64,000 nt of DNA from Candidatus Eiseniibacteriota bacterium (GCA_965224245.1 OZ245046.1:6240001-6304000), one strand, 5' to 3'; shown: positions 1-64,000, counted from the stretch's first letter. Numbers and translations are program-made. The notes: generated by a model from the letters alone, not told the origin.

Positions 1-2
1 TC

Positions 3-203
3 CCGCGGCGGCTGCCGTCCGGTCGCTCGGGCAACCACACCGATCGGGGGTGGCTCATCGCGCGGGGAGCCGGTGTGACGCCGGGAGCCTTCGGACGCGA
101 GCACCACGTCGTGGATCTGGCCCCCACGGTGCTCGCGCACCTCGGCCTCGCGCCCGACCCCAGCGTTCAGGGCAGGCCCATCGATCTGCAGGGTGACCCA
201 TGA
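3..203 (+). CDS. 3' end of alkaline-phosphatase-superfamily protein (type I phosphodiesterase/nucleotide pyrophosphatase-like), partial at window edge
   Basis: Manual translation PRRLPSGRSGNHTDRGWLIARGAGV...HVVDLAPTVLAHLGL...QGRPIDLQGDP* matches the typical GxH...DLAPTxL C-terminus. The stop overlaps the next start (ATGA 200-203). Confidence 0.7.
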   Translation, partial: PRRLPSGRSGNHTDRGWLIARGAGVTPGAFGREHHVVDLAPTVLAHLGLAPDPSVQGRPIDLQGDP

Positions 204-1783
204 TCCTGACTCCGCCGGAACTGGCGTCCGACGTCTACGACGTGTGTGTGATCGGGGCCGGCCCCGCCGGGATCACGCTCGCGCTGGAGCTCGAGCCAAC
301 CGGCATGGGCATCTGCTTGCTCGAGGCGGGGGGAGAAACCTACGAGCCGCGGGCGCAACGGCTGCTGGAGGGGACGATGGAGGGTGACCGCTATCCTCCG
401 CTGCGCGACACCCGCCTCTCCGCGCTGGGGGGCACCAGCCATGTCTGGGCGGGCTGGTGCCGGCCGCTGGATCCAATCGACTTCGACCCGCGACCGGGAC
501 GGGACGGATGCGGCTGGCCTCTCGGTGCCTCCGATCTCGAGCCGTACTACCGTCGGGCGCACGAGTATCTCGGCCTCGGCGCGTTCGACTACGACGCTCC
601 CGGCGACGCGCTTCGAGACGATCTGCTGCCGATCCGCCCGGCCGATGTCGCGCACGCGGTGTTCCGGGTGGTGCCGCGGCAGCTCGGCGCCCGCTACCGC
701 GGCCGGCTCGAGGTCGCGCAGAACGTGCACCTGGTGCTGCACTCACCGGTGATGCGGTTGCGCATGAACCCCGGAGGTGATTGCGATGGTGCCTGCGTAC
801 GCGGGCCCGACGGTCGCGATCTCCGGATACGCGCACGGCGCTACGTGCTGGCGGCGGGCGGCATCGAGAACGCACGGCTGTTGCTGCTCTCAGCCGAGTC
901 GCCCGAGTCGGCACCGGGCAACTCCGCCGATGTTCTCGGTCGGTACTTCACGGATCATCCGTTCGCGAACGTGGGCACGATGCATCTGAACGCGCCCCGT
1001 GCGCTCACCGCGTACTTTCCGCGCCGGCCGGCCGGGGACACCGCGGGACCGGGGGTGGCCCCGCAGGTACGGACCACGCTCAGTCTGCCGCGCCACGTGC
1101 TCGAGCAGGAGGGGTCGCTGAACGCGGCGCTGTTCTTTCACCCCCGATATGAAGCGCACGAGGTGTTCGACCACCCCGAGGTCGCGGCGCTGCTGGAGGT
1201 CTGGAACAAGCTACGGGGCAAGGCCGTGCCGGGCGGGCTGCGTCCATACCTACAGAGAGCGGTCAGGGCTCCGCACCGACTCGTCGTCGCCGGGGCCCGA
1301 AAGCTACTGATCGGTGCCGGACCGGGTCGGACGTGGCGCTGCCGCGCCATGTTCGAGACGGAGTCGCGCGCCGAGAACCGGGTGACGCTGGGCGTGCGAC
1401 GCGATGCATTGGATCGTCCCCTCGCCCATGTCGACTGGCATCTGAGTGAACTCGATCTGCTGAACATGCGATCGATCATGGGCCGCTTCGACCGCGCCCT
1501 CCGTTCGACCGGCATCGGATGGATCGAGTTCGCGTGCCAGGACACGGCGGATGGGTGGCGCAGCCTGGCGGAGGGCGGGAAGCACCACATGGGCACGACA
1601 CGCATGCACGTCTCGCCCCGGTCCGGCGTCGTCGACGCGGACTGCCGGGTGCACGGTGTCTCGAACCTGTACGTGGCCGGCAGCTCGGTCTTTCCCAGTG
1701 GCGGCTATGCGAATCCGACGCTGACGATCGTCGCTCTGGCGATCCGTCTGGGGGACCACCTGAGGAACGGGACGACGACGTGA
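200..1783 (+). CDS. GMC-family FAD-dependent oxidoreductase
   Basis: N-terminal VIGAGPAG dinucleotide motif, LGGTSHVWAG, LAAGGIENARLLL, C-terminal HHMGTTRM and NPTLTIVALAIRL. Confidence 0.92.
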   Translation: MILTPPELASDVYDVCVIGAGPAGITLALELEPTGMGICLLEAGGETYEPRAQRLLEGTMEGDRYPPLRDTRLSALGGTSHVWAGWCRPLDPIDFDPRPGRDGCGWPLGASDLEPYYRRAHEYLGLGAFDYDAPGDALRDDLLPIRPADVAHAVFRVVPRQLGARYRGRLEVAQNVHLVLHSPVMRLRMNPGGDCDGACVRGPDGRDLRIRARRYVLAAGGIENARLLLLSAESPESAPGNSADVLGRYFTDHPFANVGTMHLNAPRALTAYFPRRPAGDTAGPGVAPQVRTTLSLPRHVLEQEGSLNAALFFHPRYEAHEVFDHPEVAALLEVWNKLRGKAVPGGLRPYLQRAVRAPHRLVVAGARKLLIGAGPGRTWRCRAMFETESRAENRVTLGVRRDALDRPLAHVDWHLSELDLLNMRSIMGRFDRALRSTGIGWIEFACQDTADGWRSLAEGGKHHMGTTRMHVSPRSGVVDADCRVHGVSNLYVAGSSVFPSGGYANPTLTIVALAIRLGDHLRNGTTT

Positions 1784-2043
1784 ACCCGTGCCGTATCATC
1801 CCGGCTTCGCCCACGATCTCCTTCACGTGACGCTCCGGTCTCAGTGCTGGATCGTCGAAAGACTCTCCGGATTGGAGCAGCGAGTCGATCGATCGTTCAA
1901 CCGAGGCGAGCGGTGAGTCGACTCGCATTCGGGATGGGCAGTCGAGAAGATTCACTCCCGTGCTTCGGCCCCGAGATCATAGAATGGTGCGTGCGACGCC
2001 GTCGCGCCGATCCGTCATCCGCAATCTCAGCCTGTAACAACGT

Positions 2044-4548
2044 GTGGGAGCTTCTGGAGGCACAGTGGTTTCTCTATTCGCGCTCGTTCTCCTGGTCGGA
2101 ATCGCCGGATCGGCCCTCGGCGATCCGGATCCCGTGCTGGAGTGGCTCCGGGGCCGGGATCAGCACTTCGCCGAGCATCCCGAGCTCGTGGGAAAGTCCG
2201 GGACGGGCTACAACCCCTACGCGCGGGCGAGGTGGTTCCTCGAGCAGCGAATGGTCGACGGTGCCCTCCCCGAGGGCGACGCCCGGCTGAAGGTGTGGGA
2301 AGACGAGCGCGGCCGCGTCGCGAGGACCGGGGACAGCTGGTTCTCCGTCGGTCCGAGCAACTTCGGGGGCAGGCTCCTCAGCATGACGTTCGACCCCGGC
2401 AACTCGCAGAGAATCTACGCGGGGGCGGCCGGCGGAGGGCTCTGGCGGACCGACGACGCCGGCGCGTCCTGGGAGCCGCTGACGGACACGTATCCGTTCA
2501 TCGCCATCGGCGGCGTGGCCGTGAAGCCGGGCGATCCGACCCGGATCATCGTCGGGACGGGGCAGGGTCAGCCCGGAGGCAACGCCGTCGACGGCATCGG
2601 AGTCTGGCGGTCGCTGAACGGCGGGAGCTCCTGGCAGTCGACGTCGCTCCACCACGACCGTGACACCACGAACGGCTTCTACTTCGTGAAGTACCACCCG
2701 AACGCCAGTGTCGTCTTCGCCGGCTCGCAGTCGGCGCTGTCCCGATCCGTGGACGACGGAGCGACCTGGACGACCGTCCTGGGCGTGGGCTGCACGGACA
2801 TCGCTCTGCTGCCCGGCTCGCCGGTCGCTCTCGCGATCCAGGGGCGGCCCGCGACCGGTGCCGGGATCTACCGCTCGACGGACGGCGGAACGAGCTGGAC
2901 GGCCGTGCACAACCCCTCGTCCTGCGGGCGCGGGCGGGTCGCGTTCGCACCATCCGACCCGACCATCGCCTACGCGCTCCTCGGGCACTCCGATGGTGAC
3001 GGCCTCCGCGGGGTCTTCCGGTCCGACGATGGCGGTGCGACGTGGGCCCCGGTCAACGCCGACTACAGCCTCACGAGCGGGGGCCAGAGCTCGATGCACC
3101 AGGCGCTCGCCATTCACCCCGACGATCCGGACCTGATCATCGTGGGCGGCGTCAATCTCATGCGCTCGAGCAACGGCGGCGTGGACTTCGAGCGGCTCAA
3201 CGATGCGATCGGGCCGCACGTCGACTATCTCGGGGCGATCTGGGATCCGGTCACTCCGGATCTGCTCTGGATCTGGGGCGATGGCGGGGTCTGGCAGTCT
3301 CCGGACAACGGCGACACCTGGGTCGAGAAGAGCACGGACCTGCGCAACATCCAGCTCTACGACGTCGGGACGAGCGTCGCCTCGGCCACGGTGGACGTTC
3401 TCTTCGGAGGGGCCCAGGACAACGGAGTGGAGAGACGCGATCCCGGGGACACCACCTGGGACGTCGTCTTCGCGGGCGACGGCACGATCACGGTCGTCCA
3501 CTCGACGGATCCCGATATCGTCTTCGCCACGAAGCAGCGGGGACTCCACCTGCGGAGCCTCGATGGCGGCAGCAGCTTCGACTTCATGTACGGCGGGTTG
3601 CCCGGCGGCGATGCGGGCCCCTTCGTCACGCCGAAGGTGGCGGATCCGAGCAACCCGGAGGTGCTGTTCACGACCACGACGACGGAGCTGTACCGGTCCA
3701 CCGCCGCCTCGACGTGCGACGCCGACTGCTGGAGCCCGGTCGACAACTCCGGTCGGCCGGCGGTGTCGCTATCGGTGAGCCCGGCCGACGGCAACGTGGT
3801 CTGGGCCTTGATGCAGGACGGGACCGTCCGCAAGTCCGCCGACGGGGGGAGCTCGTTCGCGCCGGTGACGACCCCGACGGCGTCGGGGGAGCCCACCTGC
3901 ATCGCGGCCCATCCGTCGAGCGCCGCCGTCGTCTTCGCGACGTTCTCCGGGTACGGGACCGGCGCCCACGTGGTCCGCTCTCCGGACGGCGGGACGACCT
4001 GGTTGGACATGACCGGGAACCTTCCCGACGCTCCCGTCAACACGATCGCGATTCCCTCGGACGTCCACGCGATCTACGTGGGGACGGATGTCGGCGTGCA
4101 TGCCACGACCGATGGTGTGACCTGGGCGGAGTACGGCAGCGACCTGCCGTTCACGGTCGTGACCGATCTGGAGATACACGAGGCCTCCGGCACCCTGGTG
4201 GCGGCGACGTACGGGCGCGGGGCGTGGGTGACCACGCTGATGTCCATGCTGGCCGTGGATCCGGACGTCGTGACCTCTGCCGGCAATCTCCTCCTGGCAC
4301 CGCCGGCTCCGAACCCGGTCGAGGGGGAAGCCCGCATCCGCTATGCGGCGCACGCCTCCTCGCCCGTGACGCTCGACGTCTTCGACGTGAACGGAAGGCG
4401 GGTCACCCGGGTGACGGAGCTGGCGACCGGGGACGGCGAGGTCCACGAGGCGATCTGGAGGACGGACTCGGTCCCGGCCGGGGTGTATCTCCTGCGATTG
4501 CGAGCCGGGGGACGCGAGGCCGCGAGGCGGGTCACGGTGGTGAAGTGA
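2044..4548 (+). CDS. Secreted BNR/Asp-box (VPS10-like) beta-propeller protein with FlgD/T9SS-like CTD
   Basis: Hydrophobic N-terminus (start may be GTG 2065 after GGAGG), many SxDGGxxW repeats, ATYGRG, then PNP...DVNGRRV...GVYLLRL. Confidence 0.85.
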   Translation: MGASGGTVVSLFALVLLVGIAGSALGDPDPVLEWLRGRDQHFAEHPELVGKSGTGYNPYARARWFLEQRMVDGALPEGDARLKVWEDERGRVARTGDSWFSVGPSNFGGRLLSMTFDPGNSQRIYAGAAGGGLWRTDDAGASWEPLTDTYPFIAIGGVAVKPGDPTRIIVGTGQGQPGGNAVDGIGVWRSLNGGSSWQSTSLHHDRDTTNGFYFVKYHPNASVVFAGSQSALSRSVDDGATWTTVLGVGCTDIALLPGSPVALAIQGRPATGAGIYRSTDGGTSWTAVHNPSSCGRGRVAFAPSDPTIAYALLGHSDGDGLRGVFRSDDGGATWAPVNADYSLTSGGQSSMHQALAIHPDDPDLIIVGGVNLMRSSNGGVDFERLNDAIGPHVDYLGAIWDPVTPDLLWIWGDGGVWQSPDNGDTWVEKSTDLRNIQLYDVGTSVASATVDVLFGGAQDNGVERRDPGDTTWDVVFAGDGTITVVHSTDPDIVFATKQRGLHLRSLDGGSSFDFMYGGLPGGDAGPFVTPKVADPSNPEVLFTTTTTELYRSTAASTCDADCWSPVDNSGRPAVSLSVSPADGNVVWALMQDGTVRKSADGGSSFAPVTTPTASGEPTCIAAHPSSAAVVFATFSGYGTGAHVVRSPDGGTTWLDMTGNLPDAPVNTIAIPSDVHAIYVGTDVGVHATTDGVTWAEYGSDLPFTVVTDLEIHEASGTLVAATYGRGAWVTTLMSMLAVDPDVVTSAGNLLLAPPAPNPVEGEARIRYAAHASSPVTLDVFDVNGRRVTRVTELATGDGEVHEAIWRTDSVPAGVYLLRLRAGGREAARRVTVVK

Positions 4549-4559
4549 GGGAACGACCC

Positions 4560-4883
4560 CTCGAAGCCTCGGGAGTTCAGATCCCACGGACGTCGTACCA
4601 GGCGCCGAACATGAGTGCCGGCGCCGAGTGGCTCGTGCGATCGATCAAGACGCAGTGCCTGGATCAGATGATCCTCCTCGGTCCGGCCTCAGTGGAGCGG
4701 GCGATCTCGGAGTACACGCCCACTCTCACGGGGAGCGAAGCCAGGGCATCGGCGACACGCTGGTCAACGGCACAGATCCACGATCCGACGGCGCGATCCA
4801 TGTAGAGCAGCGCCTCGGCGGGCTGCTCGAGTTCTACGATTGGCGGGCCGCGTGAGCTCGTTCGAGTATTCGGACACAACGGG
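4560..4883 (+). mobile_element. Frameshifted 3' remnant and right end of an integrase-core (rve) transposase element
   Basis: Two frames give QAPNMSAGAEWLVRSIKTQCLDQMILLGPASVERAISEY and HGERSQGIGDTLV...EQRLGGLLEFYDWRAA*, resembling the family tail ER.VRSIK.ECL...HQG.GN.L...RLGGLL..Y...A. It is followed by TTCGGACACAACGGG (4869-4883). Confidence 0.8.
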
Positions 4884-4887
4884 AACA

Positions 4888-5544
4888 CTATCGAACCAGG
4901 ACGAATCGACGAGTCTCCGAGGCCTCGCCAACCTCCAGTCGCTGCCAGTAGATGCCGGATGGCGCCACTTCACCGTGATCATCGTGTCCATCCCAGTCCA
5001 GGTGATGCGTACCCGCGACGAGCTCTGCGTCGAGAAGCTCCCGCACGACGCGACCGCTCACATCGAGTACACGGAGGGTGACCCGCCCCTGAGCCGGAAG
5101 CACGAACTCGATCGACGTCGTCCCGCGGGATGGATTGGGATGGACGCGGTGGAGCAGCGCGTGGGAGTCCGGTGAACCGCTCGCGTCGGAGCCGACGCTG
5201 ACGATCTCCGCCGTGCACCTGTCGAAGAACGTCTGCTGTGCGATCGGATCGCCGTCGACGTTGAACTCGTTGCCGCACCAGACCGAGAGAATGTCGAGCG
5301 CACCGGGCACGTCGTCGACGATCGCGATCCCGTTGTACTCCCCGATCCGCAGCGTGGCAGTGCTCGGGGTCAGATCAACGTGCTCCGACCACGCAACACC
5401 ATCATAGTGGTAGACTCTGCCCCAATCGTTGGGGACGAAGACGTCGGTTCCCGAGCTGCCCCAGATCTCCCAGCCTCCCCGAACCGCACCCTCGGTGTCG
5501 GTCCAGCCAACGCCGTCGTACGACCAACACTTGTCGTTGAGCGG
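4888..5544 (-). pseudogene. 5'-truncated secreted protein: HYDGxxW propeller repeats + FlgD/T9SS-like CTD
   Basis: The frame stays open upstream of the tracked ORF (WSYDGVGW...IWGSSGTDVF...VYHYDGVAW...IGEYNGIA...PNPSRG...WDGHDD...GIYWQRL) up to a TAG at 5545-5547 inside a transposase remnant. No signal peptide or start is present. Confidence 0.75.
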
Positions 5545-5610
5545 CTAGGTGGGCTGCTGAGGCACTACCATCGGGAGACGGCGTGATCGGTGCGCTTCTG
5601 GGTCCTGTCG
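5539..5610 (+). mobile_element. Short 3' remnant of the same rve transposase family
   Basis: Encodes ERLGGLLRHYHRETA* (stop 5584-5586), homologous to QRLGGLLEFYDWRAA* ending at 4855. Confidence 0.7.
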
Positions 5611-5822
5611 AGTTGCTTGACCGACATCGGATGTGACCTGCACCAGCCAGCAGTGCGTGAGTCGCCATGGAAGCCACTGTGTGGCTTGCGGCTACGGCAT
5701 GGGCTGCGGGCGCGGGCCGTCCAGGCGAGCTGACCTCCCAGGCATGATCAGGGTTCCCGCACTGTAACCCCGACTGCACGCGCGTTTCGTCTTCCGATCA
5801 TCCACCTCACTCGACCGAACCG

Positions 5823-5890
5823 GTGTTCAGACTCTCCGTTACGTTTTCCGTGCTTTCTTGTGCGCGTTTCGCGCGCTGCTGCGCACCTCC
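5823..5890 (+). mobile_element. Possible decayed N-terminal remnant of an rve transposase
   Basis: With one frameshift it reads MFRL/LRYVFRAFLCAFRALLRT, resembling the hydrophobic helix that precedes the LENxxLRxQL motif seen at about 17120-17200. Confidence 0.3.
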
Positions 5891-5971
5891 GGGTGAGGTC
5901 GGCGACACGACGCGAGGCAACGGCCGATGTGTGCGGCGTGCAGCTCATCCCCCCGCGTCAGGAGATCCGTC

Positions 5972-6187
5972 ATGCAGAGCTCATCCGCGAGATCCTCTTC
6001 AAGGCTGGACGTTGCGCCGATACGAGCTCTCCTCCTCATCGTCGTACTCGCGCCGAGCCCATTCCTCTTTCCTCATGACGTACACGGGCAGTGTCTTCCT
6101 GCCCCTGCGGGCTTTGCAGGCTGGCGGCCACACGACGAGAGGGTTGCGCCCGAAGCGCCAGAAGTCGGGGGCGCTCTCTTCCGGTAG
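5972..6187 (+). pseudogene. Probable 3'-truncated secreted protein fragment (signal peptide + first residues of a LamG-like domain)
   Basis: AGGAG precedes ATG 5972. The signal-like RALLLIVVLAPSPFLF is followed by QCLPAPAGFAGW (compare CxPxPxGLVxWWPGD starts of LamG-type domains), then the ORF ends. Confidence 0.4.
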
Positions 6188-6223
6188 CGCGCCCTAAAGC
6201 GACTTCCATCCTGGAGGTGTCCG

Positions 6224-7402
6224 ATGAGATCCATCCTCGTCTCCGTTCTGTCCGCCAGTGTGGCGCTCGCCCTGGGCTCGCAGGGGGCTCTGTCGCACAC
6301 TCAGATCACCACCGACCCGGCCGACGACTCGTATCCCGCGTGGTCGCCCGAGGGCACCCACATCGCATTCCACTCGGACCGTGGCGGCAATGACGACATC
6401 TGGGTGATCCGGCTGTCGGACGGCGACCTGACCCAGATCACCACCGACCTGGGTTCGGACATCCGACCCCACTGGTCGCCCGACGGCAGTCAGATCGCCT
6501 TCGTGTCGGACCGAGGCGGCAGCAACGACATCTGGGTGATCCGGCTGTCGGACGGCGACCTGACCCAGATCACCGATCACCCACTTGACGAGCAAATGCC
6601 CGCCTGGTCGCCTGACGGCAGCCAGATTGCCTTCTGGGCGGACTGGAGTGGCAACAATGACGTCTGGAGGATCCGGCTGTCAGACGGCGAGCTGGTCAAC
6701 ATCACCGACCACCCCGCCAGCGACACCCATCCCACGTGGTCACCCGACGGTAGCCAGATCGCCTTCCCGTCGCTCCGTAGCGGCAATCAGGACATCTGGG
6801 TGATCCGGCTGTCGGACGGCGCGCTGACCCAGATCACCACCACCGGCGACAGGGACGTCTTTCCCGGCTGGTCGATCAACGACGAGATCGTCTTCTTCAA
6901 GCAAGCCGACGAGATCATCGACATCTGGAAGGTCCCGGCGACGGCGGACGGCACGCAGCAGCGGTTGACCGCCAACCTGGCGGATGACCGTGAACCCGCC
7001 TGGTCACCCGACGGCAGTCAGATCGCCTTTTCGTCCGACCGTGACGATGGCGATGGTATCGACGACAGGGACATCTGGATCATACCCGGCACGATCTCCG
7101 TCGGCACCTCCGCGCCACTGGCCCGGAGCATGATCCTCGCCCCGTATCCGAACCCGCTCAACCCGACGGCGACCCTTCCGTTCACGCTCGGGACGGCCGG
7201 CTCGAGCCGGATTCTGGTGTACGACGTCAGCGGTCGCTTCGTGCGGCGGCTCGTGGATGACCACCTTCCCGCCGGTGAGCACTCGGTCACCTGGGATGGT
7301 CGCGATGCGACCGGGTCACCGATGCCCAGCAGCGTGTATGTCTACGTGCTGAGTGTCGATGGCGAGGTCGTCGGAACCCGGAAGGCGGCGCTGCTGAGAT
7401 AG
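6224..7402 (+). CDS. Secreted TolB-like PD40-repeat beta-propeller with FlgD/T9SS-like CTD
   Basis: GGAGG RBS, signal peptide, repeated PxWSPDGSQIAFxSxRxGxxDIW, C-terminal PNPLNP...YDVSGR...WDGRD. Confidence 0.9.
   Translation: MRSILVSVLSASVALALGSQGALSHTQITTDPADDSYPAWSPEGTHIAFHSDRGGNDDIWVIRLSDGDLTQITTDLGSDIRPHWSPDGSQIAFVSDRGGSNDIWVIRLSDGDLTQITDHPLDEQMPAWSPDGSQIAFWADWSGNNDVWRIRLSDGELVNITDHPASDTHPTWSPDGSQIAFPSLRSGNQDIWVIRLSDGALTQITTTGDRDVFPGWSINDEIVFFKQADEIIDIWKVPATADGTQQRLTANLADDREPAWSPDGSQIAFSSDRDDGDGIDDRDIWIIPGTISVGTSAPLARSMILAPYPNPLNPTATLPFTLGTAGSSRILVYDVSGRFVRRLVDDHLPAGEHSVTWDGRDATGSPMPSSVYVYVLSVDGEVVGTRKAALLR
6395..6838 (+). repeat. Intragenic 132-bp tandem repeats (PD40 units)
   Basis: Units start at 6395, 6527, 6659 and 6791. 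The first two share an identical 48-mer, GACATCTGGGTGATCCGGCTGTCGGACGGCGACCTGACCCAGATCACC. Confidence 0.9.
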
Positions 7403-7454
7403 TGCATTCAAGTCCGGGCCTTCCGGAGGCACAGTTACGACAATCAAGGGTGGC

Positions 7455-10400
7455 GTGACCATGTTCTACGAGCGAACGATGGGACGGCTCGAACGTTCCG
7501 GCGTGGCCGCTTGCACGGCGGTGATCGTTCTGGCGCTGGCCGCGGCGGAAGACGTAGCCGTCTCGGCGGACCAGGTGTCTCGTACTGCCACTAGGCCCGG
7601 GAATCGGGGCGACTGCACGCACCCGCTCTTCGACGAAGAGGTGGTCTACCCTGCGGGCCGAGGCGCAGAGCGCGTGGCAACAGGTGACCTGGACGGTGAC
7701 CTCGATCTCGACCTGGTCGTCACGAACTCCTCACATGGCGACGTTTCGGTTCTGCTCGGCAACGGTGACGGCACCTTCGCCGCCGACACCCGCGTCGTCG
7801 TGGGTGCTCGACCGGGCGGCGTCGCGCTCGGCGACCTGGACGGTGACCTCGACCTCGACCTGGTCGTCACGATCTCCAGAGATGACGTCGTTGCGGTTCT
7901 GCTCGGCAACGGCGACGGCACCTTCGCGCTGGGCACCCGCTTCGCTGTGGGTGATGAGCCCGCCCCCGTCGCGCTCGGCGACCTGGACGGTGACCTCGAT
8001 CTGGATCTCGTCGTTTCGAACAGGGCGGACGACGACGTGTCCGTTCTGTTGAACGACGGGAACGGGATCTTCGCGGCTGGTGTCCGCTACGACGTGGGTG
8101 ACCGACCGAACGGTCTAGCATTGGGAGACCTGGACGGGGACGAGGATCTCGACCTGGTCGTCGCCAACAATGAGGACGACGATTTCTCGGTGCTCTTCAA
8201 CCACGGTGACGGAACGATGGCACCCGGCGTGCGCTTCGATGCGCAGAAGGGCCCGAATGGCGTGGCCATTGGTGATCTGGATGGGGACCTCGACCTCGAT
8301 GTAGCGATCGTGAACGAGGACGTGGACAGGATCTCGGTATTCGCAAATGACGGCAACGGGGTCTTCCCGTCCGCTGCCGTGTACGGCGCTGGGAACGAAG
8401 GCGTCCAGGTGGCCATGGCCGACTTTGATGGAAACGGCAGCCTGGATCTGGTCTCCAGCAATCTGGACGGCGACAACGTATCGATGTTGCTGAACAACGG
8501 GGACGGGACGTTTGCGGCCCGTGTGTTCTACGGCACGGGCGACAGACCTGCAGGGCTTGCGATCGGTGACCTCGACGGCGACTTCAAGACGGACGTCGTC
8601 ACGGCGAGCAACGGCGACGACAGCATCTCCGTACTGCTGAATCGATGTGAGCCCGCGACGGAATGCGGCGACTTTCCGTGCGGTCCCGACGATGACAACG
8701 TCTTGCTCTGTCACGTTCACGTTGTTCCAGGAAAAACGGCACACGCGCGCACGCTCTGCCTGAGTCCCGATGCGGCTGCTGCCCACATGAGAGACCATGA
8801 AGGTGACCATTGCGGACCCTGCGAGGCTTCTGCGCTCGAGACCCACCAGAAGATCAGCGACACCGAGGGCGGCTTCGAGGGTGTTCTGGACGACGGCGAC
8901 CGGTTCTCAGCGGCGTGCGGGATCGGAGACGTCGACGGTGACGGGATCCCCGACCTCGCGGTCGGATCCCCCTTCGATGACGACGGCGGCACGGACCGCG
9001 GCGCGGTGTGGATTCTCTACCTCAATGCCGACGGCACCGTGAAGGATCACCGGAAGATCAGCGACACGGCGGGCGGCTTCGACGGCACGCTGCGTGACCA
9101 GGACCACTTCGGTTTCGCCGTGGCGCCCCTGGGTGATCTCGACGGGGAAGGACCTGCCGAGTGGGCCCTGGCGGTGGGCGCGATTGGCCTCGACCAAAGG
9201 AACGTTTACGGACGGTCGGACGAGTCGGTCTGGGTTCTGTTCATGGCCGGGGATGGCACCGTCCTCGGATACGAGGAGATCCACCATCCGTTTCGGGACG
9301 CCAGCGGCGGTCTCGATTATTGCTCGGATGGCGAGCACGGGTTTGCCCTCAGCTCACTGGGAGACCTCGACGGGGACGGTGTCGTCGATCTGGCCGTGGG
9401 TTCGCCCGGGGAAGGTTGGGAGAACCACGGGTTTTTCGGTGCGGTCCGGATCTTGTTCCTGAACAGGGATGGAACCTGGAAGCATGACTCGTGGGTCGGC
9501 GTGCAGTACAGATGGATTTGTGGGGTCGGGGGCGCCGACTCCTACATGCCTTTGGGCGTGCATGACGACTTTGGCTCTTCGGTCACGACACTCGGGGATC
9601 TCGATGGAGACGGCATCGTGGATCTGGCGGTCGGCGCATCGGGGGACGACGACGGCGGCAGGGACCGTGGTGCGATGTATGTCCTGTTCCTGAACACGGA
9701 CGGCACGGTCAGGGAGTACCAGAAGATCAGCGACACCGCCGGTGGCTTCGAAGGCATCCTGGACGACCATGACACCTTCGGTCGGACGGCCACCGCGCTG
9801 GGCGATCTCGACGGCGACGGCGTCGTCGATCTGGCCGTCGGTGCGTCGGGGGACGACGACGGCGGCGATGCGGTGTGCGACTACCTCGAGCCATGCACCG
9901 ACCGTGGGGCGTTGTGGCTCCTCTTCTTGAACCCGGACGGCACCGTGAAGGACCATCACAAGCTCAGCGACACGGCCGGTGGATTCTACGGCGTGCTGGA
10001 TGACGACGACTCCTTCGGCATCGCTCCGGCTCTTCTGGGCGATCTCGATGGCGACGGGGTGCAGGACCTCGCCGTGGGCGCATTGGGGGACGACGACGGT
10101 GGCGTGGACCGGGGTGCGGTGTGGGTGCTCTTCGTGGATCGCGTCGTCGACGGAGCACGCGCCGGAGTGGCGACGCCCAGCGGCACCACGAGCACGTTCC
10201 GGCTCTCGGCCGGCACACCCAGTCCATTCCGTCGTTTCACGACGATTCGGTACGAGGTCACCCAGCCCTCGGTGGTCGAACTTGGCATCTACGACGTTCA
10301 GGGTCGACTGGTTCGGACGCTCCACAGCGGATTGCAGGTGGGTCTCCATGCGGTCACGTGGGAAGGGCGTGACGGGCTGGGCTCGACAATCGCTCCGGGC

Positions 10401-10472
10401 ACGTACTTCATCCGGATGGAATCAGCAGGAGGTACGGACACGCAGAGAATCGTGTTCCTCGGTGAGGGGTAG
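7455..10472 (+). CDS. Secreted double FG-GAP/VCBS-repeat protein with Cys/His linker and FlgD/T9SS-like CTD
   Basis: GDLDGDLDLDLVV repeats (147-bp period at 7686/7833/7980), a second set of GDLDGDGVxDLAVGA integrin-alpha-type repeats, and C-terminal YDVQGRLV...WEGRD...GTYFIRM. Confidence 0.88.
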   Translation: MTMFYERTMGRLERSGVAACTAVIVLALAAAEDVAVSADQVSRTATRPGNRGDCTHPLFDEEVVYPAGRGAERVATGDLDGDLDLDLVVTNSSHGDVSVLLGNGDGTFAADTRVVVGARPGGVALGDLDGDLDLDLVVTISRDDVVAVLLGNGDGTFALGTRFAVGDEPAPVALGDLDGDLDLDLVVSNRADDDVSVLLNDGNGIFAAGVRYDVGDRPNGLALGDLDGDEDLDLVVANNEDDDFSVLFNHGDGTMAPGVRFDAQKGPNGVAIGDLDGDLDLDVAIVNEDVDRISVFANDGNGVFPSAAVYGAGNEGVQVAMADFDGNGSLDLVSSNLDGDNVSMLLNNGDGTFAARVFYGTGDRPAGLAIGDLDGDFKTDVVTASNGDDSISVLLNRCEPATECGDFPCGPDDDNVLLCHVHVVPGKTAHARTLCLSPDAAAAHMRDHEGDHCGPCEASALETHQKISDTEGGFEGVLDDGDRFSAACGIGDVDGDGIPDLAVGSPFDDDGGTDRGAVWILYLNADGTVKDHRKISDTAGGFDGTLRDQDHFGFAVAPLGDLDGEGPAEWALAVGAIGLDQRNVYGRSDESVWVLFMAGDGTVLGYEEIHHPFRDASGGLDYCSDGEHGFALSSLGDLDGDGVVDLAVGSPGEGWENHGFFGAVRILFLNRDGTWKHDSWVGVQYRWICGVGGADSYMPLGVHDDFGSSVTTLGDLDGDGIVDLAVGASGDDDGGRDRGAMYVLFLNTDGTVREYQKISDTAGGFEGILDDHDTFGRTATALGDLDGDGVVDLAVGASGDDDGGDAVCDYLEPCTDRGALWLLFLNPDGTVKDHHKLSDTAGGFYGVLDDDDSFGIAPALLGDLDGDGVQDLAVGALGDDDGGVDRGAVWVLFVDRVVDGARAGVATPSGTTSTFRLSAGTPSPFRRFTTIRYEVTQPSVVELGIYDVQGRLVRTLHSGLQVGLHAVTWEGRDGLGSTIAPGTYFIRMESAGGTDTQRIVFLGEG

Positions 10473-10676
10473 GAGCGCCTTGTCTCCGGAAACTCCACGC
10501 GCCGCCCCAGGCGTCCGACTGACCAGACGTGGCCCGTGTGATGACCGAGCCGCACACTTTCCTGTTCGCATTCCGCAGGGAATCTCGCACTTCCTACAGG
10601 AGGACTCCCGACCCCGCAGATCGGATCGTGAGCGCGATTCCGGCTCCGGGGCCTCGTTCAATGGGAAGGGGCGGCC

Positions 10677-13334
10677 ATGAACACGAGAGGACATGCGTGG
10701 AGCGGCGGGATCGGGGCCGGTCCAGGGCGTCTGCTGCTGGTGATCGCGCTGTCGGGCATGTCGCTGCCTGAAGACGGCCTGGCCACGACGCCCGGGCGTG
10801 GTGGGTTCCTGGAGAACATCGGACAGCTCGACGAGCGGGTGCGTTTCAGCACATCCGCACCGGGCATGACGGTCTTCTTTACGCCGGACGAGCTCGTCAT
10901 CGACGCGCACGACCCAGCGCCGGGCGAGGGCACGGAACGGTTGCCGGAGGACCTGTCCGGCGACCTCGAGGCGTCGCTACGGATCACGACATCTGTCCGA
11001 AGCGGACACGTGATACGGGTTCGCTTCCAGGACGCGAGCCCGGCTCCCCGCGTGACGGGCCGCACGGCTCTGCCCGGCGCGTTCAACTTCTTCAAGGGCG
11101 CCGACCCGGCATCCTGGCACACGGGCGCGCGACGGTACGCCGAGATCACCTACCGCGAGATCTGGCCCGGCATCGACCTCGTCTTTCGACTGACCCCCCT
11201 GGGCCTCGAGTACGACGTACTCGTGGGCTCCGGTGCGGATCCCTCGCAGGTTCGCTTCGCGTACGAGGGAGCGGATCACGTGCAGGAGTCGGATGGCACA
11301 GCTCGGATCGAGACCTCGGTCGGGGATCTGATCCACCGGTCGGCGATCGCCGGGGATACGAGCGGTAGCATCCGTCGCGAGGACGCCGGAGACGGTAGCC
11401 CGCTCGGCGGGCACTGCGACGCGTTCTTCGACTGGATCACGCTTCTCGGTGGAACCGGTGACGACATCGGCTCGGCCATCGCGCTCGACGCATCGGGACA
11501 GCCCGTGGTGACCGGACAGACGACCTCGACCGACTTCCCCACCACGCCCGGTGCGTACGCCGGTTCGTCCGAAGGCGACTGGGACAGCTTCGTCACCAAG
11601 CTCGATGACACCGGGAGTGACCTCGTCTGGTCGACGTACATCGGCGGTGAGCTCCTCGACTGGGCCACGGCGCTGACGCTGGATGCCCTCGACGACGTCG
11701 TGATCGCGGGTCTCACGAGATCGGCCGACTACCCGACGACACCCGGTGCCTACGACACCACCGCCTCGCTCCCGGTCGATGACCTGGACACGTTCGTGAC
11801 GAAGCTCTCGAGCGGGGGAGACTCCATCCTCTGGAGTACCTATCTCGGAGGGGATGCGGATGAGGCCGCGCGGGGGGCCGGCGTGGTGATGGACGCGGCA
11901 GGCAACGTCCTGGTCTGCGGAGATACCGTTTCCGGCGATTTCCCCACCACCGCGGGGGCCCACAAGCGGGTCCACCCCGATGGAGACCGGGACGCGTACG
12001 TCACGAAGGTCGCAGCGGACGGTGCCAGCCTCGTCTGGTCGACGCTGCTCGGCGGGGACGAGGCGGCCGAGTTCATCAAGGAGATCGACCTCGATGCCGC
12101 CGGGAACCCCGTGGTCGGCGGTCTCACCCGTTCGGTGGAGTTCCCCACCACACTTGGCGTTTACGGTTCGACCTACAGCGGCGTCGGCGACGGCTTCATC
12201 ACGAAGCTCGAGGCAGACGGCTCGGACCTCGAATGGAGCACCTTCGTGGGAGGAAGCACCACAGACCAGGTGGAAGCCATCGTGATCGACCCCTCGACGG
12301 GGCATGTGATCGCGGCGATCAGAACCTACGGCGGTGACTTTCCTACGACCCCCGGCGCGTTCGATGAAGACCACAATGGCATGATCGACGTCGCCGTTCT
12401 GCAGATGAGCGCGGATGGGAGTGCGCTCGACTGGAGCACCTTTCTCGGCGGCTGGAGTGACGACTGGGTGGGGGGACTCGCGATCGGCCCCGAAGGGCAT
12501 CTGTTCGTGATCGGCGCCACGGCGTCCTGGAACTTCCCGACGACGGGCTACGCCTTCGACGGCACGTACAACGGGGCATACGATGGGTTCATCAGCATCG
12601 TTCAGAACGATGGCACCGATCTCGTCTGGAGCACGTTCATGGGTGGGGGCAGCCCAGAGGATCCGTGCTTCAGCTGGGGCTGCCCGGATTATTGGGACTG
12701 TGCACTGAACTGCGACGGCGACCCGGTGTGCCTTCCGGAACTCTGCGAGTCGCCCGGGTACCCTTATCATTGCCCGGATGGCTTCGACTGCGTTGAAGTA
12801 GCCGGTGGCTTTAGCATCTGCCAGCGGAGCTGCGAGACGCAGCCGGACGCTTACGAAGGGTTCACGGACGACTTCGGCAAGCCCGTGGTCGTGCGTGGCG
12901 ACGCGGTCTACATGGTGGGTCTCACGGGGTCAAACGATTTCCCGACCTGCCCCTCGGGAGGAATCTGGGACGCGACCCTGGAGGGTGCCCGGGACGCGGT
13001 CGTGCTCAGGATGGCGTATTCCTCCACCATAGGGGTACCCGAGCTCGTGGTGACGAGCCATCCGCGTCTGACCGCTTCCCCGAACCCGTTCCGTGGCGTC
13101 GCCACGATCAGCTACGAGCTGCCGGCGGCCGGAACGGTTCGCGTGACGGTGCACGATGTGGTCGGCCGGCTGGTCCGGATGCTCGAGGTCCCGGAGCGCC
13201 TTCCCGCCGGCACGCATCGGCTCACGTGGGACGGGCTGAACGGCTCCGGCTCGCCCGTCGTACCGGGCGTCTACTTCGTCAGACTCGAAGCCGGGGATGG
13301 GCGGCGCGCGGTACGACTCGTTCGAATCGAGTGA
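10677..13334 (+). CDS. Secreted SBBP beta-propeller repeat protein with FlgD/T9SS-like CTD
   Basis: Signal peptide, FLENIGQ...IWPGIDL...GADPSQVRFAYEG N-domain, repeats of GxTxSxDFPTTPGAY...WSTYLGG, and C-terminal PNPFRG...WDGLN...GVYFVRL. Confidence 0.88.
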   Translation: MNTRGHAWSGGIGAGPGRLLLVIALSGMSLPEDGLATTPGRGGFLENIGQLDERVRFSTSAPGMTVFFTPDELVIDAHDPAPGEGTERLPEDLSGDLEASLRITTSVRSGHVIRVRFQDASPAPRVTGRTALPGAFNFFKGADPASWHTGARRYAEITYREIWPGIDLVFRLTPLGLEYDVLVGSGADPSQVRFAYEGADHVQESDGTARIETSVGDLIHRSAIAGDTSGSIRREDAGDGSPLGGHCDAFFDWITLLGGTGDDIGSAIALDASGQPVVTGQTTSTDFPTTPGAYAGSSEGDWDSFVTKLDDTGSDLVWSTYIGGELLDWATALTLDALDDVVIAGLTRSADYPTTPGAYDTTASLPVDDLDTFVTKLSSGGDSILWSTYLGGDADEAARGAGVVMDAAGNVLVCGDTVSGDFPTTAGAHKRVHPDGDRDAYVTKVAADGASLVWSTLLGGDEAAEFIKEIDLDAAGNPVVGGLTRSVEFPTTLGVYGSTYSGVGDGFITKLEADGSDLEWSTFVGGSTTDQVEAIVIDPSTGHVIAAIRTYGGDFPTTPGAFDEDHNGMIDVAVLQMSADGSALDWSTFLGGWSDDWVGGLAIGPEGHLFVIGATASWNFPTTGYAFDGTYNGAYDGFISIVQNDGTDLVWSTFMGGGSPEDPCFSWGCPDYWDCALNCDGDPVCLPELCESPGYPYHCPDGFDCVEVAGGFSICQRSCETQPDAYEGFTDDFGKPVVVRGDAVYMVGLTGSNDFPTCPSGGIWDATLEGARDAVVLRMAYSSTIGVPELVVTSHPRLTASPNPFRGVATISYELPAAGTVRVTVHDVVGRLVRMLEVPERLPAGTHRLTWDGLNGSGSPVVPGVYFVRLEAGDGRRAVRLVRIE

Positions 13335-13374
13335 TTCGCGGGTCGGCATGGCCACTGAACGTAGCCCCTGGCCA

Positions 13375-16275
13375 TCAGAAGTCTTCCAGCATCCAGACGT
13401 CGCCCTCCGAGTGGCTCGTCGTGTACGCGATGTGCGATCCGTCCGGAGACGGGCTTGCGGCGAATCCCATCCACTCGTCGTCCGACGCCCACAAGAGCCG
13501 GGAGCTGCCATCGAGCTCGACACGTCTCATCCAGTTCGTGGCGTCACCGTGCGTACCGATCGCCACGAGCCACGTGCCATCTGCCGACCAGTACACACTT
13601 CGGGGATATCCGCGCCAGCTTCCTTCGATCTCTCGTAGCGAGCCATCGGTGAGCTCCAGCACCCACAGCTGCCCTGCGACGAGCGCCACGCGCGTGCCGT
13701 CCGGGGATAGATCCCACCAGCCAATCCCAGTCAGGCGGAGGTCCACGCGAGCGATCTCCTCCTGCACGGTGCCGTCCTCGGGATCCAACCCGTAGAAGAC
13801 GGTCGTGTCTCCTTCGATCCGCTTGAGCAGGCACGGGGCCCCGGGCTGCTTGGCGCAGAGCACCCTTTCGATGGCCTGCAGGTGGCGTGTGACGCGTTCG
13901 GTGTCGCGGAAGATCTCCGTGGCGGGACCGCCGTCGACGGGCATCCGCATTATGCGGTCGCCCTGCCAGTAGAGAACGGCGGAGCCATCGGGGGTCAGGC
14001 ACTGAACCCACTCGAGCTCCGGTGTCCTCACGATCGGCTCCTCGAGGCGCGTCTCCATGTCGGTGACGTAGATGTCGCAGTCCGCGTTCCCCATCTGGTT
14101 CATGAAGAAGAGCCGCCGCCCGTCTCTCGTCCAGGCGCCGGGGTACGCCGGCCAGTCCTGCGAGGTCCACCGTCCCGCTTCGATCCCGTCTCCGTGCTCG
14201 CTCAGCTCGAGGAGACCGGTCCGGTTGACGAGGTCCCACCGGATGAAGGACAGCCGCCGGCCGTCGGCGGAGGCCGTGAGCTGACTGAGAAGGGACCCAT
14301 CCTGCTCGAGAACTGGCTGGGGATTCCCCGTGCGATGTCCCGTCATCGGGTCGACCGACACGGACCAGAGAGCCGACGTCGTTCCCGTTCGGTTCGTCAG
14401 ACGCGCGAAGATCAGGCGGCCATCGGGAAGCCAGCACAGGCTGTTACCCTCACTTCCGCGATCGATGTTCAGGCCTCCTTCGAGGACCACCGTGGTGTCG
14501 CCACGGAGATCACAGGTCTCGATGGTCACGATGGCACCCCGTCCGGCGCTCTTGTCCGTCCGGGTATACGCGACCCGGGAAGCGCTGGGCGACCAGACGG
14601 GATTGCCGAGCGGGCCGCGAGGCACCTCCCGGATCATGCGCAGGTTCTCTCCCGAAGAGTTCATGACCCACAATGCCCTGCGATGCTCCCGGAACAGGGC
14701 GATCTTCTCGCCGTCGGGTGATGCCGCCGGCCACAACGACGTCGTGTGCTCGGACTCGTAGATCTTCCGGCTCGTGTTGAGGACGATGTTTCGCAGCCAG
14801 ATCTGCTCGCGAGAGCCGTCGACGAAGTTTCTCAAGCGCCACGGGACACCGCCCGCATACTCGTATGTCAGCAGCGTCTCGCTGTCGGGCATCCAGCCGA
14901 TGGCGTACACTTCGCCCGCGGGCCCGTCGATCACACGCATGCGCCCGGTCTCCACCGACATCACGTTGAGTGCCGACCAGTCGCCACTCATGTGTCTGAG
15001 CGGAAGCGCGAGATAGCGCCCATCCGGGGAGATCGCTACCTGCAAGAGGGACGTCTTCACATCGTCCGGGAGAACGGTGAGCCTCGTCAAACGCGGTTGC
15101 AGGGGTGCCCCGTCACTGACCCGCCACAGCCACACACCCGCCACGACGGCGAGTAACGTCAGCCCTGTGACGGACAGCGACCAGGCGACCCGATGTCGCC
15201 GGCGGCGGAGCACACGCGCCGCATCGGCCTCGCCGGACGCCCGCTGAAGCGCGTCCAGCACCTCCAGCGCCTCGGCCGCATCCAGGCGATCATCCGGCTT
15301 CTTCTCGAGACACCGTGCGATGAGGGTCTCGAGCACCGATGGGACGTCTTCACGAGCCTCGCCAACGCGCTTCTGCTTCTCGTGGACGATGTTGTAGCCC
15401 AGCGCATGATCCGAGTCGCCCTTGAAGGGCAGGCGTCCCGTGAGCATCTCATGAAGAACCACACCCAGCGCCCAGATGTCCGTCCGGTGGTCGACCTTCT
15501 CCCCTCGCATCTGCTCGGGCGACATGTAGCCGATGGTCCCGATGCGCGCCCCCGTCTTCGTGATCTCCGATCGCCCGCGGGAGCGCGCCAGGCCAAAGTC
15601 CATGATCTTCGCTGGCCCGCTCGACGAGAGCATGATGTTCGACGGCTTGAGGTCCCGGTGGACGATCCCCCTCTCGTGCGCCTGCCGGAGTCCGGCCGCG
15701 ATCTGTGCGCCGATGCTCACCGCCTCCTCGACCGACAGCGGACCGGAGGCGATGCGCTCCCGGAGGGTCGTCCCCTCGACATACGCCATCGCGATGAACG
15801 TTCGGCCTTCGGACTCGTTTATCTCGTAGATCGTGCACACGTTCGGGTGGTCGAGTGCCGCGGCGGCCCGGGCCTCGTGCACGAGTCGCGTCCTGGCTTC
15901 GTCACCTGCGGCGGACTGAGGTAGCAGGAACTTGAGAGCGACCGACCGGTGGAGCTTCGTATCCTCGGCGAGGTACACGGTGCCCATGCCCCCCTGGCCG
16001 AGCTTGCGCAGGATGCGATAGCCGCCGACGTGGCCGGTCAGCGGCGGCGACTCCGGGGACAACGGCTCGCTCTCTGGGCTCAACGCTCCGGGCGGAACGA
16101 CCGCCCCCGTCTCCATGATCGGCTGGCGAACGTCATGGTGTGCCAGCAGCGATTCCACCTCCCGTCGAAGCTCCGGATCATCCCGACATGCCTCGTCGAG
16201 GAATGGTCGTCTCGCCTCGTCGGACAGGCTCGCGGCCTCGAACAGAATGTCCTTCATCCGTTCGAAGCGATCCAC
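13375..16275 (-). CDS. Membrane Hanks-type Ser/Thr protein kinase with extracytoplasmic PD40/WD40-like propeller
   Basis: LGQGGMGTVY, VALK, HRDLKPSN, DFG and GTIGYMSPEQ motifs; TM segment after RRRRHR; SPDG repeats in the C-terminal half. Confidence 0.93.
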   Translation of the reverse strand: MDRFERMKDILFEAASLSDEARRPFLDEACRDDPELRREVESLLAHHDVRQPIMETGAVVPPGALSPESEPLSPESPPLTGHVGGYRILRKLGQGGMGTVYLAEDTKLHRSVALKFLLPQSAAGDEARTRLVHEARAAAALDHPNVCTIYEINESEGRTFIAMAYVEGTTLRERIASGPLSVEEAVSIGAQIAAGLRQAHERGIVHRDLKPSNIMLSSSGPAKIMDFGLARSRGRSEITKTGARIGTIGYMSPEQMRGEKVDHRTDIWALGVVLHEMLTGRLPFKGDSDHALGYNIVHEKQKRVGEAREDVPSVLETLIARCLEKKPDDRLDAAEALEVLDALQRASGEADAARVLRRRRHRVAWSLSVTGLTLLAVVAGVWLWRVSDGAPLQPRLTRLTVLPDDVKTSLLQVAISPDGRYLALPLRHMSGDWSALNVMSVETGRMRVIDGPAGEVYAIGWMPDSETLLTYEYAGGVPWRLRNFVDGSREQIWLRNIVLNTSRKIYESEHTTSLWPAASPDGEKIALFREHRRALWVMNSSGENLRMIREVPRGPLGNPVWSPSASRVAYTRTDKSAGRGAIVTIETCDLRGDTTVVLEGGLNIDRGSEGNSLCWLPDGRLIFARLTNRTGTTSALWSVSVDPMTGHRTGNPQPVLEQDGSLLSQLTASADGRRLSFIRWDLVNRTGLLELSEHGDGIEAGRWTSQDWPAYPGAWTRDGRRLFFMNQMGNADCDIYVTDMETRLEEPIVRTPELEWVQCLTPDGSAVLYWQGDRIMRMPVDGGPATEIFRDTERVTRHLQAIERVLCAKQPGAPCLLKRIEGDTTVFYGLDPEDGTVQEEIARVDLRLTGIGWWDLSPDGTRVALVAGQLWVLELTDGSLREIEGSWRGYPRSVYWSADGTWLVAIGTHGDATNWMRRVELDGSSRLLWASDDEWMGFAASPSPDGSHIAYTTSHSEGDVWMLEDF

Positions 16276-16277
16276 GC

Positions 16278-16862
16278 TCAGGTCTCGCTATCGGCCAGTG
16301 CACGTGTGAACCACATCTTAGCGACGCACCAGTCCTTGTTCACCGTTCGTGGAGAGACGTCGAGTACCTGGGATACCTCGGCGATCTTGAGCCCGCCGAA
16401 GACACGCAGCTCGACGACCCGGGCCATGCGCTCGTCCTTCTCCGTGAGCTGTGTGAGGACGTCCTCGAAGCGGAGAAGGTCGACGTCGTGACCGGCGGTG
16501 AGAGCAAGCTCGGGGTCGAGCGTCACACGCTTCCACCCGCCCTCACGTCTGGCCGCGGCGCGCCGGCGCGCATGATCGATGAGGAGCTGTCGCATTGCGC
16601 GCGCCGCGATGGCCAAGAACTGAGCTCGGCTCTTCCAATCGATCGCGGAGGCATCGGCCAGGCGCACGTAGGCCTCGTGGACGAGCGCGGTCGGCTGGAG
16701 GGTGTGTCCGGATCGCTCGTGGTGCATGAGTCGGGCGGCGAGGCGACGAAGCTCGGCGTACGTCGCGTCGAAGAGAAGATCCACCGCGGCACGCCGGTCG
16801 CCGCCCTCTTCCTCCATCGAGGTCAGGATCCGCGTGATGTCGGATTGAGACAGATCAGCCAC
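16278..16862 (-). CDS. ECF sigma factor, kinase-associated type (TIGR02999/ECF43-like)
   Basis: YAELRRLA...HTLQPTALVHEAY...AARAMRQLLIDHARRR...VVELRVFGGL...VSPRTV. Start taken as GTG 16862 after GGAGGA; the stop lies 2 nt before the kinase start. Confidence 0.92.
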   Translation of the reverse strand: MADLSQSDITRILTSMEEEGGDRRAAVDLLFDATYAELRRLAARLMHHERSGHTLQPTALVHEAYVRLADASAIDWKSRAQFLAIAARAMRQLLIDHARRRAAARREGGWKRVTLDPELALTAGHDVDLLRFEDVLTQLTEKDERMARVVELRVFGGLKIAEVSQVLDVSPRTVNKDWCVAKMWFTRALADSET

Positions 16863-17115
16863 GCACCGAGTCCTCCACACGACGCCCTGGTCGACGCCGG
16901 TTCGCGGGAATGCGGGCTACGGTAGGGGCGTCCGGAGCCGTCCCGGAGGAAGGCTAGACGCCCACGCTCGACTCATGCCGACAGTCCAGGATGATACCTC
17001 AGCAACCGACCGGCACCTGGATCGAACGCGCGTTCGCTCCCGTTTGGGCATGACTGGGAAGTCGACGGAGATCACCTCGCGCGGATGAGCCTGGAGGAAC
17101 GCAGCTCAGGTCGGA

Positions 17116-17316
17116 AAAGCCGGGCGAGCTGGTCGCGAAGGGCGACGTTCTCGAGCTGGAGGTAGGACCGGGAGGGGAGGGCTCCTCGGATCAGGGAAAC
17201 GATGACCGCAAGCGCCGGCGTTCCAGGCGTAGAATGGATGTGAGGGCGCTGTCGGGAAGCTGGCACGGTGGGGGCATGAGGTCAACCGCGGGAACGTGCG
17301 TGGGTTTTCGGCATGG
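17116..17316 (-). mobile_element. Left-end / N-terminal remnant of an rve transposase element
   Basis: The minus strand reads VIVSLIRGALPSRSYLQLENVALRDQLARL (family motif L.LEN.ALR.QL). 49/57 nt are identical to 42895-42951. Confidence 0.7.
17223..17235 (+). promoter_or_regulatory. Candidate sigma70 -10 element
   Basis: CCAGGCG-TAGAAT about 140 nt upstream of the esterase start; no clear -35. Confidence 0.4.
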
Positions 17317-17374
17317 ATACATCATCGCGACGCATCGGGTACCTTGCAGGCTCATGTAAGGAGGAGATGGAGAC

Positions 17375-18325
17375 ATGTTCGACCCTCGCCACCATGTTCC
17401 AGGCAATGCACTCATCTTCGCCGCCGTGCTCTTTCTTTGCTGCTCCTCGAGTGACACGGTGGTCTCCCCCGAATACCAACAGGGCAAGAATCTCTACACT
17501 ATGACGGTGGATGGGGACACGAGGGAGTACATCGTGCATGTTCCCGCCGGTTGCAACCCCCGGAGCTCGACGGCGGTCGTATTGATGCTCCATGGCGCCG
17601 GCGGGACCGGCGAAGGTACCTACAACAGCTCGGGCTGGAAGGAGCTCGGAGAGTCCGAGACCATCCTGACCGTCTTCCCCACCGCGCTCGAGTACTGCTA
17701 CACGAACTCGCAAGGCAAGACGAGAGTCGCGCCCAGGTGGCACAGCCTGAACACGGGCGTGTTCTGCGAGGGGCAGACGCTGAAAGACGACGTTGCCTTT
17801 CTTCGCCGGGTGATCGACGAGCTCGAGATGAACTTCAACATCGCCGCCAAGCGCATCTACATGGTGGGCTTCTCGAGTGGCGGGCAGATGGTTTCTCGCT
17901 GTGCGCTGGAGATGAGTGACTTGCTTGCGGCCGTCGTGCAGTCCGGTGGCGCAGCCATCCCCGACACGAGCGAACCGCTGGAGCGATTGCCGATCGCGTT
18001 CGAAGCAGGATCCGTGGATACCAGGTGGGTTGGTGAAGGCAACGAAGTGCCGATGGCGGACTTCGAGACCGCGATGTCCGTTGGTCCGTTCTTCGAAGTA
18101 GTCAGCGACCACGTCAGGGCGTTCGGTTTCGAGCAAACCTATACCGTGAGCGGCGATTCGACCATGGCCCTGACCGCCACGTTCCCAGGCGTGTCGGGGG
18201 CCAGCCGCGAGTTCACCTTCACGTTGATCAAGGGGCTCGATCACAGCTATCCGAACACCGTCAACCACCCGCGCTATGGCGCCGAGGAGAACTGGGGCTG
18301 GCTGAAGCGGTTCAGCCGCCGATGA
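17375..18325 (+). CDS. Alpha/beta-hydrolase esterase (PHB depolymerase/LpqC-like), possible lipoprotein
   Basis: AAGGAGG RBS; LFLCC lipobox-like; REYIVHVP, LHGAGG, DDVAFL, nucleophile GFSSG, C-terminal GLDHSYP. Confidence 0.85.
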   Translation: MFDPRHHVPGNALIFAAVLFLCCSSSDTVVSPEYQQGKNLYTMTVDGDTREYIVHVPAGCNPRSSTAVVLMLHGAGGTGEGTYNSSGWKELGESETILTVFPTALEYCYTNSQGKTRVAPRWHSLNTGVFCEGQTLKDDVAFLRRVIDELEMNFNIAAKRIYMVGFSSGGQMVSRCALEMSDLLAAVVQSGGAAIPDTSEPLERLPIAFEAGSVDTRWVGEGNEVPMADFETAMSVGPFFEVVSDHVRAFGFEQTYTVSGDSTMALTATFPGVSGASREFTFTLIKGLDHSYPNTVNHPRYGAEENWGWLKRFSRR

Positions 18326-18367
18326 CGACCTGAGTCGAAGGTCAATCCTCCCTGTTCGGGGTCAGAT

Positions 18368-18475
18368 CCCGTGGCGTCCGAGAACAGGTGCGCCGCGAAG
18401 AGGCGGCGAGGTCCAGCGCGTGCTGTCAGAAATGCGATCGCATCGCCAGATTGAAGCTTACGAGCCTCGTGCCGG
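18368..18475 (+). mobile_element. Decayed element-terminus-like sequences
   Basis: CCCGTGGCGTCCGAGAA (18368) and CTGTCAGAAATGCG...CTTACGAGCCTCG (18423-18469) align with 22880-22933. Confidence 0.5.
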
Positions 18476-18555
18476 ACTCCTCGCGTGAGCGAAGTCGTCC
18501 TTTCGAGTTTCTTGCACTGCGCGTGCCTCGTACGGAATAGGCGCTCCGGACCGGG

Positions 18556-19020
18556 TCAGGGATACACGTCGTCCGCATCGTCGAGCCGGCCTGCGATCCA
18601 CGCGAGGACCGTCGATCGCTCGTCGTCATCCAGCACGGCGTCACGATGGACGAGCGTGTAGCTGCGAAGTGGCATGTGACCGGCCGTGATCTGCTCCTTC
18701 ATCGTCCGAAGCAGGAGCCCCTCGATCTCGAGATCGAGCGATGGCCAGTCGGAGAAGTTCAGATCGCGCCGCCCGCGATGGACGTGCCGGGACAGCCACC
18801 AGGACGCAGGCGCCACGTACCCGTACCAGGGCCAGCGTGTCCGGTACGAGTGACAGTCGTAACACGACGTGGTCAGGATCGTGGCCACGGGCTCGGGAGC
18901 CCAGAGTTCGGAATGCGTCTCCGGGGTCGACCGGTCGACCGGCACGAGCTGGATGGCGGCCAGGAGCACCCCGGACGCGATGACGGCCCATCGTGCCCGG
19001 CCCCGGACGAGGCTCGCCAT
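18556..19020 (-). CDS. Haem-binding domain protein (monoheme c-type)
   Basis: LAAIQLVPVDR, SCYDCHS, WPWY..VAP.SW, LNFS.W, MPLRSY..H. Confidence 0.88.
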   Translation of the reverse strand: MASLVRGRARWAVIASGVLLAAIQLVPVDRSTPETHSELWAPEPVATILTTSCYDCHSYRTRWPWYGYVAPASWWLSRHVHRGRRDLNFSDWPSLDLEIEGLLLRTMKEQITAGHMPLRSYTLVHRDAVLDDDERSTVLAWIAGRLDDADDVYP

Positions 19021-19023
19021 GCG

Positions 19024-19752
19024 CTACTGACCGAGCTCCTGGAGCATCCGCTGCGCCCGCCGGTTCTCCGGGTCGAGCTGGAGCGCCTTCTGGACGTTGG
19101 CGCGCGCGGCGTCCGGGTCCTCGGCTGCAAGGTCGAGACGGGCCAGCATGAGATAGCTGTCCGCGTGATCGGGGATCATCTCGAGGTTCAGCTGCAGCAT
19201 GCGTCGGGCGCCGTCGGCATCGTCGTGGTCGCGCGCCAGGGCATCGGCCACGCCGGGGAGCGTGAGGGGACCGAAGTCGTAGGACCCGGAGCCGTAGTAC
19301 TCCTCACGAAGCTCGCGATAGCGCGCCACGCCGGCGTCGACTCCCTCGTCGGCGATGACGTGGAGCAGGAGGTCCCCGAGCTGCTCCGGCGTCTGGACAC
19401 CGCGGTGACAGGTGATGCACCGGACCGCGAAGTCGTGCTCGCCCGTGGCGGTGGGTAGCAGCGTCTGGTTGATCTCGGACACCATGCGCATCATGCCTCG
19501 CGCCACCTCCTTGCGCGGCTTGGCGTCACTGGCCCAGTCCGTGCTCTCGAAATCGCCGGGGACCTTCTGCTCGTGACAGCCATCGCACCGCAGGCCGAGC
19601 GCCGCCGAGAACGACCGCATGGTCCCGATGAGCTCCTGCTTCCCGATGTCCTTGGGGAGCACCTGAAGGTTCTCGAACGTGTCGGGGATCTGAGCGGAGG
19701 ACACGGTTGCTTGCAGGCCGAGGACCGCGAGCACGAGCATGAAACGTTTCAT
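19024..19752 (-). CDS. Exported diheme c-type cytochrome with C-terminal TPR
   Basis: GGAGAGG RBS before ATG 19752; signal peptide; NLQVLP, CDGCH, ARGMMRM, CITCHRG; TPR-like KALQLDPEN. Confidence 0.85.
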   Translation of the reverse strand: MKRFMLVLAVLGLQATVSSAQIPDTFENLQVLPKDIGKQELIGTMRSFSAALGLRCDGCHEQKVPGDFESTDWASDAKPRKEVARGMMRMVSEINQTLLPTATGEHDFAVRCITCHRGVQTPEQLGDLLLHVIADEGVDAGVARYRELREEYYGSGSYDFGPLTLPGVADALARDHDDADGARRMLQLNLEMIPDHADSYLMLARLDLAAEDPDAARANVQKALQLDPENRRAQRMLQELGQ

Positions 19753-19979
19753 CAAACCTCTCCGGTTGGTGTGGGGGGCCAAGTTTCCCCTGTTCGATCC
19801 ACCGACGCAAGTCCGCCACGCCCATCGTTACCGAATGAGTGCTCGCGTCCGGGGCTCCTGCAAGGGCCGTGAGGAGTGATCGAGGCCATCGGGAGAACGG
19901 CACCAATCGCTCGACCGCGCCGACCTACGGGAACGCAGCGTCAACCAGGGCAACGTACATGGACTCTCGGAAGGCACCG

Positions 19980-20250
19980 TCAGAACATCACGACCTTGAG
20001 AACCCGTGACGCCCCCTCGCTCCGCAGGCGAAGGAAGTAGGTCCCCGGGGGTAGTCGGTACCCGCGCTCGTCTCGACCATCCCACGCGACCTCGTGGTGC
20101 CCCGCCTCGTACGGTCCGCGCACGAGCATCGTCACCCGTCGCCCTGTCACGTCGTAGACGCCGAGCTCCGTCTGTCCGGGTCCACCGCCCAGCACGCTCG
20201 AGGCCGCGAACGTGATCTGGAGCACATCGCCGCGAAACGGAAGCGGCGAC
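19980..20250 (-). pseudogene. Orphan FlgD/T9SS-like CTD fragment
   Basis: PLPFRG...GVYDVTGRRV...WDGRDERG...PGTYFLRL...KVVMF*, with no cargo or signal peptide. The upstream side runs into a transposase end. Confidence 0.75.
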
Positions 20251-20306
20251 CGAGTACGACCATCGGCGGGCGGGGTGACGTCGCTCTGGTCTTCGGACAC
20301 GACGGG
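20249..20306 (+). mobile_element. Right end of an rve transposase element (remnant)
   Basis: Ungapped 43/58 nt match to 4826-4883 (EYDHRRAG* vs EFYDWRAA*), ending TTCGGACACGACGGG. Confidence 0.75.
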
Positions 20307-20309
20307 CCT

Positions 20310-20322
20310 CCAGGTGTAGAAT
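20310..20322 (+). promoter_or_regulatory. Candidate sigma70 -10 element
   Basis: CCAGGTG-TAGAAT about 150 nt upstream of 20471. Confidence 0.4.
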
Positions 20323-20470
20323 GCACATTGACGCAAGCCGGGAGGCTGCCAATGCCTGGTTCAACCCCGGTCCGCGACATCGGCGCGCCCAGGTGGTAGC
20401 CGCGAGCTCACCGCTTCCTGTGAGATGGGTGGCCGACTCGGCATGACACCGCACGCTGGAGGCGCAAACC

Positions 20471-22000
20471 ATGTGGCAGTCGACGCGAGCGTCCGTGCAC
20501 GCGGCCCGAGCCCCTCTTGCGCGGATCGCCCTCGCGATGGTGTGCGCCGGGGCCTGCGCACCCGCCGTGAAGGGCGAGGTCTGGATCGTCGCGCCGGATG
20601 GTTCCGGCAATGCACCGACGGTTCAAGCCGCGATCGATCTCGCCACCGACGGCGACGAGATCCTGCTCACGGACGGCGTGTTCACCGGCGACGGCAATCG
20701 TGACGTCGGACTTCGCGGGAAGGTCCTGACGGTTCGATCGGTGTCCGGTGATCCAACCGCTTGCATCCTCGACGTCCAGGGAAGTGCGGGCCAACCACAC
20801 GCCGGATTCTTGATCGACGAGGGAGAGACGACCGCCTCGCTGATCGCCGACATCACGATCCGGGGCGGCCATCACGTCGGGGGTGGCAGTGCCGTCGACT
20901 GTATGAGCGCGGGCATCACGCTGCGCGGGTCGATCTTCGCCGGCAACGAGGTCAACCAGGCGCTCCGGTTCACCAGCTCCAGCACGGTCGTCGAGGACTG
21001 CATCGTCGCCGACAACCACGGCGGTGGCCTGTGGATCGATGGTGGTCATTGTCGCCTCGTCCGGTGCGTCGTTCGTGGCAACCACGCGTTGACCGGTGCC
21101 GGGATCCTCTCCACCGATGCGGATCTGGACGTCGTGGACTGCGACATCATCGAAAACGTGGCCGAGAGCTGGGGTGGGGGAGTAGCGGTGCTGTCGTACT
21201 CCCTGGGGACGGTGCTCGTTCAGGACTCTCGAATCGAGCGCAACACGACCGTCGACTGGAAGGACTTCCTGGGCGGCGCCGGCGTCGTGGCCGTCGGAGC
21301 GGGCGTGCGATTCGAACGCTGCGACATCTCCTCGAACACGAGCGCCGGTCTCGGTGGCGGTGTCTCGCTCATCGGTCCGGGCGTCGTGCTCGAAGCGTGC
21401 CGGATCCAGGGCAATCGCGCCGATCGCGACGACGGCGGAGCGCTGTTGGTTCAAGACCTCTACCTGAGAGGTGGCGAGGCGACGATGGTCGACTGCATCG
21501 TCACCGGCAACCACGCCGCATCCGATGGAGGCGCTGCGCGGGTTTCGGGGCTCCCGCTGTTCGCGTCCGGATGCACGATCGCGTTCAACGAAGCAGGGGA
21601 GAGGGGGGGCGCACTGGCGCTCGATCGTCGCGCCGAGCTCGAGCGCTCGGTGCTCTGGCAGAACTGCGCTCCGGTGGGATCGGAGATCTACGTGATGCCG
21701 ACGAGCGGCGTTCCGGAGATCTCATGCTCGATCGCCGACGCCGGCGGCATCGAGCCAGGCGGCGCGTACCACTTCGAGGATGTCGTCGCGCTCGATCCGA
21801 AGTTCTGTGGCCCCATCGCAGAGTGCGCCACGCCTTCCACCGATGGAGACTTCTCTGTCGCCGTCGACTCGCCGTGCACTCCCGAGCGGAGTCCGTGTGG
21901 CGAGTGGATGGGCGCGCTCCGGGTCGGGTGCGCCGATTCCACGCCGGTTCAGCGGACGTCGTGGGGGAGGCTCAAAGAGGTGCACGCGACGGGCCCGTGA
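20471..22000 (+). CDS. Secreted right-handed parallel beta-helix protein with C-terminal SWGxxK motif
   Basis: GGAGG RBS, signal peptide, DGSGNAPTVQAAID...GDGNRD, N.A..GGG repeats, DPKFC...SPC...MGAL.VGC, TPVQRTSWGRLK. Confidence 0.87.
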   Translation: MWQSTRASVHAARAPLARIALAMVCAGACAPAVKGEVWIVAPDGSGNAPTVQAAIDLATDGDEILLTDGVFTGDGNRDVGLRGKVLTVRSVSGDPTACILDVQGSAGQPHAGFLIDEGETTASLIADITIRGGHHVGGGSAVDCMSAGITLRGSIFAGNEVNQALRFTSSSTVVEDCIVADNHGGGLWIDGGHCRLVRCVVRGNHALTGAGILSTDADLDVVDCDIIENVAESWGGGVAVLSYSLGTVLVQDSRIERNTTVDWKDFLGGAGVVAVGAGVRFERCDISSNTSAGLGGGVSLIGPGVVLEACRIQGNRADRDDGGALLVQDLYLRGGEATMVDCIVTGNHAASDGGAARVSGLPLFASGCTIAFNEAGERGGALALDRRAELERSVLWQNCAPVGSEIYVMPTSGVPEISCSIADAGGIEPGGAYHFEDVVALDPKFCGPIAECATPSTDGDFSVAVDSPCTPERSPCGEWMGALRVGCADSTPVQRTSWGRLKEVHATGP

Positions 22001-22118
22001 ACGGTGTATCGTGGCGAGAGCTCGTGTCTCGCGAGGTCCTTTGGCGGAGAGCCACCGAGTCGGGTCGTCTACGGCGTCGGGTCAGTAGACCGGCAAGACG
22101 TCAACCGGGGCAACGTGA

Positions 22119-22979
22119 ATGAGTTGCTGGCATGGACGGACGGGTCCGCGCGTTTCCGCGAGCCGTGAACTCCATCGTGTGTTCATCATCCTTGGTGCCA
22201 CGATGGCAGCGGTGGCGCTCGACGGGTGCAGCGACGACGTGCCTCCCACGAGCACCGAGGCGCCCGCGACTGACCCACCCGCGGTCAACACACCAGACGA
22301 CGTCGTCAGCGCGTTCCGCCAGGCCTGGAACGGCCGGGATGCGTCGGCCGTGGCATCGGTCCTCGGCGATGGCTTCATCTTTCACCTTTCGCCCACCGAC
22401 ATCGACACCGCCGACGTTCCGCGAAGCTGGGCGCGCAGCACTCACCTCCGCGCCGTGGGCAACATCTTCGCGGGGGAGACGGGTGTACGTCCGGATGGCA
22501 CTCCCCAGCCGTCGGTCGACACGCTGTCCTTCTTCGGACTCACGCTGGTTCCCGATCGTCGCGAGTGGACTCCCGTCGAGGGACCGGGTCTGGATGGGAT
22601 GCTCCGGCGCGACTACCTGAGCGTGATGACCGCAAGCTACACGGACCTGGACTTCGACTTCGTCGAAGGGCGCCAGTCGTTCTACGTGCGCGAGGAGGCG
22701 GATACGGACGCGGAGGGCAACCCGATTCGACGGTACCGACTCCAGGTCTGGAAGGACCTGGGCAGCGACGACAAACGTCTCGGGCGGCGACACCGAGTGC
22801 TCACGTGGGGGTACTTTCTCGCCCTGTATCGCGAGGTTCACGGCGCAGGGTCCGGAGAGTCGACCAGCACGGGACTACTCCCGTCCTGTCCGAGAAGCGG
22901 AACGAGCCCAAACTGCATGACTTACGAGGCTCGCGCCCGGCCGCCGGATGAACGAGTTCATCCATCTCCTGGCCCGTAG
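22119..22979 (+). CDS. Putative lipoprotein (NTF2-like fold?) with TWG...LY motif; start and tail uncertain
   Basis: LGATMAAVALDGC lipobox; TPDDVVSAFRQAWNGRD....VLGDGFIF; WKD...LTWGYFLALYR. The last ~45 aa run into element-end DNA. Confidence 0.65.
   Translation: MSCWHGRTGPRVSASRELHRVFIILGATMAAVALDGCSDDVPPTSTEAPATDPPAVNTPDDVVSAFRQAWNGRDASAVASVLGDGFIFHLSPTDIDTADVPRSWARSTHLRAVGNIFAGETGVRPDGTPQPSVDTLSFFGLTLVPDRREWTPVEGPGLDGMLRRDYLSVMTASYTDLDFDFVEGRQSFYVREEADTDAEGNPIRRYRLQVWKDLGSDDKRLGRRHRVLTWGYFLALYREVHGAGSGESTSTGLLPSCPRSGTSPNCMTYEARARPPDERVHPSPGP
22880..22940 (+). mobile_element. Element terminus (left-end-like) remnant
   Basis: CCCGTCCTGTCCGAGAAGCGGAAC resembles the reverse complement of the 4860-4883 end (CCCGTTGTGTCCGAATACTCGAAC) and aligns with 18423-18475. 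Confidence 0.55.
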
Positions 22980-23077
22980 CCAGGCCGACGGATTCATGCC
23001 AGCATGCTATCCGGTCGCCTCACTCCGCGGAGCACGCGAGGTGAGCGGAGGGAGCACCCCGATGCCACTCGCATCCG

Positions 23078-23112
23078 GACGAGGCCCTCGTCATTCGGAC
23101 GAGGCCCTCGTC
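23078..23112. promoter_or_regulatory. Tandem identical 15-bp palindromes (candidate operator)
   Basis: GACGAGG-C-CCTCGTC at 23078-23092 and 23098-23112, 20-bp period, about 110 nt upstream of the NmrA gene. The repeat is certain; its function is inferred. Confidence 0.5.
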
Positions 23113-23222
23113 GTGGTGATGCACGGCGCCGGGCGGGCGACCATCGGGCGGGGGCTTCGAGAGGACTCGGCGCCGAGTCCCCGCAGAAACGACGACGTCC
23201 AGGGAAGGATCGGAGGATCGCT

Positions 23223-24173
23223 GTGTCCGACAAGAAGATCATCGCCGTTTTCGGAGCCACGGGCGCCCAGGGTGGGGGCCTCGCACGCGCCATCGCCGCA
23301 GACCCCGACGGCCCCTTCGTCGCCCGGGCCATCACGCGCAAGGTCGACTCCGAGAAGGCCGCCGCACTCGCCGGCCTGGGGGTGGAGGTCGTGGCGGGCG
23401 ACGCCGACGACCCGGAGAGTCTCGAGCGTGCCCTGGCGGGAGCCTACGGGGCGTTCTGCGTCACGAACTTCTGGGAGCACTTCTCCGCCGAGCGGGAAGG
23501 CGCACAGGCGACGGCGATGGCTCGCGCCACGCGGAAGGCCGGCGTGCAACACGTCGTCTGGTCCACGCTCGAGGACACACGCAGCCGGGTGCCCCTCGAC
23601 GACGCACGGATGCCCACGTTGCAGGGTACGTACAACGTGCCGCACTTCGACTCCAAGGGGTCCGTGGATCACGTCTTCGCCGAGGAGGCGGCGCCGACGA
23701 CGTACCTGCTCGCAGCCTTCTACTGGGAGAACTTCATCTACTTCGGCATGGGACCGCGGAAAGGTTCCGGGGATGAGCTGACCCTGTCCTTGCCGCTGGG
23801 GGGCGCGAAGCTTCCGGGGATCGCGTCCGAGGACATCGGTCGTTGCGCCCACGGTGTGTTCCGTCGTGGCACGGACACGGTCGGCCAGCGGTTCGGCGTT
23901 GCCGGAGACGTCCTGTCCGGCGAGGAGATGGCGGAGAAGATGACGCGCGTGCTCGGGCGAACGGTCCGGTTTCAGGACGTGCCCTTCGACGTGTACCGGG
24001 GCCTCGGCTTCCCGGGGGCCGAGGACCTCGGCAACATGTTTCAGTTCCAGGCCATTCTCGGCGACGAGTTTCTTCGCAGCCGGGATCCCGAGGTCGCGCG
24101 GTCCCTCAACCCCCGTATACTGGATCTGGATGCCTGGCTCGCCGCCAATGCGGCTCGCATCCCGATCGAATGA
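23223..24173 (+). CDS. NmrA/HSCARG-family NAD(P)-binding protein
   Basis: GGAGG then GTG 23223; IAVFGATGAQGG, AFCVTNFWE, VVWSTLE, VPHFDSKG, FPGAEDLGNMF. Confidence 0.93.
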   Translation: MSDKKIIAVFGATGAQGGGLARAIAADPDGPFVARAITRKVDSEKAAALAGLGVEVVAGDADDPESLERALAGAYGAFCVTNFWEHFSAEREGAQATAMARATRKAGVQHVVWSTLEDTRSRVPLDDARMPTLQGTYNVPHFDSKGSVDHVFAEEAAPTTYLLAAFYWENFIYFGMGPRKGSGDELTLSLPLGGAKLPGIASEDIGRCAHGVFRRGTDTVGQRFGVAGDVLSGEEMAEKMTRVLGRTVRFQDVPFDVYRGLGFPGAEDLGNMFQFQAILGDEFLRSRDPEVARSLNPRILDLDAWLAANAARIPIE

Positions 24174-24333
24174 CACCGCACGGCCGCTGTCTCGGCGAGC
24201 GTCGAGGCGCCCGGGGGGCGCCTCGATCGCAGTGGTTGCGGCGGATCGCCCACGGTCATCGATTCCTGATGCAACGCTTCGTCCGTGATGTGCTCGACGC
24301 GTCAGATCGCGAGATCGCCACGCACCTGCACCC

Positions 24334-25509
24334 CTATGGGAGCTGCGGCTCGGGATCGAGCTCCAGCACCATGGCCGCCTCCGGGGCGCCGGAGAGTACG
24401 TACATCCGGCCGTCATCCCCGAACGTGAGACCTCGCCAGAACACGGCATCGTCGGGGACGTCGTACGTCGCCACGACCTTCCCGGTGCTCGGGTCGATCT
24501 GGCAGAGGATCTGCGTGGCGAGGAACATGGCCGCCCACAGGTGCGTGCCGTCGTACGCGAGGCCCAGGACACCCCGATCGAATGGCAGGATCCGGTCGAT
24601 CTGATCAGGCTCGGACTCGGTGTCCAGACTCAGCAGAAAGCGCCGCTCGTTCCGGAGTCCTTGCAGCCACAGCCGCTCGGCGTCCTCCTGCCACGCGCCG
24701 CCTCCCAAGATGGCCATCGGGAAGCCGAGGTCGGCCAGATCGAACTCGTCGAACGTCGAGACCAGATCGCTTCGACTCCCCCTGGTTGCGGCTCCGGCGC
24801 GCAGCCGCAACCAGAACGACTGTGGTGCGGGTGCGTTCTGCACGGCCATGATGTAGGTGGGCTCCATCCCGGGGATCGGGTCCAGGAGTGTCTCCGTCTC
24901 CAGGTCGAAGCGCTCGATGCGATTGCCTCGGGAGGGATAGAGCAGATCACCGTCGAAGAAGACGAGAACGTCCTCGATCGCCTCCGGTTCGGGGAGCCCG
25001 TCGAACCGCCGGACGACCGGCAGCGGCGGTGTATCGAGCTCCGGCGGGATGACGTTGTGCCGCGAGAGGAGCGCGACGTTTCCGGCTTCGTCCGCGATCG
25101 TGAGCTCGTCGCGCTCGATGATCACCATCGGGAAGACGCCGGCGCGTCCGGCATCCGCCACGAGCTGGGGCTCACGCGCGAGATCGAGAACCATCTGGCT
25201 CCCATCGTAGACACAGAACGCGCGCAGCCGGTTGACGGCGCCGAGAAGCCGATCGCGCACGAAGACGTGCCCGCGACCGTCCTCGGGGAACTCGAACGCG
25301 GTGACCTCCACGTCGAGCTCGAGCCCGGGTAGCACGTATCCCTTGTCGAGCACCCAGGTGCCCAGGATCGCGGGGTCGGTCGTTCCGATGCGAATGTCGA
25401 CCGGTTCGGCCGGCTCGGGCTCGTGGTAGTACACGTTCTCGACCGCTTCGCATCCAACGAGGATCAGCAGGACGCTCGCGCACGCGGCATTCGGACCAGA
25501 GAGCTTCAT
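24334..25509 (-). CDS. Putative lipoprotein with C-terminal beta-propeller-like repeats
   Basis: AAGGA RBS; LLILVGC lipobox; ILGTW motif; GLAYDGTHLW...IDPSTGKVV...GLTF. Confidence 0.7.
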   Translation of the reverse strand: MKLSGPNAACASVLLILVGCEAVENVYYHEPEPAEPVDIRIGTTDPAILGTWVLDKGYVLPGLELDVEVTAFEFPEDGRGHVFVRDRLLGAVNRLRAFCVYDGSQMVLDLAREPQLVADAGRAGVFPMVIIERDELTIADEAGNVALLSRHNVIPPELDTPPLPVVRRFDGLPEPEAIEDVLVFFDGDLLYPSRGNRIERFDLETETLLDPIPGMEPTYIMAVQNAPAPQSFWLRLRAGAATRGSRSDLVSTFDEFDLADLGFPMAILGGGAWQEDAERLWLQGLRNERRFLLSLDTESEPDQIDRILPFDRGVLGLAYDGTHLWAAMFLATQILCQIDPSTGKVVATYDVPDDAVFWRGLTFGDDGRMYVLSGAPEAAMVLELDPEPQLP

Positions 25510-25847
25510 GTTCCTTCACCTCTTTCCAGTTGGCGCCGGGTTCACGTTCCGTAACCGAGAAGACGGGGCCTCGGACCGGAACCGCACATCTGATCTCCAC
25601 GGGGTGAGGGTCGCGCCAGGCAACGAGAGCCGAGCGGCGCGCCAAGGTGAGCGGGTACAGCAGCTTGCCCGAGTTCGCACGCGTTCGGACCGGGTGCTCG
25701 GGTGGGACGGGAGACGTGACCCGTGCCGTGGCCTTCTCCTTCGGGGACTCCATGGGCTGCTGAGGTACCATTGCCGGACGTCGACGCGATGGCCCGTTCG
25801 GGCTCGAAGGAGTCTGCTGACCACACGCGCAGAAGAGGTCGTGTTAC

Positions 25848-27032
25848 ATGCGATCACACACGGCCGGGGTGACACTTCTGATCTTGGCGCTGGCGGCTTG
25901 GCCCGGCGCGGGCGTCGCCCGCGTCTGGGACGTGCCGGGAGACGCGCCGACCATCCAGGCCGGGGTGGACTCCGCCCAGGCAGGGGACGAGGTCCGAATC
26001 CGGCACGGCGAGTACGACGAGCACGACATTGCCGTGGACAAGGCCATCCACGTCCGTTCCGTCGACGGGGCCGGCGTCACGCTGGTAGACGCGGGGCGGG
26101 CTGGCAGCGGCTTCCTCGTCGAGGACATCGACGGCACGTGCATCATCGAAGGGCTCGGGATTCGCCTCGGCCGCGCCGGGAGTGCAAGCTACGGATACGG
26201 TGGAGGTGTGTACGTCCGCAACGCCACGTTCACGATGCGCGCCTGCACGATCGTCGATTGCGAGGCTTCGGACGGCGGAGGTCTCGTCGCGTTCGACTCC
26301 TCGGTTCTACTCGAGGACTGTCGGATCGAGAGCAACGAAGCCGGCGTGGGAGGCGGGGTGCTCGCGTCTCCATACGACACGGGTTTCTCGCGCCTCGTCA
26401 TGCGGCGCTGCGAGGTGCTCGCGAACGACGCGTTTCCGGGGCTCTGTTGCGCCTCGGGGGGTGGCGTCCTCGCCATCGGCGAGGTCCAGCTTCTCGACTG
26501 CGTGCTGGCTGGCAACCGGACCGGCTACTACGGTGCAGGAGCCGCGCTTGGGGTCTCCGGCGATGCAGTCGTGTCGGGGTGCACGATCGCGGGAAACGAG
26601 GGACTCTGGGACCCGGAGGACAGCATCATCGAGGTCTTCTCCGGCCGCCTTCGACTCGAACGTACGATTCTCGCCTTCAACACCGGTCGCCCGATGAGCT
26701 GCTCATTCCAGTCGAATGTGACCGTGACATGCTCGAACCTCTTCGCGAACACGGCCGGCGATGCGTTCTGCGGAACGGACGGTGGGGACAACTTCTCCGC
26801 GGATCCCGAGTTTTGCGATGCCGAGGCCGGCGAGTACGACCTGTTTGGTTCGTCGCCATGCCTGCCGGGGCAGCACCCCGACGGGGCCGACTGTGGCCGC
26901 GTGGGCGCGCTCGGCATGGGCTGTGGCCGCACGCCGACCGAGACATCGAGCTGGTCGGGGCTCAAGGGGCGTTACCGCCCGAGTGCGGCGAGCACTCGGG
27001 GAGTCGACTTCCCCGTAGGATCAGGAGAGTGA
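25848..27032 (+). CDS. Secreted right-handed parallel beta-helix protein with C-terminal SWxxLK motif (paralog of 20471)
   Basis: Signal peptide, VPGDAPTIQAGVD, GGG repeats, NFSADPEFC...SPCLPG.HP..CG.VGA...GC, TPTETSSWSGLKGRYR. Confidence 0.87.
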   Translation: MRSHTAGVTLLILALAAWPGAGVARVWDVPGDAPTIQAGVDSAQAGDEVRIRHGEYDEHDIAVDKAIHVRSVDGAGVTLVDAGRAGSGFLVEDIDGTCIIEGLGIRLGRAGSASYGYGGGVYVRNATFTMRACTIVDCEASDGGGLVAFDSSVLLEDCRIESNEAGVGGGVLASPYDTGFSRLVMRRCEVLANDAFPGLCCASGGGVLAIGEVQLLDCVLAGNRTGYYGAGAALGVSGDAVVSGCTIAGNEGLWDPEDSIIEVFSGRLRLERTILAFNTGRPMSCSFQSNVTVTCSNLFANTAGDAFCGTDGGDNFSADPEFCDAEAGEYDLFGSSPCLPGQHPDGADCGRVGALGMGCGRTPTETSSWSGLKGRYRPSAASTRGVDFPVGSGE

Positions 27033-27143
27033 ACGCGAGCTGCAACGTGACTCCGTTCTCCAGCTTCGCTGGGAGGCGAAGCGAGACTCGCCTGATGTCT
27101 GCGTACCAAAGAGGTCCCGTGTGAAACACCCAGGGAGGCTCAA

Positions 27144-27533
27144 TTGGAGAAAGCCGACGCTTCCGTCAGATCGGCGATCGAGGCGACGATTCGCGACTAC
27201 ATCGAGGGCTGGTACGAGGGGGACGCGTCACGGATGGACCGGGCACTGCACGATGATCTGGCCAAGCGAATGCCGACAGCCGATGGTGAGACCACGCCCC
27301 TCCGACTCCGCAGCGTCACGAAGGCACGCATGCTGGAGTTGACGACGTCCGGCGGCGGAAGGACGCCGGGAGCGGCCTACGAGATCGTGGTTCATCATGT
27401 GTCCGACGGTATGGCGAGTGCTCGGCTTCATTCGAACGAGTACTTGGACTATCTCCAGCTCGTCGAGACCACCGCCGGCTGGAGAATCGCCAACATCTTG
27501 TTCCGCCCACGTCGGCGGGACGTTGCGCCGTGA
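27144..27533 (+). CDS. NTF2-like / lumazine-binding-2 family protein
   Basis: GGGAGG then TTG; DYIEGWYEGDASRMDRALHDDLAKR...YLDYLQL....GWRIANIL. Confidence 0.82.
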   Translation: MEKADASVRSAIEATIRDYIEGWYEGDASRMDRALHDDLAKRMPTADGETTPLRLRSVTKARMLELTTSGGGRTPGAAYEIVVHHVSDGMASARLHSNEYLDYLQLVETTAGWRIANILFRPRRRDVAP

Positions 27534-28267
27534 AGAGGCCGCGACGTCCTGCGCATGCGAGTCACGCCGTAACGCTGCTTGATGGCGGCCCAGGTCACCT
27601 CTCGTGTGGGTGTCGAGGGGAATCGGTACAGGACGATCGCAAGATCCCGCTCGACGCCGACCACCTCTTCGGCCGAAACCCAATCGTCGAAGCCGAAGAA
27701 CGCCGAGCGAAACGTCCCTGGGTTGTGGGAGATGACGTCGGTCATCTGCCAGAACCACTGAGGCGAGACGCAGAGCTCGGCCTGTACCGAGATCCAGTAT
27801 CGCGTGCCGACCTCGGTGTCGATGGGGATCGGCAGGTCGAGGCAGTAGCCGAACTGCGCCGCATCGTCGTCGTACGTCTCTTCGTACTCGGCGGTGGACT
27901 GCTCGAGAATCAGAGCACCGGGGAAGCCCCCGGCGTCGGCGAACAGGCGGACGTGGAACTCGTCGGGGGGGACGAACGCTCCGCACTGCTCGGTGCCCCA
28001 GAAGCCGATGGCGCTGATCGTACCGCCGGACCCCACGATGTCGTCGGCCGATTCGGTGAAGAAGGGGTAGCAGACGTCATCCTGAGACGAGAGCCCGTTG
28101 GCGTTGGGGAGCTGCTCGTAGAAGACCTCCCCCAGGCATGCGTAGGGATCGCGTACGGCGGCAGTGGTGTGGTCGCCGTCGAACGCAACGGGGATGCAGT
28201 CGCCGGCCAGGGAGCTCTGAGCGAAGACGAGGCCGACGGCTGCGTATACGGCGGGGCTCTCTCTCAT
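27449..28267 (-). CDS. Secreted beta-sandwich protein with TWxxIK motif; native stop possibly lost
   Basis: GGAGAC then ATG 28267; signal peptide; ADD.....TI..I.FWG...GTRYWISVQA; TPTREVTWAAIKQRYG, then an atypical tail overlapping the convergent gene by 85 nt. Confidence 0.75.
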   Translation of the reverse strand: MRESPAVYAAVGLVFAQSSLAGDCIPVAFDGDHTTAAVRDPYACLGEVFYEQLPNANGLSSQDDVCYPFFTESADDIVGSGGTISAIGFWGTEQCGAFVPPDEFHVRLFADAGGFPGALILEQSTAEYEETYDDDAAQFGYCLDLPIPIDTEVGTRYWISVQAELCVSPQWFWQMTDVISHNPGTFRSAFFGFDDWVSAEEVVGVERDLAIVLYRFPSTPTREVTWAAIKQRYGVTRMRRTSRPLHGATSRRRGRNKMLAILQPAVVSTSWR

Positions 28268-28678
28268 CGTCGAGTCTCCGTGGGGTGCTGCTCGACTCGT
28301 CGCATGAGCGAGATCATCCATCTTCCGCTCTCGCTCGCGGCGTTCTCGGCCCGAACTGGACGTCGCGAGGCGCGGTCATCGTGTACCTGATCGTGACGGC
28401 CGCAAGATGCTCCAGCCGATCGTGACGGGTCGGATGATACGACGAGGTTCTCGGCATGGGGTAGTCTCGGCGCGTGCCAGGACCCTAACGCTCATTCGAT
28501 CGCAGTCGATCGTCCGGAGGTCGCGGATCGAGGACCGAGGTCGACTCCCCCGAACTTCCACGCCACGGAGCCCTGCTCCCCCCACTCGGATGGAGGGATG
28601 TGAGGCACCCGAGCAGGGTCTTTTTCAACCGCGTTCATCGTACCCAAAGACGAGGTTCTGACTATGTTCTCGATCTTG

Positions 28679-28684
28679 TAGAAT
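28679..28684 (+). promoter_or_regulatory. Candidate sigma70 -10 element
   Basis: TAGAAT in an AT-richer patch about 105 nt upstream of 28789. Confidence 0.35.
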
Positions 28685-28788
28685 ACCCGTCGCCGTTCCG
28701 GTGATGGCAAAGCCCCTGCGCTTCCCGGCGCGTCCGGGCGTCATCGGTCGATCGCAGAAACGGCCAATCGACGGACGCGGAGAGAACC

Positions 28789-29820
28789 GTGCAAATCAAA
28801 GCCATCGCACATGCCCTGCCGACTCGCAAGGTCACGAACGACGATCTCCTGGATCGTGTCGCACCCCGGAACGGCTCCGCAGATCCACGAGAAGTCGACC
28901 GAGTGCGGATGTTCATTCACCGATACCTCGAGAGAACCGGTGCCCGGACTCGGTTCCATCGCGAGGTCGGTGAGCGGGCGATCGAGTTTGGCATCGTCGC
29001 CGCCCGCCGCGCACTGGCCAATGCCGGCCTGCGCCCCGACGAGATCGACCTGCTGATATTCGTCGGTGTGGGCCGGGGCTTTCTCGAGCCGGCCTCCGCG
29101 AACGTCTTCCAGACCGCACTCGAGATGCACAACGCAACCTGCTTCGACCTCATCGATGCGTGTGCAAGCTGGCTTCGGGGCATCGACGTCGCCCACCACA
29201 TGCTTCGTGCGGACGTCTATCGTCACGTCATGATCCTGAACTGCGAGTTCAACTTCGACGAGTACCACACCAAGGCTCTGGAAGCACACGAGGAGCTCGA
29301 CGACGTCGTCGCCGGCTACACGATCGGAGAAGCGGCGACCGCCACCATCGTCTCGAGGTCGTCGAGCGACCGGGACTACTGTGCGTCCTTCCGCAACGAC
29401 GGATCCAAGTCGGACCTCTGCGAGATCCCGCTTCCGAGCAGCGATCAGTTCCGGATGAGCCCCAACCCCCACCGGTCACCGCTTCGTTTCGTCGCCAAGT
29501 CACAGACGTTGAACGTGGCCGCCATCAGGGCTCTGCGCGATCAGTACGCGGCCGATCCCCGCTTCCATTCGTTGACCTACGACATGACGTTCGGTCACGC
29601 GACCAGCCTTCCCACCACACGCCGCGTGGCGAAAGCCCTCGGTCTCGACATGGCCAAGCACTTCGAGATCTTCCCCCGGTTCGGCAACACCGTCTCGGCT
29701 TCCATCCCGCTCGCGATGTCCGTGGCGCTCGAGGAAGGCAGGCTCGAACGTGGTGCACGAGTTCTATTGATCGCTGGAAGTGCAGGACTCACGACCGCCT
29801 TCTGCACGTTCCGGTTCTAA
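28789..29820 (+). CDS. 3-oxoacyl-ACP synthase III family condensing enzyme (OleA-like)
   Basis: EPASA, catalytic DACAS, TIGEAATA, FGHAT, FGNTVSASIP, GSAG. Confidence 0.85.
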   Translation: MQIKAIAHALPTRKVTNDDLLDRVAPRNGSADPREVDRVRMFIHRYLERTGARTRFHREVGERAIEFGIVAARRALANAGLRPDEIDLLIFVGVGRGFLEPASANVFQTALEMHNATCFDLIDACASWLRGIDVAHHMLRADVYRHVMILNCEFNFDEYHTKALEAHEELDDVVAGYTIGEAATATIVSRSSSDRDYCASFRNDGSKSDLCEIPLPSSDQFRMSPNPHRSPLRFVAKSQTLNVAAIRALRDQYAADPRFHSLTYDMTFGHATSLPTTRRVAKALGLDMAKHFEIFPRFGNTVSASIPLAMSVALEEGRLERGARVLLIAGSAGLTTAFCTFRF

Positions 29821-29847
29821 TGGGCCTCGAAAGACTGGTGGAGAAAC

Positions 29848-30540
29848 ATGAACACACATGACGAGCCGTCGGGCGAAGACCATCGATCCGATGAGCGCCA
29901 GTCTAGCGAACAGACGCGTGTGCTGACTCGGTCCGTTCAATGGCTGGTGTTCGGGTTCACCGGGACGGTCGTGCTCTTGATCGCGGCCGCCGTGGTCGGT
30001 CTCGACAAGGGTGAGGTCGTCCAGAACCTGGGCCGCCACAACTTCGCACGCGGTCTCATCACGTACCTCTTCACGCTCACCACGATTCTCATCGCGATCC
30101 TGCTGATCGTCGCGGCCATCGTCCACCCGGGCAGGTTCGAGGGGTTCAACCGGGGGAAGGAAGTTCTCGCGCTGATGCTCGGCGTCTTCGGCACAATCGT
30201 GGGTTTCTACTTCGGCGCGGAGAAGTCGACCACGGCACCCCTTCAGTACACGGTATCGGATCTTCTCCTGAGTGAGTCGACGGCAATGAGTGGCGATTCC
30301 ATCACCGTGGTCGCTCGGGTCGAGAACTCGGCAGGTCCCCTCACCTATGGCATCGCCTTCGACGACTCACCGATCGACTACGACGGCGCGGTCCCGGATG
30401 ACGGATGGATTCAGCGAGAGCTCACGTTGCCCGACGTGCAGACGATGACAATGGCCACGATCACACTGAGCGTGCGTGATACCGAGTCCACGACCGAGAA
30501 GACGGCCGAGATCGTGATCCGGCCTCGAGGTGAGCCATGA
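29848..30540 (+). CDS. Membrane protein, three TM helices plus C-terminal Ig-like segment
   Basis: GGAGA RBS; three hydrophobic spans, including KEVLALMLGVFGTIVGFYFG; beta-rich C-terminus. Confidence 0.75.
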   Translation: MNTHDEPSGEDHRSDERQSSEQTRVLTRSVQWLVFGFTGTVVLLIAAAVVGLDKGEVVQNLGRHNFARGLITYLFTLTTILIAILLIVAAIVHPGRFEGFNRGKEVLALMLGVFGTIVGFYFGAEKSTTAPLQYTVSDLLLSESTAMSGDSITVVARVENSAGPLTYGIAFDDSPIDYDGAVPDDGWIQRELTLPDVQTMTMATITLSVRDTESTTEKTAEIVIRPRGEP

Positions 30541-31175
30541 TCACCTTGACGCAGGGGCTGACCGCGGTGCTGGTCTCCTGTGCCGGCTTCACTGCCGGCG
30601 ACATCTCGCCGATCGATGCCTTGTTCTTGCGCCTGTCCCGGACTCCGGCGATGCGCATGACCAAGGGCTACACGTTCCTCAACGTCAAGGCGGTCACGGT
30701 CGAGGTCTTCCTACCCGACGACCATCCGCAGTTCGAGGTCGTTCGCCGGGGGTTTGAGACCGACGAGGATCGCAAGAGGGTCGTGTCCACGGTCATGGCG
30801 CTCGAGAACCTGCTGATCGGGGTCACGTTTCTGCGGGACGTGTCGCTCAACAAGTACGTGTCGATCACCGAGGACAACATCGACGAGGCCGTGAAGGCCG
30901 GTATCGTCTCCAGGGATGAATACAGGTCCGTGTGGCCAGCGTTTCTCGACGAGATGCGCAAGAGAACGGACGGGTCTTTCCGCAAAGGTGGTCAGATCTC
31001 GTACCGTGTCCATGCGGATCACGTACGAGTCTTGTCGGTCGATGCCGAGGGTGAGCCTGAGGTGGACTTCCTCATCACCGGTGAGGATGCGGTTCGATTG
31101 CTCGAGGGCGTGTTTTTCGCGCGGGGATCGGACTTCCGTGATGGCCTGATCGAGTCGGCCCTTCGACGACGCTGA
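30537..31175 (+). CDS. Exported protein, possibly chalcone-isomerase-like fold
   Basis: ATGA overlap with the upstream gene; signal-like N-terminus; VTFLRDVS...N...FRKGGQISY pattern reminiscent of CHI-fold proteins (weak). Confidence 0.6.
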   Translation: MITLTQGLTAVLVSCAGFTAGDISPIDALFLRLSRTPAMRMTKGYTFLNVKAVTVEVFLPDDHPQFEVVRRGFETDEDRKRVVSTVMALENLLIGVTFLRDVSLNKYVSITEDNIDEAVKAGIVSRDEYRSVWPAFLDEMRKRTDGSFRKGGQISYRVHADHVRVLSVDAEGEPEVDFLITGEDAVRLLEGVFFARGSDFRDGLIESALRRR

Positions 31176-31243
31176 TGTCGTAGGAATGGACGTCGGCAGG
31201 CATCGCTCATCGTGTACCTGATCGATGAGAGGCAAGCGCCAGC

Positions 31244-31684
31244 TCACCTCTTGCCGAACAACGACTTGATCTGTGCCCAGGTTCTTTCGACCGTTGGAGT
31301 CGCGTCCGCGATCGTGAACTCCAGCGTCAGGCTGTGTTCGCCGCCAAACTCCATGGAGTCGCGGCGCTCGACACCCGTGACGACGTACGTACCGGCGGCC
31401 AGACCATCGTAGGAGCAGGTCACGTCGTACTCGAAGATCGTCAGTCCACATCCCTCACCGGGTTCCCTCGTGTCCAGGAGTTCGCAGTCGATCACGGCTG
31501 TGCCATCGGTGAAGCCCCCGCAAGTGGAGCCCGTGAGCTTCCAGCAGTGATCGCCCAGCTCGCCGGAGACGACGACGTCGAACGCCTCTCCGGCGATGGG
31601 CCGACTCGGCTCGAGACGGATCTCGACGATCTCCGCATGACTCGCGGTCGTGAGAAGGAGTCCCAGGAATGCCAGCCGTTTCAT
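31244..31684 (-). CDS. Small secreted Cys-containing Ig-like protein with TWxxIK motif
   Basis: GGAGAA then ATG 31684; MKRLAFLGLLLTTASHA signal; LAAGTY; TPTVERTWAQIKSLFGKR*. This is the real 3' part of the long antisense ORF 31244..35419. Confidence 0.8.
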   Translation of the reverse strand: MKRLAFLGLLLTTASHAEIVEIRLEPSRPIAGEAFDVVVSGELGDHCWKLTGSTCGGFTDGTAVIDCELLDTREPGEGCGLTIFEYDVTCSYDGLAAGTYVVTGVERRDSMEFGGEHSLTLEFTIADATPTVERTWAQIKSLFGKR

Positions 31685-32170
31685 TGCGGTTCTCCAGGCT
31701 GTGGCCGCCCATCGTCCACGCGGTCGCCAGATGAGCCGCATCATTGTCCCCCGATCGGTAGTCCGGCTCCAGCCCATCCCACAGGGGACTGAACGCCCTT
31801 GCGAACGTCGCCTCGTCCTCGGGGCCCCGGAAGCCGACGCGCTGGCTCGACCTCGAGCCCGACCCACGCGGACTGGAGCGACTTCCTCGACCGCGCGAGG
31901 GCCGTCACGCCGTTCAGCCGGATCGCACCCGCGAGCTGTGGCTCGATCGTCACCCTCAGTGGCCGCTCCCCGACCACGATCGAACCGCAGAGTCCACGAG
32001 TGATCCAGAGATGAAGTAAGTCGCGACGGTGCAAACGATGTGGCGATCACGTCCCCTCGCGGAGCGGATCGCGGGCTGCTATTGCACCGATGGGTCGCTG
32101 AACGCGTGCGCTTCCACTCCGCCCGGTGTTGTCCTCGGGTAGACCAAACCCCGTCCAAAGGAGACCCTTC

Positions 32171-35100
32171 ATGCCCCGATCCTGGACTCGTCGCCCCGGG
32201 CTTCATGTCACCGTGGCAGCAATCGGACTCGTCCTGCTCTCCGGTGCTCCCGAGGCCCACCTCTCCATCATCCGTCAGGGAGCGGAGACGGCGGGTGCCA
32301 ACGAGGCAGGAGACGGTCTCGGGGGAGCCGTCGCCGTGGGTGACTTCGACGGCAACGGCTTCGACGACCTCGCCATGGGCGCCCCCTACGAGGACGTCGG
32401 CACGACCGCCAATGCCGGAGCGGTGGCCGTGAACTACGCCGACGGCCTGGGCGTGAGCCATGAGGATGCGCAGATCTGGACCGCCGCGGAGATGACCGGG
32501 CCCGTACAGCAGAACGCGTTTCTGGGGTACTCCCTGGCCGCCGCCGACCTCGACCAGGACGGCTTCGAGGATCTCATCGTGGGCGCTCCCTACGAGACGA
32601 TCGGCGGCAACTTCGCCGCCGGCGCCTTCTACGTCCTGCGCGGCTCGGCGCTCGGGCTCCAGCCCTGGCTTCGCCGCGACCAGGCCGACTTCGGGTCCGG
32701 GACCGAGTACAACGACCGCTTCGGGTGGAGCGTGGTCGCCGGCAACTGGAACGGCGACGCCTACCCCGACGTCGCCGTCGGCGCGCCCGGCGAGAACGAC
32801 CTCAAGGGCGCCGTGATCTGGGTGCTCTCGACGGCCTCGGGCCCGGTCGGATCGTCCACCCACATCGACCTCGGGCACGCGGGCGTCACGCCCAGCGCGG
32901 GCGAGCAGCTCGGCTTCTCGCTGGCCGCCGGCGACGTGATGGGCGGACCGGAGGACGAGGTCATCATCGGGGTCCCCTACATGGACGACGCCGGCTTCGA
33001 GTACGGCGCGATCGTGGTCACACCGGGATCCCCCTCCGGACCCGATCGCTCCGCGTCGATCCTGTACCGACAGGATCAGGTGAGCCCGGGCGGTTCGCAG
33101 CGATTCAGTCAGTTCGGCCGGTCCGTCGCCGCCGGCCGCCTCATGGGTGGTGGGTACGACGCGGTGGCAGTCGGTGCGCCCTTCCACAACGTGGGTGGGA
33201 CCACCGACGCCGGCCAGGTCGTGGTGGTTCCGGGCTCGGCGGGAGGGCTCGATGTGTCGGGTGCGATCGCGGTCACCGACGCGGCCACCGGCGGCGTGGC
33301 CGAGAACGGCGACAACTTCGGGCTCGCGGTCGAGGTCGGGTACTTCTGGGATCCGGCCGACGGCTACGAGGATCTCGCGGTCGGCGCGCCGGGCCAGGAC
33401 TTCACCTCCATCGCCTCCGCCGGCACCGTGCAGATTCTGAACGGCGGCCCGGGAGGGCCGACGGGCGCCCACGGCTGGAGCGCGTTCAATCAGGGCACCC
33501 TGAACGAGTACGCCGAGGACATCGACCAGCTCGGTGCGTCGCTCGCGTTCGGATACTTCGACATCAGCGGCAACGGCAACCTCGCGGTAGGAGCACCGGG
33601 CGAGGACGACGGTGCCGGCATGGTGCACGTGATCGCGCCCTGGCGGCAGGTCTACAACCTCTCCTGCGAGCGCTCGGTGGTGCTCGACTGTGACCAGAAC
33701 CTCTACTTCTCGCAGAAGCCCTTCGACCAGGTGCTGATCGCGTCGACCACGAAGATCATGACCGTCGCCCTGGCCCTCGAGTGGGCCGCCATGGGGGAGG
33801 TCTCCCTGGACGACGTCTACGTGGTGCCCGGCTGGGTGGCAAACGACAACATCCCGGGCTCGAAGGTGCCGCTGGAGGAGGGCGAGTCGATCACGCTGAG
33901 AGACCTCATCTACACCTGCCTCATGCTCTCCGGCAACGATGCCGCCTACGCGATCGCCGACCACATCATGGACGGCAAGGGGCCGGACGATCCCATGGGG
34001 GTGCCCAACTTCATCACGCTCATGAACCACAAGGCCGGGCTCATCGGGATGAACGACACGCACTTCAACAACCCGGCCGGGCTCGAGGTCGAGCCGGTGG
34101 GACCGGACCTCGGCGAGCACTACTCGACGCCGCAGGACATGGCTACGTTGAGCAGCTGGGCCATGGGCACCGGCGCGTTCCGGGACGTCGCGGGCACCAC
34201 GCGCTGGGAGATGGTGCGACAGTTCATCGAGTTCCCCCACTACTGGGAGTTCAACAACATCTTCAACGGCGTGCTCATGAACGGCATCGAGCCGATGAGC
34301 GGGATCAAGGGCGGCTACACGAACCTGGCCGGGACCACGGGCTGCTTCGCCGCGGAGTCGCCCACCGGTGGTCGCGCCATCGCCACGTCGTTCACGACCC
34401 CGAACCCACCCGACGACTACGTGTCCGACGCGGCGCGGCTCGTGCAGCTCGGCCTTCAGGGGTGCGGATACTTCTACGCGCTCCCCGACGACTACCCCGT
34501 CAACGAGCCCTTCGACCTGGGGGACATCTCCTCGGGCGACGGGGTCCGGACCGGGGCGAGCTCGGCCATCCCAGCCATGTGGGAGGGCGACATGGAGTTC
34601 TCGGCGTTCCGCACTGCCTGGGGAGGGAGCGATCCCTCGTCGATGGACCTCTGCATCACCCACCGGGTCGAGATCGCGGGCGCCGTCGCGCACGACCTCG
34701 GGGCGACGAACCTGACCGCTCACGGACCGATCACCATCACCAACCGGCATCCTCTCACCGCGATCGGGCAGATCACCTTGCCGTATGGTGTGGAGGACAT
34801 CGTGCTCGAGCCCGGGGAGACGCTCACGCTCCCCGAGCGATCCGACGGCTGGGCGAGCTTCCCCATCGAGATCCGCACCTTCGGGGATGATTACCTCGAG
34901 GTCGACGTCGTCATTCCCTACTGCTTCGACGTGTCGAGCACCGGGCCGCCCCACGGAGATCCCGTGTTCCAGGCCACGCTCCTTCGCGACGTCGCGATCC
35001 CCCAGGACGCGATCGAGGTGCGCACGCTCGGACACGACGCCGAGGCCAACCTGTACTCGCTCGTCGGGCACGCGCCCGGTGCCGTGGTCGACGTTTCCGA

Positions 35101-35413
35101 GGACGTGGGCGACGCCACGGTGGGTGACGTACCTCTCGTACGGCTCCGGGCCGCGCATCCGAACCCGTTCCGCAGTGGTAGCCGCATCGGCTTCGACCTG
35201 CATTCGGCCGGCGCGGTCGGCGTCGAGATCTACGACGTGTCCGGGCGACTCGTCCGGAGCTACGACCCCGTCGCCATGACGCCCGGTGCCTGGGGCGTGC
35301 GCTGGGACGGCCGCGCGGAGGCGGGGCTCCCCGTTGCGGCAGGGACGTACCTCTACCACGTGACCGTCGATGGTGAGGTCGCGGCGATGGGCAAGATGGT
35401 CCGCATCGACTGA
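32171..35413 (+). CDS. Secreted FG-GAP propeller + peptidase S11 (D-Ala-D-Ala carboxypeptidase-like) + FlgD/T9SS-like CTD fusion
   Basis: AAGGAGA then ATG 32171; DLAVGAP repeats; ASTTKIMT (SxxK), SGNDAA (SxN), GMNDTHFNNPAGL, YSTPQD, IKGGYT; PNPFR...WDGR...GTYLY. Confidence 0.88.
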   Translation: MPRSWTRRPGLHVTVAAIGLVLLSGAPEAHLSIIRQGAETAGANEAGDGLGGAVAVGDFDGNGFDDLAMGAPYEDVGTTANAGAVAVNYADGLGVSHEDAQIWTAAEMTGPVQQNAFLGYSLAAADLDQDGFEDLIVGAPYETIGGNFAAGAFYVLRGSALGLQPWLRRDQADFGSGTEYNDRFGWSVVAGNWNGDAYPDVAVGAPGENDLKGAVIWVLSTASGPVGSSTHIDLGHAGVTPSAGEQLGFSLAAGDVMGGPEDEVIIGVPYMDDAGFEYGAIVVTPGSPSGPDRSASILYRQDQVSPGGSQRFSQFGRSVAAGRLMGGGYDAVAVGAPFHNVGGTTDAGQVVVVPGSAGGLDVSGAIAVTDAATGGVAENGDNFGLAVEVGYFWDPADGYEDLAVGAPGQDFTSIASAGTVQILNGGPGGPTGAHGWSAFNQGTLNEYAEDIDQLGASLAFGYFDISGNGNLAVGAPGEDDGAGMVHVIAPWRQVYNLSCERSVVLDCDQNLYFSQKPFDQVLIASTTKIMTVALALEWAAMGEVSLDDVYVVPGWVANDNIPGSKVPLEEGESITLRDLIYTCLMLSGNDAAYAIADHIMDGKGPDDPMGVPNFITLMNHKAGLIGMNDTHFNNPAGLEVEPVGPDLGEHYSTPQDMATLSSWAMGTGAFRDVAGTTRWEMVRQFIEFPHYWEFNNIFNGVLMNGIEPMSGIKGGYTNLAGTTGCFAAESPTGGRAIATSFTTPNPPDDYVSDAARLVQLGLQGCGYFYALPDDYPVNEPFDLGDISSGDGVRTGASSAIPAMWEGDMEFSAFRTAWGGSDPSSMDLCITHRVEIAGAVAHDLGATNLTAHGPITITNRHPLTAIGQITLPYGVEDIVLEPGETLTLPERSDGWASFPIEIRTFGDDYLEVDVVIPYCFDVSSTGPPHGDPVFQATLLRDVAIPQDAIEVRTLGHDAEANLYSLVGHAPGAVVDVSEDVGDATVGDVPLVRLRAAHPNPFRSGSRIGFDLHSAGAVGVEIYDVSGRLVRSYDPVAMTPGAWGVRWDGRAEAGLPVAAGTYLYHVTVDGEVAAMGKMVRID

Positions 35414-35587
35414 GGCCATCGACGCGGGGGAAGGCGGGCCACCCGGTGCCGCGTTCGATCACACGCGCGTGGCCGAGTGAGCGGGCTCGGTCCACCCCGA
35501 GCCCGCCTACGGCGACGCCGTTGCGCGACATGCACGTGTCTCGATACAATCGTGGTGCTCCGGACTCCTCATTCGGGAGCTGCCGCC

Positions 35588-37027
35588 ATGCCGCTTCGGG
35601 AACGCATCCGCTCGCTCGCGCTCGGTCTCGCCGTCGCGTGCGCCGCCTCCGCCACGAGAGCCCTCGCCGACATGGAGGTGCTGATCCCCGGCGGCAGCCG
35701 GACGATCCTCGCGACCGCCACCGACACGCTCGTCACGGGCGAGACGATCCGCGGCGACTTCGACAAGCTCTTCTGGTTCCCCGACGCATCGCAGGACCAG
35801 GGTCACCTCTTCATGAACCACGAGCTCGACTCGCCCGACGGCGGACTCTCCCGCCTCACCTACGTGGACGGATCGGTGACGTCGATCGAGAACTGGGTCA
35901 TCGGAACGCACAACAACTGCTCGGGCAACATCTCGTCCTGGGGCACGATTCTCTCGTGCGAGGAGTTTCCGCCCGCCGGCGCCTTCACGGTCGGGTACAT
36001 CGTCGAGGTCGATCCGACCACCCCGCACGTGTGGGCTCGGCGACACGCCATGGGCCGCTTCTCCCACGAGTCGATCATCGAGGACCCGCTGACCGGCGAC
36101 ATCTACATGACCGACGATCAGAACGACGGCGTCTTCTTCAAGTTCATCGCCGACACCCCCGGGGACCTGACCAGCGGCTCGCTCTACGCACTTCGTGAGC
36201 CGACCCGCGACTGGGTGCTCGTGACCGACATGCTCAATCCCCGCGATCAGGCGCTCGCCCTCGGGGCCACGGCGCGGCCACGCCCCGAGGGCCTGGCGTA
36301 CAACGCGATCGACGACAAGATCTATCTCAGCGTCACCGGCATCGACGGCGACGCGGACTCCGGGCTCGGCTATCTCATGCGCTTCGACCCCCGTACGAAC
36401 GAGATGGTCCGCTGGCTCGACGGCAGCCTGTCGACCTTCGCGAACCCGGACAACGTCGAGATCGACTCGCAGGGCAACCTGCTCGTGCACGAGGACAAGT
36501 ACAGCCGCGTCGTCGCGGAGACCGGACCGAACCGCCTGATCCTGGTTCGCCTCAACACGTCGATGATGGTGATCATGGTCGGTCTGGACACCATCGGCGA
36601 GGTCACCGGGCTCGAGTGGGGCGGCAGCGACGACCGCTTCTTCGTCTGCTGGATGGGCGGCACGTGGCCCGAGCGGCACCAGGTCATGGAGGTGAACCTG
36701 CCGGACGGGTGGAACGACCCGCCGGTCGATGTGGCGACGGCGGCGGCGCCTCGCGCACTCGGTCTCACGGTTGCGCCGAACCCGTTCTCCGTCTCGACGC
36801 GCATCGGGGCCGATGCGCCGGCAGGCGGGCCGTTGACGCTCGGTGTCTTCGATGCGCGCGGGGCGCGGATCCGTTCGCTCGACGCGGGGCAACGCGGCGC
36901 GGAGGCGTTCCGCATCCGATGGGACGGTCGCGACGACGATGGACGGCGCGTGGCCCCGGGAACCTACTTCGTGCGATTGCGGGACGGCGACCGGGCGGTC
37001 ACCGAACGTGTCGTTCGCCTCGAATGA
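35588..37027 (+). CDS. phoX: PhoX-like (DUF839) alkaline phosphatase with FlgD/T9SS-like CTD
   Basis: NHE, NCSG...WGT.LSCEE, G.IVEVDP, AMGRFSHE, YMTDD, RPEG, NPDN and EVTG motifs; start ATG 35588 after GGGAG. Confidence 0.8.
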   Translation: MPLRERIRSLALGLAVACAASATRALADMEVLIPGGSRTILATATDTLVTGETIRGDFDKLFWFPDASQDQGHLFMNHELDSPDGGLSRLTYVDGSVTSIENWVIGTHNNCSGNISSWGTILSCEEFPPAGAFTVGYIVEVDPTTPHVWARRHAMGRFSHESIIEDPLTGDIYMTDDQNDGVFFKFIADTPGDLTSGSLYALREPTRDWVLVTDMLNPRDQALALGATARPRPEGLAYNAIDDKIYLSVTGIDGDADSGLGYLMRFDPRTNEMVRWLDGSLSTFANPDNVEIDSQGNLLVHEDKYSRVVAETGPNRLILVRLNTSMMVIMVGLDTIGEVTGLEWGGSDDRFFVCWMGGTWPERHQVMEVNLPDGWNDPPVDVATAAAPRALGLTVAPNPFSVSTRIGADAPAGGPLTLGVFDARGARIRSLDAGQRGAEAFRIRWDGRDDDGRRVAPGTYFVRLRDGDRAVTERVVRLE

Positions 37028-37088
37028 TCGACGTGCGAGCAACCGCCGAGTCGACCGCGGCGGCGACATCGACCCCGGGACCTGGGTA

Positions 37089-37120
37089 GCCGCGAGACGA
37101 GACGCATTCGGGACACGACG
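37089..37120 (+). mobile_element. Decayed element right-end-like sequence
   Basis: GCCGCGAGA...ATTCGGGACACGACG vs GCCGCGTGA...ATTCGGACACAACG at about 4847-4881. Confidence 0.45.
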
Positions 37121-37138
37121 AAACCCTCGGGGGACTTC

Positions 37139-40100
37139 ATGCGCTTCACCGTGACGGCCGCTCTTCTCGCTTTCCTCGCGACGACGTCCGCTCAGGGCAC
37201 GACCGTCACCGTGGTCGACGAAGGATCGAGCCTTCGCATTCACGTCGACCTCACCGAGGCCGCCGTGGAGGTGGCGCGCGGGGAGCCGTTCGACATCGTC
37301 GACCTCGACGGGGGGCATCTCTCTGCCGACACACCGGCCGGGTACCCTCTCTTGCCGGAGATCCCGATCGCTCTCGCGCTCCCCGCGGGCATGACGCTCG
37401 GAGCCGCACACGCCGGCACCGGCGAGCCGGAGCGCGTCGCGGGGTCGGTGGTCCCTCGGCCTGCGCCCGACCCCGACCTCCCGGACGAGCCGGCGGCGCC
37501 GGATCCGGCGATCTACTCGGGATGGGCTCCCCATCCCGCATCGGTCGTGAGGTCGGTTCGGACCGGCTGGTGCCGCGGGCTCGCCGTCGGAACCCTGGCG
37601 ATCGCGCCGCTGCGCTACGTCGGCGCCGCGCGAACGCTCGAGGTCTACCGAGACATCGTGGTCGACGTCGAGCTCGTCCCCGAGGACCCGGGCCTCGCGC
37701 GGCTGCGACGACACCCGTCCCGGTCGTGGGCCGACGACGAGGCGACGATCGAGTGGCTCCGGCGCACGGTGGCGAACCCCGAGGCGGTGGATGCGACCCG
37801 GAGCCGCGCCGGTGCGCGAACGCCGTCGCGGGAGGTGTTCGGCGGGTTCCATCCGACCGAGCGCCCGTCGACCGACGGATCTCCGGTGCGATACGTCATC
37901 GTCACCGACGACGTCGCGCTCGACGGACATTCGATCGGCTCGCTGACGGCGATCTTCCAGGAGCTGGCCGACTGGAAGACCTCGAAGGGCATGCCGGCCG
38001 TCGTGCGAACGTTGAGCTGGGTGCGGGCGACCTACCCCGGACACGACGACCCGGACAGGCTCCGCAACTTCCTCATCGACGCCTACGAGCTCTGGGGCAC
38101 CGACTACCTGCTCCTCGGCGGCGACCTGAGCGTCGTTCCCGCCCGGCGCTTCAACGGGCTCAATCTCGGGCTCGGCGACGCACCGGCCGACGTCTACTAC
38201 GGCGGCCTCGACAACGACTGGGATCTCGACGACGACGGTCGCTACGGCGAGCGGACCCGCGATGCCGGCGCGAGCGATCCGTTCTGGGACCTCTTCGTGG
38301 GCCGGGCGCCGGTCGAGACCCAGGCCGAGGCCGAGGTGTTCGTGTCGAAGTCGTTGAGCTACGTGCGCGAGTCGGGCGGCCCCGGCGCCGGCGGATACGA
38401 CCCGACCTACTACGATCGCATGCTCCTCATGGCCGGGCTCGGCAACTGTGCCGACTGGGGGCGCACCTGTAACGGGCTCTTCGTGGCCGAGACGATCGCG
38501 CGCCGCCTCGTTCCGCCGACGATGAGCCGTCAGCGCCTCTACCAGCAGCTCTGGGACTCGAGCGCGAGCTGCTCGTACCACGAGACGTACAACGAGCTCC
38601 TCGGCGTGCCCGACGAATCCTGGACGGTGAGCGCCGCGATGGGGGCGCTCAATGCCGGCGTCGGGTTCGTCCACCACTTCGAGCACTCGAACCCCTATCT
38701 CGAAGGCGGCGCCAGCGGCGGGTTCGGCTGCTCGGCGAGCATGGGAGGCGCCATCGGTCGCGAGCACGTCGATCTGCTGACGAACGCACCCAACTGGAGC
38801 ATCGTCTACTCCACCGGCGCCGGCGTGAACGCGTACGACTACGACTCGGTGTCCGAGCACTGGATCCTGAACCCCGAAGGCGGCGCCGTCGCCTACATCG
38901 GGAAGACACGAAGCGGCACCACCTACGTGACCGGCGATGCCGACACCCTGAGCTTCCTGTCGATCTTCCAGAACGGCACCGACATGGGACAGACGCTCGC
39001 GTTCGCGACGCAGTCGCTTCTGTTCAGCGTCGACCGCGCCGTGGCGTCCTTCGCGCTCCTGGGAGACCCGGAACTCCTGCCGTTCACGACCTCGCCGACC
39101 GGGATCAACGTCTCGCTGACGCCTCCCGATCCGGTCGTCGGCGATCAGACGATCCGCGTGACGGTCTCGGAGCTCGGGACCGGCGTGATGGTGGACGGTG
39201 CGCGCGTCGCGCTCGTCAGCGGCGACGACGTGTACGCATGTGGGCGAACGGCGTCCGATGGGACGGTGGATCTGGCGGTCTCGCTCTCCGCGGAGGCGCC
39301 GCTCACGGTGACCGCCACCGCGCGCAATCACGTCCCGACCCGGAAGGTGTTCCAGGTCGGCGCCTCCTCGGCGCCGCACGTCGTCTACTCGCTGCACGAG
39401 GCCCTCGACGACTCGCTCGCCGTCGCGAACGGCGATGGCATCGTCGATGCCGGCGAGGTCGTCGAGGTCGTGACGACGATCCGGAACGAGGGTGCCGACC
39501 TCACGGCCGGCAGCGTCACGATCGAGCCGATCGGTGCCGTCTCCTTCAACGTCGCGATCGACGGAGCCTGCGATCCGAGCTACGTCGTCATCGGCCGCGC
39601 CGGCTCGGCGCCGGGCAATTGCGAGCCCTCGTTCCCCACGATCGAGTTCGCCGGAGTCGATCCGCACGGACGGCCGCTCCGACTGGCCGAGACGTCCGAC
39701 CCGGGCCTCTTCTTGTGGCGCGACGGGGCGCGCTGGACCGTGTCGAGCCGCGGTGCGGACGACGTGTCGCCCCCGAGCACGGCGGTGCACGGGATCGTCC
39801 GCGTCCCCGGCGGCGTGACCGATGCCGAGGCCGGCGGGCTCGAGGCCGGCGATGGGTGGAGCCTCACGACCGACGGACTCGAGTTCGACTTCTCGGTCGA
39901 TGCGACCGCTGACTACGACAGCCTGAGCTTCACGGCTCGCGAGGATGCGTGGGTCGTCGTCGGATCGGATCCCGTGGCCGTGGGGACGCTACTGTCCGAC
40001 GAGTCCGCGTCGGTCTCGTTCCTCGTGCATCCCCTCGCCGAGAGTCCCGACGGCCACGTGCCGCGACTCGAGCTCGCGGTCGTGGATGGCGTGGGAGAGC

Positions 40101-42436
40101 CGGCCGGACGATCCTCGTTCGAGATGCCGATCGTGGCCCCGGTACTCACGTACGTGTCGCAGTCGGTCCTGGCGGACGGGGAGACGTTCACGATCACGCC
40201 CACCGTGCGCAACACCGGGCGAGGCAACGCCGATGGCGTCGAGCTCCGCCTCGTCGCGACCGCGGGAGCGCCCACGGTGGTCGATTCCGTCCTCGCGATC
40301 GGTTCACTGGTGCCGGGCGCCGAGGTCGAAGCAGCCGGCGGATTCGTGCTCAACACGGCCGATCCGTCGAACGTGCGGTACTCGGTCGTCGCGAGCAGTG
40401 CGCGACCGGACGGGACGACGCTCTCCCGGGTGCACGAGGAGGGCGACCTGATCCCGCCGTGCGCACCGACCGGACTGTGGGTCGATCTCATCGGAAGTCA
40501 CGGTGCGCGGTGCAAGTGGCAAGCGCCCGACGGCGGATGCGCGCCCGACCTCGCCGGCTATCACGTCTACCGGCGGCTCGCGGGCGAGGTCGAGTTCGTG
40601 CGCGTCTACGCCGCCGATGCCGACAGCACGCGCTCGTTCACGGACGGGGGGTTGCCGGCGAACACGATGGTCGAGTACGTCGTGACGGCGGTCGACTCGG
40701 CCCGGAACGCGAGCTCGCCGAGCGCGGCGGCGGCGAATCAGACGTGGCTGCCCGAGCTACCCGGCTGGCCCCGTCAGGTCGATGCGGGAACGTTCGGCTC
40801 TCCGACGCTCGTCGATCTCGACGACGACGGCCGTCACGAGGTGCTGGTGCTGGGGAACGCGCTCTACGGCTGGCACGGCGACGGCACGCCCCTGGTGCCG
40901 GGCAGCGACGGCACGGTGTTCCGGACGCCCCGGCCTTACGACATCCTGGACCAGCCGGCCATCGGTGCGTTCTCGTCGACGCCCGCCGTCGCCGACCTCG
41001 ACGGCGACGGTGTGATGGAGATCGTCGTGTCGGCCTGGGACGACTCGCTGTGGGTCGTACACGAGGACGGCGAGGTGCTGTGGGGCCGCGAGTGCACGGC
41101 CAAGTACTCCTCCCCGGCGCTGGGCGATCTGGACGGCGACGGCGATCTCGAGGTCGTCGTGGGATCCCACCTCCCGAACGTCTATGCGTGGCACCACGAC
41201 GGGAGCTCGGTGGTCGGCGGGGGCACCGGCGGTCTGTTCGCGGTGCTGGGAGACGGCGCGGTCTACAACTACTCGACGCCGGCGCTCGTCGATCTCGACG
41301 GCGACGCCACGACGAAGGAGGTCGTGTTCACCTCGCACAAGGGCAACGTGTACGCGTGGCGAGGCGACGGCGCGTCGCTCTGGAGCCGGTTCACCGGAGC
41401 ATCGAGGCCCCTCTCGACGCCGGCCTTCGGAGACGTGGATCGCGACGGCGTACTCGAGGCGGTCGTGGCGCAGGGAAGCTCCGGCGTTCCCGACGGCGGG
41501 GCCAACCAGCTTCTCGTCCTGAACGCGGTCACCGGTCAGATCGAGAAGTCGTGGTCGGGCGCGACGCACATTCCCGGCGGGCTCCACTCGGCGGGCAACA
41601 TCATTCACGCACCCGCGCTGGCCGACATCGACGGCAACGCGGATCTCGAGATCCTCGTCGGCACAGAGGGCGACGTACCGCCCCTGTCGGAGGACGGCGC
41701 GACCGTCGTGATCTTCGACCACGACGCCGCCACGCACCGGGCGATCTGCCAGGACGAGATGCCCGAATCCCAGCTCGGCATGACCGGACAGGACGTGAAC
41801 GCCCAGCCGATCGTCGCGGAGATGGACGGCGATGCGACGCTCGAGGTCCTCGTCGGATCGAACACGTTCGGGCTCTACCTGTTCGACACCGCGGGCGCGT
41901 GCGACGCCGAGGACGGGTGGCCACTCCTCCTGGGCGGCGAGATCGAGGGCACGCCCGCGCTCGGCGACATCGACGGCGACGGCAGCCTGGACGTCGTGGT
42001 CCGCGGGCGGGACGACTGGGTGCACGCGTTCGACTTCGACGTCCCCTACGACCCCGACACCATTCACTGGGGACAGTACGCGCACGACCCCTCGCACACG
42101 TCCCAGCACGACACGCCGCCGAGCACGATCGGCTCCCCTCCCGGGGAGGTTCCGCCGCCGACGCTTCGTCTGGACGCGAGCACGCCCAACCCGTCGAACG
42201 ATCGGGCCACGATTCGCTTCGGTCTGCCGGGTCGCGCGCACGTTCGTCTCCGGATCTACGGCGTCGAGGGGCGACTCGTCCGTACGCTCATCGACGGCGT
42301 GCTGGACGGCGGCTACGCGGAGGCCGTGTGGGACGGTCGCGACGCTCGGGGACGTCGTACGCCGAGCGGAACGTACTTCTGCCACCTCGAGACCGGGGGC
42401 GAGGTGGTGGTGCGAAAGCTGCTGATTCTGCGCTGA
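37139..42436 (+). CDS. Gingipain-like peptidase C25 family protein + Ig/Fn3 + FG-GAP repeats + FlgD/T9SS-like CTD
   Basis: Propeptide (AGYPLLP...IALP), YVIVT...LADWKTSKG, YLLLGGD..VVPAR, D.YY.GLD.DW, VGRAP, GGAVAYIG..R, LLGDP; DLAGYHVYR Fn3; LPGWP / ADLDGDG repeats. Confidence 0.88.
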   Translation: MRFTVTAALLAFLATTSAQGTTVTVVDEGSSLRIHVDLTEAAVEVARGEPFDIVDLDGGHLSADTPAGYPLLPEIPIALALPAGMTLGAAHAGTGEPERVAGSVVPRPAPDPDLPDEPAAPDPAIYSGWAPHPASVVRSVRTGWCRGLAVGTLAIAPLRYVGAARTLEVYRDIVVDVELVPEDPGLARLRRHPSRSWADDEATIEWLRRTVANPEAVDATRSRAGARTPSREVFGGFHPTERPSTDGSPVRYVIVTDDVALDGHSIGSLTAIFQELADWKTSKGMPAVVRTLSWVRATYPGHDDPDRLRNFLIDAYELWGTDYLLLGGDLSVVPARRFNGLNLGLGDAPADVYYGGLDNDWDLDDDGRYGERTRDAGASDPFWDLFVGRAPVETQAEAEVFVSKSLSYVRESGGPGAGGYDPTYYDRMLLMAGLGNCADWGRTCNGLFVAETIARRLVPPTMSRQRLYQQLWDSSASCSYHETYNELLGVPDESWTVSAAMGALNAGVGFVHHFEHSNPYLEGGASGGFGCSASMGGAIGREHVDLLTNAPNWSIVYSTGAGVNAYDYDSVSEHWILNPEGGAVAYIGKTRSGTTYVTGDADTLSFLSIFQNGTDMGQTLAFATQSLLFSVDRAVASFALLGDPELLPFTTSPTGINVSLTPPDPVVGDQTIRVTVSELGTGVMVDGARVALVSGDDVYACGRTASDGTVDLAVSLSAEAPLTVTATARNHVPTRKVFQVGASSAPHVVYSLHEALDDSLAVANGDGIVDAGEVVEVVTTIRNEGADLTAGSVTIEPIGAVSFNVAIDGACDPSYVVIGRAGSAPGNCEPSFPTIEFAGVDPHGRPLRLAETSDPGLFLWRDGARWTVSSRGADDVSPPSTAVHGIVRVPGGVTDAEAGGLEAGDGWSLTTDGLEFDFSVDATADYDSLSFTAREDAWVVVGSDPVAVGTLLSDESASVSFLVHPLAESPDGHVPRLELAVVDGVGEPAGRSSFEMPIVAPVLTYVSQSVLADGETFTITPTVRNTGRGNADGVELRLVATAGAPTVVDSVLAIGSLVPGAEVEAAGGFVLNTADPSNVRYSVVASSARPDGTTLSRVHEEGDLIPPCAPTGLWVDLIGSHGARCKWQAPDGGCAPDLAGYHVYRRLAGEVEFVRVYAADADSTRSFTDGGLPANTMVEYVVTAVDSARNASSPSAAAANQTWLPELPGWPRQVDAGTFGSPTLVDLDDDGRHEVLVLGNALYGWHGDGTPLVPGSDGTVFRTPRPYDILDQPAIGAFSSTPAVADLDGDGVMEIVVSAWDDSLWVVHEDGEVLWGRECTAKYSSPALGDLDGDGDLEVVVGSHLPNVYAWHHDGSSVVGGGTGGLFAVLGDGAVYNYSTPALVDLDGDATTKEVVFTSHKGNVYAWRGDGASLWSRFTGASRPLSTPAFGDVDRDGVLEAVVAQGSSGVPDGGANQLLVLNAVTGQIEKSWSGATHIPGGLHSAGNIIHAPALADIDGNADLEILVGTEGDVPPLSEDGATVVIFDHDAATHRAICQDEMPESQLGMTGQDVNAQPIVAEMDGDATLEVLVGSNTFGLYLFDTAGACDAEDGWPLLLGGEIEGTPALGDIDGDGSLDVVVRGRDDWVHAFDFDVPYDPDTIHWGQYAHDPSHTSQHDTPPSTIGSPPGEVPPPTLRLDASTPNPSNDRATIRFGLPGRAHVRLRIYGVEGRLVRTLIDGVLDGGYAEAVWDGRDARGRRTPSGTYFCHLETGGEVVVRKLLILR

Positions 42437-42819
42437 TATGGAACGACCCCGTCAAGTCCGCTCGCGGATCAGCTGTCTGAGGAACGAAGCGGGACCGGGC
42501 GCTTCGACGAGAAGTCAGCCTGGGACACGCGGGCCGGGACCCGTAGGGTCGATGGAGTCGACCGAGGCGTAACCTGGCGGTCTCGTTCAGCTTCGCTGGC
42601 CAATCACGACTGCTCCACAGTCGATCTTGCAGATCTATCGAGCACGATCAGGCTACCGGTGTCGTCTACTTCATCGAGACGCCGGCGAAGGGTGCTGCAA
42701 GCATCGCCGTGGTCCGAGTAGAATCGACACCTTTTGAGGCGAGTGGGGGAGCGTCACGCGCCAGCTCCACCTGGCATGCCGCAACGTCGAGGTGTCCTCA
42801 GCCGGAAGGGTCAACGAAG

Positions 42820-42960
42820 GACCGCATTCTCGGCCCGAGGGCGAGAGTGGGGACGAAGAGCCCTCGGACCAGGGCGATGATGGCGGCTGGCGTGGGCGTT
42901 CCAGGGGTAGAATGGATGTGATGGCGATGCCGGCAAGTCGGCACGGCGGGGTCGTAACGT
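42820..42960 (-). mobile_element. Second left-end / N-terminal remnant of the rve element
   Basis: The minus strand reads HIHSTPGTPTPAAIIALVRGLF vs HIHSTPGTPALAVIVSLIRGAL at about 17180-17245; 49/57 nt identity. Confidence 0.7.
42901..42913 (+). promoter_or_regulatory. Candidate sigma70 -10 element within element remnant
   Basis: CCAGGGG-TAGAAT 65 nt upstream of 42979. Confidence 0.4.
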
Positions 42961-42978
42961 CCAGCTGGGGTAGCGTGC

Positions 42979-45900
42979 ATGCATGGACAGAAGGACTTGG
43001 CTCCGCGAGTGACGTCGGCGGTGTGGCTGATCGGCGCGATCGCTTCCGTGACGGTCGGCCCGCACGCGGCTGAAACGGAGGAGGCTCGGCTGTCGTCCAC
43101 CGGCGACCGGCTCGGTCCGGCGGTGTGGACGCTGACGGGTGTCCAGGACGGAGAGAACCTCGGTCGGTCTGTCGCGTCGGCCGGTGACGTCAACGGGGAT
43201 GGCTACTCTGACGTCGTCGTGGCCGCACCGCTCTTCGACAGCGAGCTGGGCGGGACCGGCCGCGTCGCGGTCTACCACGGATCTAAGGACGGTGTGGACA
43301 TCGCCGCCGCATGGTCGCAAGAAGGTGGGTCCCAGCTCGGCTTCTCGGTGAACACAGCCGGTGATGTCAACGGAGATGGCTACGCGGACCTCATCGTCGG
43401 CGCATTGGACGCCGGGGCTCAGGTCTTTCATGGCTCGCCGTGTGGTCTGTCTCCCTCTCCCGACTGGACCGGCGGATCGGCGGCGAGAGCCGTCGCGTGT
43501 GCCGGAGACGTGAACGGTGACGGCTACTCCGATGTCATCATCGGGGAGCCCGGTGCTTCTGATAGCGCCGGTTTCGTCGCGGTCTTCCACGGCTCGTCCG
43601 CCGGCCTCTCCGACGTGGCCGACTGGTCAATCGCCAGCGGCTCGTACGACGTCTCCGCCGGTGACCAGCTCGGTTTCTCGGTCGCGTGTGCCGGCGACGT
43701 CAACGGCGACGGCTACTCGGACGTGATCATCGGCTCGCCGACGTATTCCGTGAGCGGGTGGGTGCTAGGGCGGGTGCTCGTCTTCTTCGGTTCGGTTGCC
43801 GGCGTGACCGGACCTCCCTGGATCCGGGAGTCGTGGGTGGAGACGAGCTACGACCCGCTCCTGGTGGCGGACGGCGGATATGGCAGCTCCGTCGCGGGCG
43901 TCGGCGACGTGAACGGGGATGGATACGCCGACGTGATCGTCGGGGCACCGGACATGGGACTATCCGGCGGGTTCCTGGACGGGTTGGCGTTCCTGTACGA
44001 GGGCGATCCCTCGGGCGTCGACGAGGTCACGGCCTGGACGGAGCGCGGCGACTGGAACAACCTCGGATCGTCCGTCGGCTCCGCGGGAGACGTCGACGGT
44101 GACGGCTTCGCGGACCTCGTGTTGGGGGCGCCCGGCTACGGTGCCGGCATCGCTCGTGTGTATCGCGGCGACGCGTCCGGCCCGCACCCGCCGTGGTCGA
44201 CGTACGCCGGAGGACAGACTGACGCTGCGTTCGGATCAGCCGTGGCCTCCGCTGGAGACGTGAACGGCGACGGATACTCGGACGTGATCGTCGGTGCCCC
44301 TCTTCACGATGGATCCGGCGTGGATGATGGCCAGGTGCAGGTATTCCACGGCGGCCCACTGCTTCCCCGCTCCGACGACGCCTGGTCCTGGCAGACCGGA
44401 CAGACCGGGGGAGGAATCGGGCTGAGGGTGGCCCCGGCGGGCGACATCGACGGCGACGGTTTCGGAGACGTCATCCTCGGCGCCCACGCGTTCGACGACG
44501 GGGAGCTCGACGAGGGCCGCGCCTTGCTGTTCCGAGGAACGTGGGCCGGACTCGCGCCGCTACCGTCCTGGACGGCCGACGGCGATCAAGTCGAGGCATA
44601 CCTCGGATCCGACATCGCCGGCGCCGGCGACGTGAACGGGGACGGCTACGCGGACGTCATCGTGGGCGCGCTCGGATACGACGGCGCCGAGGCCGACGTC
44701 GGTCGTGCGTATGTCTTTCACGGATCGCCGGAAGGGCTGTCCACGACCCCGGACTGGACCGCCGAGGGCGACCAGGTCGATGCTGCCTTCGGCGTCGGGG
44801 TCAGCTCCGCCGGTGACGTTAACGGGGACGGTCACGACGACGTCATCGTAGGAGCGTACCTCCATGACGGCGCGCACGTCGACGGCGGGCGGGCCCTCGT
44901 GTACCTCGGCTCGAGCTCGGGGCTCGAGAGCACGGCCTCGTGGATCGTGGAAGGAGGTCAGGCCAACGCCCGGCTGGGTTACCGGGTCGCGGGCGCGGGC
45001 GACGTCAACGGCGATGGCTTCGACGACGTGCTGGTTGGCGCGTACACCCATACCGGGGACTTTCCCGAGGAGGGCGCTGCGTTCCTCTACCTCGGCTCGG
45101 CATCCGGCTTGTCGACGACCTCCGCGTGGAGCGCGGAAGGTGACCAGGCGTACGCATGGTACTCCCGCGCGCTCGCGTCGGCGGGTGACGTGAATGGGGA
45201 CGGTCTGTCGGACGTGATCGTCGGTGCGTTCCGGTACAACGACGCGTACACCGACGACGGGCGTGCTTACGTTTACCTCGGGACACCGACCGGACTCGAG
45301 ACCGAGCCCGTGTGGACCACGAGCGGCGACGCCACCGAGGATCGCCTCGGGGATTCGGTCGACGGCATCGGGGACATCAACGGCGACGGCTTCGCGGACA
45401 TCGCCGTGGGAACCCGCGACGACGACAGCTACGCCACGAACGGCGGCTCCGTGCAGATTCATCTGGGCTCTCCGGGCGGTCCGGAGTCCGCGGCCGTGTG
45501 GCTACGCAGCGGTACGCAGGTGGGGGAAGAGCTCGGCACGCACCTCGCCGGCGTCGGCGATGTCGATGGCGACGGATTCGCCGACCTCGTCGCCTCGGCG
45601 CCCTACCGCGACGGCACCTACGTGGACGAGGGTCGGGCGCTGCTCTTCCCCGGTAACTACGGCCCCGGACGCGACCTTGGCCTTCGACAGCTACGTACCG
45701 ATGGCGTGACGCCGATCCCGCCGGGCTCACCGTCGGACAGTGACACCGAGTTCCATCTCCACGCTACGCTGCCATCGTTCGTGGGACGAACCGTTCTCCA
45801 GATCGAGGTTGAGGTGAAGCCGCATGGCTTGCCCCTCGATGGCACGGGGACCTGGCTCGGCGACGTCGTCGACACGGGGACTGCCGGACAGGCCACGTTC

Positions 45901-46362
45901 GCCGTAGTGGTGTCCGGACTCGCGTCGTCCACACCCCATCACTGGCGCGTACGATGCCACTTCGATCCGACACGACCGCCGTTCCAGGGCCACGGTCCAT
46001 GGCGACACATCCCCGACGGCGGCTGGGAGGAGGCCGACCTGCGCACGGCTCCGTCGATGCTCGACGTTGCGGATGCGGACAGGCATCATCCGACGATACT
46101 CCGGGCAATACGGAGCCCGACCCGGCTTCCCGTCCGCGTTCGCTACGTGCTCCCTCACCGGGGAGGCGTTCAGCTGACCGTGCACGATGTCGCGGGCCGA
46201 CACCTCGCCGATCTACGAGTAGCTCAGCAGGAGGGCGGTCCGCACACGGTTCGATGGGACGGATTCGATGACAGCGGACGGCGCGTCGCACCCGGTTTGT
46301 ACTTCATGCGGATGGCCTTCGACCACGGGTCCGAATGTCGCCGGTTTGTCGTGATCGAGTGA
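42979..46362 (+). CDS. Secreted integrin-alpha-like FG-GAP repeat protein with FlgD/T9SS-like CTD
   Basis: About 14 AGDVNGDGYxDVIVGA repeats, YHWR-like HHWRVR segment, HDVAGR...WDGFDDSG...GLYFMRM. Confidence 0.9.
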   Translation: MHGQKDLAPRVTSAVWLIGAIASVTVGPHAAETEEARLSSTGDRLGPAVWTLTGVQDGENLGRSVASAGDVNGDGYSDVVVAAPLFDSELGGTGRVAVYHGSKDGVDIAAAWSQEGGSQLGFSVNTAGDVNGDGYADLIVGALDAGAQVFHGSPCGLSPSPDWTGGSAARAVACAGDVNGDGYSDVIIGEPGASDSAGFVAVFHGSSAGLSDVADWSIASGSYDVSAGDQLGFSVACAGDVNGDGYSDVIIGSPTYSVSGWVLGRVLVFFGSVAGVTGPPWIRESWVETSYDPLLVADGGYGSSVAGVGDVNGDGYADVIVGAPDMGLSGGFLDGLAFLYEGDPSGVDEVTAWTERGDWNNLGSSVGSAGDVDGDGFADLVLGAPGYGAGIARVYRGDASGPHPPWSTYAGGQTDAAFGSAVASAGDVNGDGYSDVIVGAPLHDGSGVDDGQVQVFHGGPLLPRSDDAWSWQTGQTGGGIGLRVAPAGDIDGDGFGDVILGAHAFDDGELDEGRALLFRGTWAGLAPLPSWTADGDQVEAYLGSDIAGAGDVNGDGYADVIVGALGYDGAEADVGRAYVFHGSPEGLSTTPDWTAEGDQVDAAFGVGVSSAGDVNGDGHDDVIVGAYLHDGAHVDGGRALVYLGSSSGLESTASWIVEGGQANARLGYRVAGAGDVNGDGFDDVLVGAYTHTGDFPEEGAAFLYLGSASGLSTTSAWSAEGDQAYAWYSRALASAGDVNGDGLSDVIVGAFRYNDAYTDDGRAYVYLGTPTGLETEPVWTTSGDATEDRLGDSVDGIGDINGDGFADIAVGTRDDDSYATNGGSVQIHLGSPGGPESAAVWLRSGTQVGEELGTHLAGVGDVDGDGFADLVASAPYRDGTYVDEGRALLFPGNYGPGRDLGLRQLRTDGVTPIPPGSPSDSDTEFHLHATLPSFVGRTVLQIEVEVKPHGLPLDGTGTWLGDVVDTGTAGQATFAVVVSGLASSTPHHWRVRCHFDPTRPPFQGHGPWRHIPDGGWEEADLRTAPSMLDVADADRHHPTILRAIRSPTRLPVRVRYVLPHRGGVQLTVHDVAGRHLADLRVAQQEGGPHTVRWDGFDDSGRRVAPGLYFMRMAFDHGSECRRFVVIE

Positions 46363-46507
46363 TGTGCGCACGCGACCCGCATGGATCCTCGGCGGGACAG
46401 CCACGACTCCGTGGCCAGTTCGTGCATCATCGGTGACGGCCGCCCGTCGTTGATGCTCCGACGTGCCGCAAATGCCCACTCCCCTTGGTGGTGCAGCATC
46501 GCGCGAC

Positions 46508-46537
46508 TTGACAGGAATGCCAGTTTGCGACCACAAT
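46508..46537 (+). promoter_or_regulatory. Sigma70-type promoter of the cNMP operon
   Basis: Perfect TTGACA (46508-46513), 18-nt spacer, CACAAT (46532-46537). Confidence 0.6.
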
Positions 46538-46667
46538 GATTGGTTCCGGCGCGCACGACGCTTTCGGGCTCCGGCAACGGGCCGGATCGGGTGTCGTGGC
46601 GTTCGCGTTACCTCGATGCCCCGGAACGTGCAGTTGAGGCATCGCACGATTCGGGTGCGGGTGCGAC

Positions 46668-48428
46668 ATGGCGGTTTGGCCCGGGCAAAGCATCGGCGAC
46701 TCGGAATCGAGCTCGGCGATGAGCCTGCAAGACGGGTCCTCGGTCGCGGTCGTGGGCGGGGGACCCGCAGGGTCTTTCTTCGCCTATTTCCTGATCGAGA
46801 TGGCGGAACGGGCCGGGATTCAGCTCCGGGTCGACGTCTTCGAGCCGCGCGACTTCTCCCTCCGCGCCCCTCGCGGCTGCAACATGTGCGGCGGGATCAT
46901 CTCCGAGTCCCTCGTGCAGAACCTCGCCTCGGAGGGCATCAATCTCCCGACCGAGGTCGTGCAGCGCGGAATCGACGCCTACGTGCTTCACCTGGAATCG
47001 GGGAGCGTGCGCATCGACACGCCGCTTCACGAGAAGCGCATCGCCGCGGTCTATCGCGGGCCCGGGCCCCGGGATCTCTCGAGCCCGAAGTGGACCAGCT
47101 TCGACGGTCATCTGCAGAAGCTGGCCGCCGAACGGGGCGCGCGGATCGAGCCCCACCGTGTCGGGCGCATCGGCCGCACCGTCGATCGGATCGAGGTGGA
47201 GGCCAAGGGCGTGGAGACGCGACCCTACGACCTGGTCGCGGTCACGGTGGGGGTGAACACCGCGGGGATCGAGTTCGACCTCGGGCCCACGTTCGGGTAT
47301 CGGGCGCCGGGAACGACGAAGACCTTCATCCGCGAGTACCACCTCGGGGAGGAAGGCGTCGATCGGTTGCTCGGAAGCTCGATGCACGTCTTCCTCCTGA
47401 ACATCCCGCGGCTCGAGTTCGCGGCCATCGTGCCCAAGGGGGAGTACGCGACCGTCTGCATGCTCGGAGAGGACATCGACGGGGATCTGGTCCGGTCCTT
47501 TCTGGACTCCCCACAGGTCAGAGCGATCATGCCCGTGGACTGGGACGCGGAGAAGAGATCCTGTCAGTGTGGGCCGCGCATGAACGTGCAGCCGGCGGTC
47601 CAGCCATTCGACGATCGGGTCGTCTTCATCGGCGACTGCGGGATCACCCGGCTCTACAAGGACGGAATCGGAGCCGCCTATCGCGCCGCGAAGGCCGCGG
47701 CCACGACGGCCGTCTTCCAGGGAGTGAGCCGGGAGAGCTTTCGGCGCCACTACTGGCCGATCTGCAAGTCGATCGAGGCCGACAACTCGATCGGTCGCTT
47801 CATGTTCTCCATCACCCGCCAGATTCAGAGACGACCCTTCGCGGCCCGTGCGGTTCGGTCGATGACCGCGCGCGAGCAGCGGAAGGAGGGACGGGACCGG
47901 CGGATGAGCCAGGTGTTGTGGGACGTCTTCACCGGAAGCGCCCCGTACCGCGGCATCTTCATGCGCACGCTGCATCCGGCGTTTCTGGGACGGTTCGGAT
48001 GGCATCTGGCCGGCTCCGTGTTTTCGGCGAACGGCGCGAATGCCGCCGAGGGGGCAACCATGAGTACCGGTGCGGTGGGCGCCGTCTACGAGGACGGTCA
48101 GGTCATCGTGCGCCAGGGCGACGAGGGCGAGTGCATGTACGTCATCCAGGAGGGTCGGGCGCAGGTGTTCATCGAGCAGGACGGGCACGAGGTGCCGTTG
48201 CGGGTGCTCGAGGCCGGCGACATGATCGGTGAGATGGCGATCTGCGACCGCGAAGTCCGCTCGGCCACGGTCAAGGCGCTGGGGCGTACACGAATCCTCA
48301 CCGTCGACAGGCGAAACTTCCTGACTCGTATTCACGAGGATCCCTCGCTCGCGTTTCGGGTCGTTCGGACGATGTCCGCGCGGATCCGGGACCTCAGCGA
48401 GGAGGTCGCACGCCTCGGCCACCAGTGA
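46668..48428 (+). CDS. FAD-dependent oxidoreductase (geranylgeranyl-reductase/halogenase-like fold) fused to a cyclic-nucleotide-binding domain
   Basis: VAVVGGGPAG, GCNMCGG, IVPKG, FIGD...KDGI; C-terminal IVRQGD.G..MY.I..G...GEMA.....RSATV. Start may be ATG 46719. Confidence 0.88.
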   Translation: MAVWPGQSIGDSESSSAMSLQDGSSVAVVGGGPAGSFFAYFLIEMAERAGIQLRVDVFEPRDFSLRAPRGCNMCGGIISESLVQNLASEGINLPTEVVQRGIDAYVLHLESGSVRIDTPLHEKRIAAVYRGPGPRDLSSPKWTSFDGHLQKLAAERGARIEPHRVGRIGRTVDRIEVEAKGVETRPYDLVAVTVGVNTAGIEFDLGPTFGYRAPGTTKTFIREYHLGEEGVDRLLGSSMHVFLLNIPRLEFAAIVPKGEYATVCMLGEDIDGDLVRSFLDSPQVRAIMPVDWDAEKRSCQCGPRMNVQPAVQPFDDRVVFIGDCGITRLYKDGIGAAYRAAKAAATTAVFQGVSRESFRRHYWPICKSIEADNSIGRFMFSITRQIQRRPFAARAVRSMTAREQRKEGRDRRMSQVLWDVFTGSAPYRGIFMRTLHPAFLGRFGWHLAGSVFSANGANAAEGATMSTGAVGAVYEDGQVIVRQGDEGECMYVIQEGRAQVFIEQDGHEVPLRVLEAGDMIGEMAICDREVRSATVKALGRTRILTVDRRNFLTRIHEDPSLAFRVVRTMSARIRDLSEEVARLGHQ

Positions 48429-49462
48429 ACGCCATGAGCGAAGCGTCGCGAGTGACCATCCACTATCGGAATCGATCCGAGGACGGCACCGGAGGGCTCT
48501 TCCTCGTCTCCGGAGCTGGGACCGCCGAGGAGCGACGGTATGCCTTCGGCGATCGGATCGAGATCGGACGGTTCCTGCCCGACCGCGAGCGCGATCACGG
48601 GGTTCTTCTGATCGACGAGCCGCGTGTCTCCCGGGAGCACTGCGTCATCGAGCGGTCGCGAGACGGACGGTGCCGGATCCGGGACACGAGCCGGAACGGC
48701 ACGTGGATCGACGGCCGCCGGCTCGTCCCCAGCGTGGAGATGGAGATCGAGATCGGGCAGGTGATCCGGATCGCCAACCTCGTGGATCTCACGCTTCAGG
48801 GGACGGCCCGTCCGGCGGTCCCGACGGGGGAGTGGAACCCCACGGTCACCGGATCCGGGTTGAGCATGGTGACCGTGCTCGTCGGCGACATTCGCGACTA
48901 CACGGTCCTCGTGCGAAGCGTCGCCTCCGAGGTGCTGCAGCGTTCGGTCTCACGGGTCTTCCGGAGACTCGAGGAGGAGGTCACCCGCTGCGGGGGCACG
49001 GTGAAGGAGTACCCGGGCGACGCCATCGTCGCGTTCTGGGAAGAGTGTGCGAGCCGCAATCACGCAGCATCGGCGTGCCGGGCCGCGCTGGTCCTCGATC
49101 GTGCCGTGCACCGGCTGGCCGTGGATCGTGACGTGTGGGACGTACCCGGCTACGAGCTCCGCATGGACTGGGCACTGGCCACGGGATGTGTGAACATCTC
49201 GAGCGCCGGCGGTGACCGGCCGTCCGGGCTGACGATGGTCGGCGAAGCGGCGGTTCTCGCGTTTCGGATCGAGAAGCTCGCCGACGACACGACCGGGCCG
49301 ATCCTCGCCTGCGGGTTCACCAGGGCCATGGTCGGGACCGACTTCTCGTTTCGGGATCTCGGCGATGTGCAAGCCAAGGGGTTCGACGAGCCGACCCCGC
49401 TGTTCGCGCTCCTCGGCGCCGGCGAGCTGCCGATCTCGCCGTCCATCGGCGACCCGACGTGA
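48425..49462 (+). CDS. FHA domain + class III nucleotidyl cyclase
   Basis: FHA motifs IGR, VSREH and SRNGT; cyclase motifs GDIRDYT, KEYPGDAI, VGE...LAFRIE and KG. GTGA overlap with the upstream stop (alternative start ATG 48434). Confidence 0.9.
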   Translation: MNAMSEASRVTIHYRNRSEDGTGGLFLVSGAGTAEERRYAFGDRIEIGRFLPDRERDHGVLLIDEPRVSREHCVIERSRDGRCRIRDTSRNGTWIDGRRLVPSVEMEIEIGQVIRIANLVDLTLQGTARPAVPTGEWNPTVTGSGLSMVTVLVGDIRDYTVLVRSVASEVLQRSVSRVFRRLEEEVTRCGGTVKEYPGDAIVAFWEECASRNHAASACRAALVLDRAVHRLAVDRDVWDVPGYELRMDWALATGCVNISSAGGDRPSGLTMVGEAAVLAFRIEKLADDTTGPILACGFTRAMVGTDFSFRDLGDVQAKGFDEPTPLFALLGAGELPISPSIGDPT

Positions 49463-50319
49463 GGGAACGTCCGATGGAGCGCGCGACCGAGCGTGACGGA
49501 CCGCTTCGGCTGGTCTTCCGGGGTGTACGGGGATCGATCGGCAGCCCCGGCAAATCGACGCTTCGCTACGGCGGCCACACTGCGTGCCTCACGGCTCGGC
49601 TGGCGCCCGAGTCCTGGCTCGTGCTGGACGGCGGGAGCGGGCTCCGGACGCTGCACGCCGATCTCCCGCCGAGCCCGGCCGGTACACTCCACTTCCACGT
49701 TCTCTTCACCCACTACCACCGCGACCACATCGAGGGCCTCATGCTCTTCGATCCCCTCTACGAGTCGGCGTGTCGGTTCACGTTCTACGGTCACCGATGG
49801 GGGGATGTCGGGGTTCGGGAGGCGCTGATCGGGATCCTGCGGCCGCCGTGGGCGTCGGTCGCGCTCGAGGAGACCCGATCGGAGAAGGTCTACCGGGACC
49901 TGGACGGGGCCGGGATCGAGATCGGCGGGATCCGGATCTCGACCGCGCCGCTTCGACATCCCCAGGGGGCCACGGCGTACCGACTCGATCGCGGCCCGCG
50001 CTCGATCGTCGTGGCCACCGACACCGAGGGGGGGGATCCCGACCACGACGACGCACTTCGATCGCTCGCCCGCGACGTTGACGTGCTCGTCGTCGACGCC
50101 CAGTACACGCCCGACGAGTACGGAGAACGCCGAGGCCGCGGACACGGGACGTGGGAGCACGCGACCCGGATCGCACGCGAGTGCGGAGCGCGACGACTCG
50201 TGTTGTTTCATCACGATCCCGATCGCACCGACGATGAGCTGGACGCGATCGTCGAGGCGGCACGCAGCGCGCACCCTCGCGTCGAGGCCGCCCACGAGGG
50301 CATGAGCCTCGCGCTCTGA
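49459..50319 (+). CDS. MBL-fold metallo-hydrolase (RNase Z/phosphodiesterase-like)
   Basis: GVRGS...RYGGHTAC, LDGGSG, THYHRDH, HPQG, TDTE, DAQY, GH and LFHHDP motifs. GTGA overlap with the upstream stop (alternative start ATG 49474). Confidence 0.9.
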   Translation: MRERPMERATERDGPLRLVFRGVRGSIGSPGKSTLRYGGHTACLTARLAPESWLVLDGGSGLRTLHADLPPSPAGTLHFHVLFTHYHRDHIEGLMLFDPLYESACRFTFYGHRWGDVGVREALIGILRPPWASVALEETRSEKVYRDLDGAGIEIGGIRISTAPLRHPQGATAYRLDRGPRSIVVATDTEGGDPDHDDALRSLARDVDVLVVDAQYTPDEYGERRGRGHGTWEHATRIARECGARRLVLFHHDPDRTDDELDAIVEAARSAHPRVEAAHEGMSLAL

Positions 50320-50369
50320 GGCGCCATCGCCCCGCTCCATCGTCGGACTCGGATGATCCCTGGACCTCG

Positions 50370-50382
50370 CCTGGTGTATCAT
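50370..50382 (+). promoter_or_regulatory. Candidate sigma70 -10 element
   Basis: CCTGGTG-TATCAT about 50 nt upstream of 50434, which has an AGGAGG RBS. Confidence 0.4.
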
Positions 50383-50433
50383 TGTGCGGACGACCACAGG
50401 AAAACCCATCACGCGTCACGGTAGGAGGACGAG

Positions 50434-52644
50434 GTGCCTCTACTTGGATGTCCGAAGCGCGCGGCTCGCCTCTCGAACTGGAAATCGACGATCGCCGTCT
50501 TCGCGCTCGCGTCGACCGCTCCGGTCTCGACCCACGCGGATTGTCTGGACTACGGCGGCGACTACCCGCATCTCATCGACACCATTTGGTTCGGCTCTCA
50601 GCTGACGGCGTTCCACGTGACGGAAGACGGATTGGCCTACGTGGGCTCGCGCTGGGAAGGCAACGGCTTCGTGTCGGTGTACGACCTCACGTCTCCGGAG
50701 GCACCGGCCTCGATCGGGTCGGTCTCCATCGCCGGTCCGCCATCCGAGATCGATGTGACCGGCGCACTCATGTGCGTCGTGAGCGATGGGGGGCTCGAGG
50801 TATTCGACGTCACGAATCCGGCCACGCCCGTCCTCCTCGGCTCGGAGACCTCGATGCTCGCCGCGAGCGGTGTTTCCGTCGAGGGATCGATCGCGTACGT
50901 ATCGGATCGCGACAGCGGCCTCCACGTCGTCGACCTCACTGATCCGAGCGCGCCCGCTCACCTCGGGAGCGTGGCGATGCCGTCGGAGGCGTATCACGTC
51001 GACGGGTCCGGCGACTACGCGTTCGTTGCCGATCGTCTCGGCGGTCTCGTCGTCGTGGACGCCTCGGACGGAACCAGCCCGGTCGTCATCGGCAACGTGC
51101 CCACGCCCGACGAGTGCTGGGGTGTGCTCGTGGCGGACGACATCGCCTACGTGAGCGCTGCCGTGGCCGGCGTGCAGATCGTCGACGTGTCGACGCCATC
51201 CGCTCCCGCGCTGCTCACGACCGTGGACACGCAGGGAAGGCCGCGGCGCTTTCAGCTCGACGGCACGGACCTGTACGTGTGTGACCGCTGGTTCGGCCTC
51301 ACCGTCCTCGACGTGTCGGATCCGGCCGCCGCGGACGTCAGCGCCGCGATCGCCGGCCCCGGGTGGTTCATGGACGTGGGGGTCTGGAGCGGAGTCGGCT
51401 ACTTGACGTACGCCGAGTATGACGGAGCGCTCTTCCTCTATGACGTGGCCAGCCCAGTGAGCCCCGAAGTCGTGGGCACGCTCGACACTCCGGGCAGCAC
51501 CCGCGGCGTCGCGATTGCCGGGGACCTCGCGTACATCGGAGACGGGAACGGGGGGCTCTTCTCGGTCGACATCTCCGATCCGACGACGCCCGTCTTCGAG
51601 GGATCGCTGAGTCTTCCCTATGCGCGCCAGGTGGCTCTCCACGGGAACGTGGCGTATGTGGGCGATCTGGATGCGGTTCACGTCGTCGACATCTCCGACC
51701 CGTCCGCACTCGTGCTCGTGACCAGCGTCGCGACGCCGGACTTCGTATGGGGTATGGCGGTCCACGAGACGTCCCTTCTGGTCGCGGCGGACGAAGCCGG
51801 TCTTCTGATCTTCGACATCTCCGACCCGCACGACCCCACGCTGGTCAGAGCCGTGGCCACGACGCTGTACTCCTGGGACGTCGCCGTGAACGGCGACTAC
51901 GCCTACGTGGCGGGCCGATACCTGGCCGTCGTCGACATCTCGACACCCTCGAGCGCGTTTCTCGTCACCGAAACGACTCCCACGATCGGCGAGGGGATCG
52001 CGATCTCCGGTGATCGCGCGTACGTGTCCGGATCGTCGCGGCTACATGTGGTCGACATCTCCAGTCCCGCGAGTCCGACGTGGCTCGGAAGTCTCACGAC
52101 CCAGTCCGTCGAGGACGTGGTGGTGATGGACGAGTACGCCTTCGTGACGACGAACGGCTCGGGGGTGCAGGTCGTGAACGTGGCCGATCCGTTCAACCTC
52201 GAGCTCGTGGCGAACATCGGGACGACCGGCGAGCTGGTCGGGATCGCGGTGGCGGGTGAACACCTCGCGGTCGCCAACGGAGTCAACGGTCTCCGCATCC
52301 TCCCCGGACACTGTGGCGCGGTGGTTTCGGTGCCGGAGGGTGTGACGGCCACCGTGCTCGACCCGCTGCGAATCCGGCCCAACCCGGGTCGGAGCTCGTT
52401 CACGTTGACGTTCGAGCAGAATCAGCGGGCACGCACGGTGGTCACCGTTCACGACGCCGCCGGACGACTCGTGCGCGAGCTCTTCGATGCGGAGCTCACG
52501 GCCGGCACGCACACGATGTCCTGGGATGGCCGGAACGACGCGGAACGAGTCGCGGCGCCGGGCGTCTACTTCGTCCAGGTCGAAAGCGTCGCGGGACCGT
52601 CGGGCGTCGAGAGCCACCGGCAACGTGTCGTTCTCGTCCCGTGA
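50434..52644 (+). CDS. Secreted LVIVD-repeat protein with FlgD/T9SS-like CTD
   Basis: Repeats of AYV.D...GL.(V/I)VD(V/I)SDP..P; PNPGR...HDAAGRLV...WDGRN...GVYFV. Confidence 0.88.
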   Translation: MPLLGCPKRAARLSNWKSTIAVFALASTAPVSTHADCLDYGGDYPHLIDTIWFGSQLTAFHVTEDGLAYVGSRWEGNGFVSVYDLTSPEAPASIGSVSIAGPPSEIDVTGALMCVVSDGGLEVFDVTNPATPVLLGSETSMLAASGVSVEGSIAYVSDRDSGLHVVDLTDPSAPAHLGSVAMPSEAYHVDGSGDYAFVADRLGGLVVVDASDGTSPVVIGNVPTPDECWGVLVADDIAYVSAAVAGVQIVDVSTPSAPALLTTVDTQGRPRRFQLDGTDLYVCDRWFGLTVLDVSDPAAADVSAAIAGPGWFMDVGVWSGVGYLTYAEYDGALFLYDVASPVSPEVVGTLDTPGSTRGVAIAGDLAYIGDGNGGLFSVDISDPTTPVFEGSLSLPYARQVALHGNVAYVGDLDAVHVVDISDPSALVLVTSVATPDFVWGMAVHETSLLVAADEAGLLIFDISDPHDPTLVRAVATTLYSWDVAVNGDYAYVAGRYLAVVDISTPSSAFLVTETTPTIGEGIAISGDRAYVSGSSRLHVVDISSPASPTWLGSLTTQSVEDVVVMDEYAFVTTNGSGVQVVNVADPFNLELVANIGTTGELVGIAVAGEHLAVANGVNGLRILPGHCGAVVSVPEGVTATVLDPLRIRPNPGRSSFTLTFEQNQRARTVVTVHDAAGRLVRELFDAELTAGTHTMSWDGRNDAERVAAPGVYFVQVESVAGPSGVESHRQRVVLVP

Positions 52645-53123
52645 CCAGGAAACCGTCCAAGCCAGCGTGCCGCCGCAGGCCACGGGGAGCGCCCCGATCA
52701 GCCCGCAGGGGTTCTCCGGTCCGCACGGGGTCGCGGCGTCGAGTGTGAGCTCGAAGTTGACCGGGTCGCAAAGCAGCTCGATCCCGGTGTCTGGTTCCTG
52801 CGACTGCGCACGACGACGGGGGTGAGCGGAACGCTGAGGCTCGTCAGGGTGCAGTAGACGACCTCTTGATGGCACCCACCGCGGACATGAGGACCCTCCC
52901 CCGTGCACGGGTCTGGAGACTCGTGTGCGAGGGCGTTGCTTCGCCCGACGGCAGGGCATGCTGCGTCTCGACCGCGGGAGACGCTCCGGCCTGAGAGGCC
53001 GGGATTCTGATGCATTTTCCTGTGATTCTCGCTTCCCCCGGGCGCCTCCCCAGGTGAGACGCGGTCCACCGGACGGGGACCTCGTACGTTCAACCGGGCG
53101 TATCGCCTCGCCAGGGGGGCATC

Positions 53124-56078
53124 ATGCATTCCAAGTCAGCATCGGTGGTTTTTCTGCTGGTTACCGGGCTCCTCACGGCCGCCACGGCGGGGGCCGAATC
53201 CCCGCCCCACTACTGGAGCCAGTCCTTCGGCGCCTCCGGCTATGACCACGGCCGGGGCTGCGCCGTGGATGGAGCCGGCAACTCGATCGTCGTGGGGTGG
53301 TTCACCGACCTGGTGTACTTCGACTCCGGCCCGGTTCTGAGTCAGGGCCCGCAGGATGCATTCATCGCGAAGTACGACCTCTCTGGAAACCACCTCTGGA
53401 CCAGGTCCTTCGGCGGTGACGGACCCGCGTCCGCCCTGGCCGTGGATGTCGACGAGGCAAACAACATCTACGTCACCGGTTCGTACGAGGGAACGATCGA
53501 TTTCGGCTCCGGCCCCGTCACGAGCGCCGGCGACACGGACATCTTCCTAGTCAAGCTGGACGCCGGCGGAAGCCACCTCTGGAGCCAGAGCTACGGAGAT
53601 CCCGACCACGACGTCGCCGAGGCGATCGCGGTGGACAGCTCAACCGGGTACATCTTCCTCACGGGCAGCTTCCGCGCCCGACTCGACCTCGGAGGCGGAG
53701 ATCTGACCAGCAGCGGGGACGATGACATCTTCCTGGCCCAGTTCAAGACGGCCTACGGCACTCACACCTGGAGTCGGAGCTTCGGGGCCGGCGGACTCGA
53801 TTCGGGGCAGGGCCTGTCCGTGGACTCGGCGGGCCACGTCGTCGTGACCGGGACCTGCAAGGGCCCGATCGATCTCGGCGGAGGTCCGCTGAGTGGCCCC
53901 GGGGGCAGTGACATCTTCATGGCCGAGTACGACGTGTCCGGCGCCCACGAGTGGAGTCGGTTGCTCGGGGGACCGGAGGAGGACCGGGGGCTCGACGTCG
54001 AGGTCGATGACTCCGACGACATCCTGCTGACCGGGTACTTCGTCGACGTCGCCCATCTCGGTGGTGGGAGCCTGACCAGCAATGGCCTCGAGGATGTCTT
54101 CCTGGCCCGTTACGACTCCGGTGGCGGTCACATCTGGTCTCGGAGCTTTGGAGGCCCGGGCGAGGATCGGGGAACCGCCCTGGTCTCGAACGCGATGCAG
54201 GAAGTCTTCCTCACGGGCTCGTACCACGACCAGGTCGACTTTGGTGGCGGCGCGCTGGAATCGAACGGGAGCTCGGACATCTTCCTGGCCAAGTTCAAGG
54301 CAACTGGAAGCCACCTCTGGAGTCAGCACTTCGGAAGCGATGACCCGGATTGCGGATCAGCGATTGCGGCCGATGCGGCGTCCAATGTGATCCTGTCCGG
54401 CTTTCTCCAGGGACTCGTCTGGCTCGGGGGCGATGGTGTCCACGGTGACTACAACAGCCCCGACGCGTTCGCGTCCGGCTACGACACGAACGGGACCCAA
54501 ATCTGGGGGGATGCCTTTGGAGGTCGAGGTTTCGACACCGTGCGGGATCTCGCGATCGACGGATCCGGGAACGTGATCATCGTCGGCGCCAAGCATGGCA
54601 GCGTCGACTTCGGAGGCGGCCCGCTCGGATTCGCGGGCAACGACGACATCTTCGTCGCCAAGTTCGATCCGGCGGGCGTCCATCTGTGGAGCAAGGGTAT
54701 CGGAACCCTCGGAAACGAGACCGCCATTCGCGTCACCGTCGACACCGTGGGCGACATCTACGTCGCCGGGGAGTTCGGCCTGGACATCGACTTCGGGGGC
54801 GGGCTCGTGTCCGGCTCGGGCGACGTCGACGTGTTCCTCGTCAAGTACGATTCGGGCGGCGTCCACCTGTGGTCGAAGGGACTCGGCGGCGCTCTCGCAG
54901 ACCAGCTGGGCGGCATCGGTGTCGACGACGCCGGAGACGTCATCATCGCCGGCGGGTTTCAGGCCTCCGTCGACTTCGGGGGCGGGATCCTGACCAGTGC
55001 CGGAAGCCTCGATGTCTTCGTGGCCAAGTACGATTCGGACGGCGCACACCTCTGGAGCCAGCAATACGGAGACTGGAACGTCGACTACGCGACCGCACTG
55101 GGTCTGGACGTCGACAAGATCCTCGTCGGCGGTCATTTCGCGGACTCCATCGACTTCGGCGGAGGCGTCATCACGGTTGATCCCACCGCGGACTTCCTGG
55201 TGAAGTTCAGCTCGGCCGGATCCCACGTGTGGAACCGGGTGTTCGAAGGTGGCTCGACCTTCATCCATGATGTGGTGGGCGGACCGACCGGGAACCTCAC
55301 CATGACCGGAAGCTTCTGGAACTGGGTCGATCTCGGCGGCGGGGTTCTCACCGCCACCGGGAATCAGGACGCCTTCATCGGCCACTTCGACAACGGCGGC
55401 GACCACATCTGGTCCGCAGCGTTCGGGGGCCCGGAACCCGACGGTGGAAGCGAGGTGTGTCCCATCCCCGGTGGAGGGTTCCTGGCCACGGGCTACTTCG
55501 AGGGTGCCGTCGACTTCGGTGGAGGTACGATGGTCAGCAACGGAGAGCGCGACGCGTACCTCGCCGAGTTCAGCGCCAGCGGTGTCCATCTCTGGAGCCA
55601 GCAATACGGCGGCGCGGGCCGGGCCGGAGGCTCCGCACTGGGGATCGATTCCGGTGGTGAGGTCCTGTTTGGCGGGGTCTTCGACGACATCATCGACCTC
55701 GGTGGGGCACCGCTCTCGACCGGGACGGACATCGACTTCTTTCTCGCCAGGTTCGGACCCTCCGTCGTCGACGTCGAGTCGTCTCCTGGGGTCGATCTCC
55801 CCGGGCTGGTCCTCTCATCGGGTTCTCCGAATCCGTTTCGACGTCGGACGGAAGTTGCATTCGACTTGCCCCTGGCTTCGCGCGTCTCCCTGGGGATCTA
55901 TGACGTCTCGGGACGTCTCCGGCGGACCCTCGTGGATGGAAGGCTGACCGCCGGCATGCACGTGGTCGCCTGGGATGGACAGGAGTCTTCGGGACATGCC
56001 GCACCCCCGGGAATCTACTTTGCTCGCGTCTCCGTGGCCGGGCAAGCTCGGAGCACCAAGTTGATCCGGGTGGAGTGA
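53124..56078 (+). CDS. Secreted SBBP-like repeat (D.F.AK.D..G.HLWS..FG) protein with FlgD/T9SS-like CTD
   Basis: Signal peptide; about 14 repeats with DFGGG.L.S.G..D.F; PNPFRR...YDVSGR...WDGQ...GIYF. Confidence 0.88.
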   Translation: MHSKSASVVFLLVTGLLTAATAGAESPPHYWSQSFGASGYDHGRGCAVDGAGNSIVVGWFTDLVYFDSGPVLSQGPQDAFIAKYDLSGNHLWTRSFGGDGPASALAVDVDEANNIYVTGSYEGTIDFGSGPVTSAGDTDIFLVKLDAGGSHLWSQSYGDPDHDVAEAIAVDSSTGYIFLTGSFRARLDLGGGDLTSSGDDDIFLAQFKTAYGTHTWSRSFGAGGLDSGQGLSVDSAGHVVVTGTCKGPIDLGGGPLSGPGGSDIFMAEYDVSGAHEWSRLLGGPEEDRGLDVEVDDSDDILLTGYFVDVAHLGGGSLTSNGLEDVFLARYDSGGGHIWSRSFGGPGEDRGTALVSNAMQEVFLTGSYHDQVDFGGGALESNGSSDIFLAKFKATGSHLWSQHFGSDDPDCGSAIAADAASNVILSGFLQGLVWLGGDGVHGDYNSPDAFASGYDTNGTQIWGDAFGGRGFDTVRDLAIDGSGNVIIVGAKHGSVDFGGGPLGFAGNDDIFVAKFDPAGVHLWSKGIGTLGNETAIRVTVDTVGDIYVAGEFGLDIDFGGGLVSGSGDVDVFLVKYDSGGVHLWSKGLGGALADQLGGIGVDDAGDVIIAGGFQASVDFGGGILTSAGSLDVFVAKYDSDGAHLWSQQYGDWNVDYATALGLDVDKILVGGHFADSIDFGGGVITVDPTADFLVKFSSAGSHVWNRVFEGGSTFIHDVVGGPTGNLTMTGSFWNWVDLGGGVLTATGNQDAFIGHFDNGGDHIWSAAFGGPEPDGGSEVCPIPGGGFLATGYFEGAVDFGGGTMVSNGERDAYLAEFSASGVHLWSQQYGGAGRAGGSALGIDSGGEVLFGGVFDDIIDLGGAPLSTGTDIDFFLARFGPSVVDVESSPGVDLPGLVLSSGSPNPFRRRTEVAFDLPLASRVSLGIYDVSGRLRRTLVDGRLTAGMHVVAWDGQESSGHAAPPGIYFARVSVAGQARSTKLIRVE

Positions 56079-56122
56079 ACCGGGCGGGCGTCCTCTCACG
56101 ACGACGCCCGCACCGGGAGCGG

Positions 56123-56293
56123 TCACTTCACGAGTGTCAGTGGACGTGACTGGACGACGTCCCCCGCCTTGAGCCGGCAGATGTACATTCCACTCGGCGC
56201 CGAGTCGGCGAGCCACTCGACGTCGTGCACACCGGCGGCCATCACATGGTCAGCCAGAACCGTGACGCGTGCACCTCGCAGATCGAAGATCTC
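56123..56293 (-). pseudogene. Orphan CTD fragment (not in ORF track)
   Basis: Manual translation EIFDLRGARVTVLADHVMAAGVHDVEWLADSAPSGMYICRLKAGDVVQSRPLTLVK*. Confidence 0.75.
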
Positions 56294-56379
56294 GCGTTTC
56301 TGGCCGACACACTGGTGGCACTGGGTGACTACGATGACACGGCAGATTCTCGAAGCTCGCCCACGACCAAGCGCTGGCG

Positions 56380-56541
56380 GGCAGCGCCCTCAGCAACTTC
56401 GAGGCGGCGATCGCCTCGTGCCGCAACGTGCTGAGCCCTGCCGTGTTCTCGACAGAGTGGGAGCGCGGCCGCTCGATGTCGGTCGATGAGGCGGTCGCGC
56501 TCGCGCTGCAGCCCGATGAAGGATCGGCAGAGCCACCTTGA
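56380..56541 (+). pseudogene. C-terminal fragment of an ATPase-TPR (STAND/LuxR-type regulator or kinase) protein
   Basis: Manual translation FEAAIASCRNVLSPAVFSTEWERGRSMSVDEAVALAL...*, typical of the F...W..GR.(M/L)S.DEA.A.AL tail; no start. Confidence 0.6.
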
Positions 56542-56796
56542 GCCCGTAGGGCCAAGACCCGGCCGGGCCACAACCCGTCTCCTTGCTCGAGGTTCGGTGG
56601 TCGCCGACGATCGATCTCTCCCTTCGTTGAGAAGGAGCGGGCGCTCCACGACATGCCATTTCAGTGGCATCACACCATCGATTTGGCGTATCCTGAATGT
56701 CTGGTCGTTTGATCATTACGCGCACGAGTCGCTCCGTCCTACAGGAGGAGAAGACAGCCCCACGATCGACGCTCCTCGCGACGGGAGGGTCAGAAC

Positions 56797-59700
56797 ATGT
56801 GTCGCGTTTCGCCAGCACAGTGGGCCGCACTCGGCTTCACGACGTTTGCCGCGATCTCCGCGGTGGCCGCGCCCTCTGGTACGAAGGGTCCGTCAAACGC
56901 CCTCGCCGCGCTGTACCAGCCCCGCCTCACCGAGAACCGTGGCCAGATCGCACGCCGGGATGTCCTGTTCACGTGTCGATGGTCGAACATGGCCATCGCA
57001 TTCGAACCCGGTGGTATGACCATTCGCATGCGTGGCCGCCCGGACGGCGAGGAACGGGCTGTCGGCCGGGGGCAGGACGTGCACGTTCGATTCGACGGCG
57101 CGAGGTCGGCGGTTCCCATTGGCCGCGGAGAGCGCCCAGGCCGCGCACACTATTTCCATGGTAGCCGCGGTTTGTGGACGAACGTGCGGAGTTTCGACGA
57201 GCTGATTTACGAGGATCTCTACCAGGGGATCGATCTCGTCTGCCGGCCGTCAGCGAACGGCGTGAAGTACGCATTCCACCTCGATCCGGGCGCGGATCCG
57301 ACGCGCATCGAGATTCGCTACGACGGCATCATCGGATTGCGGCTCGACGACGACGAGCTGGTCCTGCAAACTCCCCTCGGAACGATTCGAGATGCCGCTC
57401 CGGTGGCGTTCCAGACAGGCGATACCCTCTCCTGTCGCTATGTTCTGCTCGACTCGAACACCTGCGGGTTCATACTGGATGCGTGGGATCGAACGCAGCC
57501 TCTGGTAATCGACCCACTGCTGCATGCCACGTACCTCGGGGGTGGCAACAGCGACGTCGCGAACGCCGTCGCGGTCGACGATGAGGGTTTCGCGTACGTC
57601 GTCGGCACGACCGGATCCGTGGACTTTCCGGCCACGCCTGGTGCGTTCGACGAGACGATCGACTCCGGCGATGCCTTCGTCGCCAAGCTGACGCCCGAGC
57701 TCGACGACGTCGTCTACGTCACGTACCTCGGCGGTACGGCAGACGAGCAAGGCGTGGGTGTGGACGTGGACGATGTCGGCCACGCCTACGTTGCAGGGCG
57801 TACGTACGGGACCGACTTTCCGACCACCATGGGCGCCTATCAGACCAGCGGTCCGCAGTTCGGCTTCGTCACGAAGCTCTCACCGGATGGCTCGAGCCTG
57901 AGCTACTCCACGCTCTTCGGCACGACCGGTGGGGGGGAGATCACCGACCTGACCGTCGTCGACGGCCGCGCATGCATCACCGGTCACGCGTTCTCAGGGG
58001 TCCCCCTCGTGCCGGTCGGTCGCGATGAGGGAGTCCACGCCGGGGGCGAGGACGCCTTCGTGGCGGAGCTCGAAGCCGACGGCTCGGCAGTTCGGTTCTC
58101 CCGCTATCTCGGTGGCACCGATCGCGACGAGGCGTTCGCGATCACGGCGGACGACGGGGGTAACTACCACGTTGCCGCTGCAACACAATCGGATGACTTC
58201 CCGGCGACGGAGGCTCACATATCGGGCTTCCAGGAGCGGTTCGAGAGCGGCTACGAACTCGGGGAAGGCTGGGCGCACGACTACTCGACCAATGGAGAGG
58301 ATCAGGGATGGGCATGCGGAGGCGCGATCAGCTGGGGCGCGGGAGTCACGGCAGAGTCCCCTCTGGAAGGGGCTTTCAGTCTGGAGATCGGTGCGTCTGC
58401 GGCTGAACCTTGCGAACTCGAGGCAGTCGGATCGGTGAATCGCACGATCGTCGGCTCGACCGATCTCTCGCTTCGGATCGAGCTTCTCAGCCTTCCCTGC
58501 AGCGAGGGTGACGGGGCCTGCTACGTCGAAATCGCATTGCTCGATCCGGCCAACCCGACGCACCGCGTCGCGCGCGGCTTCGCCCACGAATGTGATGGGG
58601 GAGCGGTGCCGGTGCCGAACGTAACGTACGTTGGTCCGGGCGATCCCACGATGTACGACGTACACATACCATATGCCGAGGAGTTCGAGGCTCAGTGGGG
58701 CGCGGCTCCCGATGAGGTCATCTTTCGCATTCGCACCGTTGCGAGCTGGTTGGAGTACCCGTGGCCGATGCTCGTCCATGTTCGCGTTGACGAGATCGAC
58801 GCGCATAGGACGCTCGCCGGCTACCGCGGCGCGCGCCAGGCGATCTACGCGGAGCTGTCCGGGACGGCTCCACCCGGTGGCGAGATCGGTGATCTAGTCG
58901 GAGCGGTAGCGATTCCGTCCGAGGGCGGGTCTGAAGCACACGACGTCGCCGTCGATCCGGTGCGCGGCGCGTTCGTCGCCGGTAACTGTGGCGGTCGCAT
59001 CATCACCACCGACGGCGCCTACTCCTCGGTTCATTCCGGTAACGAGGACGGCTTCGTCACCGGTCTCGTCTCGGCGACCGGAGAGGTTCTGTACTCATCG
59101 TTGCTCGGCGGCGAGATGAAAGATCGGATCGAGGCGTTGACGTTCGACGCGGACGGGGTTCTCGTGCTCGCCGGTCAATCACGCTCCTACGTTCCCTTCG
59201 GATCGGCCGGCACGTTCGATGCCTTCGTCGTGAGAATGGATCCGGCGGGGAACGGCGCGACCGATCTTCTCTCGATCGATACGCTATCCGGGTCCAGTGA
59301 CGACGGAGTCACCGATCTCGCCACGTACACCGACGCAGAGCTGGGAGAGCTGATCTACGGGTGCGGGGCCACGATGTCGTCCGATCTCACCCTTCCTCCG
59401 GGTGGATTCGATGAGACCCCGAACGGATACGACGATGCGTTCGTGGGGATCTTCTCGTCCTGCACCGCGGGTAGCGATACGACGCCCCCGGTGTTCGAGG
59501 CGCCGCCCGACGAGACCCTCTCGGCGAGCGCGACCTGCCTGACCCAGTATACGAACGATGGGTCCGAGCTCCCGGCGCTCGATGACTGCACGCTTCGAGC
59601 GGACATCGTGATCGCGCGATCACCCGACGTCGATCACCTGTTCCCGCTCGGAAGCCATACCCTCACATGGACGGCAACCGATCTGGCCGGCAACTCGACG

Positions 59701-62700
59701 GTGGACACGCAGCAGCTCACGATCGTGGACGACTCGAAGCCCACGCTGTCTTGCCCCGCGGCCATCTACGTCGACGTCGGCGACGTGGTGGCATCACCTG
59801 GTATCGCGACGGCAACCGACAACTGCGACGGATCGGGAAGCTCGGACGATCCCGGGTCACCGATCGCGTTCTCGAACGACTTCCCGCCCGGTGGCATCTC
59901 CGATGCCGGGCTTCACATCATCACCTGGCAGGCGACCGACACCGCCGGCAACACGGCGACGTGCCAGCAGCAGATCGGCGTACGGGCACCACCACAGCTG
60001 ATGATCGTGGCCAACCCGGACGAGCGGTGGAACGATCCATACGAGATCGCGCTGATGATCACCAATCCTTCGACGAACTGGTTTGCGCTCACGGGCGCGA
60101 CGTTCACGATCACCGAGAACGGCGTTCCCGCCTCCGTCGATCCGCTTACGTTTTCCATCCCTGGCGGCGTGGCGGCCGGGCCTTTTTCGATGCGGTCGTA
60201 CAACAAGACCTGGGACTGGCATGGAAACTGCGTCTTGTCCTACGACGACGCCGATCTCACCGACAGGTTCACCTACCAGGTCTCCGGTGACGTGTCCTCC
60301 GGCTCCTACACGTTCCAGGACGTGTCCTCGGACGCGTATCCCGTTGACGTCACCGTCGACGACGAGAACAAGAACTACCACGCGATGGCAAGCGGTGCGT
60401 TCTGGATCGGGATCGGATTCAGCGCGGACGCGGTCGACTGGTTTTTTTGCAGCTACTGCGTCGGGTTCTGCGCTCCCTGCTATGCGGTTGGAGGCACCTT
60501 CCTCGCGATTCAGGCCGTGCGCCTCGGCCTCTGGGGTTACTACTGCGACAAGGCATCCGATCCTCCCGACGGTGCGGGTCGGATCGCCGGCGGATGGCTG
60601 CACCGATCGGATCCCGACTATACCGAACTGGTCGAGCTCGACTACCCGGACGTCGACATCCCCGAGTGGCACGACGATCTCTCCCGGGAGGGCGTCGAGC
60701 TCGTCCAGCACGAGCTCGACGTATACGCCGGAATGGAGGCGTACACGGGAACCCACGCGAAGCTCCTCGGCGCGATCGACGCGTCGGAGGCGGGGGATCC
60801 CGAAGCCGATGCGTACATCCTGATCCAGGGCGAGCGACTTCTGGCCTACGGCGACTTCGTCTCCGAGCACCTCGGCGTCCTCGGTGCCGACCGCGTGAGC
60901 CTCCAGGACGAGATGGACCTTGCCGGCGTCGAGTTCACGCTGGAGGAGGTGACCGACTTCCAGGCGGACGTCGCCGCCAACGGACTTCCCGAGGAAGAGC
61001 TGGCCGTGTTTGTGGCGCTGGGCTGGACCGCTGACGACATCGCGGATCTCGAAGCCCAGATCGTCGCGCTGGATCCACAGGGAGTGGTTGACGCTGCCCT
61101 CGTCGACCCGGATCTCGATGCCGCCGAGCAAGCGGTCGGTGATCAGCACGAGACCACGGCCGCCGAGACGATCCCGGATGCGGTCTTCGTCGTTTCCATC
61201 ACGAACCCGATCACCGACATCGAGCTCGCGCCCGGTCACGAGGTCTCGGTCAGCGCGGTGATGGTCGACAGCCTGGCGCCTCCCATCGTCGAGACACGCG
61301 TCTTTCTCGACGACGTGCTCGTCGCAACGGTGGTCCCGTTCGACTGGACGCCACTCCTCGCGGATGTCGGGGTACACGAGATCCGCGTCGAGGGGGAGGA
61401 CGCCGGGGGCAACATCGCGTTCGATACCGTCGGTATCACCGTCACGACGCACCCGCCCGTCGTGTTTGCCGGGCCGGACGAGTTCATTCCTCCGGGAACG
61501 ACGTTCGAACTCGATGCGGCGTTCAGCGACTCGGACTACCTGGAGACGCATACGGTCGAGATCGATTGGGGCGACGGCACGATCGAGACGCCACCGGTAT
61601 CCGAGGAGCACGATCCACCGATCGGGTCGGGATCGATCGTGGCCGGCCATGATTACCCGGGTGCGGCGGGAACCACGTACACCGTGACGGTCACGGTGAC
61701 CGACTCGGGCGGACTCCTGGGTGTCGACACGGCCGACGTGACGCTCGACGTCGACACCGACGCCGACGGCCTTCTCGACATGGTGGACAACTGTCCCGAG
61801 GATCCGAATCCGCTCCAAGAGGACTCGGACCGGATGGATGCGTTCGAGGACGACTTCGAGAGCGCGGACCTCGCCGGTTGGACCTTCGACCACGCGACCG
61901 ACGGGCAGCAGAGTGGGTCGTCCTGCGCGGGTTCCTGGATCGCCGAGGCAATCACGGACGTGCCGCTTCAGGGAACCGCGAGCGCGAGGCTCTCCGCCGA
62001 GGTCGTGACCGACTGCGGCGAGACCGTCCAGGCGGCCATCGACGCTCGCATCGACGGTGCAACGCGGTTGGCGTTCCATCTCGCGGTGGATCGCCTCGAT
62101 CCGAACACGTACCTGGAGGTCACGGCCACGAACGTCGCGACTCCGAGCGAGGAGGTCGTACACGTCTTCGCGACGTCGGATCTCGGGCTGGGCGATGTGA
62201 ACGTCGTCGTCATGGAGGGCGACGAGCTCGACTACGTCGCGGAGATCGGCGACGTGTTCGCCGCGAAGTACGGAGCGGTTCCCGATCTCGTCTCGGTCCG
62301 ATTCGTGGCGGCTGCGCTACCTCCCGGCTCGGCGCGCGCCGGCACGGGTCGCCTCTTGCCGGAGACGATCGACGTTCGCGTCGACGAGGTGTTTGCGCGG
62401 CGTCTGACGCTGGTCGACCGCTTCGAGGCCGGAGACTTCGACCCCGAGTGGGGCTTCGGCTACTCGACAAATGGCGCGCAGTCGGGCACGCACACCATCG
62501 GTTCGTGGAGCTCCACGGTCGAGCCCGGGGGAATCGAGGGCGCTTACAGCGCTCGTGTCTTCGCGCAGTCTACCCATAGCGCGTCGCCATGGTACCTGAC
62601 GGCTGCCATCGATCGCGTGGTCGACGGCATGAGCGCGCTCGACGTCCGGCTGCGATTCGACGACATCCAGGGCAGCGGCGGCACGGGTCGGTCGCATTTC

Positions 62701-63417
62701 GAGATTGTTCTGATGGACGACGGCGTGCCTACGAAGAGCATCCGTCACGTGTTCTCGACGACGGCCGACTTCGGCGGCGACGTTCAGGTCCCGGTAGCCG
62801 CGGGCCAGGAGTTCGACTACGCGATCGACGTCGCCGGAGAGTTCGCCGAGAAGTACGGGACGGCACCATTCATCGTGCGGCTTCTGTTCCGGAGCGAGGC
62901 GGACTACGCGGAGGACGGAGATGGGACTCGTACCGCCGACGTGTGGCTCGATGTGGTCGAGACGGTCGAGACGTCCCCGAACGCGGACGGCGTCGGCGAC
63001 GCATGCGACAACTGTGTCGCGCGCTTCAATCCCGATCAGTTGGACTGCGATGGAGATGGCGTGGGCAACGCCTGCGATCGGGATGCGTGTGTGACCATGT
63101 CGGCGTCCTCACCCGTCGGGCAAGCGCCGGACGTGCCGAAGGCGTTTGCGCTCCACGGGAACCGACCCAATCCGTTCAATCCACGCACCCGGATCGCGTT
63201 CGACGTTCCGGTGACGGCACGAGCGCGACTGACGATCTACGACGTGTCGGGCCGGCGCGTCACCGACGTGTTCGACGACGTCGCGGCCCCGGGCACATAT
63301 GACGTGACGTGGAACGGCCGGGAGTTCGATGGCACGCGCGCCGCGTCCGGGGTCTACTTCTATCGGCTCAGCGCCCCGCACTTCACGGCAACGCGCCGGA
63401 TGGTGCTGTTGAAGTGA
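56797..63417 (+). CDS. 2206-aa secreted mosaic: SBBP propeller, HYR domains, helical domain, Ig/PKD, TSP3 repeats, three copies of an unrecognised domain, FlgD/T9SS-like CTD
   Basis: GGGAGG RBS; ENRGQ...LYQGIDL; DFP.T.GAF repeats; W.ATD.AGN HYR; IDWGDG...H.Y PKD; DNCP..PNP.Q.D.D / DGVGDACD; PNPFNP...YDVSGR...SGVYFYRL. Confidence 0.88.
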   Translation: MCRVSPAQWAALGFTTFAAISAVAAPSGTKGPSNALAALYQPRLTENRGQIARRDVLFTCRWSNMAIAFEPGGMTIRMRGRPDGEERAVGRGQDVHVRFDGARSAVPIGRGERPGRAHYFHGSRGLWTNVRSFDELIYEDLYQGIDLVCRPSANGVKYAFHLDPGADPTRIEIRYDGIIGLRLDDDELVLQTPLGTIRDAAPVAFQTGDTLSCRYVLLDSNTCGFILDAWDRTQPLVIDPLLHATYLGGGNSDVANAVAVDDEGFAYVVGTTGSVDFPATPGAFDETIDSGDAFVAKLTPELDDVVYVTYLGGTADEQGVGVDVDDVGHAYVAGRTYGTDFPTTMGAYQTSGPQFGFVTKLSPDGSSLSYSTLFGTTGGGEITDLTVVDGRACITGHAFSGVPLVPVGRDEGVHAGGEDAFVAELEADGSAVRFSRYLGGTDRDEAFAITADDGGNYHVAAATQSDDFPATEAHISGFQERFESGYELGEGWAHDYSTNGEDQGWACGGAISWGAGVTAESPLEGAFSLEIGASAAEPCELEAVGSVNRTIVGSTDLSLRIELLSLPCSEGDGACYVEIALLDPANPTHRVARGFAHECDGGAVPVPNVTYVGPGDPTMYDVHIPYAEEFEAQWGAAPDEVIFRIRTVASWLEYPWPMLVHVRVDEIDAHRTLAGYRGARQAIYAELSGTAPPGGEIGDLVGAVAIPSEGGSEAHDVAVDPVRGAFVAGNCGGRIITTDGAYSSVHSGNEDGFVTGLVSATGEVLYSSLLGGEMKDRIEALTFDADGVLVLAGQSRSYVPFGSAGTFDAFVVRMDPAGNGATDLLSIDTLSGSSDDGVTDLATYTDAELGELIYGCGATMSSDLTLPPGGFDETPNGYDDAFVGIFSSCTAGSDTTPPVFEAPPDETLSASATCLTQYTNDGSELPALDDCTLRADIVIARSPDVDHLFPLGSHTLTWTATDLAGNSTVDTQQLTIVDDSKPTLSCPAAIYVDVGDVVASPGIATATDNCDGSGSSDDPGSPIAFSNDFPPGGISDAGLHIITWQATDTAGNTATCQQQIGVRAPPQLMIVANPDERWNDPYEIALMITNPSTNWFALTGATFTITENGVPASVDPLTFSIPGGVAAGPFSMRSYNKTWDWHGNCVLSYDDADLTDRFTYQVSGDVSSGSYTFQDVSSDAYPVDVTVDDENKNYHAMASGAFWIGIGFSADAVDWFFCSYCVGFCAPCYAVGGTFLAIQAVRLGLWGYYCDKASDPPDGAGRIAGGWLHRSDPDYTELVELDYPDVDIPEWHDDLSREGVELVQHELDVYAGMEAYTGTHAKLLGAIDASEAGDPEADAYILIQGERLLAYGDFVSEHLGVLGADRVSLQDEMDLAGVEFTLEEVTDFQADVAANGLPEEELAVFVALGWTADDIADLEAQIVALDPQGVVDAALVDPDLDAAEQAVGDQHETTAAETIPDAVFVVSITNPITDIELAPGHEVSVSAVMVDSLAPPIVETRVFLDDVLVATVVPFDWTPLLADVGVHEIRVEGEDAGGNIAFDTVGITVTTHPPVVFAGPDEFIPPGTTFELDAAFSDSDYLETHTVEIDWGDGTIETPPVSEEHDPPIGSGSIVAGHDYPGAAGTTYTVTVTVTDSGGLLGVDTADVTLDVDTDADGLLDMVDNCPEDPNPLQEDSDRMDAFEDDFESADLAGWTFDHATDGQQSGSSCAGSWIAEAITDVPLQGTASARLSAEVVTDCGETVQAAIDARIDGATRLAFHLAVDRLDPNTYLEVTATNVATPSEEVVHVFATSDLGLGDVNVVVMEGDELDYVAEIGDVFAAKYGAVPDLVSVRFVAAALPPGSARAGTGRLLPETIDVRVDEVFARRLTLVDRFEAGDFDPEWGFGYSTNGAQSGTHTIGSWSSTVEPGGIEGAYSARVFAQSTHSASPWYLTAAIDRVVDGMSALDVRLRFDDIQGSGGTGRSHFEIVLMDDGVPTKSIRHVFSTTADFGGDVQVPVAAGQEFDYAIDVAGEFAEKYGTAPFIVRLLFRSEADYAEDGDGTRTADVWLDVVETVETSPNADGVGDACDNCVARFNPDQLDCDGDGVGNACDRDACVTMSASSPVGQAPDVPKAFALHGNRPNPFNPRTRIAFDVPVTARARLTIYDVSGRRVTDVFDDVAAPGTYDVTWNGREFDGTRAASGVYFYRLSAPHFTATRRMVLLK

Positions 63418-63756
63418 CGTCGAACGGCCATCGGTATCCTCGGTCGCTGACGCCGGACGGCGAGGGTGACGGGTCAGGGATGGACCCTCGTAGGTCGTGT
63501 CGGAAACGATGATATGGCTGTAGGTTACAGCCTGTCGTGGACACTGCGAGAGGAGCCGCTCTTCGGGCCGGCCGCGATCTGGTACCCACATGCCAGCCCT
63601 CCACACATGGCGACGCGAATGGTGCACATGCATCATGGCGCGAAGTCTCTCCACCCTCTCAACATGTCACCTCAGAGAGCGGATCGCGGGTCGCGAGCGT
63701 ACCGGTAGGACGGCCTGCGGCCCCGCGAGACTGAGGCAACTCGGAGGAGGGCGGCC

Positions 63757-64000
63757 ATGAACAGAGCACGCCTGGTCAGACTGATGCTTCCGGTGAGCAT
63801 CGTCGCCTCGAGCATCATGGCCTGTGGGGATGCTCCCACGCGTCCGCTCGGCAACGCCATGACATCGGAGCGACGGATGACCGATGGGGACGTGGTCGAG
63901 TCCGTCTGTGGAAACGCACATCTCGCTGGCGGGGAGATCGAGAGAACGGCGACGTTCGAGATTCGCAAGTACGCCGACGGACGCGTCGCCGGCTGGTATC
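63757..64000 (+). CDS. Putative lipoprotein, runs off window
   Basis: GGAGGAGG RBS; MNRARLVRLMLPVSIVASSIMAC lipobox-like; open to the window end. Confidence 0.7.
   Translation, partial: MNRARLVRLMLPVSIVASSIMACGDAPTRPLGNAMTSERRMTDGDVVESVCGNAHLAGGEIERTATFEIRKYADGRVAGWY

Follow-up and report, generated by a model that had tools for sequence, protein, structure and literature searches.

The clustering of genes that make, sense and degrade a cyclic nucleotide is known from the cyaD1-clr-spdA locus of Sinorhizobium meliloti, where cyclase, receptor and phosphodiesterase genes lie together and a transcription factor of the CRP type serves as reader. Pycsar places the gene of a class III-type cyclase, which makes pyrimidine cNMPs, beside a reader with a cNMP-binding (CNB) domain, the effector carrying a transmembrane (TM) or TIR killing module. 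CNB domains are also fused to enzymes under their allosteric control, as in Bdellovibrio Bd1971 (CNB-EAL) and mycobacterial Pat (CNB-acetyltransferase), and the combination of an FHA domain with a cyclase is already known from Synechocystis Cya1. The operon described here was found in a stretch of 64,000 nucleotides from a Candidatus Eiseniibacteriota bacterium (the window; positions are counted from its first letter). It resembles cyaD1-clr-spdA in that the predicted writer, reader and eraser genes of a cyclic nucleotide are side by side, but its predicted reader would gate an enzyme directly and its input would come via phosphothreonine. We consider it probable, on balance, that the three genes form a second-messenger operon in which p2 is the writer, the CNB-flavoenzyme p1 the reader and p3 the eraser. 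A literature search found no paper on a flavoenzyme/CNB/FHA-cyclase system and no published CNB-regulated GGR/FixC-like FAD protein, in agreement with the statement of the sequence-only reading that it knew no characterised system with a flavoenzyme effector.

The three ORFs are encoded by the plus strand: p1 (46668–48428, 586 amino acids), p2 (48425–49462, 345 amino acids) and p3 (49459–50319, 286 amino acids). The GTGA overlaps between p1 and p2 (48425–48428) and between p2 and p3 (49459–49462) were read directly in the sequence. Alternative ATG starts located 6 and 12 nt downstream are equally possible and are used in the database copies, which have 342 amino acids for p2 and 281 for p3. 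A promoter-like site (TTGACA-18 nt-CACAAT; 46508–46537, plus strand) is found about 130 nt 5′ of the p1 start. It is the single sigma-70-like site between 46200 and 50600, against 0.4 ± 0.7 in shuffled sequences; the promoter call is a consensus match only and by itself weak evidence. The operon leader matched no Rfam family. The highest Kyte-Doolittle means over 19 residues are 1.51 (p1), 1.21 (p2) and 0.86 (p3), and none of the proteins has a TM segment. The single TTGACA site, the three genes overlapping by GTGA, the motifs CNMC and CQC in p1 and HxHxDH in p3, and the lack of a TM segment in p2 had all been named by the sequence-only reading and were found as described.

The whole-protein AF2 model of p1 has a pLDDT of 82.9 and a pTM of 0.86. 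The FAD domain (46734–48026, plus strand; residues ~23–453) is predicted to have a PHBH/GR2 fold and features the motifs GxGxxG, C71-N-M-C74-G-G and C299-Q-C301 as well as C366. The Cys columns are kept in 33 of 33 sequences, the tetrad composed of CxxC and CxC being invariant in the p1 family. The modelled fold is GGR/FixC-like: the best structural neighbours (VIA-align) are 3oz2 (Z 28.1, rmsd 3.5, 361 residues aligned), FixC of Fix/EtfABCX (7koe_C, Z 27.3) and the GGR 3atq (Z 25.9). No sequence relative of this domain better than E 0.02 was found in the PDB. The CGG motif of p1 stands behind the second beta strand, at the place of a Cys that is conserved in GGRs. The fold is thus shared with the GGR family, but p1 scores only 36.4 bits against TIGR02032, far under the curated cut-off of 158.8, and has the invariant Cys tetrad. 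The same model matches 15 of 15 FAD-only members near full length, all of them under the cut-off. The neighbours, many of them PHBH-fold enzymes, differ from each other by no more than about 3 Z units and therefore do not distinguish a reductase from a monooxygenase chemistry.

The CNB domain of p1 (48087–48329, plus strand; Pfam cNMP_binding, residues 474–554, E 6.8e-23) scores 80.9 bits against PF00027, whose cut-off is 27.5. Its phosphate-binding cassette is intact (G521-E522...R531-S532-A533), so that the assignment of p1 as an FAD domain fused to an intact cNMP-binding domain is borne out for the window copy. Across 33 members of the fused family the Arg of the cassette is found in 23, replaced by Gln in 7 and by His in 3, so that cyclic-nucleotide binding may be absent from some of these proteins. 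For p1, CNB chains of Bd1971 give E about 5e-17 and NF058543, the Pat model, gives 1e-10; compared with those two proteins, the enzyme partner is a GGR/FixC-like FAD protein and the CNB domain is separate in relatives. Residue M465 of p1 corresponds to the start codon of the stand-alone CNB gene of relatives. In the metagenome loci, FAD and CNB are always (39/39) encoded by separate, translationally coupled genes and fused in none; 25 of these 39 gene pairs share a 4-nt ATGA/GTGA overlap. The fusion is also present in all 120 p1 homologues listed, each covering at least 94% of p1. Its presentation as a general feature of the system is not sustained, the fusion being special to the source genome within the set of phylum genomes and metagenome loci compared.

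The soluble protein p2 combines an FHA domain (48605–48772, plus strand; residues 61–116, PF00498 E 2.9e-12) with a divergent class III cyclase domain (48851–49426, plus strand; residues ~143–334). Residue counts were made on 35 family sequences at about 50% identity. The phosphothreonine-binding residues R49, S69, H72 and N91 are each kept in all 35. The closest solved catalytic domains, P. aeruginosa CyaB (3r5g, E 2e-13, residues 148–330) and the Synechocystis guanylate cyclase Cya2 (2w01, E 2.6e-11, residues 143–334), establish class III homology, and the FHA and cyclase domains earlier assigned to p2 are thus supported by Pfam and by solved structures, respectively. PF00211 had no match in p2 at E ≤ 0.01 and none in the whole source genome. 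Some members of the p2 family carry precomputed PF00211 matches. The metal-binding aspartates D155 and D199 and the arginine R281 are invariant (35/35). The Asn–Arg pair is incomplete: the Asn site is occupied by V277, with Val in 34 sequences and Ile in one. The first specificity residue, E195, corresponds to the Glu of Cya2 and is found in all 35 sequences, while position 270 is Ser in 30, Thr in 2 (T270 in the window copy), Ala in 2 and Leu in one. According to PMC4215837, Glu replaces Lys and C/S/T/H/A/G replaces Asp in guanylate cyclases, a pattern that p2 follows. These specificity residues, which also set p2 apart from the Pycsar cyclases, make cGMP the most likely product. The differences from Cya2 and CyaB are the FHA domain of p2, the replacement of Gly by Ser/Thr at the second specificity position and that of the transition-state Asn by Val. 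The CHASE2-cyclases of the same phylum have Lys, Thr and Asn at the sites matching the specificity and Asn positions of p2.

With Val in place of Asn, the predicted cyclase might be a pseudo-enzyme, work slowly or form a different product. If its catalytic domain were dead, or made something other than a 3′,5′-cNMP, p2 would be a phospho-dependent scaffold and the CNB domain would respond to a ligand from another source or, like some sensors of the CRP/FNR family, to one that is not a nucleotide. The family-wide nature of the exchange, the failure of PF00211 on the window copy and the loss of the cassette Arg in 10 of the 33 fused homologues are in line with this possibility, which we nonetheless judge quite improbable. 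At about 50% identity, variation is absent or nearly absent at the metal Asp pair, at the Arg and at the Glu/Ser-Thr pair, which argues for selection on catalysis, and PMC4215837 describes Ma1120 as an active cyclase that naturally has Ala in place of the transition-state Asn. Furthermore, genes of phosphodiesterase (PDE) type have been repeatedly recruited beside the cyclase (see below), and the source genome, which codes for five CNB proteins including p1, has no other detectable class III cyclase to feed them; the sole other cyclase candidate is a weak CYTH match of 28 bits.

The distribution of the genes defines the conserved part of the locus. Of 201 sampled phylum genomes, 11 carry p1 and 14 carry p2; in the ten p1-bearing genomes other than the window's own, p2 always adjoins p1 directly and synteny covers the flavoenzyme, the CNB domain and the FHA-cyclase. 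In the metagenome set (best 80 of 310 p2 relatives), 63 loci have 500 nt or more of sequence upstream of the cyclase; 40 of these carry a same-strand CNB gene immediately before it and the other 23 lack a preceding CNB gene. Where the upstream sequence reaches 2000 nt or more (40 loci), an FAD gene is found there in 24. The conserved unit deduced from these sequences is the flavoenzyme, the CNB domain and the FHA-cyclase, which recur together in many uncultured bacteria, with synteny and gene order stable across several phyla as judged by record titles. In two loci from other phyla a zinc-ribbon-cyclase-AAA16-TPR protein sits behind the FAD-CNB pair. Ser/Thr kinase genes adjoin the module in several relatives, and in 6 of 53 metagenome loci the gene after the cyclase encodes a kinase.

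The third gene is more variable. p3 is a predicted phosphodiesterase with an MBL fold and belongs to the RNase Z/YhfI/PhnP clade (Pfam Lactamase_B_2, E 5e-17); by sequence, too, RNase Z, ZipD and YhfI are its best matches. The HxHxDH motif that had served to call it an MBL hydrolase is HYHRDH at H85–H90 and belongs to a complete binuclear metal site (H85, H87, D89, H90, H167, D188, H229, H252) that is invariant in 34 sequences. Fold and motif are common to p3, to class-II cAMP PDEs (yeast PDE1, 4ojv) and to the anti-Pycsar protein Apyc1 (7u2r), but p3 is structurally closer to RNase Z/ZipD (Z 28.7) and YhfI (Z 28.3) than to PDE1 (Z 22.0) or Apyc1 (Z 20.1). It has no match at E ≤ 1 to PF02112 (class-II PDE; genome-wide count 0) or to PF23023, and reaches 44.2 bits against NF041851 (cyclic-nucleotide-degrading PDE), whose cut-off is 400. 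Assignment of p3 to RNase Z itself was rejected: TIGR02651 gives 53.2 bits against 292.95.

These relationships raise the possibility that the cyclase and CNB-flavoenzyme pair is real while p3 is not its eraser, acting instead as an RNase Z/YhfI/PhnP-like PDE on RNA ends, 2′,3′-cyclic phosphates or another phosphodiester. A PilZ domain borne by some p3 homologues hints at other nucleotide ligands, and none of 53 metagenome loci has a p3-type MBL behind the FHA-cyclase. The RNase Z model covers, however, only the C-terminal part of p3 (about one third), and a better RNase Z candidate (73.6 + 44.7 bits) is found elsewhere in the source genome. The gene neighbourhood also speaks against this possibility. 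An MBL gene directly follows the FHA-cyclase in 7 of 12 evaluable phylum loci; it is of the p3 type in two of them (the window's genome and one other) and above the PF02112 cut-off in five other phylum genomes (39.7–64.2 bits against 23.7). Matches to p3 (E ≤ 1e-20) are present in seven phylum genomes besides its own and lie directly after a class III cyclase in four of the seven: in two genomes the p3-type gene is flanked by the genes of a CHASE2-cyclase and of an MscS-CNB channel, and in another it comes after a CHASE2-cyclase. We thus regard a role of p3 unrelated to the cyclase product as rather unlikely. The eraser gene appears to be replaceable between MBL types, and the exact trio was not recovered as a conserved unit by the synteny check, given the count of 0/53.

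The preferred writer-reader-eraser reading had originally been framed as a private circuit of possible defensive function. Privacy is contradicted by the four further CNB proteins of the source genome, one of them a CBS-CNB-multihaem cytochrome, which the product of p2, the sole detectable class III cyclase, probably also reaches. In a Pycsar-type anti-phage function, infection would switch on the cyclase, the CNB-flavoenzyme would serve as an abortive-infection effector that, for instance, drains a redox cofactor, and the MBL protein would be a housekeeping brake. The patchy distribution in the phylum is compatible with it, and PADLOC Pycsar models reach the CNB domain (PycTIR 47.6 bits, TIR effector 48.1) and the cyclase (PycC 34.4). 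Yet the PADLOC matches (22–48 bits) are generic and at the level of domains, with none for p3, and p1 has a flavoenzyme output without TM, TIR or nuclease killing module. The operon also differs from Pycsar in its FHA input, its PDE gene and its surroundings: no defence genes flank it, the adjacent genes encoding giant secreted repeat proteins, and the neighbours of the module in relatives are kinases, NmrA/DUF2867, photolyase, M48 peptidase and cytochromes. Stable gene order across phyla and a single class III cyclase for five CNB proteins likewise argue against defence, which we consider highly improbable. The suggested defensive role finds no backing in the defence-island check.

Synteny, the MBL gene following the cyclase in 7 of 12 loci and the nearby kinase genes support the writer-reader-eraser logic, the part of the sequence-only reading that comparative synteny upholds while privacy, the exact trio, general fusion and defence are dropped. 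In the circuit that we propose, the FHA domain of p2 would dock on a phosphothreonine set by one of many Ser/Thr kinases (99 Pkinase matches in the source genome) and time the activity of the catalytic dimer, which would make most likely 3′,5′-cGMP. The nucleotide would bind the CNB domain, a C-terminal fusion to the FAD enzyme here and a separate, coupled protein of 125 amino acids in relatives, and, as the fusion/fission pattern suggests, switch the flavoenzyme allosterically. Hydrolysis by p3, envisaged from its recurrent linkage to cyclases, would reset the system. From its fold and neighbours, the flavoenzyme might speculatively reduce a hydrophobic substrate (quinone, isoprenoid) or pass electrons to the quinone pool, its invariant Cys tetrad being a possible redox-active or metal/Fe-S site. 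The relative in which the operon reads FAD, CNB, FHA-cyclase, PDE and kinase, closed by a Pkinase-TPR gene, is one of those with a PF02112-positive MBL.

A broader view can be offered only tentatively, and we hold it as doubtful. The locus may belong to a widespread cGMP pathway in which phosphothreonine-gated cyclases act via CNB proteins or fusions on redox enzymes of membrane electron transport, with MBL PDEs as an interchangeable off switch. If this were true, the targets would include the Cys-tetrad GGR/FixC-like flavoprotein, multihaem cytochromes of the NapC/NirT type and NmrA/DUF2867 proteins, and Ser/Thr kinases would set the respiratory or quinone-pool redox state of these bacteria post-translationally.

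Three ORFs of the + strand take up the segment 46668–50319, in a locus with a G+C content of ~67%: p1 (46668–48428, 586 aa), p2 (48425–49462, 345 aa) and p3 (49459–50319, 286 aa). Direct reading of the two junctions (cca-GTGA-ac between p1 and p2, ac-GTGA-gg between p2 and p3) bears out the four-base overlaps proposed in the sequence-only reading, provided that the GTG starts are used; alternative ATG starts, 6 and 12 nt downstream, are used by database copies of p2 (342 aa) and p3 (281 aa). The single TTGACA promoter also proposed corresponds to a promoter-like site at 46508–46537 (TTGACA-18-CACAAT, 10/12 matches). It is the sole σ70-like site of the region 46200–50600, against 0.4 ± 0.7 expected from shuffled sequences. 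No Rfam family match and no riboswitch were found in the leader of ~130 nt when 46200–50600 was scanned; one snoRNA match in this region, at E 0.61, was taken as chance. Hydropathy detected no transmembrane segment in p1, p2 or p3.

The operon is flanked by genes for very large secreted repeat proteins (FG-GAP, LVIVD, SBBP, peptidase C25) that terminate in a FlgD_ig/T9SS-type domain. Such proteins dominate the window (FG-GAP, LVIVD, SBBP, DUF7948, PD40, peptidase C25, Sortilin/BNR) and are encoded on the + strand at 2044–4548, 6224–7402, 7455–10472, 10677–13334 and 37139–42436 in its first half and at 42979–46362, 50434–52644, 53124–56078 and 56797–63417 in its second half. The C-terminal FlgD_ig or Por_Secre_tail-type domain present on nearly all of them suggests a T9SS-like sorting signal. 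Two very long ORFs of the − strand (31244–35419, 1391 aa; 35507–39790, 1427 aa) have no Pfam match; the second overlaps the + strand gene 37139–42436 and may at least in part be an antisense shadow in high-GC DNA.

The product of p1 carries a cyclic-nucleotide-binding (CNB) domain at residues 474–554 (Pfam cNMP_binding, E 6.8e-23) with an intact phosphate-binding cassette (G521, E522, R531, S532, A533). The 450 residues that precede it contain a GxGxxG dinucleotide fold. No solved relative of this FAD domain was found by sequence: an FAD-only profile, built from the N-terminal part of p1 and 14 genes of the split form (see below), reached E 0.02 for its best match in the PDB. The TIGR02032 model of the geranylgeranyl reductase (GGR) superfamily aligns over nearly its full length with 15/15 p1-family members (best E 1.5e-14), all of them scoring far under its 158.8-bit cut-off (36.4 bits for the window p1). 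An AF2 model was built from 33 sequences, the window p1 and 32 of the 120 listed matches, comprising only fused forms of ~560–640 aa and excluding those of ~720 aa (pLDDT 82.9, pTM 0.86). Its best structural neighbour is the Thermoplasma GGR-like protein 3oz2 (Z 28.1, rmsd 3.5, 361 aligned residues), followed by FixC (7koe_C, Z 27.3), the brominase Bmp2 (Z 26.3) and the Sulfolobus GGR (3atq, Z 25.9), and many further PHBH-fold enzymes score within 3 Z units of these. Cysteines 71, 74, 299, 301 and 366 are each invariant (33/33 sequences); the tetrad C71/C74/C299/C301 may be a redox-active or a metal/Fe-S site. GGR-like paralogues in two genomes of the phylum sample (G081 and G030, loci L123–L125) lack the CxxCGG motif. 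The database holds at least 4,881 homologues of p1 at E ≤ 0.001, a count that includes matches through the CNB domain, and the family spans Eisenbacteria, Krumholzibacteriia, Latescibacteria, Chloroflexi and others (taxa as titled in the records). In the Protein Atlas, the homologue P0023 matched nothing beyond the family to which it belongs and unnamed FAD clusters with scores under 0.9. The forms of ~720 aa (P0002–P0009 and others), named [quoted passage not shown] by one source, seem to carry an extra domain, possibly a second CNB.

The p2 protein combines an FHA domain (E 2.9e-12) with a class III cyclase domain that is missed by Pfam PF00211 in the window copy and matches the solved cyclases CyaB (3r5g, E 2e-13) and Cya2 (2w01, E 2.6e-11). 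It was aligned with 34 of the 120 listed homologues, from 692 with E ≤ 0.001. The phosphothreonine-binding residues of the FHA domain (R49, S69, H72, N91) and, in the cyclase domain, the metal aspartates D155 and D199 as well as R281 are each found in 35/35 sequences. The site occupied by Lys in adenylate cyclases is Glu in all 35; at the second specificity site, 30 sequences have Ser, two Thr (the window copy among them), two Ala and one Leu; at the transition-state Asn site, 34 have Val and one Ile. Guanylate cyclases are described, in a passage of PMC4215837, as having Glu in place of Lys and C, S, T, H, A or G in place of Asp; the same source reports that the active cyclase Ma1120 has a natural Ala at the Asn site and loses activity on introduction of Asn. 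At the corresponding positions the phylum's CHASE2-cyclases carry Lys, Thr and Asn, so the Glu/Ser-Thr/Val set is a trait of the p2 family and not of the lineage. At 50% identity, this FHA-cyclase family forms ~31 clusters with E < 1e-70 and 124 clusters with E ≤ 1e-30.

Conservation of the operon was assessed in 201 genomes of the phylum by tblastn, as gene maps based on GC3/GC1 picked antisense shadow ORFs. Counting the window's own genome, p1 is present in 11/201, p2 in 14/201 and p3 in 12/201. A p2 match directly adjoins p1 on the same strand in all ten other genomes that hold p1. A p2 match unaccompanied by p1 occurs in three further genomes: in G154 it lies at the contig start, in G071 it is a CHASE2-cyclase matched through its catalytic domain only, and in G082 it is an FHA-cyclase beside a subtilase and a GAF protein. 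Metagenomes were scanned with the p2 alignment and the best 80 of 310 confirmed relatives were retained, a sample thus leaning to close relatives. Of the 63 loci that extend 500 nt or more upstream of the FHA-cyclase, 40 have a CNB gene immediately before it on the same strand; of the 40 that extend 2000 nt or more, 24 have an FAD gene upstream. Several of the 23 loci that lack a preceding CNB gene have a divergent pair encoding a NapC/NirT-type multihaem cytochrome and a 251-aa CNB protein (L071, 2801–4143, − strand; likewise L072, L085, L086, L090, L096 and L107); other loci lacking FAD/CNB upstream carry an RRM protein. Downstream, within 1.2 kb, 18/53 loci encode an NmrA/NAD_binding_10 + DUF2867 protein of ~505 aa that is absent from the window's operon (L039 5042–6568, L076 2814–4322, L082 5948–7564, L094 4136–5665 and others). 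Beyond the phylum sample, 14 full or partial loci of p1 homologues, titled Chloroflexi, Anaerolineales, Latescibacteria, Calditrichia, Ignavibacteria, Krumholzibacteriia, Eisenbacteria and Terriglobia, were inspected: the downstream gene encodes an FHA-cyclase in three and a zinc-ribbon-cyclase-AAA16-TPR protein in two, and a divergent BTAD-AAA16 STAND protein occurs in two.

Wherever FAD, CNB and FHA-cyclase occur together in the metagenome set (39 loci), the flavoenzyme and the CNB domain are separate, being in different frames in 37 and separated by an in-frame stop in two. The CNB start overlaps the FAD stop (ATGA, GTGA or TTGA) in 25/39; the remaining loci have gaps of a few to ~14 nt, with a GGAGG-like motif in some of the examples shown. 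The phylum sample gave two separate FAD/CNB matches in 8/10 genomes and one match with an internal TAG in 2/10. The fusion in the window is therefore the exception in this set; in alignment, its M465 falls where the free CNB proteins begin. Fused forms of ~590 aa are common elsewhere; each of the 120 listed homologues spans 94% or more of p1. This alternation between fusion and separate genes is evidence of the classical kind for an action of the CNB protein on the flavoenzyme.

The third gene encodes a metallo-β-lactamase (MBL) fold protein (Lactamase_B_2, E 5e-17) whose binuclear-site ligands are all invariant in 34 sequences. Neighbours of its structure model (pLDDT 92.8) are E. coli ZipD/RNase Z (Z 28.7), B. 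subtilis YhfI (Z 28.3), a PhnP-family diphosphatase (Z 24.7), the yeast class-II phosphodiesterase PDE1 (Z 22.0) and Apyc1 (Z 20.1). The curated family cut-offs tried were not reached (RNase Z, 53 versus 293 bits; NF041851, 44 versus 400 bits) and PF02112 gave no match. By these fold neighbours p3 might equally be an RNA-end or cyclic-phosphate diesterase, although a better RNase Z candidate, still sub-threshold, is encoded elsewhere in the genome. Gene context argues for a cyclic-nucleotide phosphodiesterase. An MBL gene lies directly 3′ of the FHA-cyclase in 7 of 12 phylum loci with readable downstream DNA. It is of the p3 type in the window and in G154 (44% identity) and of another, 250-aa type in G035, G044, G069, G096 and G158, which scores 39.7–64.2 bits on the class-II cAMP phosphodiesterase family PF02112 (cut-off 23.7). 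The two types can hardly be aligned with each other (27% over 132 residues, E 6e-4). Of the 53 metagenome loci in which 600 nt or more follow the cyclase, six have the PF02112 type next and none has the p3 type. Conservation of the trio, the check set in the sequence-only reading, is supported for the p1–p2 linkage and not for the p3 type as its third member.

The p3 type also recurs in a second operon conserved in the phylum, whose gene order is M48 peptidase, CHASE2-adenylate-cyclase-like protein, p3-type MBL and MscS-CNB channel (G043, of the same family as the window's genome, and G071; L111 4335–9779, − strand; L029 6071–11654, + strand; L114 3833–7443, + strand). The contig of L114 stops inside the MBL gene, leaving the channel gene outside view, and the G086 copy is seen only up to the contig end. 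This operon is another putative writer-eraser-reader set with an ion channel as output. Among the p3 matches at E ≤ 1e-20, four of seven genomes other than the window's place the p3 type right after a class III cyclase gene. Two lines, this repeated recruitment beside cyclases and CNB effectors and the replacement of the p3 type in the same slot by a recognisable class-II phosphodiesterase, support a probable cyclic-nucleotide phosphodiesterase role for p3. Some p3-type MBLs of ~400–424 aa (P0321, P0323, P0334, P0337, P0340 and others) carry a C-terminal PilZ domain (PF07238; confirmed in P0321 at E 8.7e-7), which hints at a tie to c-di-GMP.

In one relative (L013) the genes for FAD (5253–6734), CNB (6731–7102), FHA-cyclase (7099–8100), class-II-type phosphodiesterase (8097–8855) and Pkinase-TPR (8965–11298) all run in one direction as a single string, the first four overlapping successively by 4 nt. 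In 6/53 metagenome loci the FHA-cyclase is followed within 1.2 kb by a Pkinase gene. With 99 Pkinase matches, the window's own genome (6.94 Mb, 97% complete) has too many candidates to single out the kinase that would feed p2; a Ser/Thr kinase with Pkinase and PD40 domains is encoded at 13375–16275 (− strand), 30 kb upstream of the operon. This genome has no match to PF00211 or PF02112, no second relative of p2 was found in it and CYTH gave one weak match (28 bits). Six CNB domains are spread over five of its proteins: p1, a 140-aa CNB protein, a CNB-HATPase protein, a 571-aa protein with two CNB domains and a 704-aa protein combining CBS, CNB and a multihaem cytochrome c (c7/c3/NapC-NirT-like; contig C1, L120 2740–4851, − strand), which would be a cyclic-nucleotide-sensing cytochrome. 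With five CNB proteins and p2 as the sole class III-like cyclase found, the circuit is not private, contrary to the sequence-only reading. p2 is likely the source of nucleotide for all five, p1 being the receptor encoded with it.

Anti-phage defence, the other role considered in the sequence-only reading, is very improbable. PADLOC gave matches to Pycsar models, but these are generic and domain-level (22–48 bits) with none for p3; no defence gene was found among the genes flanking the operon or in the neighbourhoods of the relatives examined, and the effector p1 has no killing module.

The sequences show directly which domains are present, that catalytic and ligand-binding residues are conserved, how the genes are ordered and how far this order is kept. 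We propose that phosphothreonine binding by the FHA domain would control the p2 cyclase, which would make cGMP; cGMP would bind the CNB domain and switch the flavoenzyme, and p3 would hydrolyse the nucleotide. More speculatively, the flavoenzyme might act on a quinone or isoprenoid-type substrate or pass electrons to the quinone pool, because its fold is GGR/FixC-like, NapC/NirT cytochrome and CNB pairs replace it beside the same cyclase family, a CBS-CNB-cytochrome is encoded in the same genome and the NmrA/DUF2867 neighbour is frequent.

Most of what is known of cyclic-nucleotide signalling in bacteria comes from transcription factors such as CRP and from defence systems. To our knowledge, only a handful of bacterial cases of cGMP signalling are on record. 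One title in the references of PMC4215837 mentions “a dearth of guanylylcyclases”. Each part of the operon is of a known kind (FHA, class III cyclase, CNB, MBL phosphodiesterase), as is the logic of a cyclase with a CNB effector. The novelty lies in the effector family, in the associated FHA-cyclase family of guanylate-cyclase-like type and in the link to redox proteins; no paper on the operon or on a CNB-regulated GGR-like flavoenzyme was found in the literature outside subscription journals. A cyclase family with guanylate-cyclase residues is here bound, at the level of gene order, to a CNB sensor and to a flavoenzyme family that is uncharacterised. Study of the operon could give this flavoenzyme family a function and show whether bacteria use kinase-to-cGMP-to-redox-enzyme control.
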